A stretch of DNA of 32,000 nt from Sinorhizobium meliloti (GCF_017876815.1 NZ_JAGIOS010000002.1:1320001-1352000), one strand, 5' to 3'; shown: positions 1-32,000, counted from the stretch's first letter. Made by a program: numbers and translations. Notes: a model not told the origin generated them from the sequence alone.

Positions 1-479
1 GCCTTGCCGCGCAACTCAGGTGCGGCCAAAAGCAAACGGGCCATTCCTGCCTTCTGCGCATCCATGGCGGTGTTCACTTTCGTTGAAGAGCCAATTCGTC
101 TCAACGGGTGCTGCTAGGAAAAAGTTCCGCCTCTCCGGCTGCTGTTGTGTTGCGTGCACGGGCTAGGACGGCGCCTCACACATCCACCCTTCCATAATCC
201 CAACCCGGCCAATCAGCGCCATAACCGCTCAGCCAGGTCCGCGCTGCCGCAAAGTGCAGGATGAACGAGAGAACGTGCGTCACAGCTTGTGGCGCTAGAC
301 AAGTACGGCGACCGATCCGGAGGAACGGAGATTAGACCGGGCAGAAAAGCGTTGGCCTGAAGACCGCCACCCGTGCTCTAAGCGCCCACGCTCTGAGACC
401 AAGCCTGAAAACAACCTCCGCGACATAGCCATCCTCATGCCTTCGTTTCCCTTTACAAGGGGAGGGTAGCGGCGTGATC

Positions 480-731
480 TCAACGCAGGGTTTTAATCTT
501 CGCCTCTTCGACCGCCGCGAGGAAAGCGTCTCGTGCAGGCGCCGCCGAGGCGGCGCCGAGCATCGCATCCGTGCAGGCGTTCAGCGCCGCGGAATAGCTT
601 CGGCCGTTCGTATCCGGCCAGTTTTCGCTAAGCAATTGAGCCGCATAAGCGGGCGACCACACGATTTGAATGCCTTCGAGATTGGGCAGATCGATGATTA
701 CGCATTCGTCCCAGTTCTCAGCCATGTTCAT
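480..731 (-). CDS. DUF982 domain-containing protein (copy 1)
   Basis: 83-aa ORF. WDECVIIDLPNLEGIQIVWSPAYAAQLLSENWP...ALNACTDAMLG...ARDAFLAAVEEAKI fits the small DUF982 pattern common in rhizobia. It is paralogous to the ORFs at 4980-5268 and 5335-5637. Confidence 0.7.
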   Translation of the reverse strand: MNMAENWDECVIIDLPNLEGIQIVWSPAYAAQLLSENWPDTNGRSYSAALNACTDAMLGAASAAPARDAFLAAVEEAKIKTLR

Positions 732-816
732 TTTTACCTGCTGTTTCTCACGGTCTAACCGACTTCCCTCTCAATCGTTCCAGAGTAACTACCGTGGCTT
801 GCAAGGGGAGGGCAGC

Positions 817-1295
817 ATGATCTCGCTCCACCTCCCATATCTGCCGTCCGGCTGGGACCTCCTACAACGACTGGGGCAAGACCGCCGCCCGTCCCCATCC
901 TGTAAGAAGTGGCGGAACGACGCCGGCTACTCATCAAGGCCTGAAGCAGGCGATTGCCAGCCGTCGCTCTGCTTTCGGCGCCAAAACATGCGGCAGCATT
1001 TGACAAACGCTCAAAAAGGATTCTCGACTGCCTTCAGCACTACGGCTTCATCAAGAACGACAATCTCTGCGGACGCCTGATCCTGGGACGGCGGTCTGCG
1101 GGCCGAGTGCGAGGGCATCATCCAAGTACGCGAAAAAGGGATTGCGGCGTGAGCGTGATTGCCGCCGCCCTGAAGCTCATGCGTGCCGATGGCATGGACT
1201 CCGACGCGATCGTTGCCGCTGTCGCGGAGATGGAGCGTGAGATGACGTCGGGCGTCGACCGTGCTGCCGAGAAGCGGCGCGAGTGGGATCGCTAA
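817..1295 (+). pseudogene. RusA-like Holliday junction resolvase, frameshifted prophage remnant, fused to a downstream ORF
   Basis: SD GGGGAGGG precedes ATG 817. MISLHLPYLPS resembles the RusA N-terminus (ITLPWPPSNN). The reading then leaves frame. Frame 954-1295 carries FDKRSKRILDCLQHYGFIKNDNL...GVSVI, which resembles the RusA D.DN..K...D.L...G...DD core. Confidence 0.45.
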
Positions 1296-1649
1296 GGGAT
1301 GCGGAAACGGCGGAATTTGTCCGGTGGAAACAGGTGGAATCGGGTGGCCGCTGAGCCCTTTCCTCCCCGGAGATCGCCGCGACGCTCACCAACCGCCCGC
1401 CAGAGATCGATCGGTCTCCTGAGGTTATGGCCCGCGTCCGCGCACGGCTGTTCTAGTTCCGGCAGGAAAATGCAGCGTCGAAGGCAGCGACCGGAGCCGT
1501 GATAGCTCCTGAGCCCATTGGTCCAATCCGGCCGCCGAGCTCGCACGGATGCTGGCATTGGCGGACGCACGCCTGGTCAGCGCCGCGCAGACGGCCTACC
1601 GACGAAATATCGAGATGGACATCGAGCCGGTCGAAGAGGAGCGAGCGGC

Positions 1650-2092
1650 ATAACTATCCAGCACCGCACCGCCGACATCGAGGCTGCTTCTAAGCTCGCA
1701 AGGACGATCTGTCGGCTTCACAGATTGCAAGGCGCTTCGGTGTGTCTCCCAACGTCATCGCTGGGATCGCATTTCGAAATCGCGCGTTGTTCTCATCGAA
1801 GCCGCGAGCTCGCAATTGCCGACCGCACGAGAGCAAGAGAGCTCCGCGGAAGGACAAGACTGCAATGCGCGACCGCAAGCCCGATACCATAATCATCCCT
1901 CCCCACAAATATGACCTGGAGCGACTGCCGTTCGCCAAACGCCTCTTAGAATTGAGGCCCGGCGAGTGCATTTGGCCCATCAACGACGGCAGCCCTTTCC
2001 TGTTCTGTGCAGTCAAGACTGCCGGGAAATACTGCCAGCACCATCAATCCAGAGCGGTTGCAGTCCATCGCATTGCGAAGAGGGAAAAATGA
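1650..2092 (+). pseudogene. GcrA-like cell-cycle regulator, 5' end disrupted; the remaining ORF is 1742-2092
   Basis: The C-terminus LLELRPGECIWPINDGSPFLFCAVKTAGKYCQHHQSRAV matches the GcrA C.WPIGDP...F.FCG....YC..H motif. The HTH part DDLSASQIARRFGVSPNVIAG lies in frame upstream of the listed start but is cut by TAA 1691-1693. The preceding helix (RTADIEAASKLA) sits in another frame. A GAGGAG SD is followed 8 nt later by ATA (1650) rather than ATG. Confidence 0.6.
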
Positions 2093-2657
2093 AGAGATCA
2101 CGTTGGTACGCAATCCATGTTGCCCCGGGCTATCGGCGCATGGCGGCCGTCGACGAGCGCCTGCCGGAAAGTCGGCCCACGGAATCGATCATCGAGCGGA
2201 ACTGCCGCAAGGACGGCTTCGACATCTTCATGCCGTCCTTCTACACCGAGTTGAGGCATCACCTGACGAAACAGATCCTACAGAAACGGTTCCCGGTCGG
2301 CTATGCTTCGTCAACCTGCCGAGGCTGAATTTCGAGGAGCTCCGCCGGGTCGACGGCGTCGTGTGCTTCCTGCGCGGTGCCAACTACGGGCCGCTCGAGT
2401 TCCCCGACGGTACCATCGAGGCCCTGTACTTCGCCGAGCACGAACGCCGGCAGGCCTTCCTCTACGAGCAGCACTGCCGGAAGGAGAACGAGCGCCCCGG
2501 GCAAATCCAGCACCTGCGCGGCCAGCTCCGCAAGATCCTGCCTAAGGGGAGGAAGGCGCGCGTCTCCATGGTCAATCAGACCGCGAGCGCTATAGATTCT
2601 CTAAGCCCGCAGATCAAAGAGCGCGTGCAGAAAATTATAAGCGAATTGAGGGAGTAA
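2089..2657 (+). pseudogene. NusG/RfaH-like (NGN domain) transcription antiterminator, single frameshift near 2295
   Basis: ATG 2089 overlaps the GcrA-like stop (ATGA). MKRSRWYAIHVAPGY...KRFPVGYA sits in one frame and CFVNLPRLNFEELRRVDGVVCFLRGANYGPLEFPDGTIEAL in another. Together they rebuild the NGN signature WY......G.E...FPGY.FV......V.GV..F, so a 1-nt loss is implied. Confidence 0.7.
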
Positions 2658-2726
2658 CCGCCGACGCAGAGGTTAAAAATTTGCGCAAAGGCGTATAGGG
2701 TTCCTCAAGCAATTTGTTGTGTCTGT

Positions 2727-3110
2727 TCAGTTGCGGACCTCTGTTGAGGGACGATTCGCCGGGCAACCGCCGAGATAGACGGTAGAAGAAATGCGCCCGA
2801 AATCCAGGCAGCGCATACTCCGAATGGACAACTTGTTCAGAAAACCCCCGCCCCCTATAAAGTTTGCACAAGCGCATTTGTCGGCGGGGGGATACGTTGG
2901 CAATCGCGCATTGCTTTCGACTTGTGACCACGGATGTACTGGCACGAGTTTTGAGAGCGAAAAGACAGAAGGCCGGGGCCAACGTGCCTCGGCCTTTTTG
3001 TTGCCTTCGCCCGGTAGTGCTGTTGGAAAATGCAGAAAGACCCCGACTGGGCAAGCGCGACCACCCGATGACCGCCGTCTATGCGGTAGGGGGATCGCCT
3101 TTCCTTTCAC
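2727..3110 (+). repeat. Repeat module A: ops-like motif, promoter, RNA, terminator, ops-like motif
   Basis: It aligns by eye block-for-block with 5985-6310. Shared blocks are CCGCCGAG.TA..CGGTAG.AGAAATGC.CCC, CTTGTT-N17-CTATA(A/T), TTTCGACTT(T)TGACCACGGATGTACTGGCAC, a GC hairpin plus T-run, and GTCTATGCGGTAGGG. Confidence 0.8.
2866..3000 (+). ncRNA. Candidate ~135-nt terminated transcript A (sRNA or late-leader RNA)
   Basis: The promoter has -35 CTTGTT (2832-2837), a 17-nt spacer and -10 CTATAA (2855-2860), which fits the alphaproteobacterial CTTGAC-N17-CTATAT consensus. The intrinsic terminator is GGCCGGGG/CCTCGGCC (2971-2994) followed by TTTTT. There is no credible ORF with an SD inside. 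Confidence 0.55.
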
Positions 3111-3193
3111 GAGCCCGCCTCGCTTTAGGCAGATGCCACTGAATGACCGACGTTGTGTGCCGACGGCCGGCTCATCCGGGGCTCACCGGGCAG

Positions 3194-3412
3194 TTATTGC
3201 TCAGTATGCACCGTGAACTTCGGAGCGTCTTCGCCGGCCCCTTCTGCAAGGAACTCGAGCAGCACCGAAATTAAGAACTCCGCGGCCTCTTTGTTCACCA
3301 AAAGGTCGATGGTGCCCAAGTCGGTCTCGAGATTGAGGCGCCCAATCAATGGCTCTGACGAAATTGTCTGGAATTCACTGTCTAACAAGCGGTTTTCTTC
3401 CAGCTCTGACAT
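3194..3412 (-). CDS. Hypothetical small acidic protein (72 aa)
   Basis: The ORF has a strong SD (AGGAGG about 5 nt before the ATG) and a clean acidic sequence, MSELEENRLLDSEFQ...LLEFLAEGAGEDAPKF. I recognise no family. Confidence 0.55.
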   Translation of the reverse strand: MSELEENRLLDSEFQTISSEPLIGRLNLETDLGTIDLLVNKEAAEFLISVLLEFLAEGAGEDAPKFTVHTEQ

Positions 3413-4152
3413 TTTCCCCTCCTACTTAGAACGACACGATGCGCAGGAGTTCTGTGGATTGGCAACCAATCTAGTTTTCCGATGACCGCAAGGACCCAAG
3501 CATCTGTTCAGGCCGGGGCCGCAGACCGAGGCAACCGAGGACCAACCTATCCCGCTGAAAGCTCCCCGGCAACGACCGCAGATCGGCTCAACCAGTTTCG
3601 AGGCAATGCCTCAACAAGATCGGGAAGGCGGACAGTAGTTCGTGCAGATCGGGGTTCGTGCCTGGTCGTCCCTTCCCGAGCAGAATCGGGAAGAGGTGAC
3701 ATCTATCCGCCTACTGCGCAGCTTCCCGAGCCGTAACAAGGCCTGCGCCGCCTCTCGTAGAAGCGCACCGTTGCGGGCTATGGGCGGATGCCAGAGGGGC
3801 ATTGCCTGAAGGCCTGGATAGCAACCGGCTCAACACGGATTGGGCCCTGATACCACGTGCCCTTCTGCCTCATCTCGGCGGAAGTTTGGCATGGACGACG
3901 GCCCGGAGCCTGAGGAGAAGTCATCATGTCAGTCGTCAAACTGAAGCATGCAGTGAAGCAGCTGCGGACGAAGGCAGGTGCGGCATGACCGATCCCGCCG
4001 AAATGATCGCATGGCTCGATCGGCCGCCGTTCAAAAAAGCCTCGTCCTGAAATGGAGATCGAGACCAAGGAAAACGACATCGCCCGATTCGAAGAGATCC
4101 GCGGCGCGCATCTGAAGGCGCTCGATCCCAGAGATCAGGCCGGGAGCGCGCC

Positions 4153-4413
4153 ATGACCTCAGTTCCTCATTCTCTGCGGGATCTCTTCGCCGGGCAACGG
4201 ACTGATGTCGGGTGCCTCGTCCGGGCCTACGTTCGGCTCTGGCTCTTCGATCGGTGGCTCGGGCAGATCTGGCGGCACATCCGGCGGCATATCTGGCGGG
4301 AATTCAGGGTCATTGGGCTTCGGGATCGGCGTCGTAGGCATTCAGACCTCCTCTTTGATGGCGCAACCGATGCTGGGCTGTGTTTGTTCCACGGGCCGGG
4401 AGGTGTGGCGTGA
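4153..4413 (+). CDS. Hypothetical ORF in a chain of overlap-coupled small ORFs; alternative to the antisense ORF 4159-4341
   Basis: Its ATG overlaps the upstream stop (ATGA), and its TGA overlaps the GTG start of the MT-A70 gene (GTGA). However, the W/R-rich sequence looks like an antisense reading of a proline-rich gene. Confidence 0.25.
   Translation: MTSVPHSLRDLFAGQRTDVGCLVRAYVRLWLFDRWLGQIWRHIRRHIWREFRVIGLRDRRRRHSDLLFDGATDAGLCLFHGPGGVA
4159..4341 (-). CDS. Small proline/glutamate-rich protein (60 aa)
   Basis: SD GGAGG lies 6 nt before the ATG. PEFPPDMPPDVPPDLPEPPIEEPEP is low-complexity sequence typical of small P/E-rich alphaproteobacterial proteins. The ORF contains a 3 x 12-bp tandem repeat. 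Confidence 0.45.
   Translation of the reverse strand: MPTTPIPKPNDPEFPPDMPPDVPPDLPEPPIEEPEPNVGPDEAPDISPLPGEEIPQRMRN
4267..4302. repeat. 3 x 12-bp tandem repeat (ATCTGGCGGCAC / ATCCGGCGGCAT / ATCTGGCGGGAA)
   Basis: Read directly from the sequence. On the minus strand it encodes PPDM-PPDV-PPDL. Confidence 0.85.
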
Positions 4414-4977
4414 CCGATTGGTTCCTTGACCCGCTTCCCTCCACTACGAGATGATCGTCATCGAAATTCCGTGGCCGTTCGACCTTTACAGCGATGCGGG
4501 CGCTAAGAAGTCGGCATCGACACACTACGACGTCATGAGCGCCGAGCAGATCCGTGCGCTTCCCGTTGGTCAACTCGCCAGCATGCATTGCCCTGATCTA
4601 TTCGGGGGCGACGGCTCCGCATCTCCCTTTCGCGGTTGAATGCCTGAAGGCGTGGGGCTTCGAGTACAAGAGCTTCATGGCTTGGCGGAAGACGACTGCC
4701 GCCGGCAAGGTCCGCATGGGCACCGGTTACCGTGTCCGCCCCGGCGAGATTGTGCTCGTTGGCACCCTCGGCAATCCGAAGCAGTCCCATGTTCCGCCGA
4801 CCATCTTCGATGGCATCGCTCGCGAGCACAGCCGCAAGTCCAGACGAGTTCTATGCCCTTTGTGACCGTGTGATGCCGCACGCGCGGCGCGCCGACGTGT
4901 TCGCTCGAGAACAGCGCCAGGGTTGGCACGCCTTCGGCAATGAGGTCACCAAGTTCAAACCGGAGGTGGCGGCATGA
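4410..4977 (+). pseudogene. MT-A70 family N6-adenine DNA methyltransferase, at least three frameshifts
   Basis: SD GGGAGG lies 6 nt before GTG 4410. The fragments fall in frames 0/2/0/1: DWFLDPLP; YEMIVIEIPWPF..KKSASTHYDVMSAEQIRALPVGQLAS; ATAPHLPFAVECLKAWGFEYKS..GTGYRVRPGEIVLVGTLGNP..REHSRK; PDEFYALCDRVMP..RADVFAREQRQGWHAFGNEV. The catalytic DPPW motif reads EIPW. Confidence 0.75.
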
Positions 4978-4979
4978 TT

Positions 4980-5268
4980 TCAAGCGAGCAAATCAATCTT
5001 CGCCTCGCTGATCGCTGCCATGAAGGCGATCCTCGCACGTTCCCCCGTATATGCCCACCACGGCGTCCGCGCACGCGTTGACGGCCGTGCCGTAAGCACG
5101 TCTATGATCCACGGGCCAACTGTCGATGAGCAAGCGTACAGCGTAAGCGGGGTGCCACACGATCTGTACGCCGTCCAGATCAGGCAGATCAAGGATGACG
5201 CACTCGCCCCAAACGGTACCCATTACAAAATTCCTTCGGGTGAGGGCGTCGGCATGATCAAGCTCCAC
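4980..5268 (-). pseudogene. DUF982 domain protein (copy 2), frameshifted near 5050-5060
   Basis: WGECVILDLPDLDGVQIVWHPAYAVRLLIDSWP...AVNACADAVVG sits in one frame. The expected tail ARIAFMAAISEAKIDLLA sits in the other frame (ORF 4980-5192). Confidence 0.65.
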
Positions 5269-5334
5269 CTCCCATACCCGCCGGGCCGGGAACAGAGAGG
5301 CCGCGATCGCAGCCTCTCCCCCTCAAGTGGTGCC

Positions 5335-5637
5335 TCAGGCAGAAACGCGTCCGCTGCCGGAACTTGGGCTGATCATCCACGGGAGAACTGCGGGTGCTTT
5401 GACCAGGATCCCCTTCTTCTTTCCGAAGGCCCGGATCGCATCCCGCGCAACCTGAATGGGCTTATGGCCGTCATGCGCCATGTACAAAGTCTTCAGGGTG
5501 GCGCCGTGCACTACGTCGCGGTCGCGCTCCGGCCACCCCTCAAGAAAATCGATGGCATCGTACAGGTCCGTAATCTCTCTGATCAGGTCCTTCTTCTCCT
5601 TTAGGTAAACCGGTCGAGCAAACATCTTCGAGTTCAT
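5335..5637 (-). CDS. DUF982 domain-containing protein (copy 3)
   Basis: FARPVYLKEKKDLIREITDLYDAIDFLEGWPERDRDVVHGATLKTLYMAHDGHKPIQVARDAIRAFGKKKGILV is a classical DUF982 layout. A GAGG SD lies about 5 nt before ATG 5637. Confidence 0.75.
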   Translation of the reverse strand: MNSKMFARPVYLKEKKDLIREITDLYDAIDFLEGWPERDRDVVHGATLKTLYMAHDGHKPIQVARDAIRAFGKKKGILVKAPAVLPWMISPSSGSGRVSA

Positions 5638-5770
5638 TTCAGCCTCACTGAATACGACGGTGTTCAACAAGGAAAGCGCTGCGGCCCAGCGCCCGGTGTT
5701 GATTTGTTGTCTCTTTTCAGCGGTTTCAAGAGGTCGGTGTGTCTTCGTCGCTACTCGCCGGAGGTGCGTA

Positions 5771-5955
5771 ATGACCCTCCTGGAAGCCTACGCCAAGTTC
5801 GGGCCCGACACGGTGGCGATCGCCGAGGCCTTGGACATTAGGAACACGAGGCCGACTCCCTCATCAACATCAAGATGAATCGCGATCGGTTTAGGCCCGA
5901 CGGTATGCCAGGTGGCGGCTTTGAACACTCCCCGGCGAGCGATACGAGATTGTGA
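5771..5955 (+). pseudogene. Small prophage-type ORF, probably frameshifted near 5835
   Basis: A GGAGG SD precedes ATG 5771. MTLLEAYAKFGPDTVAIAEALDI then switches frame to EHEADSLINIKMNRDRF... Confidence 0.3.
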
Positions 5956-5984
5956 ACAGCTTGCGACTTGTGCGCCTCGCGTAG

Positions 5985-6310
5985 CGCCATCGTGCCTGTT
6001 CACCGAGAGCCCGCCGGCTCACCGCCGAGTTACGCGGTAGGAGAAATGCACCCAATTCATTGCGACTGGCGTGCGCCCTTGTTTCGAACACATTGGTCCC
6101 CTATATACCACGCATCGGCATTGCTTATGAGCGCTGATAACTCGCCGCTCGCAATTGCTGCATCGTTTTCGACTTTTGACCACGGATGTACTGGCACTGG
6201 TTTGGTAAGCGATGATGAGGAAGGTCGGTGCGGTTTCGCCCCGGCCTTTTTTGTTGTCTGGTGATAAGCACCTGTCCTGCGTCTATGCGGTAGGGTGGCC
6301 CCCTTTCATG
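5985..6310 (+). repeat. Repeat module B (paralogue of 2727-3110)
   Basis: It has the same ordered blocks as module A, with different spacer lengths. See module A. Confidence 0.8.
6112..6253 (+). ncRNA. Candidate ~140-nt terminated transcript B (paralogue of A)
   Basis: The promoter has -35 CTTGTT (6078-6083), a 17-nt spacer and -10 CTATAT (6101-6106). The terminator stem spans 6223-6246 (GGTCGGTGC/GCCCCGGCC) followed by TTTTTT. It shares the core TTTCGACTTTTGACCACGGATGTACTGGCAC (6166-6197) with A. Confidence 0.55.
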
Positions 6311-6337
6311 TCCGCAGGCGGGGCAACGGGTAAGCCG

Positions 6338-6384
6338 CCTGGCTCATAACCACGAAGACCGGTTCGATTTCCCGGGCCCGCAGC
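6338..6384 (+). other. Degenerate tRNA 3'-half-like fragment (CAT anticodon loop, T-arm, acceptor 3' strand); possible att remnant
   Basis: CCTGG-CTCATAA-CCACG followed by GGTTCGATTTCCCGG GCCCGCAGC resembles an anticodon arm plus a TPsiC arm. There is no D-arm or matching 5' acceptor strand, and both stems have mismatches. Confidence 0.3.
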
Positions 6385-6531
6385 GAATCGAAGGCCGCGG
6401 CGCAAATTCAGACTGATGCTATTGATTGACCAGCTCTGGCTGATTGGGTGATTGTGGAGCGGCGGGAAGCATTGTCCGCAACCAGACCATGTGCCAACCT
6501 GTCCTCTGAACGTTTCAGAGGAGGTGGTGTA

Positions 6532-7263
6532 ATGTTGCGTAGAATTTTACCTTTGGCTGCAATAGCTGCGCTCGGCTTGTTCGATCCTGAGGCCGCAAAT
6601 GCAGAGCAGGTAGCACTCACTTCGACTGTGAGCGTTAAGAATGAGCTCAAGTATCTTTTGTACACGCCGGATGGATACGCGACGTCAACGGAGACTTATC
6701 CTCTCGTTATATGGCTACATGGAGGAGATCAGGGCGGAAGTGATATCGACAAAGTCAAATCGAGCGGCATTCCAAAACTGATCGAAGACGGGAAGAAATT
6801 TCCATTTCTCGTCTTTTCTCCCCAAAACCCGAGCGAAGAACTGCTGTATCCGATTGAGAAAGTGGACGCTGCACTTGAGGAAGTAGCTTCAACATATCGG
6901 GTTGACCGTTCACGGATCTATGTGATCGGATTTAGCCGGGGCGGCTTCGGTGCTTGGGCCTTGGCCGAACAGTTTCCAGATAAGTTCGCCGCTATCGTCC
7001 CAATCGCCGGCGGTGGCAATCGGCACTATCTCAATAGAACGAACGAGAAAGCTGCATTCTGGGTCTTTCATGGCTCAAACGATGGTGTAATTCCGTTATC
7101 GGATTCCGTTGTGCTTTATGAACGCCTTAAAGCTCTGGATCGCAATGCTCGACTGACCGTATTGGAAGGTGTCGATCATTCCGGCGTCGAGTGGGCGACC
7201 TTGAATGATGCTGAACTCTGGGATTGGCTGCTGAAGCAGCGTCTTGAGGGCGCGCCTCAATAG
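6532..7263 (+). CDS. Secreted alpha/beta-hydrolase (carboxylesterase / PHB-depolymerase-like esterase)
   Basis: A GGAGG SD precedes ATG 6532. The signal peptide is MLRRILPLAAIAALGLFDPEAANA. The body carries YLLYTPDGY..YPLVIWLHGG, the nucleophile elbow GFSRGG and a late GVDH histidine. The gene looks AT-richer than its flanks by eye. Confidence 0.85.
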   Translation: MLRRILPLAAIAALGLFDPEAANAEQVALTSTVSVKNELKYLLYTPDGYATSTETYPLVIWLHGGDQGGSDIDKVKSSGIPKLIEDGKKFPFLVFSPQNPSEELLYPIEKVDAALEEVASTYRVDRSRIYVIGFSRGGFGAWALAEQFPDKFAAIVPIAGGGNRHYLNRTNEKAAFWVFHGSNDGVIPLSDSVVLYERLKALDRNARLTVLEGVDHSGVEWATLNDAELWDWLLKQRLEGAPQ

Positions 7264-7294
7264 CATGATGATCGCGCTTACCGATGCGGAGGGA

Positions 7295-7330
7295 GGTCGG
7301 TGTGGTTTCGCGCCGGCCTTCATTGTTTTT
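7295..7330 (+). terminator. Intrinsic terminator after the esterase gene; third copy of the module A/B terminator
   Basis: The stem is 10 bp (GGTCGGTGTG/CGCGCCGGCC) with loop GTTT, followed by TTCATTGTTTTT. CCGATGCGGAGGGAGGTCGGTGTGGTTTCGCGCCGGCC aligns with GCGATGATGAGGAAGGTCGGTGCGGTTTCGCCCCGGCC of module B. Confidence 0.65.
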
Positions 7331-7835
7331 CCGAGAAATTGATCTTCTTGCGATGTGGCAGATACGGCCGCAACTCGGGCGGCTGCTCGGTATTGAGTTC
7401 GTGCGCTTCCGCGACCTCCTCATCGAGGACGTGCGCATAGCGGTGGTCTCGACATCGGCGTGGCTGATGCCTACTGACGGTTTTCAGATTCCTGGTCTTT
7501 CGCAGGAGCCTCGTCGCCAGACCATGGCGGAAGTCGCGGAATCGGAAATTCTCGACCTTGGCCTTCGCTCTGATGCGCTCCACCGCGTCTCGAGGGAGCT
7601 ATAATGATGCCTTCTTCGATCCTTCCCATCTCCCTTGTATGACTCTTACCCGATCGGGGCCGGGCCGCCTGGTATGTGATATGTGAAGACGAATTCCCGA
7701 TGGTGCCCGCACAGGGGCAGCAGAATATCGCGCAGTGCCGGTGATGGCCGTCTTGACCACGCGGCCGCCTTCCCCCGGCGCCGCGGCGGACATCCGGGCG
7801 CGAGGTTTTCCCAGCGGTAGTTGAGGGGGAGGTGG
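7320..7835 (-). pseudogene. Tyrosine recombinase / phage integrase, C-terminal half only, multiple frameshifts
   Basis: The fragments lie in three frames: ALRDILLPLCGHHREFVFTY; RAKAKVENFRFRDFRHGLATRLLRKTRNLKTV...RYAHVLDEEVAEA. This covers the R..H.LRH...Y catalytic region of integrases. The N-terminal half is absent. Confidence 0.7.
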
Positions 7836-8348
7836 TCATCGCGCGAAATATTCCTTCGGTTGCGTGGACGCAGCCACATAGAGCGGGTGTACGGGATGAC
7901 CGTCTGCCGTCAGTTTGAGAGCCGCTGGGTTGAAGAACGCAAGCCTCTCCGCGACTTCGCGTCCACGATCATGAAGTGTGCCATGTGTTCCCCACGCGCA
8001 TATGATCTTACGTGCGCTATGCGCGATCGAGAGCAAGTGCTTGTCGTTATCTGGGCCGATCGGGTCAGGGTGGTCGTAAAGGGCTTTCGGATCGGTGGAG
8101 CGAAGTGCAAAGAGGTTACCAACAATCAAGCCGCCATGGCCCCAAGCCCGCGCGAAGCCGACGCACCGGCGAATCGTCGGGTCATCTTGGCAGGCGTCCG
8201 CTATGGACGGGTTCAGCATGAGGAAGGCGACCTTGGCCTTCTCCGAATCCCATTGCCGCTCGAGACGGTAACGGTAGGCACCGCATCTTGAGATAGTAGC
8301 CGAAGACTTCACCTCGGTTGGAAATACATCGAGCGTGTCGCCCATCAC
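7836..8348 (-). CDS. DUF1643 domain-containing protein
   Basis: 170-aa intact ORF. YRYRLERQW...VAFLMLNPSIAD...DDPTIRRCVGFARAWGHGGLIVGNLFALRSTDP...NDKHL...ICAWG...GHPVHPLY matches the DUF1643 signature. Confidence 0.85.
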   Translation of the reverse strand: MMGDTLDVFPTEVKSSATISRCGAYRYRLERQWDSEKAKVAFLMLNPSIADACQDDPTIRRCVGFARAWGHGGLIVGNLFALRSTDPKALYDHPDPIGPDNDKHLLSIAHSARKIICAWGTHGTLHDRGREVAERLAFFNPAALKLTADGHPVHPLYVAASTQPKEYFAR

Positions 8349-8766
8349 TCAGCCTCTTCCGCCCCGGACAGCAGCCTCTGCCGAGGCCATGCGCTCGTGA
8401 ACGATCTCGCCGGTCGGATGCAGGATCTGGCCCAACAACGCCGCATGGAAAGATAGAATATCAGTCTCGACAGCCGTCACCGGCCTTTGCGCCGTTCGCG
8501 GAGGATCAGCCAGACGGCGTTTGCCCTTTTTCAAGGGAAGCCGCTCGTGTTCGACCCTGGTCTTTCGCATCTTGTTTGAAGATGGTTCTCGCGCAACCAG
8601 GCGACAATACTCCGGGGCGTTGGCCTCTGGTTCGGCCGCGGTATTCGAGTTGGGTGATGACCTTGCCCTCGGCAAATCTTCCATCGGCGCGAACTTCGAG
8701 CAGCCGAAGGCCTGAATGGTCTTGTGGATAGAACATTTTCCGTTGTTTTTTGGCCAGCGTGAGCAT
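8349..8766 (-). pseudogene. Unassigned ORF(s) directly abutting the DUF1643 start; possibly one frameshifted gene
   Basis: The TGA at 8349-8351 is immediately followed by the DUF1643 start codon. There are two coding-looking pieces in different frames: MFYPQDHSGLRLLEVRADGRFAEGKVITQLEYRGRTRGQRP and ...KKGKRRLADPPRTAQRPVTAVETDILSFHAALLGQILHPTGEIVHERMASAEAAV. I recognise no family and see no convincing SD. Confidence 0.25.
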
Positions 8767-8777
8767 ACCAGTTCATG

Positions 8778-8966
8778 TGATGGTTCCGCCCGACTGAAGA
8801 ACGGCGGATGAAAAGGGAACACGGTGAGGACGACCCATCAGGGGCTAAAACCGTGGCTGCCCCCGCAACTGTGAGCGGCGAGCAAAGTCCAAGGATGCCA
8901 TTGGCCGTGAATCGGCTGATAAGGCGGACAAAGCTACGACCCGCAAGCCAGGAGACCTGCCATCAC
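8778..8966 (+). promoter_or_regulatory. Cobalamin (B12) riboswitch
   Basis: The conserved blocks appear in order: GGTTCC...AAAAGGGAA, GGTG, GCTGCCCCCGCAACTGTGAGCGG, GCCATTGG...AAGGCGG, and GACCCGCAAGCCAGGAGACCTGCC (the B12 box). P1 pairing is TGATGGT/GCCATCA. A hairpin CCGCAC-GGTGG-GTGCGG (8997-9013) sits just before the SD of the downstream gene. Confidence 0.85.
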
Positions 8967-9025
8967 CTTGGGCGACACGCCTCAACAACTGCCACGCCGC
9001 ACGGTGGGTGCGGAAAGGAGAGCAC

Positions 9026-9706
9026 ATGCATATCGAACCAGGCGTCGTCGATGGCGCAAAGATTATATTGAGTTATGCCACTGCCGCAGGGGCTCTCGGG
9101 CTCACCGCCAAGTTGGCGGCTGACAGTATTCGCAACAACGGTGGTGCCGGTGCGCTCGTGTTACGCAGTGTGGTGACAACGGCTTTGGTCTTCTGCTTTT
9201 TCGAAGTTCTGCCGCACCATCCTGCTGGTGTCTCGGAAGTCCATCTTATCCTGGGTTCAACCCTTCTTCTCTTGTTCGGAGCAGGCGCCGCTGCGGTTGG
9301 CCTTGCGGCTGGTCTGCTTCTTCAAGGGCTTTTCTTTGCGCCGTTCGATTTGCCACAATATGGGATGAACGTAACTACGTTGCTGGTGCCCCTTTGGGCA
9401 ACCAGTCTGCTCGCGGCGCGGATTATTCCGTCTCGGACCGCATACGTGGAATTGAAATATAGGGAAACTTTGGCGCTCTCCACGACCTATCAGGGCGGTA
9501 TTGTTGCATGGGTTGCCTTCTGGGCACTATATGGCCACGGCTTCAGCGTCGAAAATCTCGCGGCCGTGGGTTCGTTCGGCGCTGCCTACATGAGCGTCAT
9601 TCTGCTGGAGCCCCTGATCGACTTGGGTGTTCTCGCCGGTGCAAAGGCGCTTGATCGCTACAGTCGTGGTCCCATGTTCAATATCAGACTGCATCGGGCG
9701 GCGTGA
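9026..9706 (+). CDS. CbiM/NikM-like (PF01891-type) membrane permease, stand-alone
   Basis: An AGGAG SD precedes ATG 9026. The N-terminus MHIEPGVVDGAKI is typical of CbiM-family proteins (MHI.DG). The protein has multiple hydrophobic helices. It lies directly downstream of the B12 riboswitch, and no cbiN/Q/O genes are adjacent. Confidence 0.75.
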   Translation: MHIEPGVVDGAKIILSYATAAGALGLTAKLAADSIRNNGGAGALVLRSVVTTALVFCFFEVLPHHPAGVSEVHLILGSTLLLLFGAGAAAVGLAAGLLLQGLFFAPFDLPQYGMNVTTLLVPLWATSLLAARIIPSRTAYVELKYRETLALSTTYQGGIVAWVAFWALYGHGFSVENLAAVGSFGAAYMSVILLEPLIDLGVLAGAKALDRYSRGPMFNIRLHRAA

Positions 9707-10520
9707 TTATGAACACGCCCAGTGCATGGGTATGGGGGCGATAATCTGAGGCGTAAGCGGGATTGATCTCGCTTTCGCTGCTTCCCAATTCTCCAGCAGT
9801 AAGCGGCGTTCGAAGCGGATCGGAAGAGGGCGAGAGCCCAGCGGGACGAAGAATATGTCGCGTCGGAGCTGCAGCGGATCAGCCTTCAACGCCACCGCAG
9901 CTCTGTTTGTGTCAGGCTGTCTCGCTGTCCGAGGCACGGGGTTCCGCCGTCGCATCTTCACCATCATTGTCGTCCGGCCACCAGCCGTGCCAATCGTCCC
10001 CCACGCCCTCTTCGCCTGACCACCGTCGAGCCGGGAGGTTAGCATCTGGAGCGGCTCGTCCTCCGCAATTCCGCATTTGCGGCGTCACATACGCGGCGAT
10101 GTCCTTCTGGCAGTCCCAGATCAGCCTCTTCATCTTCTGTTTGTCGGCATGGGTGGGATTCGTCGGCGGGTCAACACATGACCGCTCGCGACGTTCCAAT
10201 GCTGCCGCGACGAGCGACTTGTTCCAAAATACCTTGCCGCAATGGTGCTGCATCGCCCGTCACTTTGAGGGTCAGGAATCGTTTCAGGAAGTTATTATGG
10301 GATTCTGGGCGCCGTAGCATTTCGTTCGATGTGCGCCCATCCGCGCTTGGGTTGCCGCGAAAAATGCGAGGGAGCGCAGTTTCTGGCTCTCGTCGTGACA
10401 TTCGCAATCGAACAGGCGTGTGCCGCTAACGGCAGGCGCTGGAAATTCCCCAAAATACCTAGGGTTGCCGCGGCGCCTCCGAAACGCATTTATGCCTCGG
10501 GCGTATACCAGGAGGTAATA

Positions 10521-10652
10521 ATGGACGTCGAATTGCTGACCCGTCTAGGTGTTGCGGCCTTCATCCTCGCCATATCAGTGTTAGTCGGGCAGGAAGTTGG
10601 ACTTCCAACGAACGTCCTTGAAACGCAGGCGACTGTAACCTCGAATCATTGA
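10521..10652 (+). CDS. Small single-TM peptide (43 aa)
   Basis: A canonical SD AGGAGG lies 5 nt before the ATG. The sequence is MDVELLTRLGVAAFILAISVLVGQEVGLPTNVLETQATVTSNH, with one hydrophobic helix. It overlaps the minus-strand ORF 10581-10757 in antisense. Confidence 0.35.
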   Translation: MDVELLTRLGVAAFILAISVLVGQEVGLPTNVLETQATVTSNH

Positions 10653-10757
10653 GAGCCATCCCTCAGATAGCGCTACGGCACTCGCACCTATTGCGCATGC
10701 ATTGCCGGCAAGGGGACGTGTCGAAACAAGGAGCGGCGCGCGTGCTGCTTTTCTCAT
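10581..10757 (-). CDS. Hypothetical 58-aa ORF, start overlapping the ybaN-like stop (ATGA)
   Basis: The ATGA overlap with the upstream gene suggests translational coupling. The sequence MRKAARAPLLVSTRPLAGNACAIG... is not convincing, and it competes with the plus-strand peptide. Confidence 0.25.
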   Translation of the reverse strand: MRKAARAPLLVSTRPLAGNACAIGASAVALSEGWLSMIRGYSRLRFKDVRWKSNFLPD

Positions 10758-11134
10758 GGTTTGTTTGGCGGTTCTGGACGGGACACGATGAAGGCACCGC
10801 AGGTGAACATGATACCCGTAACCACGAGCAAAGCGATTGCCGGTGGTTCGAACGCAACCCACAAATAGATGAGTGCCAAACTCATCAGCAAAACTGCAGA
10901 TATTTTGGCACGACGTGAGATTGCTCCTTCTTCCCGCCAGTCACGTAATGGCGGCCCGAACAATGGATGGTCCATCAGCCATTTCGCGAGGCGCGGCGAG
11001 GAGCGCGAAAACAACCATACCGCCAGGAGGAGGAAAGGCGTCGTGGGTAGCAGCGGGAGAAAGATTCCGACAATGGCGAGCCCGACCATCAGCCAGGCGA
11101 GGCTGAGAAGTGCAAGGCGCATAGAAAGGTTCAT
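10754..11134 (-). CDS. ybaN: YbaN/DUF454 family inner-membrane protein
   Basis: GIFLPLLPTTPFLLLAVWLFSRSSPRLAKWLMDHPLFGPPLRDWREEGAISRRAK is the DUF454 signature. Confidence 0.85.
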   Translation of the reverse strand: MNLSMRLALLSLAWLMVGLAIVGIFLPLLPTTPFLLLAVWLFSRSSPRLAKWLMDHPLFGPPLRDWREEGAISRRAKISAVLLMSLALIYLWVAFEPPAIALLVVTGIMFTCGAFIVSRPEPPNKP

Positions 11135-11272
11135 CTGCCTTCTCTCCGGTCAGCTGCCAAATGCCGGCGACGCGTGTTCCTGCCGAGACGAAATAAAGCT
11201 CCGAATTGGAGAGATACAAGGTGCTTCATTCTTCAACATACAGGAGTGGCGGGGAAAAAGCGCCTCGCTGCT

Positions 11273-11470
11273 CTAAGCCCCGCCAAGCGTCGCCGTTTCG
11301 TCGATTGCGGTGTCTTTGCCGAGTTCTGATTCATCCTCGGTTAAAGCGAGATAACCGTGTCTGCCTAACCAGTCTCGAACGATGAGACGAAGGGCTTCTT
11401 CCCGGTTGACTGCACATTCAGCCATGAAGAGCTGAATTCCGCGTTCTGAATCTTCTTCAAGGTAAGTCAT
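11273..11470 (-). CDS. Hypothetical small acidic protein (65 aa)
   Basis: The ORF runs from ATG 11470 (MTYLEEDSERGIQLFMAECAVNREEALRLIVRDWLGRHGY...) with a weak AGGGG SD. I recognise no family. Confidence 0.4.
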   Translation of the reverse strand: MTYLEEDSERGIQLFMAECAVNREEALRLIVRDWLGRHGYLALTEDESELGKDTAIDETATLGGA

Positions 11471-11815
11471 CGAGCTGCCCCTGTGTTGCCGGTGTCGATC
11501 AAACCGAAATTCCAATCACATGACAAGGCTCCCGTTGTGGGGCCCTTTTCTTCCAAGCGCTCGTCATTCCATGCAATTATCCAGGGCACTCTGACGGAAG
11601 TTTTTTCGACCAGAGGAATGGCGAACGTTCAAGGTTGCCAACCTTGCGGCATGTTGAAGCGATCTCCTCCAAGTCTGCCAACCTGTCGCTCTCGCACAGT
11701 CGAGGCGTTTCGCGCGCGGACCGGGCGTGCTTTGCATTCAGTCACTGCTGCATGTCGAACCCACGGCTGTTGAGTCGCTGCCGACGCCCGGCTCCTGAAA
11801 GTTCCATCTCCGATC

Positions 11816-12347
11816 CTAGCCACGGCGACGTGAAATCTCGCGGTACAGTGCTTCCGGAGAAACTGCGATTTCTTCGCAAGTCTTCGCCATTCACCCTTCG
11901 CGGGAAGATCGCCGTCGCTCCATGTTAGCCAGGCGTCCAGCCGGGCTGCGACTGTCCGCAAGGCAAGGATTTCGGCGCGCTTCCTGGTATGTTGCAGTTC
12001 GTTCGAGAGGTGGCGTGACCATTCCAAGGCGAAGACATGGTCCTCGTTTAGCAGCCGCTGGATGTCGCCGATTGGGATCAAAACCACTTCCGTCGCCATC
12101 GCGGCGACGCGTCGCAGTGGTATTGATCCGAAAACACAGAGGCTTCGGCTAACACCGTTCCTCGCCTGGCACGCTGCAAAACCACAGGGCGGCCGTCCTC
12201 CTGATAGCGCACGAGGTTTGCACATCCATCGGTTATCAGGAACATGGGCCGCACCGGATCGCCTCTGTGAAAGAGGTGATCGCCCTTCACAAAGGATCTA
12301 CGCGCGACGGCCCTCGGCCGAAGAACGGCAAGAATTTCATCCGACAT
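11816..12347 (-). pseudogene. Crp/Fnr family transcriptional regulator, two frameshifts
   Basis: The cNMP-binding N-terminus is MSDEILAVLRPRAVARRSFVKGDHLFHRGDPVRPMFLITDGCANLVRYQEDGRPVVLQRA. The middle part is in a second frame (ATEVVLIPIGDIQRLL...RKRAEILALRTVAARLDAWL). The HTH tail EEIAVSPEALYREISRRRG* is in a third frame. Confidence 0.75.
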
Positions 12348-12423
12348 GATAACTATCATGTTCACGGTGGCGATCGGTTGGCAAGCTGAACACCCTCCCT
12401 CGTTAGTTCCAACTGGTGTCCCC

Positions 12424-12942
12424 ATGAGAATCCTGTTCCTTACGCTTATTGCCGTTACTCTGCCGCTTCCCGCAGCGGCCGAGGGAGAACACGTCCACCA
12501 TTCGCCCTACGCTGGCCAAGAGCTCCGCGAAATGAAAAGCCTGTCGGCGGATGATCTTGCAGAACTTGAAAGTGGCGGAGGGTGGGGCTTGGCGAAAGCC
12601 GCCGAGCTTAACGGCATCCCAGGACCTTCTCATGTGCTGAAAATGAAGGCCGACCTCGCCTTAAGCGTCGACCAGGAAACATCGACGCAGCGCATCTTCG
12701 AGAAGATGCGAGAAGACGCGGTGAGCGAAGGAAAGAGACTGATCGCGGGCGAATTGGCGCTTGAGATTGCGTTCCGTGAGGGCTCGATCAACGAGGCCAA
12801 TCTTCGTGCGCAACTTCGCGCGGTGGAAACAATCAGAGCAAACCTGCGCTACATTCATCTAACAGCCCATCTTGAGATGATGCGCGTGCTAACCGAAGCT
12901 CAGGTCAAGCAGTACAGCGAGCTGCGGGGATACGCTCGCTGA
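12424..12942 (+). CDS. Periplasmic LTXXQ-motif protein (Spy/CpxP/ZraP-like, heavy-metal-associated family)
   Basis: The signal peptide is MRILFLTLIAVTLPLPAAA, followed by the His-rich EGEHVHHSPY. The protein has a coiled helical body and a C-terminal LTEAQVKQYSELRGY (LTXXQ) motif. Confidence 0.8.
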   Translation: MRILFLTLIAVTLPLPAAAEGEHVHHSPYAGQELREMKSLSADDLAELESGGGWGLAKAAELNGIPGPSHVLKMKADLALSVDQETSTQRIFEKMREDAVSEGKRLIAGELALEIAFREGSINEANLRAQLRAVETIRANLRYIHLTAHLEMMRVLTEAQVKQYSELRGYAR

Positions 12943-13016
12943 TCTGCGGGTTCAAGAAACCATTCCCAACCTGCTTTGGTTTTGCCGGAACGGCTCGTTA
13001 AGTTTCTATTGTTTGC

Positions 13017-13052
13017 CAATCACGCGCGCCCCCGGCGCGGCGCGTGTGATTG
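13017..13052. terminator. Long GC hairpin between convergent genes (possible bidirectional terminator)
   Basis: CAATCACGCGCGCC - CCCGGCGC - GGCGCGTGTGATTG forms a 14-bp stem with one G-U pair. The T-tracts are poor on both sides. Confidence 0.45.
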
Positions 13053-13069
13053 TTCGGTAACCTGGGGGA

Positions 13070-13291
13070 TCAGTCGACGTGGCTGCAGCAGGACTTTTTG
13101 AAGGACGCCCGGTAACCAGCGTCTTCAATCGCAGCGATGAATACATCGGGTCCAATCTCGGATTCGATCGAGGCGGATTTCGCCTCGAGATTGACGGCAA
13201 CCTTGGCCTTCGGGTCAGCGGCTTTGACGGCCTTCTCGACCGTGGCGGCGCAGTGTCCGCAGGTCACGTCTTCTACGTCGAGGTGATACAT
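13070..13291 (-). CDS. copZ: Heavy-metal-associated (HMA) copper chaperone, CopZ-like
   Basis: An AAGGAG SD precedes ATG 13291. MYHLDVEDVTCGHCAATVEKAVKAADPKAKVAVNLE...IAAIEDAGY is the ferredoxin-like HMA fold with a CxxC motif. It has an unusual C-terminal CCSHVD tail. Confidence 0.85.
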   Translation of the reverse strand: MYHLDVEDVTCGHCAATVEKAVKAADPKAKVAVNLEAKSASIESEIGPDVFIAAIEDAGYRASFKKSCCSHVD

Positions 13292-13320
13292 CGAGAGTCT
13301 CCTTTGATCTGACTTGAGCG

Positions 13321-13351
13321 AATGTGGAGCTTCCAACGATGGCAAGGTCAA
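13321..13351 (-). promoter_or_regulatory. MerR/CueR-type promoter-operator (19-bp spacer with dyad)
   Basis: The minus strand reads TTGACCTTGCCATCGTTGGAAGCTCCACATT. The E. coli copA promoter reads TTGACCTTCCCCTTGCTGGAAGGTTTAACCT. The two share the -35, spacer length and inverted CTTxCC/GGAAG arms. Confidence 0.6.
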
Positions 13352-13706
13352 GGGTGTGCTCTACAATTCCGACTGTGCGCCCCTTGATGATGGTGGCCAG
13401 ACCAGAACAGGCGACGCAAAGATAGCAAAATTGGCGCGGGCTTGCCGGTGAACTCGACGGAGCTGAGATCGGCACTCCAGCGTCCATTTCCAGCCACAAA
13501 CTGGACAGTATCATTTGCTGCAACTCGTGCGTTGACGGCGAGAACTCATTTGAGTTGCCGCACCGCCTTGGCGAAGGCGCGGCTTGCAAGTAATAGGGTC
13601 TTGTGATGCACGCGCTTATTCAGTCTTTGTGCCCATGTCGGCACGCCTGCTAGCGGATTTGGGATCGACGGCTGCAGGAAGTGTGCAGCAACTGGGAACG
13701 GAGCAA

Positions 13707-14552
13707 ATGACCACAAGCGTTTTGGCAGCAAGCGGCGGCGTGAAGCAAGTCATCTGCATCAATTGGGGCACAAAATATGGAGCCCCCTTTATTAACCGGC
13801 TCTACGCGATGGTTGCTCGCAACATCACGCCGCCTTTCACCTTCACCTGTTTTACCGATTGTCGCGCAGGCCTGAACCCCGCGATACTTTGCGAAGACTT
13901 GCCTCCACTCAACGTGGAGACCATGCCGACCAACACGAGAGGCATATGGCCCAAGGCGCGGCTCTGGGGGCCGTCCTTGGGAAATCTAAAGGGCCCGGTG
14001 CTTTTTCTCGATCTGGATCTCGTGATCGTGTCATCGCTGGATGTTTTCTTCGAGATAGGGAAGGCGGATGACATAATACTGGCGAGAAACCAAACGACAC
14101 CCTTTGAGCGCCTCGGGCAAACGTCCCTCTTCCGCTTTCCGGTTGGGAAACTCGTGCCGCTGCAGGACAAGTTCCGATCCGATCCACAGGGTGTGGCCGA
14201 CGAGTATCGGTACGAGCAGCGCTTCGTAAGCCGCAAGGCGCCTGGGGGGATAAAGTTCTTTCCACGGAAATGGGTTCTTCATTTTCGCCAGGACTGCCGC
14301 TGGCCATTTCCGCTCAATTACTTCTTTGCGCCACGTCTGCCGCATGATGCACGTGTCGTGATTTTTCCGCGCGGTCTGCATCCACAGCACGCGGTAGAGG
14401 GCCGATACGGAACCAAGGGTCCCCGCAAGACGGCGTTCAAACACATAGCGGGAGTCTTCGATGCGAAGCAAAGGAAGAACAAGGGACCGCTACAATACTT
14501 GCGACATTATATCCGTCCGACGCCTTGGGTGGCGGAGCACTGGCGCGAATAA
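13707..14552 (+). CDS. Putative GT-A-like glycosyltransferase (family not assigned)
   Basis: 281-aa ORF from ATG 13707. It carries VICINWGTKYGAPFINRLYAMVARNI..FTCFTD and a DLDLV (DxD-like) motif. The context is a polysaccharide locus. The ORF is confident, but the function rests only on motifs. Confidence 0.6.
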   Translation: MTTSVLAASGGVKQVICINWGTKYGAPFINRLYAMVARNITPPFTFTCFTDCRAGLNPAILCEDLPPLNVETMPTNTRGIWPKARLWGPSLGNLKGPVLFLDLDLVIVSSLDVFFEIGKADDIILARNQTTPFERLGQTSLFRFPVGKLVPLQDKFRSDPQGVADEYRYEQRFVSRKAPGGIKFFPRKWVLHFRQDCRWPFPLNYFFAPRLPHDARVVIFPRGLHPQHAVEGRYGTKGPRKTAFKHIAGVFDAKQRKNKGPLQYLRHYIRPTPWVAEHWRE

Positions 14553-14574
14553 TCGTGGGACCGCACTTAGGGCC

Positions 14575-15546
14575 TTACGGACGGTCGAGCTTGGAACGAA
14601 TTACCGAGGCGATGCGGCGCGTTTCATCGAGTGGTTCGTAGCTGTAGGGTTCGATCTTTCCCTCAAACGGCCGGGTCAGTTGCAAAGTTTCATGCAGATC
14701 CCGGTGATAGCGCTCGAACTTGTCCAGTCGCGGACCCGCGACGTGGGTTAACTCGAGTGTAAAGACAGGCTTGCCCGTCGCCAGGGCTTCGCAGGGCATC
14801 GTGATCGAGTCCTTTGCGATGACGAACGCGTCAGCGGCCGCCATGTAGTCGAGGTAGGGGTTCTCGCTTCGCCTGTCCCAAACAGCGATCCTTTCGCTAT
14901 TGAGTGTCGACAGGGCCCGCTGAGTGTGGTCTTCAGATCTACGTGAGGCCGATACAACGATGCGCCAGCCCTCTTTCTCCAATTGCTCGATTGCGCCCTT
15001 TATGTTTTGGTGGGTTCTGTCGTCGTAAACATATGCTCCATTCGAGCCGCCTACGAAGACGGCGACTATTGGGCGCCCGTCCGGTGACAATCGTCTGAGG
15101 GCAGCATCCCTAAGAGGCGCGAGCCGCGCCCAGGTAATCTGATGCGGTACTCCGACCATCGAATGATAGTTCGGCCGCCGGTTCAATTCCTCGACCCAAT
15201 CGTGACGAGAGACGAAAACGAGATCATACCCTTCGATGCGCGGACGTTGGAGGTGCACGGTTAAGGGCTTGCCTCCATAGGCCGCTTTTATGTCGAGGAC
15301 TGCCGGTTCAGCGCGGAAACCGCAGGAGATTACGAGCTCGGGGCGCTGTTCCCTTTTGCGAAACAATCTGGGTTCGAACAGCTTTCTCAAGCCGCGAGTC
15401 CGACTGATTAACTTGACCACTGGCTCACGATGGAATTGTTTACCCACGCCAAGGCACTGCGTAAGCGTTCCCGCCTTGCTTTCTGCCACAGCCCACACGC
15501 AGCTCGTGTTGGACGTTTTCACCGTTTCGTCGTGGTTATCTTGCAA
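14575..15546 (-). CDS. ELM1/DUF1022 family protein (predicted GT-B-like glycosyltransferase)
   Basis: VWAVAESKAGTLTQCLGVGKQF resembles the N-terminus of bacterial 'mitochondrial fission ELM1' family proteins (VW...D.KAG..NQ.LGL). The 323-aa ORF is intact. Confidence 0.75.
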   Translation of the reverse strand: MQDNHDETVKTSNTSCVWAVAESKAGTLTQCLGVGKQFHREPVVKLISRTRGLRKLFEPRLFRKREQRPELVISCGFRAEPAVLDIKAAYGGKPLTVHLQRPRIEGYDLVFVSRHDWVEELNRRPNYHSMVGVPHQITWARLAPLRDAALRRLSPDGRPIVAVFVGGSNGAYVYDDRTHQNIKGAIEQLEKEGWRIVVSASRRSEDHTQRALSTLNSERIAVWDRRSENPYLDYMAAADAFVIAKDSITMPCEALATGKPVFTLELTHVAGPRLDKFERYHRDLHETLQLTRPFEGKIEPYSYEPLDETRRIASVIRSKLDRP

Positions 15547-15604
15547 ACTTTAGCTCCGATATGACACTTGCTTTCTTCCGCCCGTTCCTCGCCTTCGCTT
15601 AGAA

Positions 15605-16519
15605 TCACTGGCTGAGATCGATCCCATTCTTGTCGACAAAATCGATCATGCTACGGTCTTCGATGGCGTTCGCCTCGATATACCTGATAGTGGAAGTAAC
15701 TTTATTCCGGTATTTCTCCGCAGAACCGTCGAAAGACCAACCTCTGTCTGTCTTTTCCTTCAGCTCCTCGATCGATTTCGCGTAATAGTGATTGAGCTGC
15801 AGGAACTCTGCGGAGTAAAAATCGGCAGCCTTCCGCTTTTTCTTTGGCACCACCATCCCCGCATCGTTTGCGGTTTCGTCGCCGTAGGAACGTGTTTGGA
15901 AGTGATGCACGCCCACTTTCGTGACTTCGACCGGATCGACAATGCATTTGAAATTGCTTGCGTCGAGGTTCTGCCGCATGGGATCGGAGACCCGCATTTT
16001 ATAATTAAGGCATACAGGCCCTGCTGGTCGCGAGACATGACCGCTATGGCCGAACATATGCCAGGGCAAAGAGATGTTAGGAAATCCGCCGGCTCCTCGT
16101 AATGCCTCCTCTAACGTTCGACCTTTCTTGGGCAATAAGAATTCATCAACGTCGATGAAAGCCATACGCTCATATTTACCGCCGAAGTTTAAGATCGCAT
16201 GGGCGAAAGCAATCGTCTGCCCGTTCAAGAATTCACCACTTTGTTCATCCCGCATGCGCATTTTCCAAGGGACGACGGTCAGTTCTTGGCCAGTCAGCGA
16301 CCGCTGAAGCAGTTCGACCGTTCCATCAGTCGAGCCGTCATCGTAGAGATGGAAATGTCGAACACCAACAGCTTGGTGAAAGCGCACCCACTCCGCAATG
16401 TAACTCGCTTCGTTTTTCACGCAGGCGACAATCGCAATGCCGCGTCGGTTCAACTCCCCTTGCGGAGGTGTGATAGCAAGTTCTCTCGTAAGATGCCGTT
16501 TAGCCTTCAGTCCAAACAT
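15605..16519 (-). CDS. Glycosyltransferase, GT92 / GT2_4-like
   Basis: IAIVACVKNEASYIAEWVRFHQAVGVRHFHLYDDGSTDGTVELL...FIDVDEFL is the typical GT92-like N-terminal nucleotide-sugar binding region with a DxD motif. Confidence 0.8.
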   Translation of the reverse strand: MFGLKAKRHLTRELAITPPQGELNRRGIAIVACVKNEASYIAEWVRFHQAVGVRHFHLYDDGSTDGTVELLQRSLTGQELTVVPWKMRMRDEQSGEFLNGQTIAFAHAILNFGGKYERMAFIDVDEFLLPKKGRTLEEALRGAGGFPNISLPWHMFGHSGHVSRPAGPVCLNYKMRVSDPMRQNLDASNFKCIVDPVEVTKVGVHHFQTRSYGDETANDAGMVVPKKKRKAADFYSAEFLQLNHYYAKSIEELKEKTDRGWSFDGSAEKYRNKVTSTIRYIEANAIEDRSMIDFVDKNGIDLSQ

Positions 16520-16743
16520 CTACGCCCCTTGGTCCCTAAACATCGAACGGCTCTCCTTCGTGCCCTTCACCTCAGTCGGCGCAGAAGGGACTTTCCAAGC
16601 CTTTAACCATGCACCTTCCGAACTAGCATGCCGGCTTTGATTTGGAATACATCACCTTTATAGAGGGAGAGAGCCGAACTTGGAATCCAAGCCTCGGTAG
16701 CATGGAGAAGTCGCGCGCCGAAAGCACGCTAAAGTTGGGATGA

Positions 16744-17580
16744 GTGACCATGGACTTTCCCGCCTCCGGAACGACGGAGAATTTGACGACGGCGGAGCAA
16801 TGGCGTGCTCTGTTTTCGAGGTATTCACACGTTATCCTCGTAGCTAACAGCGATCAGGTTAACGTTAAGGAACTTCAGGCCGAATACCCGCGGACGGCCC
16901 TCTTTGTATTCTTCAACAAGGTCTACAAGGTTCTTGATGAACAATTTTCCGGCCACGCCTTGCTGATTTCGCGCGCTCAACCGAAAGGCGCCAACATTGT
17001 CTACCGACAAGAGGTCGCTGACGTCGTCAAACTATTCGCACCGCAGGACTTCCTGGGCATCATGAACATCCGCTTGGCGGCGAGCGAGAGATTGAACACA
17101 AGCTCCGATTACTTGGGAACGCCCACGGGGCATCTGGATTTGATCGGCTTCTGCGCTGACTTTTACCCGCAGGCCAAAGTCCCCACGAGCGGTTTCGCCA
17201 TCGCCTTATGGCTGGTCGACCAAGCGCTTCCGGCCAAGATTATCCTGGCGGGATTCTCGGCAAAGCGCAGCGAACAGTGGCGGGTGGTCGCTGTCCACGA
17301 TTGGACTTTCGAGCAGGTCTTCTTGCGCCTTTTCGAAAGAGTGGGCAAGTTGACGATGCATGGTGGTATCGCCACAAACAGTTACGCATCGCTTGCTTCA
17401 AGGTTCCCGGAGTTGCCCGCTGCGGAAATATCTTCGACGATCGCAGAAGTCTTGTCATCGCGTCTGAACCAGACCGATGCACAAGTGGACAAGTTGATAT
17501 CTCTCACAAACGTGTTGCGGTCCATCGACGAATTTTTACGTCGGCTGAAGCCGAAGTTTCTGAAGAAAACGAAGCCATAA
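16744..17580 (+). CDS. Sialyltransferase-fold protein P1 (GT29-like S and VS motifs)
   Basis: VILVANSDQV, FFNKV, VPTSGFAIALWLVDQALPAKIILAGFS (sialylmotif S-like, P-T/S-S-G...GF) and HDWTFE (H-x4-E, VS-like) occur in this order. Confidence 0.65.
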   Translation: MTMDFPASGTTENLTTAEQWRALFSRYSHVILVANSDQVNVKELQAEYPRTALFVFFNKVYKVLDEQFSGHALLISRAQPKGANIVYRQEVADVVKLFAPQDFLGIMNIRLAASERLNTSSDYLGTPTGHLDLIGFCADFYPQAKVPTSGFAIALWLVDQALPAKIILAGFSAKRSEQWRVVAVHDWTFEQVFLRLFERVGKLTMHGGIATNSYASLASRFPELPAAEISSTIAEVLSSRLNQTDAQVDKLISLTNVLRSIDEFLRRLKPKFLKKTKP

Positions 17581-17622
17581 ACAGCATCGAATTGACGAGT
17601 ACCGATTTTCTGGTGAGGACAA

Positions 17623-18354
17623 ATGGGATCATGGATCTCCGACGCACGTAAGCGCATATACCGGAATCTGAAGTACCGCATCATGCGGCCGGATCCGCCG
17701 GCCGCGCCCTTTCGATTCAACAGCCCTGTCGTGGTTGTAGGATCCGCGCCTGTCTCCAATAGGCCGGCCGGATTGGACGAGAGCTTCAGGATCATTACCG
17801 TGAACGGCTCGCAATCGGTCATCGCCAAGTGGGGCGTTGATGCGCCGGATATTACCATGATGATGTTCAACCAGGTCGAAGGAACCACTGCGAACGCGAT
17901 CGAGGTCAGGCGTGTGCTGAAAGGGCAGCGTACAGGGACGCTCTACGTATTTCTCTGGCGCAAGGACGATCGCGCGCGCCTCGAGGAAGGTTTGCGAGCG
18001 TTCGACTATAAATACGATCGACTGGAAATCGTCGATCGATATGAGCGGATGGCGTTGCTGGATCGTGTGGCTGACTTGCGCTCCCTCGAGATGGACGCCG
18101 ATTCCAAGTGCTCGAACGGTATGAACGCGGTCCTTTTTGCCCTCTACAACGGAGCACCCGCCGTCATCGTCACGGGAATCAATCCGAACTCAAGCGGTCA
18201 CGTCTACAATTCAACGGGTTTGACGCGTCTTCATGTTCAAATGGACAAAGTCCTCGTTTCCAAGCTGATTAGTGAGGGCCGCCCCATTTTCACGGCGGAT
18301 CCGCCGGTTTCGGAAGAATTAGGCATTCCGTTGTGGAGCGGTAAAAACCGCTAG
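17623..18354 (+). CDS. Sialyltransferase-fold protein P2 (GT42/Cst-like motif order)
   Basis: A GAGG SD precedes the start. The ORF carries VVVVGSAPVS, ITVNGS and KCSNGMNAVLFALYNGAPAVIVTGINPNSSGHVYN...RLHVQMD. It is clearly paralogous to P4 (21879-22814). Confidence 0.7.
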   Translation: MGSWISDARKRIYRNLKYRIMRPDPPAAPFRFNSPVVVVGSAPVSNRPAGLDESFRIITVNGSQSVIAKWGVDAPDITMMMFNQVEGTTANAIEVRRVLKGQRTGTLYVFLWRKDDRARLEEGLRAFDYKYDRLEIVDRYERMALLDRVADLRSLEMDADSKCSNGMNAVLFALYNGAPAVIVTGINPNSSGHVYNSTGLTRLHVQMDKVLVSKLISEGRPIFTADPPVSEELGIPLWSGKNR

Positions 18355-18416
18355 TCCTTTGCATATTTGCCCTGTGTCGTCGTTTTGCTCGCTCAACGCC
18401 TGCGTTAGAGAAATCA

Positions 18417-19322
18417 ATGGTTTTAAATCGTCCATTTTCACGTTCCTGCATCAAGATCGCCGTTCGCCTCCTACTGGGTCGTTCCAGGGCCCATGTTCAG
18501 GATTGGTTTCCCGGACTGAAGCTCGAACTTGCAACCGCTGATCGAGACGGCACGATCCAGTATCGAGGCGAGTTGGTAGGACGTCTAACGAGCCCGTTGC
18601 GCGCCCTGGAAGAAAAGCCGGGGAATGTGCTTATCGTCGGCTCCGGCCCCTCGGTGGCACGATGCGATCTGACCCGCGCAGACGGGTCTTCCTGCCTTCT
18701 CTTGAACGGCGCGCTACACCTTTTTCCCAGCGTAATCGCAAAGCCTCTGGCGATAGCAATTGAAGACGAACGGTTCGTATGGAGACACTTCGATCTCGTG
18801 AAGCGGATTCCTGCCGGATGCGTCTGTCTGCTGTCTGTGAGCGTGATAAGGGCGATCTGCGAGCTGGATCGCACATGGCTGCGAGACAGGCCGATCGTAT
18901 TGATCGATAACGTGCGAAAGCCGTACGGGGTGGCACGTCGGGACACCGCGGAACTGCGTAAGCTGGCGTATGTGAGGCTGAGCGAGGACGGCGACGTCGG
19001 CTTTTCCGAAGACCCCTTTGCCGGCATTTTCCAGGCAGGCTCGGTCGCGGTTTCAGCCGCACAGTTTGCCGTCGCCTGGAGGCCCCGCTCGATCGGCTTC
19101 GTCGGGATCGATCTCAGTAATGCCGATGAACCGAGGTACTACGAAACAACTGATAAAGCCTATTCGGGAATCGTCGCGGCCCAAAAGCGGATCGTCGACC
19201 ATCTGGTGATGACACGGAGTATAGCCGCCGAAAGCGGTATCGAGGTCGTAAACCACTCGCCTATCTCGGCCCTTGTCGGGATGGGGTTTGGCTACGACGC
19301 CACCTTTGCCAAAGCTGAGTGA
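18417..19322 (+). CDS. Sialyltransferase-fold / DUF115 (Maf, MptE-like) protein P3
   Basis: VLIVGSGPSV, LLLNGA and AGSVAVSAAQFAVAWRPRSIGFVGIDLS follow the same motif order as Cst-II (IIAGNGPSL ... TSGVYMCAVAIALGYKEIYLSGIDFY). Confidence 0.65.
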   Translation: MVLNRPFSRSCIKIAVRLLLGRSRAHVQDWFPGLKLELATADRDGTIQYRGELVGRLTSPLRALEEKPGNVLIVGSGPSVARCDLTRADGSSCLLLNGALHLFPSVIAKPLAIAIEDERFVWRHFDLVKRIPAGCVCLLSVSVIRAICELDRTWLRDRPIVLIDNVRKPYGVARRDTAELRKLAYVRLSEDGDVGFSEDPFAGIFQAGSVAVSAAQFAVAWRPRSIGFVGIDLSNADEPRYYETTDKAYSGIVAAQKRIVDHLVMTRSIAAESGIEVVNHSPISALVGMGFGYDATFAKAE

Positions 19323-19449
19323 CGCTTTAGCTGGGATTGCGTTAGCTGACGTTAAAGCACTGAAGCTGTATCGCAGCACCACATCGGGGCGTGAGGCGGT
19401 TAGTTGCTCGCCGCCGCCCCGATGAAATTGGCTTATGAGTGTCGCGCCA

Positions 19450-20139
19450 TTAAGCCGAGCGCTGCGTTACATGAAGAACACGATCACGTGTAGCGAACCA
19501 TTCCTCGGCGTAATCATCGTTCTTATACTCATCGAAGTAAGGCCCTCCATCTGTGAAATGGACAAGCTTTGCATCCGGCGAATATTCGTACTCGTTTACG
19601 AGCCAGTTCCAACTTGCGGGCAGTTCGCCGATCAGGTCGTCGGACTCTAGCCATTTGAACTGATGCAACTCCAGCCCAGACGCAGTATTGACGTAATCCA
19701 AATCGAGCTTTCGGCACTTGGCGTTATTGAACAGGATCACGCTCGACCAGTTCTTCTTTTCGTACTTGGTTTGGACCTGGCCCAGGAACTTCGTTTCGAC
19801 TTTCGGAACGTAGTCGTGTTTTACGCACATCGCTGCATAGCGATCGTCTCTCAACTCCCACAACTGGGCGATGTCAGTCCGCATGAGCATGTCGCAGTCG
19901 GCGAAAAGCGACCAGCCCTCATAACGGCTTAGATAAGGCACCAGGAATCGCGAAAAGGAAAACTCGGTAGATTGGAGAGGATTCCGCTCGCGCGTAAAAA
20001 TATTTTCGACATTGTTCAAGGATATCGGCGTGAACGTAACCGGGATGGAGCTCTTTTCCAGAATACTTTGGCAAAGAACATGATAGGCGACGACTTCCTT
20101 GCTGTCGAAGCCGATGTAAATATGAGCACCTTGCGTCAT
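19450..20139 (-). CDS. GT8-like (GT-A) glycosyltransferase
   Basis: IYIGFDSKEVVAYHVLCQSI...QSTEFSFSRFLVPYLSRYEGWSLFADCDML follows a pattern I associate with small bacterial/phage GT8-like transferases. The gene looks AT-richer by eye. Confidence 0.7.
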   Translation of the reverse strand: MTQGAHIYIGFDSKEVVAYHVLCQSILEKSSIPVTFTPISLNNVENIFTRERNPLQSTEFSFSRFLVPYLSRYEGWSLFADCDMLMRTDIAQLWELRDDRYAAMCVKHDYVPKVETKFLGQVQTKYEKKNWSSVILFNNAKCRKLDLDYVNTASGLELHQFKWLESDDLIGELPASWNWLVNEYEYSPDAKLVHFTDGGPYFDEYKNDDYAEEWFATRDRVLHVTQRSA

Positions 20140-20409
20140 TTCACCTCCGATTATGGGTAGGCTTCAAAACGTCGTTGGTCTGGCTTGATCCTCTAAGCGG
20201 CGAAACGATTTCAACTGACGTTTGATTTGCGTCTCAACCCAGGTGTAACCAAAAAAGGCCGCGGCGTGAAGCCTGCGGCAGCGGAACGATGTGGTTGGTT
20301 GTCCGTCGTCCACAGGAGGGCGTCTGGCAATTTCCGCGAACTTCGCCTAGTAGCTTTGTCGCTGGCCCGCGATAGTGCCACCAATGCGGGCGAGGGCAAT
20401 GGGGGAAGA

Positions 20410-21903
20410 ATGCGCAGTCTCCTGGTTCGAAGACCGGATCTCTTATACGTTCTGATCGCCGGCTATTGCCTGCTGAGCATCATCCTGAAAGTTCTTCGAC
20501 CGGACTCGCTTGAGATAGACGAATCCGAGCAAGCACTGCTGTCACAATATCTGCTGCTCGGATACGGAGCCCAGCCACCCTTCTACAATTGGCTTCAATA
20601 TGGAGTCGTGGCGCTATTTGGTATCTCTGTTGCGTCGCTCGCCATTGTAAAAAACGGTCTTCTGTTCCTCTTCCTTCTATTCTACGGGCTCACGGCGCGC
20701 CTTCTCTCCAGCAGTCGGCTCGTTCCGGCGGTGGCGGTGCTGGGCGTCCTCACGCTCCCACCGGTTTTCCTGCTGTCACAGCGCGACTTATCGCACACCG
20801 TCGCCGCGTTATTTGCGGTGTCGCTGTTCCTCTACGGCTTCTTCCGTGCGCTAAAGAGCCCACCAAAGGTTGGCCATTATTTGCTTGTCGGCGTTGCCGT
20901 GGGGCTCGGGGCGATTACCAAGTACAATTTCGTTATCTTGCCGGTGGCGGCACTGCTCGCCATTCTGCCAGAGGCAAAGCTGCGCAAATATCTGTTCGAC
21001 TGGCGTGTGCTCGCATCAGTTGCGGTTTGCGCCATGATCGTGGCACCCCATGCCTACTGGATCGTCAATAATCTTGGACATGCCACCGGTGTCACTGTCG
21101 CTGAGATGAAGGAGGGGGCAGATAGCGCGCGGCTTCCGCACGCGATCCAAGGCCTTGTTTCCCTCGCGGTTGCGGCCCTAAAGGGCGTCGCACTGACCCT
21201 TGCCGTCTTCGGATTGCTCTTCTACGCGGATGTCGGGAAAATCCTGCGCGCCGAGAGCCTAGGGACGAGGGTCATCGGCAGGATGATTGTCGCCTGCTTC
21301 CTCATAATAGCGTTTATCGTGGTAGCAATGGATGCGACCCACATCCGTGCGAAATGGTTGGCGCTTTTTACTGCGCTCCTCCCACTTTATCTGACGCTGA
21401 AAATCGATGCCGCCGGCCTGGATCCTGCCCGGCGCCTGCCCGCACTTTTTTCGATTTCGGGCATCCTCTCCGTCGGCGTCATCGTGATGCTGTGGGCAAG
21501 GGTCTTTGTAGGACCAATGATTGGCGATTATTCCTTCGCGCACACGCCTTACAACGGTTTTGCCAGCACGGTGCGCGCTGATCCGGGTCCGCCCCCGGTG
21601 GCCATCGTGGTCGACGACAGGATCGTGGCGGGTAATCTTAGGATTCAGTTTCCCGATACCCCGATCATCCTAACCGGATTTTCTCAGGAGGCGGAGAGAC
21701 ACCTTCCCCCAGGTCGAATCTTGGCGGCCTGGTCGGCAGAAGGTAAGGGGCGAGAGGCGATTCCTCCTCGCATTACGGCCCTACTGAAACTCATGCCCGC
21801 CAGGATTGCCGACGCAACGCCGACGATCGTCTCAGTTCCTTACAACGCCGGGCGCCCGGGCGACACATACACTTTCGCCTATATTTGGGCGGACTTCCAC
21901 TGA
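20410..21903 (+). CDS. ArnT/PMT-family GT-C glycosyltransferase (GT39/GT83-like)
   Basis: The start is taken at ATG 20410 (MRSLLVRRPDLLYV...). It carries DESEQALLSQYLLLGYGAQPPFYNWL (the DE..QA...PP.Y.WL loop typical of ArnT-like enzymes), has 10 or more hydrophobic helices and a soluble C-terminal domain. Confidence 0.8.
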   Translation: MRSLLVRRPDLLYVLIAGYCLLSIILKVLRPDSLEIDESEQALLSQYLLLGYGAQPPFYNWLQYGVVALFGISVASLAIVKNGLLFLFLLFYGLTARLLSSSRLVPAVAVLGVLTLPPVFLLSQRDLSHTVAALFAVSLFLYGFFRALKSPPKVGHYLLVGVAVGLGAITKYNFVILPVAALLAILPEAKLRKYLFDWRVLASVAVCAMIVAPHAYWIVNNLGHATGVTVAEMKEGADSARLPHAIQGLVSLAVAALKGVALTLAVFGLLFYADVGKILRAESLGTRVIGRMIVACFLIIAFIVVAMDATHIRAKWLALFTALLPLYLTLKIDAAGLDPARRLPALFSISGILSVGVIVMLWARVFVGPMIGDYSFAHTPYNGFASTVRADPGPPPVAIVVDDRIVAGNLRIQFPDTPIILTGFSQEAERHLPPGRILAAWSAEGKGREAIPPRITALLKLMPARIADATPTIVSVPYNAGRPGDTYTFAYIWADFH

Positions 21904-22814
21904 GCCGGGTTGGCGCCGATCGCGCCGCCCATGTTGCGAATGATGTCTTCTCTGTCGCGAATGAAAGGGAGGCCGATATGCTCAGAGAGTTCCAGCTCCG
22001 TCGTGAAGACATTTCCTCGATCACTCAAACGCCTCAGAACGAAGGTGTCTTCAGCAATCTGCCGGCGAATTCTGCCCTTATCGTCGTAAGAATGGCCCAT
22101 CTTGGTAACTGAGAACCCGGCAAGCGTCACGGACGGCACTCCCATGAAAAGTGCATAGCACAGGGCGGCAACTCCGTTCGTCACCTTGCCGACTTCTCCA
22201 ATATCGGAGGGAAGCCCGCCACTGACGGCGTTGACGATCGCTTCGCGCTCAGCTTTGGTGGCGCGCATCAGGCTCTTGTAGCGAACATGCGGCATTGCCA
22301 GAAGTTTCAGGTACATCACCCAGATAGACTTCGTATGAAGCCATAGAAGGCCCCTCGTCCTTACATAGGGATGCTCTTCCCACGATTTCTTGCGCTTTCG
22401 AAACGTCAAATCGGCGGGTGGGAGACCCAGTGCATTGGCCGTCTTGCCAGCGTTATTGACGTCGACGCGTGCGCAATGTCCAATCAGGTCCGGCGGAATC
22501 GTGGGGGAGGGCGCGGAACCGAGAATCAGCCACGGCTTGTCGACAATGCCGAGTCGCGAGAGCCAGCGGCGGTGCTTTTCTCGCAGTTTTTCAAGCGCTT
22601 CAGGTTCAATCGTCATCGCGAATTCCATTGACGAGGTGGGCAGCCGAGATTCACTTAAGGGACTGACATTTATGTCTCGCACAAGCCACGCTACGTGTCC
22701 ATTCGCCGCCGGATCTTCGACTAGAAGGGGTGAGCCGGTACTGCAATTTCTCAATACTCTGTCGCCACGCTTCAGAAAGCGTGGAAATACCCGTGAATCG
22801 CACAATTTAGCCAT
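21879..22814 (-). CDS. Sialyltransferase-fold protein P4 (paralogue of P2)
   Basis: WLILGSAPSP, VDVNNAG and KVTNGVAALCYALFMGVPSVTLAGFSVTKMGHSYDD are present. The start is uncertain: ATG 22814, or the internal ATG 22628, which would match P2's length. The 3' end overlaps the convergent GT-C gene by 25 nt. Confidence 0.65.
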   Translation of the reverse strand: MAKLCDSRVFPRFLKRGDRVLRNCSTGSPLLVEDPAANGHVAWLVRDINVSPLSESRLPTSSMEFAMTIEPEALEKLREKHRRWLSRLGIVDKPWLILGSAPSPTIPPDLIGHCARVDVNNAGKTANALGLPPADLTFRKRKKSWEEHPYVRTRGLLWLHTKSIWVMYLKLLAMPHVRYKSLMRATKAEREAIVNAVSGGLPSDIGEVGKVTNGVAALCYALFMGVPSVTLAGFSVTKMGHSYDDKGRIRRQIAEDTFVLRRLSDRGNVFTTELELSEHIGLPFIRDREDIIRNMGGAIGANPAQWKSAQI

Positions 22815-22890
22815 CTTGATTTGATTTCGAAGACTTCAACGGTAAGAGACGCCTTTAAAAGGGTCGTCAACAATTTCGGACAGTCAAGAA

Positions 22891-23880
22891 ATGAACGTAG
22901 TTGTAAGTGACCCAATACTGGCGTCGATCAGTCGTACGATCGCGACTGCCGCCGACGGCATCAATGCGCTGGCGGGCTGTCTGGAGGATGATGCGGCCTT
23001 CCGCCGTAGTTTTGTCGATGCCATCGAACTCGTCGCCTCCAAGCGTGGCCGGGTCGTTGTGGCGGGTGTTGGCAAGAGCGGGCACATCGGACGCAAGATC
23101 GCCGCGACGCTAGCTTCCACCGGTACGTCCGCCTATTTCGTGCATCCGACGGAAGCAAGTCACGGCGATCTCGGCATGATCACCGCCGAAGATTTGCTCA
23201 TCCTGCTTTCATGGTCCGGTGAGACGGTCGAACTCGGGAACGTACTCACTTACGCCAAGCGCTTCAATGTCCCGGTCATTTCCGTCACGTCGAATGCCGA
23301 TAGCACAATCGCTCGCAACTCCACGATCCCCGTGGTTCTGCCGAAAGTGCCGGAGGCATGCCCACATGGTCTAGCCCCGACCACGTCTGCAATGCTGCAG
23401 TTGGCGGTGGGGGATGCTTTTGCAATAGCCTTGCTTGAGCGGAGGGGTTTTTCGGCCGAGGACTTCAAGACGTTTCATCCGGGCGGTAAGCTCGGTTCGC
23501 AGTTGCTGCTCGCCCATGAGCTGGCCCATTCGGGCGAGGCTGTGCCACTTTTGCCGATCGGCAGTCCGATGAGCGAAGCGGTCATCCAGATGTCTTCGAA
23601 GGGTTTCGGGGTCGTCGGCGTCGTTGGTGGCGACGGTGAGCTTGTCGGTGTCATTACCGACGGCGATTTGCGGCGACACATGTCACAAAATCTATTGCTC
23701 CTCACCGTCGAGACCGTGATGTCGCACATGCCTCGCGTGATTACGCCTGGAATGCTGGCCAGTGCGGCCATGGAAATGATGCAATCGCAAAAGATCACGG
23801 TGCTGTTTCTGGTCGATGATTTTGGCCGGCCGTCGGGCATCTTGCACGTCCACGATCTTCTGCGTGCCGGCGTTGCCTAA
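22891..23880 (+). CDS. kpsF: Arabinose-5-phosphate isomerase, KpsF/GutQ family (SIS + tandem CBS)
   Basis: GRVVVAGVGKSGHIGRKIAATLASTGTSAYFVHPTEASHGDLGMI is the SIS core. Two CBS-like repeats sit at the C-terminus (VGVVGGDGELVGVITDGDLRR; VLFLVDDFGRPSGILHVHDLLRAG). Confidence 0.9.
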   Translation: MNVVVSDPILASISRTIATAADGINALAGCLEDDAAFRRSFVDAIELVASKRGRVVVAGVGKSGHIGRKIAATLASTGTSAYFVHPTEASHGDLGMITAEDLLILLSWSGETVELGNVLTYAKRFNVPVISVTSNADSTIARNSTIPVVLPKVPEACPHGLAPTTSAMLQLAVGDAFAIALLERRGFSAEDFKTFHPGGKLGSQLLLAHELAHSGEAVPLLPIGSPMSEAVIQMSSKGFGVVGVVGGDGELVGVITDGDLRRHMSQNLLLLTVETVMSHMPRVITPGMLASAAMEMMQSQKITVLFLVDDFGRPSGILHVHDLLRAGVA

Positions 23881-23992
23881 GGACAAATAGTGCCCGCCCG
23901 GAGATGGTTAACGAGCCAGCCTCCGAGGGAGCACATCGTACGATCTAAGTTGGACTTAAAACACGCGTTGGCTTTGGCAGTCCATCACGGAA

Positions 23993-26026
23993 ATGGGAAC
24001 GCGCTTGGCAGTAATCCACCGAGACTTCGAGTATCGCCCGGACCTGGATGGTTTGCGAGCCGTGGCGATCTTACCTGTGCTCCTCTTTCACGCAGGCTTC
24101 AGTTCGTTCTCAGGCGGATTCGTCGGGGTCGATGTATTTTTTGTCTTGTCCGGGTTTTTTATGGCGAGGATCATCCTCACCGACCTCGAGCGCGGCAGCT
24201 TCAGCTTTTGGTCGTTCTATCTTCGGCGGATGAGGCGCATCTTCCCGGCATTGTTCTCGATGATCGCCGTTTCGGCCGTTGCGGGATGGTTTTTGCTCAT
24301 GCCGCAGGAGTTTCGGTATTTCGGCGATAGCATACAATCTGCTGCCTTATTTACTTCGAACATCCTGTTTCGTAGCGAGAGCGGCTATTTCGATCTCTCC
24401 TCAGAAATGAAGCCATTGCTTCATACCTGGTCTCTGTCGGTGGAAGAGCAGTTTTACCTGATTTTTCCCGTCGCGGTTTTCCTTGCCTTCAAATTCGCAC
24501 ATAGGCACATTCGTGCAATCGTGTTGGCAGTTGCGCTCTTGTCCTTCGGGGCAAGCACTTGGGGGATTGTTCACTCGCCCGAAAAAGCATTCTACTTGCT
24601 GCATTTTCGCGTTTGGGAGTTGCTGATCGGAGTCCTTGTTGCCATTGCTCCTGCCTCAACTTATGGGGCCCGCGGCTCGCAGGCATTGGCGGCACTCGGA
24701 CTGCTGGCAGTTCTCCTGGCCGTTTTCGTCTATTCTCCTGATACGCCCTTTCCCGGTATTTATGCCGCAGTGCCCTGCCTCGGTACGGCCCTTGTGATCC
24801 ACGCACACTGTCGAGGCGGAGCGATAGGGCGCTTACTGGGTAATCCCGTTTCGGTCTTCATCGGACGCATCTCATACTCCCTCTACCTCTGGCATTGGCC
24901 CATCATCGTGTTCCTTCGCTATGGCCTTGGCCACGAACTGACAACCGGATGGGCGCTGACCGCCGTGGCGATGTCCTTCGCGCTCGCATACATTTCATGG
25001 AGGTTTGTCGAGCAGCCCGCGCGGTATGGCGTGCTGGCCTCCTCGCGCGTCGCGATCATCGGCGTGAGTAGCGCCGCTATTTCTTCGGCGGTCGCCTTCG
25101 GCTTCATTGTCAATGACCTGGAAGGTATTCCCCAAAGGTTGCCCGAAAAGGCCCGAACGCTTTACCAAGCCACCTATGATGAGAGCCCATTCTCCTCGAG
25201 CCGGTGTTTCACCGATTCAAATGGGGAAGGTCTGACACCGGTTCAGATAAGGAGAGGGGAGATCTGCCGGGTCGGAGTCGAGACTGCGGGCGAGCCGCGG
25301 TTCCTCGTGTGGGGAGATTCTCATGCCGCTGCGATCGCTCCTGCTATTGACCTTGCCGCTCGCCAAATGAGTATATCGGGCATGTTCGTCGGGCGCGGAT
25401 CGTGCCCGCCCTTGCCCAATACGGATTTCGGTCCTCCGGGGGCGGTCAAGAGATGCATCGAACACAATTCTGCAGTGATGTCGCTAATCGAGAAGAGAAA
25501 GTTCGCCTTTGTTTTCATGGTGGGCTATTGGCCTAAGTACGTCCACCGAGAAGAGCTGCCGGGTCAGGGCATCTTCTTTGACCCTGGCGTCGCACCTCCC
25601 CGGACCGATTGGTCTATTCCGGTCAGGAAGGGACTTGATGCGACTTTGACCAAGCTCGCTCGGCAGGGATCGAAGGCGATTCTTGTGATGGATGTACCGG
25701 AGATGGGATTCGACGTTCCCGAGGCTCTCGCACGAGCGGCTGCGTCTGGACGCTCGCTCGATATAGCTCCTTCTGTTGAATACACCAACAGGCGCCAAGC
25801 CTTGGCCCGGCGGGTCTTGGCGGATGCGGCCAAGTCGAGCGGAGCCTTGGTTGTCGATCCGATGAGCGAAATCTGCGACGCCTCCAGGTGTCATGTTATG
25901 CGAGAAGGCACCGTTCTCTATAAGGACGGAGATCACCTGTCGGCGAAAGGTGCGGAAAGTCTCTCAGCACTCTTCCGACCCGTGCTGAGCATGATGCGAG
26001 AGAGCGTCCAGGCTGCGAATCGCTGA
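23993..26026 (+). CDS. Acyltransferase-3 (OafA/YrhL) with C-terminal SGNH domain; polysaccharide O-acyl/acetyltransferase
   Basis: RPDLDGLRAVAILPVLLFHAGFSSFSGGFVGVDVFFVLSGF is the AT3 signature. The protein has 10 or more TM helices and then a soluble tail with GDSHA (SGNH block I-like). Confidence 0.9.
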   Translation: MGTRLAVIHRDFEYRPDLDGLRAVAILPVLLFHAGFSSFSGGFVGVDVFFVLSGFFMARIILTDLERGSFSFWSFYLRRMRRIFPALFSMIAVSAVAGWFLLMPQEFRYFGDSIQSAALFTSNILFRSESGYFDLSSEMKPLLHTWSLSVEEQFYLIFPVAVFLAFKFAHRHIRAIVLAVALLSFGASTWGIVHSPEKAFYLLHFRVWELLIGVLVAIAPASTYGARGSQALAALGLLAVLLAVFVYSPDTPFPGIYAAVPCLGTALVIHAHCRGGAIGRLLGNPVSVFIGRISYSLYLWHWPIIVFLRYGLGHELTTGWALTAVAMSFALAYISWRFVEQPARYGVLASSRVAIIGVSSAAISSAVAFGFIVNDLEGIPQRLPEKARTLYQATYDESPFSSSRCFTDSNGEGLTPVQIRRGEICRVGVETAGEPRFLVWGDSHAAAIAPAIDLAARQMSISGMFVGRGSCPPLPNTDFGPPGAVKRCIEHNSAVMSLIEKRKFAFVFMVGYWPKYVHREELPGQGIFFDPGVAPPRTDWSIPVRKGLDATLTKLARQGSKAILVMDVPEMGFDVPEALARAAASGRSLDIAPSVEYTNRRQALARRVLADAAKSSGALVVDPMSEICDASRCHVMREGTVLYKDGDHLSAKGAESLSALFRPVLSMMRESVQAANR

Positions 26027-26170
26027 GCGGGCGGCGGCCGGTACTCGTCCACACTTGAGACAGTTCTCCGTCCAAGAAACTTTGAATATTGCCCCGCGTT
26101 CATTCTTATACTTCGTGTATTGTAAATCCGAATTGCCACTGACAAGCGCTGCTGTTAATCTCCGATCAAG

Positions 26171-26491
26171 GTGCAATCACCGGGGGGCGGAAGTTTGCAT
26201 TTCGAAGATGACGGATTGCGGGTCGCGACCCTTGAGTTTCTGGTGAAAGTCCTTGCAACCAAAAGGCTCAGGGACGATCCCGATGCCGACCTCAAGCAGG
26301 ACGTACTCAGCGCACTTGAACGTATACCGCTGCAATTCGTCTCCAGTGAAGTGGAACGGGCCGAGATCAGAGCAAAGATGCATGCCGAGGCAAATGCAAT
26401 TCTGAACTGGGCGGTGGAGGGGCGGACGACCACAATCTCGCCGATTGCGGGTAGGCCAATATCTGCCTCGCATTACCGCCAATGGCGATAG
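26171..26491 (+). pseudogene. Fragment of a P4-type phage/plasmid primase C-terminal region
   Basis: LERIPLQFVSS...AEIRAKMHAEANAILNWAVEG resembles the conserved ...IPF....D..L..KL..E..GIL.WAVEG end of P4-family primases. No Walker motifs or upstream part are present, and AT-rich non-coding DNA lies on its 5' side. Confidence 0.45.
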
Positions 26492-26557
26492 TTCGGAACG
26501 CGCGCGCCGCTGTCATTGGCCGCTCGCCGCAGTAGCGTCTGGTCGAATACGGACCGA

Positions 26558-28147
26558 CTATAGCGGTTGCTCAGCCACTGCGCGTTTCAGGAAATGAACG
26601 TATTTCTCCGCGGTCGTTGATGCCTGATGTCCCTGCGATACGCCACCGCTAAGCACCGCGGCTGCCGCGGCGTCGAGATCCGTGTGCGGATGCACAAGCG
26701 TTATCAGAGGAGAGTATCGTTCAAGCCATTGATTCTTGTGGGTCTTGACGTCGAACAGGAGAGAAGGAACGTTACAGAGGAGACTGAAGATCGCCATATG
26801 ATATCGCCCGCCGATGTGAAGTCGGCAAGTTGAAATTGTCTCGGCAGCACGTTCAATGCTTGCTGTCTCAGCAAAAATGCCGCCACGGGCAATGATCTCT
26901 GCCTCATATGGAGAGAATCGTTCAACTGCGTGCGTAAGAACAACAGGCCGAAGCTTCCACGCCTCGCAAATCTTCAGTGCAGCTTTTAGAATTTCAACGT
27001 CTTCTTCGGCATTGTTTCTGGCGCCGGTGGTTATCAGGCAACCATCGCGATCCGCGACGGGCGCTGGCGATATCCGAAGAAATGCAGCATCCGCCAGAAA
27101 TTCGATCCCGTAATACTCCGCTGAGATTTCGTCGCGTGCGGCCACATGGCCGAGTTCGCGAAAGAGCCCTTTGAGATAATCCGATCGTTCGCCCTCGTAG
27201 ATAGGTATCGTTCCGTTCAATACAGCAAATGGCTTCCCTAGCTTCCTGGCGGTGAGAATAGGAGTGAAGAAGGTTGCAAGCCCTTCTGCCGTTGTCCTGT
27301 GGTCCAACGATCCCTCTGGCTGAAGGATCACGAAATCGGCGGCCGCTATATGGTCAACAGCGTCTTCGCCATATGCAGTGGAAAGTCGGGCCTCAATGTC
27401 CGAGAGTTCATATCCTCCAGCGGATGTGGACTTCGGGAATTCCTTCCTGAAGGCTGCGAAGTTGAAACCGATGGACGTAATCTCGGCCGCGGGGAACGCA
27501 TCTAGAATTTGTTGCTTGAGACCCTGGCTCGTCAGTCGGCATCCGATATTGACCCTGAAGTCTGTATCGTTGAACAGGGCAATCTTGATTTTTGAGCCAG
27601 ACACTTCTTTCTGTCGGCAGGAGCTTGCGAGCTCGTCAACGAAGCTCTCGTAATGCCGCCAAAAGCCGGATGGATCCCCTGTCGACATATGCTCCCGGCA
27701 AATCGTGCGGGCGTCCGAGTACCTTTTGTCTGCCACGAGAAATCCCACAGCGCGCCTCGCTCTGGAAACGTCTGCCCCGCGTCCTGTAGCTGCCAGAACT
27801 AAATGCCTTGCAGCTCTGTCAGGATTCGAATTCCTCAGTTTTTTGGCGAACCGCCAATGTATGGCGGACTTTATCCCCTCGAACAAATTCTCGTGCTTTC
27901 GATCAGGTTCAGGATAATGACTCCTGTATAAGTGCACAAATTTCAGTCCGACATCAAGAAATTGCGAAGGGCCTCCGAAGCCTCGCTCACGCGGAGCCGA
28001 AGCCCCGCTCGCACGGAAAACATTGAAAAGGAAGTGATGGCAGAGCGGGTGGCTCACGACCTCGTTCGCACTGAAAGCCTGTGAAGTTGCAGAAAGGAGG
28101 CGGCTGGAAGGCTGAGCCGTTGGGCTCCGCCACAAGAAGGTGCCCAT
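26558..28147 (-). CDS. Polysaccharide pyruvyl transferase family protein with a long N-terminal extension
   Basis: The C-terminal RLHIGGRYHMAIFSLLCNVPSLLFDVKTHK matches the PS_pyruv_trans motif (R.H..I.A...G.P......K). The N-terminal ~180 aa are unassigned, so the start is uncertain. Confidence 0.7.
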   Translation of the reverse strand: MGTFLWRSPTAQPSSRLLSATSQAFSANEVVSHPLCHHFLFNVFRASGASAPRERGFGGPSQFLDVGLKFVHLYRSHYPEPDRKHENLFEGIKSAIHWRFAKKLRNSNPDRAARHLVLAATGRGADVSRARRAVGFLVADKRYSDARTICREHMSTGDPSGFWRHYESFVDELASSCRQKEVSGSKIKIALFNDTDFRVNIGCRLTSQGLKQQILDAFPAAEITSIGFNFAAFRKEFPKSTSAGGYELSDIEARLSTAYGEDAVDHIAAADFVILQPEGSLDHRTTAEGLATFFTPILTARKLGKPFAVLNGTIPIYEGERSDYLKGLFRELGHVAARDEISAEYYGIEFLADAAFLRISPAPVADRDGCLITTGARNNAEEDVEILKAALKICEAWKLRPVVLTHAVERFSPYEAEIIARGGIFAETASIERAAETISTCRLHIGGRYHMAIFSLLCNVPSLLFDVKTHKNQWLERYSPLITLVHPHTDLDAAAAAVLSGGVSQGHQASTTAEKYVHFLKRAVAEQPL

Positions 28148-28219
28148 GACTGGTCAAAGCGGTCACAAGGCACTATAGAGACCCGGGGACGGCGCCGGTA
28201 CACGGGCACGCATGCGTGA

Positions 28220-30043
28220 TTGCGGGGACGGGACTATTTGAACGTCAAGGATCGAAAAGAGCGCGAAGTCGATACTGAAACGATCGCTGGGATCCTAAGG
28301 CGCGTCATTGCCGAAAACGGCCGCGACCATATCCGCGGATATGCCTTTGCCATTGCCTGCCTGATGGTCGTGGCTGCAACGACGGCTTTCACGGCGTGGA
28401 TCAGTGAAACTGTGATCAACGAAGCTTTCGCCAACAAGCGCGGCGACGTCGTTCTATTCGTCTGCTTCTCGATATTTGCTGCCTTTGTGCTGAGAGGCCT
28501 GGCGACTTATGGACAAGCCGTCGCTTTATCGAAAATTGGCAACAGTATTGTCGCAAGCTATAAGCGCCGGCTTTATACGCATCTGATGGCGTTGAGCGTT
28601 GGCTTTTTCCAGGAAAAGCGCTCCGCGCACCTCACCGCCAAGATCAACCAGAACATCTCCGGCATCCGCGACGTGCTCAACATGACCGTCACGTCGGTCG
28701 CCCGCGATGTCCTGACTCTGGTCGGTCTTGTCGGCGTGATGATAAGCAAGGACTGGTTGCTCTCGCTCATCACCTTTTTTGGGGCCCCTCCGTTGCTCCT
28801 CGGGCTCCGCTACATTTCCAGGCGGCTGCGTCTGGCGACGCGCGAGGCGGTCGAGGCCAACAGCCGCGTGCTAGGCGCGATGCAGGAAACCATCCAGGGC
28901 ATTTCCATCGTCAAAGCCTTCACGATGGAGGACGAGTTGGGCCGCAAGGTCGAGGGCATAATCAAGGGCGCGGAGAACCGCGCCAACCGCATCGCGCGCT
29001 TGAGCGAACGGACGGCGCCGTTGACGGAGACCTTTGCAGGCCTGGCAATTTCGGGCGTGCTTGCCTATGCGGCCTTCCGCACCATCTACAGCAACGTGGC
29101 CCCGGGTGCCTTGTTCGCCTTTGTAACGGCGCTTCTCTTGGCATACGACCCGGTGCGACGCCTGGCTCGCCTGCAGCTGTCGCTGGAGCGCGCTGCCGTC
29201 AACGCCCGCATGCTTTACGAAATTTTGGACACGGTTCCGCATCAACGGGACCTGCCCGGGGCGAGTCAACTGGCCTTCAGCGAAGCGACCGTCGAGCTTC
29301 GAGACGTGCGGTTCTCCTATGGCAATGGTGAGGAGGTCCTAAAGGGAGTCAGTTTCCTGGCTGAAGGTGGCAAGACTACCGCGCTCGTTGGCCCGTCCGG
29401 AGCCGGCAAATCGACGATCATCAGCCTCATTCCACGCTTCTACGATCCACAATCGGGCGCGATCCTGATCGACGGGCAAGACATAGCCGCTGTTACCAAG
29501 CAGTCTCTGCGCAACGGGCTCGCCTATGTCTCACAACAAGCTTACCTTTTTGAAGGTTCAATCCGCGATAACATCCGCTACGGCCGGCCCGAAGCGACGG
29601 ACGCGGAAGTAGAGGAAGCGGCCCGGCTTGCCTATGCGCATGATTTCATACTCGCGCAGCCACAGGGGTACGATACACCTGTGGGCGAGCAAGGAATGAC
29701 GCTGTCCGGCGGCCAGCGCCAGCGTCTTTCGATTGCCCGCGCGCTCGTCCGCAACGCGCCCATTCTGCTTCTGGACGAGGCTACCTCGGCTCTTGATACG
29801 GAGTCGGAAGCAGCTGTCCAGAAGGCACTCGATCAGGCGATGAGCGGCCGCACCGTCATTGTGATCGCTCACCGACTTTCCACCGTCGTTAATGCTGACA
29901 AGATCGTCGTGATGAAGGAGGGGCTGGTCGTCGAGGAAGGAACGCACGAGGAACTCGCGCGTCGTTCGGACGGCGTTTACGCTCGTCTCCACAACATCCA
30001 AGGTGGCTTTTTGGAATTGACTGTCGGAGCTGATGCCACTTAG
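28220..30043 (+). CDS. ABC exporter, fused permease/ATPase (MsbA/NdvA-like type I exporter)
   Basis: The protein has a 6-TM N-terminal half, Walker A GPSGAGKST, signature LSGGQRQR and Walker B ILLLDEATSALD. The listed start is a TTG and is uncertain. Confidence 0.9.
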   Translation: MRGRDYLNVKDRKEREVDTETIAGILRRVIAENGRDHIRGYAFAIACLMVVAATTAFTAWISETVINEAFANKRGDVVLFVCFSIFAAFVLRGLATYGQAVALSKIGNSIVASYKRRLYTHLMALSVGFFQEKRSAHLTAKINQNISGIRDVLNMTVTSVARDVLTLVGLVGVMISKDWLLSLITFFGAPPLLLGLRYISRRLRLATREAVEANSRVLGAMQETIQGISIVKAFTMEDELGRKVEGIIKGAENRANRIARLSERTAPLTETFAGLAISGVLAYAAFRTIYSNVAPGALFAFVTALLLAYDPVRRLARLQLSLERAAVNARMLYEILDTVPHQRDLPGASQLAFSEATVELRDVRFSYGNGEEVLKGVSFLAEGGKTTALVGPSGAGKSTIISLIPRFYDPQSGAILIDGQDIAAVTKQSLRNGLAYVSQQAYLFEGSIRDNIRYGRPEATDAEVEEAARLAYAHDFILAQPQGYDTPVGEQGMTLSGGQRQRLSIARALVRNAPILLLDEATSALDTESEAAVQKALDQAMSGRTVIVIAHRLSTVVNADKIVVMKEGLVVEEGTHEELARRSDGVYARLHNIQGGFLELTVGADAT

Positions 30044-30378
30044 CTGGTGGCTCGAGGCCTTACAGGCGAGGAAGGTGGACGAGCCGCTGACACGGCAATC
30101 TCCCTGGGTCAGCCCGCTTCCTCATTGCGCATCGCCCTTAGGAATTAGCTTGATCGTCGAGTGTTGAACTTGAATTGGGTCGGGCCGACACACGGGAGTG
30201 AAAGGCAGTTTCAATTCCAACTGCAGCGCGGAAAACCTTCGAGCCCAGCCGCCGGGACTAGTTGGAGCCGAGGCTATGCATAGGACGCAATTGCGAGGGG
30301 CATCGGCCCGAGTTTGCTGCAGTTTTCGCTTTCGATGAGGGGCGGGTTCGACGTTTCCGGCTAAGGAGTGGCCAGGCA

Positions 30379-31119
30379 GTGATTATATCCCATCGCCACA
30401 AGTTCATTTTCATCCACGTACCGAAAACCGCCGGCAGCACGGTTTCTGCCTTTCTCGCTCGCGAATTCGGACCATGGGATCTGCAACTTGGGTCCTGGAA
30501 GGATGCACTCGGAAATGGAGCCAAAGCCAATCGGCTGGCGCTGATTGCTATGTTCTGCCATCTGTCTCCACTTAAGATCGCCCAAACCCTCATCCGCAAC
30601 CACAGTGTCGATTCATTGGCCGGTGTCGCTCTCAGCCGGCGTTTTGCAGGCAGACTCGCGGATCATTCGAGCGCAAGCGAAATCGAGGCCTTCGATCCCT
30701 CTGCCTGGAAACAGTATTTCAAATTCTGTTTCGTGCGAAACCCGTTCGAGAGGGCTGTTTCTCTTTACAATTGGCACTACAGGAAGGCCGATACCCGGCC
30801 GAGCTTCTCGCAAATGCTCTGCTTGATCGAAGCAGGTGCAGCTGAGAAAGAGCGTATTAATTGGAAATCGTGGCAGCTCTACACCAAGAACGACGAAGTT
30901 GTTGTTGATTTCGTAGGTCGGCAGGAGCGCCTCTCGGAAGATCTACGCAACGTATGCGACAGACTCGGGCTGCCTTTCGATGAACGATTCCTGACCAGAG
31001 CGAAGGCGAACCCAAGGAGGCCGGATATTCGCAATTATTATAAACCCGGCGACCGGGAACGCGTCGAACGGCTGTTCGGCGCCGAGATCGAACATTTCAA
31101 GTATCGTTTCCCCGAGTAG
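30379..31119 (+). CDS. Sulfotransferase (Sulfotransfer_2-like)
   Basis: HKFIFIHVPKTAGSTV is the 5'-PSB PAPS loop and FVRNPFERAVSLY is the 3'-PB motif. The start is placed at GTG 30379, after an AAGGAG SD. The ORF track extends to 30262. Confidence 0.8.
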   Translation: MIISHRHKFIFIHVPKTAGSTVSAFLAREFGPWDLQLGSWKDALGNGAKANRLALIAMFCHLSPLKIAQTLIRNHSVDSLAGVALSRRFAGRLADHSSASEIEAFDPSAWKQYFKFCFVRNPFERAVSLYNWHYRKADTRPSFSQMLCLIEAGAAEKERINWKSWQLYTKNDEVVVDFVGRQERLSEDLRNVCDRLGLPFDERFLTRAKANPRRPDIRNYYKPGDRERVERLFGAEIEHFKYRFPE

Positions 31120-31663
31120 AAGCATTTCCGCTTTTCGCCGAAGCGCGGAAGGGGCAACAACCTGTCGATCGCCGCCATTCCGGACGGAAAACCGCTGCGC
31201 ACTTTTCCGGGAATTGCTCTAACCTTCGGCGCCGCGGCCTGCGGCTCGATTCTGTTTGCCTTGAAGACCTCCATCTCCGGAATCTCGGTCGCACCTTCTC
31301 ACCTATATGGCGGGCTTCAAACATCTCGAGGGCGCATTGAAGGCCGAGTTCGACGTCACCGGTGCCGGCGGCACAACCAGGGACCATATCCAATCGCTGC
31401 AGAGAACCGCCAATGTAGGATTTTCCGGATGGATCTCCGCCAAGGTGTTGTACTAGTGGGTTGCCGGTGAAGTCCGGCCGACATGCGTGTTCCCGACTGT
31501 TCACGAAATCCTTTGCCGTTGGCACACCGAGGTGTCCCGAATCGCAGAAATCGGCCGCGTCCGTAGTGCTCGTTGGGGCTTTTCGGTCTTCTCCGCCTCG
31601 GCGGCTCCCATCCGGTCTTGCCATCGCCAAGATCGAGTGCGGGGATGGCCAATCCACAGGGGC

Positions 31664-32000
31664 TCAGTTCTCGCGCATCCCGAGGCGGAACGCGTCCGCG
31701 AGAGGTTGAGTCAGGTAGGACAGAACGCTCCTCTCACCGGTAGCGACGATCACCTCCGCCGGCATGCCCGGCCTCAGCTTCGCTCGAACCTGGTCGGGAA
31801 ACTTCGAGACCTGCACGGAAACTTTCAGCTCGTAGTAAGGCTGACGCGTCACCTCGTCATGAAGCGCATCGGCAGCAACGCTCTGCACCTCTCCGATTGC
31901 GATTGGTGTTGATCGAGCCTTGAACGAAGGCAGTCGGATCTCGGCAGGAAGACCCTCTCCAACATTGTTGATGTCGACCGGCGACATCTTCGCCGAGACG
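31664..32000 (-). CDS. HlyD-family type I secretion membrane fusion protein, C-terminal part (continues beyond the window)
   Basis: ...PYYELKVSV...LRPGMPAEVIVATGERSVLSYLTQPLADAFRLGMRE is the characteristic C-terminus of T1SS adaptors. The frame stays open to position 32000. Confidence 0.8.
   Translation of the reverse strand, partial: VSAKMSPVDINNVGEGLPAEIRLPSFKARSTPIAIGEVQSVAADALHDEVTRQPYYELKVSVQVSKFPDQVRAKLRPGMPAEVIVATGERSVLSYLTQPLADAFRLGMREN

What the first reader, a model, noticed from the sequence alone, without database searches (positions are those of the whole stretch)
16744..19322. Three tandem, plus one nearby, sialyltransferase-fold paralogues next to kpsF: candidate ulosonic-acid (Kdo-type) transferases
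P1, P2, P3 and P4 (P4 at 21879-22814) share one motif order. It starts with an N-terminal h-h-(V/L)-G-S-x-P-S strand, then a short (N/C)N-type motif, then (S/T)-x-G ... A ... G ... I/V-x-x-x-G-(F/I), followed by a His. This is the layout of Cst-II/GT42, Maf/DUF115 and eukaryotic GT29 enzymes. P1 even has P-T-S-G...AGFS and HDWTFE, which is the H-x4-E of the GT29 VS motif. All of those enzymes use CMP-activated nonulosonic or octulosonic acids. The only sugar-precursor gene in the locus is kpsF (22891-23880), which performs the first step to Kdo. Four divergent paralogues suggest assembly of a Kdo-rich or Kdo-like polymer or core with several distinct linkages. To my knowledge the transferases for rhizobial Kdo-type K-antigens are poorly defined.
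Basis: partly seen in the sequence, partly recalled or inferred. Interest (0 to 1): 0.7.

Follow-up and report, generated by a model that had tools for sequence, protein, structure and literature searches.

The report
Sialyltransferase-fold Kdo-capsule genes, one misnamed kdsB2
Four genes on the Sinorhizobium meliloti pSymB megaplasmid encode proteins built like sialic-acid transferases; three of them were already linked by mutation to the bacterium's Kdo capsule, and one has been wrongly labelled for 25 years as a Kdo-activating enzyme.

Summary
The window is S. meliloti pSymB (100% identical to strain SM11). P1, P2 and P3 are kdsB2/SMb20803, SMb20804 and SMb20805. P4 is a fourth gene beside kpsF.

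Fold evidence:
- P2 and P4 are true paralogues (hhalign E 3.5e-57) of an unannotated family. The AlphaFold model and the sequence profile both hit Cst-II (GT42; Foldseek E 7e-6, hmmsearch E 4e-5).
- P3 belongs to Pfam WaaZ_KDO_III (PF27901). 94 of 95 family members hit the NCBIfam WaaZ model.
- P1 has no cytidylyltransferase signature. Its model hits viral GT29 sialyltransferases (probability 0.93-0.99), and its profile aligns weakly but co-linearly with P2/P4 (P about 5e-4).

The Kdo link is already published genetics (Muller et al. 2009, as cited in a 2017 Tn-seq paper): kdsB2, smb20804 and smb20805 mutations affect Kdo-homopolymer capsule polymerisation.

Caveats:
- The capsule is beta-linked, while all known enzymes of this fold invert CMP-beta-sugars to alpha products.
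- P4 does not share the Tn-seq phenotype.
- P1 travels with a very conserved GT8-like gene, often beside tuf.

Verdict: a sound re-annotation in a known enzyme superfamily, of moderate interest.

The parts
16750..17580 (+). P1 = kdsB2 / SMb20803 (276 aa from the ATG; the ORF lister starts it at the GTG at 16744). A divergent GT29-like protein with a probable sialyltransferase fold, mis-annotated as CMP-Kdo synthetase.
   Evidence: Locus tag assigned from 1021 coordinates. No Pfam or NCBIfam hit for P1, and none of 79 family members hits a cytidylyltransferase model. No similarity to E. coli KdsB apart from a 21-aa patch. AF2 core pLDDT above 90. Foldseek against BFVD: top hit E 4.6e-6, a GT29 protein at probability 0.99 and a sialyltransferase at 0.93. 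Best TM in PDB is ST6Gal1. hhalign to the P2/P4 family P about 5e-4 over 159 columns. Invariant N35-S36, N58, P147-T148-G150, G170-F171, H185-D186-W187 and E190.
17623..18354 (+). P2 = SMb20804 (243 aa, annotated 'membrane-anchored protein'). A Cst-II/GT42-like candidate transferase for a CMP-activated ulosonic acid.
   Evidence: AF2 pLDDT 90.7. The top 13 Foldseek PDB hits are Cst-II or Cst-I, apart from a Pasteurella sialyltransferase at rank 10 (E 7e-6, probability 1.0), followed by MptE and ST8SiaIII. The family profile hits Cst-II at E 4e-5. Motifs GSAP, VN, SNG, TGIN, GHxY and RxHxxxD are present.
18417..19322 (+). P3 = SMb20805 (301 aa, annotated 'glycosyl transferase'). A member of the WaaZ_KDO_III (PF27901, GT73-type) family.
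   Evidence: NCBIfam TIGR04437 E 3.6e-7, and 94 of 95 family members match it with best E 5e-13. Homologues, including one 97% identical, carry PF27901, which is WaaZ_KDO_III. Weak MptE-like/DUF115 match. Best PDB sequence hit is Maf 5MU5 at the GSGPS motif, E 0.2.
21879..22616 (-). P4 (245 aa from the internal Met; by gene numbering presumably SMb20808). A paralogue of P2 with Gln in place of the family's near-invariant His. Divergent from kpsF.
   Evidence: BLASTP to P2 E 4e-15. hhalign E 3.5e-57. Start site. Q186 versus His in 93 of 107 family members.
22891..23880 (+). kpsF (arabinose-5-phosphate isomerase), the first step of Kdo synthesis.
   Evidence: TIGR00393 kpsF 273 bits, above its cut-off; SIS plus CBS domains.
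19450..20139 (-). GT8-like glycosyltransferase = SMb20806. The constant partner of P1 in other genomes, with the same Tn-seq phenotype.
   Evidence: Pfam GT8 E 1.9e-4. Adjacent to P1 in 79 of 80 loci at 74-98% identity. Start/stop overlap with the P1 homologue in L016 and a 4-nt gap in L079. NCR247 competition index 6.7-9.1.
15605..16519 (-). GT92-family glycosyltransferase = SMb20563, with the same Tn-seq phenotype as P1-P3.
   Evidence: Pfam PF01697 E 5e-41. Competition index 5.1-5.7. Present near P1 in 30 of 80 loci.
14575..15546 (-). ELM1/GtrOC1-family protein, the same family as the A. baumannii CMP-Kdo transferase KdoT.
   Evidence: Pfam PF06258 E 1e-74 across the full length. KdoT is described as 'ELM1-like' and shown to be a CMP-Kdo transferase in PMC12856342.

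Best explanation
P1-P4 are four members of the sialyltransferase-type (GT-A variant; GT29/GT42/GT73/DUF115) superfamily, falling into three deeply diverged families:
- P2 and P4 form a previously unannotated Cst-II-like family.
- P3 is a WaaZ_KDO_III-family enzyme.
- P1, the published 'KdsB2', is not a CMP-Kdo synthetase. It is a very divergent GT29-like protein that keeps L-, S- and VS-like sialylmotifs.

Proposed mechanism (inferred). Each protein binds a CMP-activated 2-keto-3-deoxy acid sugar through the N-terminal G-S-x-P / V-A-N-S loop, the beta2 Asn and the (S/T)-x-G helix. It then transfers that sugar to an acceptor hydroxyl using a His base: H185 in P1 and H204 in P2. The most likely donor is CMP-Kdo, which needs the KpsF reaction encoded next door.

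Shown by others: transposon or insertion mutants of kdsB2, smb20804 and smb20805 alter polymerisation of the Kdo-homopolymer K antigen. In Tn-seq these three genes, together with the flanking GT92 and GT8-like genes, form one phenotypic unit.

Inferred: they act as Kdo transferases in making that capsule or an oligosaccharide it depends on. This fold is known only as inverting, whereas the capsule is beta-linked. A role in a primer, adaptor or cap, or in a separate alpha-Kdo-containing glycan, is therefore at least as likely as a role as the chain polymerase itself.
For: Identity of the genes.

Fold of P2: Foldseek matches to Cst-II, Cst-I, MptE and ST8SiaIII at E 7e-6 to 7e-4. The family profile hits Cst-II at E 4e-5 on the CMP-binding segment.

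P4 and P2 belong to one family.

P3: the WaaZ models match 94 of 95 family members, and PF27901 is WaaZ_KDO_III.

P1: no KdsB signature. Viral GT29 and sialyltransferase structural hits at probability 0.93-0.99. ST6Gal1 is the best TM match in PDB. Co-linear hhalign to P2/P4 at P about 5e-4, against 0.26 for a reversed control.

Precedents for Kdo transfer by this fold: GT73 (PMC5811610), Maf with Kdo and plant GT29 RCKT1.

Genetics: Muller et al. 2009 as cited in PMC5539429. Tn-seq competition indices are 5-10 for SMb20563 and SMb20803 to SMb20806, the opposite of the LPS-core mutants lpsB-E.

kpsF is adjacent. The locus is conserved in all S. meliloti and S. medicae pSymB records, matching the reported presence of poly-Kdo across Sinorhizobium.
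Against: - No biochemical data exist for any of the four proteins.
- The capsule is beta-(2-7)-Kdo. The only known retaining ulosonic-acid transferases are GT99 and GT107; GT29 and GT42 are inverting.
- The placement of P1 rests on moderate scores: nothing in PDB reaches E 0.001, and hhalign probability is about 30%.
- The fold also houses non-transferases, namely MptE kinase, thiamin pyrophosphokinase and SteA.
- P4 has Gln at the candidate base position and does not share the Tn-seq phenotype.
- The P1 family occurs mostly outside capsule loci, as a pair with a GT8-like gene next to tuf/nusG. kpsF is near P1 in only 6 of 80 loci.
- I could not read Muller et al. 2009 itself.
Confidence: 0.6

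Rival explanations
1. The proteins are Kdo transferases, but not the capsule polymerase. They add alpha-Kdo (inverting chemistry) to a primer, adaptor, cap or branched oligosaccharide, built together with the GT92 and GT8-like enzymes. The beta-(2-7) chain itself is made by a retaining KpsC/RkpZ-type enzyme encoded elsewhere. Loss of the primer or cap would then change polymer length indirectly.
For: All known GT29 and GT42 enzymes invert; only GT99 and GT107 retain. The phenotypic unit includes two hexose-type GT-A enzymes, GT92 and GT8-like, which a pure Kdo homopolymer would not need. No Capsule_synth (GT107) domain was found among the ten proteins scanned. From my own memory, not verified here: RkpZ resembles KpsC and changes poly-Kdo size.
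Against: No such primer or cap structure has been described for the S. meliloti capsule in the papers I could read. The RkpZ-KpsC link could not be checked (one search found nothing). This is a refinement of the best explanation, not a contradiction of it.
Confidence: 0.3
2. They are LPS-core Kdo transferases of the WaaZ/LpcB type that add outer-core alpha-Kdo residues. The capsule phenotype is then secondary.
For: P3 belongs to the WaaZ family. Its Rhizobium orthologue (51% identity) sits in the LPS-core region beside greA and a GT4 lpsB/lpcC-like gene, together with a Pfam-GT29 protein. The locus also has a GT39/ArnT-like gene and an ELM1/KdoT-like gene. R. leguminosarum LpcB is a CMP-Kdo core transferase; whether it is the P3 orthologue is my recollection and was not tested.
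Against: In Tn-seq, LPS-core mutants (lpsB, C, D, E) lose fitness under NCR247 and polymyxin B, with competition indices of 0.01-0.49. Mutants in P1-P3 gain fitness 7-10-fold under NCR247 and are nearly neutral to polymyxin. The authors assign these genes to capsule polymerisation.
Confidence: 0.12
3. P1 really is a second CMP-Kdo synthetase (KdsB2), as annotated. It would supply donor for P2 and P3.
For: The deposited annotation in many genomes. A 21-residue patch resembles E. coli KdsB, E 0.17.
Against: No hit to CTP_transf_3 or any KdsB/KpsU model for P1 or any of 79 relatives, even at E up to 1. No cytidylyltransferase structure appears among the PDB matches. The structural neighbours are GT29 sialyltransferases. 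The motifs match sialylmotifs S and VS.
Confidence: 0.03
4. Some or all of the four proteins are not glycosyltransferases. They might use the same fold as small-molecule pyrophosphokinases or kinases (MptE- or TPK-like), act as regulators (SteA-like), or serve as non-catalytic scaffold subunits. This is most plausible for P4, and possibly for P1.
For: MptE HPPK, SteA and thiamin pyrophosphokinases are among the structural neighbours. P4 lacks the near-invariant His and shows no shared phenotype.
Against: The best structural and sequence matches are sialyltransferases. The matched sequence segment is the Cst-II stretch RITSG...GIDFY...SSY, which from my recollection includes the CMP-sugar-binding residues. 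The genomic context is entirely glycan synthesis.
Confidence: 0.08
5. They transfer a different CMP-activated sugar (a nonulosonic acid such as pseudaminic or legionaminic acid, or a Kdo derivative) rather than Kdo.
For: Most characterised relatives (GT42, GT29, Maf) use nonulosonic acids. Maf enzymes are promiscuous between Neu5Ac and Kdo. Other Sinorhizobium K antigens contain Pse or Kdx.
Against: The window has no nonulosonic-acid synthesis genes. The locus is conserved in strains with different K antigens, including 1021, which makes only poly-Kdo. kpsF is adjacent. The mutants affect the Kdo polymer.
Confidence: 0.07

Closest known systems
Cst-II / Cst-I of Campylobacter jejuni (CAZy GT42; PDB 1RO7, 2P2V)
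   Same: P2, and P4 by homology, share the single-domain GT-A-variant fold (Foldseek E 7e-6, TM about 0.5). At sequence-profile level they share the helix-strand-Tyr segment: RITSG...GIDFY..SSY aligned with kiSnG...GfSl..GHsY (E 4e-5).
   Different: About 10-12% identity, no Pfam or CAZy family assignment, and a much shorter lid region. The putative base lies in an R-x-H-x3-D motif. The donor is presumed to be CMP-Kdo rather than CMP-Neu5Ac. P4 has Gln in place of the His.
WaaZ, the Kdo-III transferase of E. coli K-12/Salmonella core (TIGR04437, PF27901; CAZy GT73)
   Same: P3 and its family match the WaaZ models across about 200 residues. The presumed donor, CMP-Kdo, is the same. The G-S-G-P-S and G-I-D motifs are shared.
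   Different: The match is far below the equivalog cut-off (29.8 vs 200 bits). P3 sits in a megaplasmid capsule-associated operon rather than the waa locus, and its mutant phenotype is on the K antigen, not the LPS core.
GT29 sialyltransferases, including the bacterial (mostly alpha-proteobacterial) GT29-like proteins and plant RCKT1 (putative CMP-Kdo transferase)
   Same: The structural neighbours of P1 are a viral GT29 protein and a viral sialyltransferase, plus ST6Gal1. P1 has L-like (V-A-N-S), S-like (P-T-S-G...A-G-F-S) and VS-like (H-x4-E) motifs that are invariant in its family. Bacterial GT29 proteins likewise lack the TM domain and the Cys pair. Plant GT29 proteins are proposed to use CMP-Kdo.
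   Different: None of the 79 P1-family members reaches Pfam PF00777 even at E 1. P1 carries a long C-terminal helix. It is always paired with a GT8-like gene.
Maf / DUF115 (MptE-like, PF01973) flagellin nonulosonic-acid transferases
   Same: P3 has a weak PF01973 match, and some homologues carry PF01973. The best PDB sequence hit for P3 is Maf 5MU5. MptE 8SD5 is a structural neighbour of P2. Maf can transfer Kdo.
   Different: There is no flagellin context, the proteins are single-domain and much shorter, and the matches are below threshold.
KdoT of Acinetobacter baumannii (ELM1-like family, GT-B, CMP-Kdo:Kdo2-lipid A Kdo-III transferase)
   Same: This concerns a neighbouring gene, not P1-P4. 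The window's 14575-15546 product is a full-length PF06258 member (E 1e-74), the family to which KdoT is assigned.
   Different: It has a different fold (GT-B) from P1-P4. It is not in the NCR247 Tn-seq hit list. Its orthology to KdoT was not tested at sequence level here.
KpsC/KpsS (GT107) and WbbB (GT99) retaining beta-Kdo transferases
   Same: They make beta-Kdo linkages, including beta-(2-7), which is the linkage type of the S. meliloti capsule.
   Different: They have a modified GT-B architecture and a double-displacement mechanism. Nothing in P1-P4 or the ten scanned neighbours matches them.

Membership tests
GT42 (Cst-II-like sialyltransferases) | Single-domain GT-A-variant fold with a central parallel sheet | tested here: met
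   P2 model (pLDDT 90.7): the top 13 PDB matches are Cst-II or Cst-I, apart from a Pasteurella sialyltransferase at rank 10, with probability 1.0 and TM 0.46-0.52. P4 qualifies by homology to P2.
GT42 (Cst-II-like sialyltransferases) | Sequence-level family membership (recognisable by a family HMM) | tested here: not met
   P2 has no Pfam or NCBIfam family at E up to 1, and P4 shows only an irrelevant sub-threshold hit (YqbF_HeH, E 0.048). Only a local 37-41-residue profile match to Cst-II was found, E 4e-5. Five of 107 relatives touch PF00777 and four touch PF01973, all weakly.
GT42 (Cst-II-like sialyltransferases) | Catalytic His base (His188 in Cst-II) and phosphate-binding Tyr residues | tested here: inconclusive
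   The Tyr of G-H-x-Y aligns with Cst-II Tyr162. R-x-H-x3-D is nearly invariant: His in 93 of 107 and Asp in 105 of 107 members. P2 has the His, while P4 has Gln. Equivalence to His188 is inferred from position only.
GT73 / WaaZ_KDO_III (PF27901, TIGR04437) | Match to the family HMM | tested here: met
   Met for P3 at Pfam family level. PF27901 is recorded on homologues including the 97%-identical P0001. TIGR04437 matches 94 of 95 members, best E 5e-13. Not met at NCBIfam equivalog level (29.8 bits vs cut-off 200).
GT73 / WaaZ_KDO_III (PF27901, TIGR04437) | Transfers Kdo from CMP-Kdo to an inner-core Kdo | not testable with these tools
   This needs an enzyme assay. The Tn-seq phenotype differs from that of LPS-core mutants.
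GT29 sialyltransferases | Sialylmotifs L, S, III and VS in order | tested here: inconclusive
   P1 has, in order and invariant in 79 sequences: an L-like motif (V-A-N35-S36), an S-like motif (P147-T148-S-G150 ... G170-F171) and a VS-like motif (H185-x4-E190). Motif III was not identified. The motif definitions come from PMC5811610 and my own knowledge.
GT29 sialyltransferases | Match to Pfam PF00777 | tested here: not met
   None of 79 P1-family members matches at E up to 1.
GT29 sialyltransferases | GT29-type fold | tested here: inconclusive
   BFVD: a GT29 protein (ChoanoV1) at probability 0.99, E 8.6e-3; a ChHV5 sialyltransferase at probability 0.93; the top hit is uncharacterised, E 4.6e-6. 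PDB: ST6Gal1 has the best TM (0.39-0.40) but E 0.27.
KdsB/KpsU CMP-Kdo synthetase (PF02348) | Cytidylyltransferase domain | tested here: not met
   P1 has no hit at E up to 1 in Pfam or NCBIfam, and neither do its 79 relatives. BLASTP against E. coli KdsB (sequence recalled from memory) gave only a 21-aa patch, E 0.17. No cytidylyltransferase appears among the PDB fold matches.
DUF115 / MptE-like (PF01973) | Match to the family HMM above its cut-off | tested here: not met
   P3 scores E 0.0027, 17.9 bits, against a cut-off of 34.6. Some homologues have a precomputed PF01973 hit.
Retaining beta-Kdo transferases (GT99 WbbB, GT107 KpsC/KpsS) | Modified GT-B architecture or Capsule_synth domain | tested here: not met
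   No such Pfam hit in P1-P4 or the six neighbours scanned. The P2 fold is a single-domain GT-A variant.
ELM1/KdoT family (neighbouring gene 14575-15546) | Full-length PF06258 domain | tested here: met
   E 9.9e-75, profile positions 1-304 of 304. KdoT is described as ELM1-like and shown to transfer Kdo.

The most novel reading that the evidence does not exclude
The kdsB2-SMb20804-SMb20805 proteins are themselves the polymerase system for the beta-(2-7) Kdo homopolymer. In that case a GT29/GT42/GT73-type fold would here catalyse retaining transfer of a ulosonic acid, a stereochemical outcome so far known only for the GT99 and GT107 modified GT-B enzymes. A related possibility is that the ubiquitous, tuf-linked GT8-like + P1 pair makes a conserved, still undescribed Kdo-containing glycan common to Rhizobiaceae and Aurantimonadaceae.
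Probability: 0.12. Interest if true: 0.8.

Novelty: new member of a known kind. Interest (0 to 1): 0.45.

Why it matters
No enzyme that builds a rhizobial Kdo-type K antigen has been biochemically defined. This analysis turns three genetically implicated but uninformatively or wrongly named genes ('kdsB2', 'membrane-anchored protein', 'glycosyl transferase') into concrete candidates with predicted donor-binding and catalytic residues.

It removes a propagated mis-annotation: hundreds of 'CMP-Kdo synthetase' entries in Rhizobiales have no cytidylyltransferase domain.

It defines two unannotated sialyltransferase-fold families.

It exposes a stereochemical puzzle that can be tested directly: an inverting-type fold associated with a beta-linked polymer.

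The capsule modulates sensitivity to the host NCR247 peptide, so the enzymology bears on symbiosis.

Tried and rejected
- BLASTP among the four proteins detects only P2-P4.
- Shallow profile-profile comparisons (Neff 2-4) found nothing.
- HMM searches of PDB sequences with the P1, P2 and P3 family alignments were not significant. Only the deeper P2/P4 superfamily profile reached Cst-II.
- Adding AF2-derived secondary structure to hhalign did not raise the P1 score; the SS term stayed at 0.
- The P1 model against PDB gave no hit below E 0.03.
- P1 and the P2/P4 and P3 profiles against a single Rhizobium Pfam-GT29 protein were not significant, although the P1 alignment was in motif register.
- The paper by Muller et al. 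2009 is not held, so its results are taken from a citing paper and from my memory of the abstract.
- A literature link between RkpZ and KpsC could not be found.
- The region downstream of the window holds other polysaccharide genes, but not the rkp-3 capsule export genes.
- PDB sequence searches for the GT8-like protein and the 13707-14552 'glycosyl transferase' found nothing.
- Cluster look-ups of distant P2/P4 relatives gave only 'hypothetical' or 'membrane-anchored' names.
- The promoter/terminator scan was uninformative.
- The idea that P1 is a real KdsB was rejected.

Full report
**Where the window comes from.** The 10.5 kb around the finding is 100% identical to pSymB of Sinorhizobium meliloti SM11. 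It is at least 95% identical in nearly all S. meliloti and S. medicae pSymB records. In strain 1021 the finding's 2.58 kb (P1-P3) maps to pSymB 588354-590932. A published Tn-seq table gives SM_b20803 kdsB2 at 588360-589190, SM_b20804 at 589233-589964, SM_b20805 at 590027-590932, SM_b20806 at 591060-591749 (minus strand) and SM_b20563 at 587215-588129 (minus strand). So P1 = KdsB2, P2 = SMb20804 and P3 = SMb20805. The GT8-like gene at 19450-20139 is SMb20806, and the GT92 gene at 15605-16519 is SMb20563.

**Checking the observation.** The four ORFs exist. P1-P3 are tandem with gaps of 42 and 62 nt and no terminator-like site between them. GenBank starts P4 at an internal Met (245 aa, 21879-22616), and all P4 homologues align only from about residue 67. 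The shared motif order is real, and each motif is invariant or nearly so within its own family. P1, however, lacks G-S-x-P-S and has V-A-N-S-D instead. Only P2 and P4 are demonstrable paralogues (BLASTP E 4e-15; profile-profile E 3.5e-57).

**Fold of P2 and P4.** An AlphaFold2 model of P2 built on 84 homologues is confident (pLDDT 90.7, pTM 0.90). Its top 13 PDB matches are Cst-II or Cst-I (GT42), apart from a Pasteurella sialyltransferase at rank 10. These are followed by archaeal MptE (DUF115), human ST8SiaIII (GT29) and SteA, with E values from 7e-6 to 7e-4 and probability 1.0. A deep search with P4 gave 135 diverse relatives. A profile of 107 of them hits Cst-II at sequence level (E 4e-5). 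The aligned segments are 'kiSnGvfavllalylgapeVvlsGfSlskdGHsYn' and Cst-II 'RITSGVYMCAVAIALGYKEIYLSGIDFYQNGSSYA'. This family has no Pfam model. Its members are named only 'hypothetical' or 'membrane-anchored protein'. Its conserved columns are G-S-A-P, V-N, S-(N/T)-G, G-(F/I)-S, G-H-x-Y and R-x-H-x3-D. P2 has the His of the last motif, while P4 has Gln, as do 10 of 107 members.

**P3.** P3 matches NCBIfam WaaZ_KDO_III (E 3.6e-7 over 200 residues), and 94 of 95 family members match it (best E 5e-13). Its homologues carry PF27901, which another tool names WaaZ_KDO_III. It also shows weak MptE-like/DUF115 similarity, and its best PDB sequence hit is the Maf protein 5MU5 at the G-S-G-P-S motif (E 0.2). 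GT73 (WaaZ) is described as a GT-A-type CMP-Kdo transferase family. In Rhizobium wenxiniae the P3 orthologue (51% identity) lies in the LPS-core region beside greA and a GT4 gene. A 221-aa protein that hits Pfam Glyco_transf_29 is nearby.

**P1, the published 'KdsB2'.** GenBank calls it 3-deoxy-manno-octulosonate cytidylyltransferase. Neither P1 nor any of 79 relatives hits any Pfam cytidylyltransferase model, even at E 1, and P1 has no NCBIfam hit at all. Against E. coli KdsB (sequence recalled from memory) only a 21-residue patch aligns (E 0.17). That patch may be the origin of the name.

The AlphaFold model has a confident core (residues 10-170 above 90) and a low-confidence C-terminal helix. 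Against PDB nothing is significant, although the best TM-score belongs to ST6Gal1. Against viral predicted structures the picture is clearer:
- top hit E 4.6e-6, an uncharacterised ChoanoV1 protein;
- a ChoanoV1 'Glycosyltransferase family 29' protein at probability 0.99;
- a herpesvirus sialyltransferase at probability 0.93.

Profile-profile alignment of P1 to the P2/P4 superfamily is co-linear over 115-159 columns (P 4e-4 to 9e-4, probability 23-36%). A reversed-sequence control gives P 0.26. The invariant P1 residues reproduce L-, S- and VS-like sialylmotifs: V-A-N-S, P-T-S-G...A-G-F-S and H185-x4-E190. I conclude that P1 is probably (about 75-80%) a divergent GT29-like protein and almost certainly not a CMP-Kdo synthetase.

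**What is already known about function.** A 2017 Tn-seq paper states that the S. meliloti 1021 capsule is a beta-(2-7)-linked Kdo homopolymer on a lipid anchor. Citing Muller, Forsberg & Keating 2009, it says that mutations in rkpA, kdsB2, smb20804 and smb20805 affect it. I could not obtain the 2009 paper.

In the Tn-seq table, insertions in five contiguous genes raise fitness under the NCR247 peptide. These are SMb20563 (GT92), kdsB2, SMb20804, SMb20805 and SMb20806 (GT8-like), with a 5- to 10-fold rise. The genes for the GT39 protein, P4, kpsF and the acyltransferase, and upstream the ELM1-like and 13584-14552 genes, are not on the list. LPS-core mutants (lpsB-E) behave in the opposite way. 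This argues that P1-P3 act in one pathway with the two hexose-type transferases. It also argues that this pathway is distinct from essential LPS-core assembly, and that P4 is either redundant or acts elsewhere.

**Mechanistic tension.** A 2022 paper on WbbB states that GT99 and GT107 are the only known retaining ulosonic-acid transferases. It lists GT29, 38, 42, 52, 80, 97 and 100 as inverting sialyltransferase families. A beta-Kdo polymer made from CMP-beta-Kdo needs retention. If P1-P3 behave like their structural relatives, they make alpha-Kdo linkages. They would then more probably build a primer, adaptor, cap or separate oligosaccharide than the beta chain itself. Precedents for Kdo use by this fold exist: WaaZ/GT73, Maf enzymes that transfer Kdo and plant GT29 RCKT1.

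1. The gene at 14575-15546 is a full-length ELM1/PF06258 protein (E 1e-74). The Acinetobacter 'ELM1-like' protein KdoT was shown in 2025 to be a CMP-Kdo transferase, and a Rickettsia homologue complements its loss.
2. A scan of one genome per species found P1 relatives only in Hyphomicrobiales (124 loci, 80 examined). The GT8-like gene is adjacent in 79 of 80, at 74-98% identity even where P1 has fallen to 43-50%. It is usually directly upstream: the stop and start overlap in L016, and a 4-nt gap separates them in L079.
3. P2 is nearby in 35 of the 80 loci, GT92 in 30, P3 in only 13 and kpsF in 6.
4. In 44 of the 80 loci the pair lies next to the secE-nusG-rplKA cluster, with tuf (EF-Tu) detected upstream in 24 of them. 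These include the R. tropici group, A. vitis/Allorhizobium, Ciceribacter and the Aurantimonadaceae.

The ancestral unit is therefore GT8-like + P1 in a housekeeping neighbourhood. The Sinorhizobium pSymB cluster is an elaborated version of it.

**Verdict.** The Kdo-transferase function is plausible and agrees with published genetics, but it remains unproven and faces the stereochemical problem above. The new elements are the re-annotation of KdsB2, the definition of the P2/P4 Cst-II-like family, and the conserved GT8-like + P1 module. I rate this as new members of a known enzyme superfamily, of moderate interest (0.45). There is a small chance (about 0.12) of a more surprising outcome: a retaining sialyltransferase-fold Kdo polymerase, or an undescribed conserved Kdo glycan.

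Noticed in passing
window 19450-20139 (-) and loci L002-L081: The GT8-like protein SMb20806 is adjacent to the P1 homologue in 79 of 80 genomes. It stays 74-98% identical across Rhizobiaceae and Aurantimonadaceae while P1 drops to 43-50%. The two ORFs overlap at stop/start in L016 (7279-7965 and 7962-8846) and are 4 nt apart in L079. This is an unusually conserved two-gene module of unknown product.
   Followed up: partly
L012-L048, L063, L068, L070-L081 (e.g. L016 4079-11418): In 44 of 80 loci the GT8-like + P1 pair lies next to the secE-nusG-rplKA ribosomal cluster, with tuf (EF-Tu) detected upstream in 24. In the R. tropici group an NAD-dependent epimerase accompanies the pair. Many of these hits lie on contigs of about 20-22 kb, perhaps because duplicated tuf genes break assemblies there (not verified).
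   Followed up: partly
window 14575-15546 (-): A full-length ELM1/PF06258 protein (E 1e-74). This is the family of A. baumannii KdoT, shown in 2025 to be a CMP-Kdo transferase. It is therefore a further candidate Kdo transferase in this locus. It is not in the NCR247 Tn-seq hit list.
   Followed up: partly
window 21879-22814 (-), residue 186 of the 245-aa form: P4 has Gln where 93 of 107 family members have the His of the R-x-H-x3-D motif. Its long ORF is probably over-extended by 66 codons. Its 3' end overlaps the 3' end of the convergent GT39 gene by 25 nt (21879-21903).
   Followed up: partly
window 20227-21903 (+), 23993-26026 (+), 26558-28147 (-), 28220-30043 (+), 30262-31119 (+): The rest of the cluster encodes a GT39/PMT_2 (ArnT-like) membrane transferase and, by the deposited annotation only, an acyltransferase-family protein, a polysaccharide pyruvyl transferase, an ABC transporter and a family-2 sulfotransferase. 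This is more decoration machinery than a plain Kdo homopolymer would need.
   Followed up: no
L082 2532-8536 (Rhizobium wenxiniae): The Rhizobium orthologue of P3 sits in the LPS-core region beside greA and a GT4 gene. With it are a 221-aa protein that hits Pfam Glyco_transf_29, a Methyltransf_21 protein and a pyruvyl transferase. This suggests that sialyltransferase-fold enzymes are a general feature of rhizobial core/Kdo glycan assembly.
   Followed up: partly
window 13584-14552 (+) (GenBank CDS about 13707-14552): A protein annotated 'glycosyl transferase' with a DLD motif has no Pfam, NCBIfam or PDB sequence match. It co-occurs with the ELM1-like and GT92 genes in 17 of 80 P1 loci.
   Followed up: no
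window 16744-17580, residues 58-78: A 21-residue patch of P1 (NKVYKVLDEQFSGHALLISRA) resembles E. coli KdsB residues 140-158 (52% identity, E 0.17). This may be the origin of the propagated kdsB2 / 'CMP-Kdo synthetase' annotation.
   Followed up: yes
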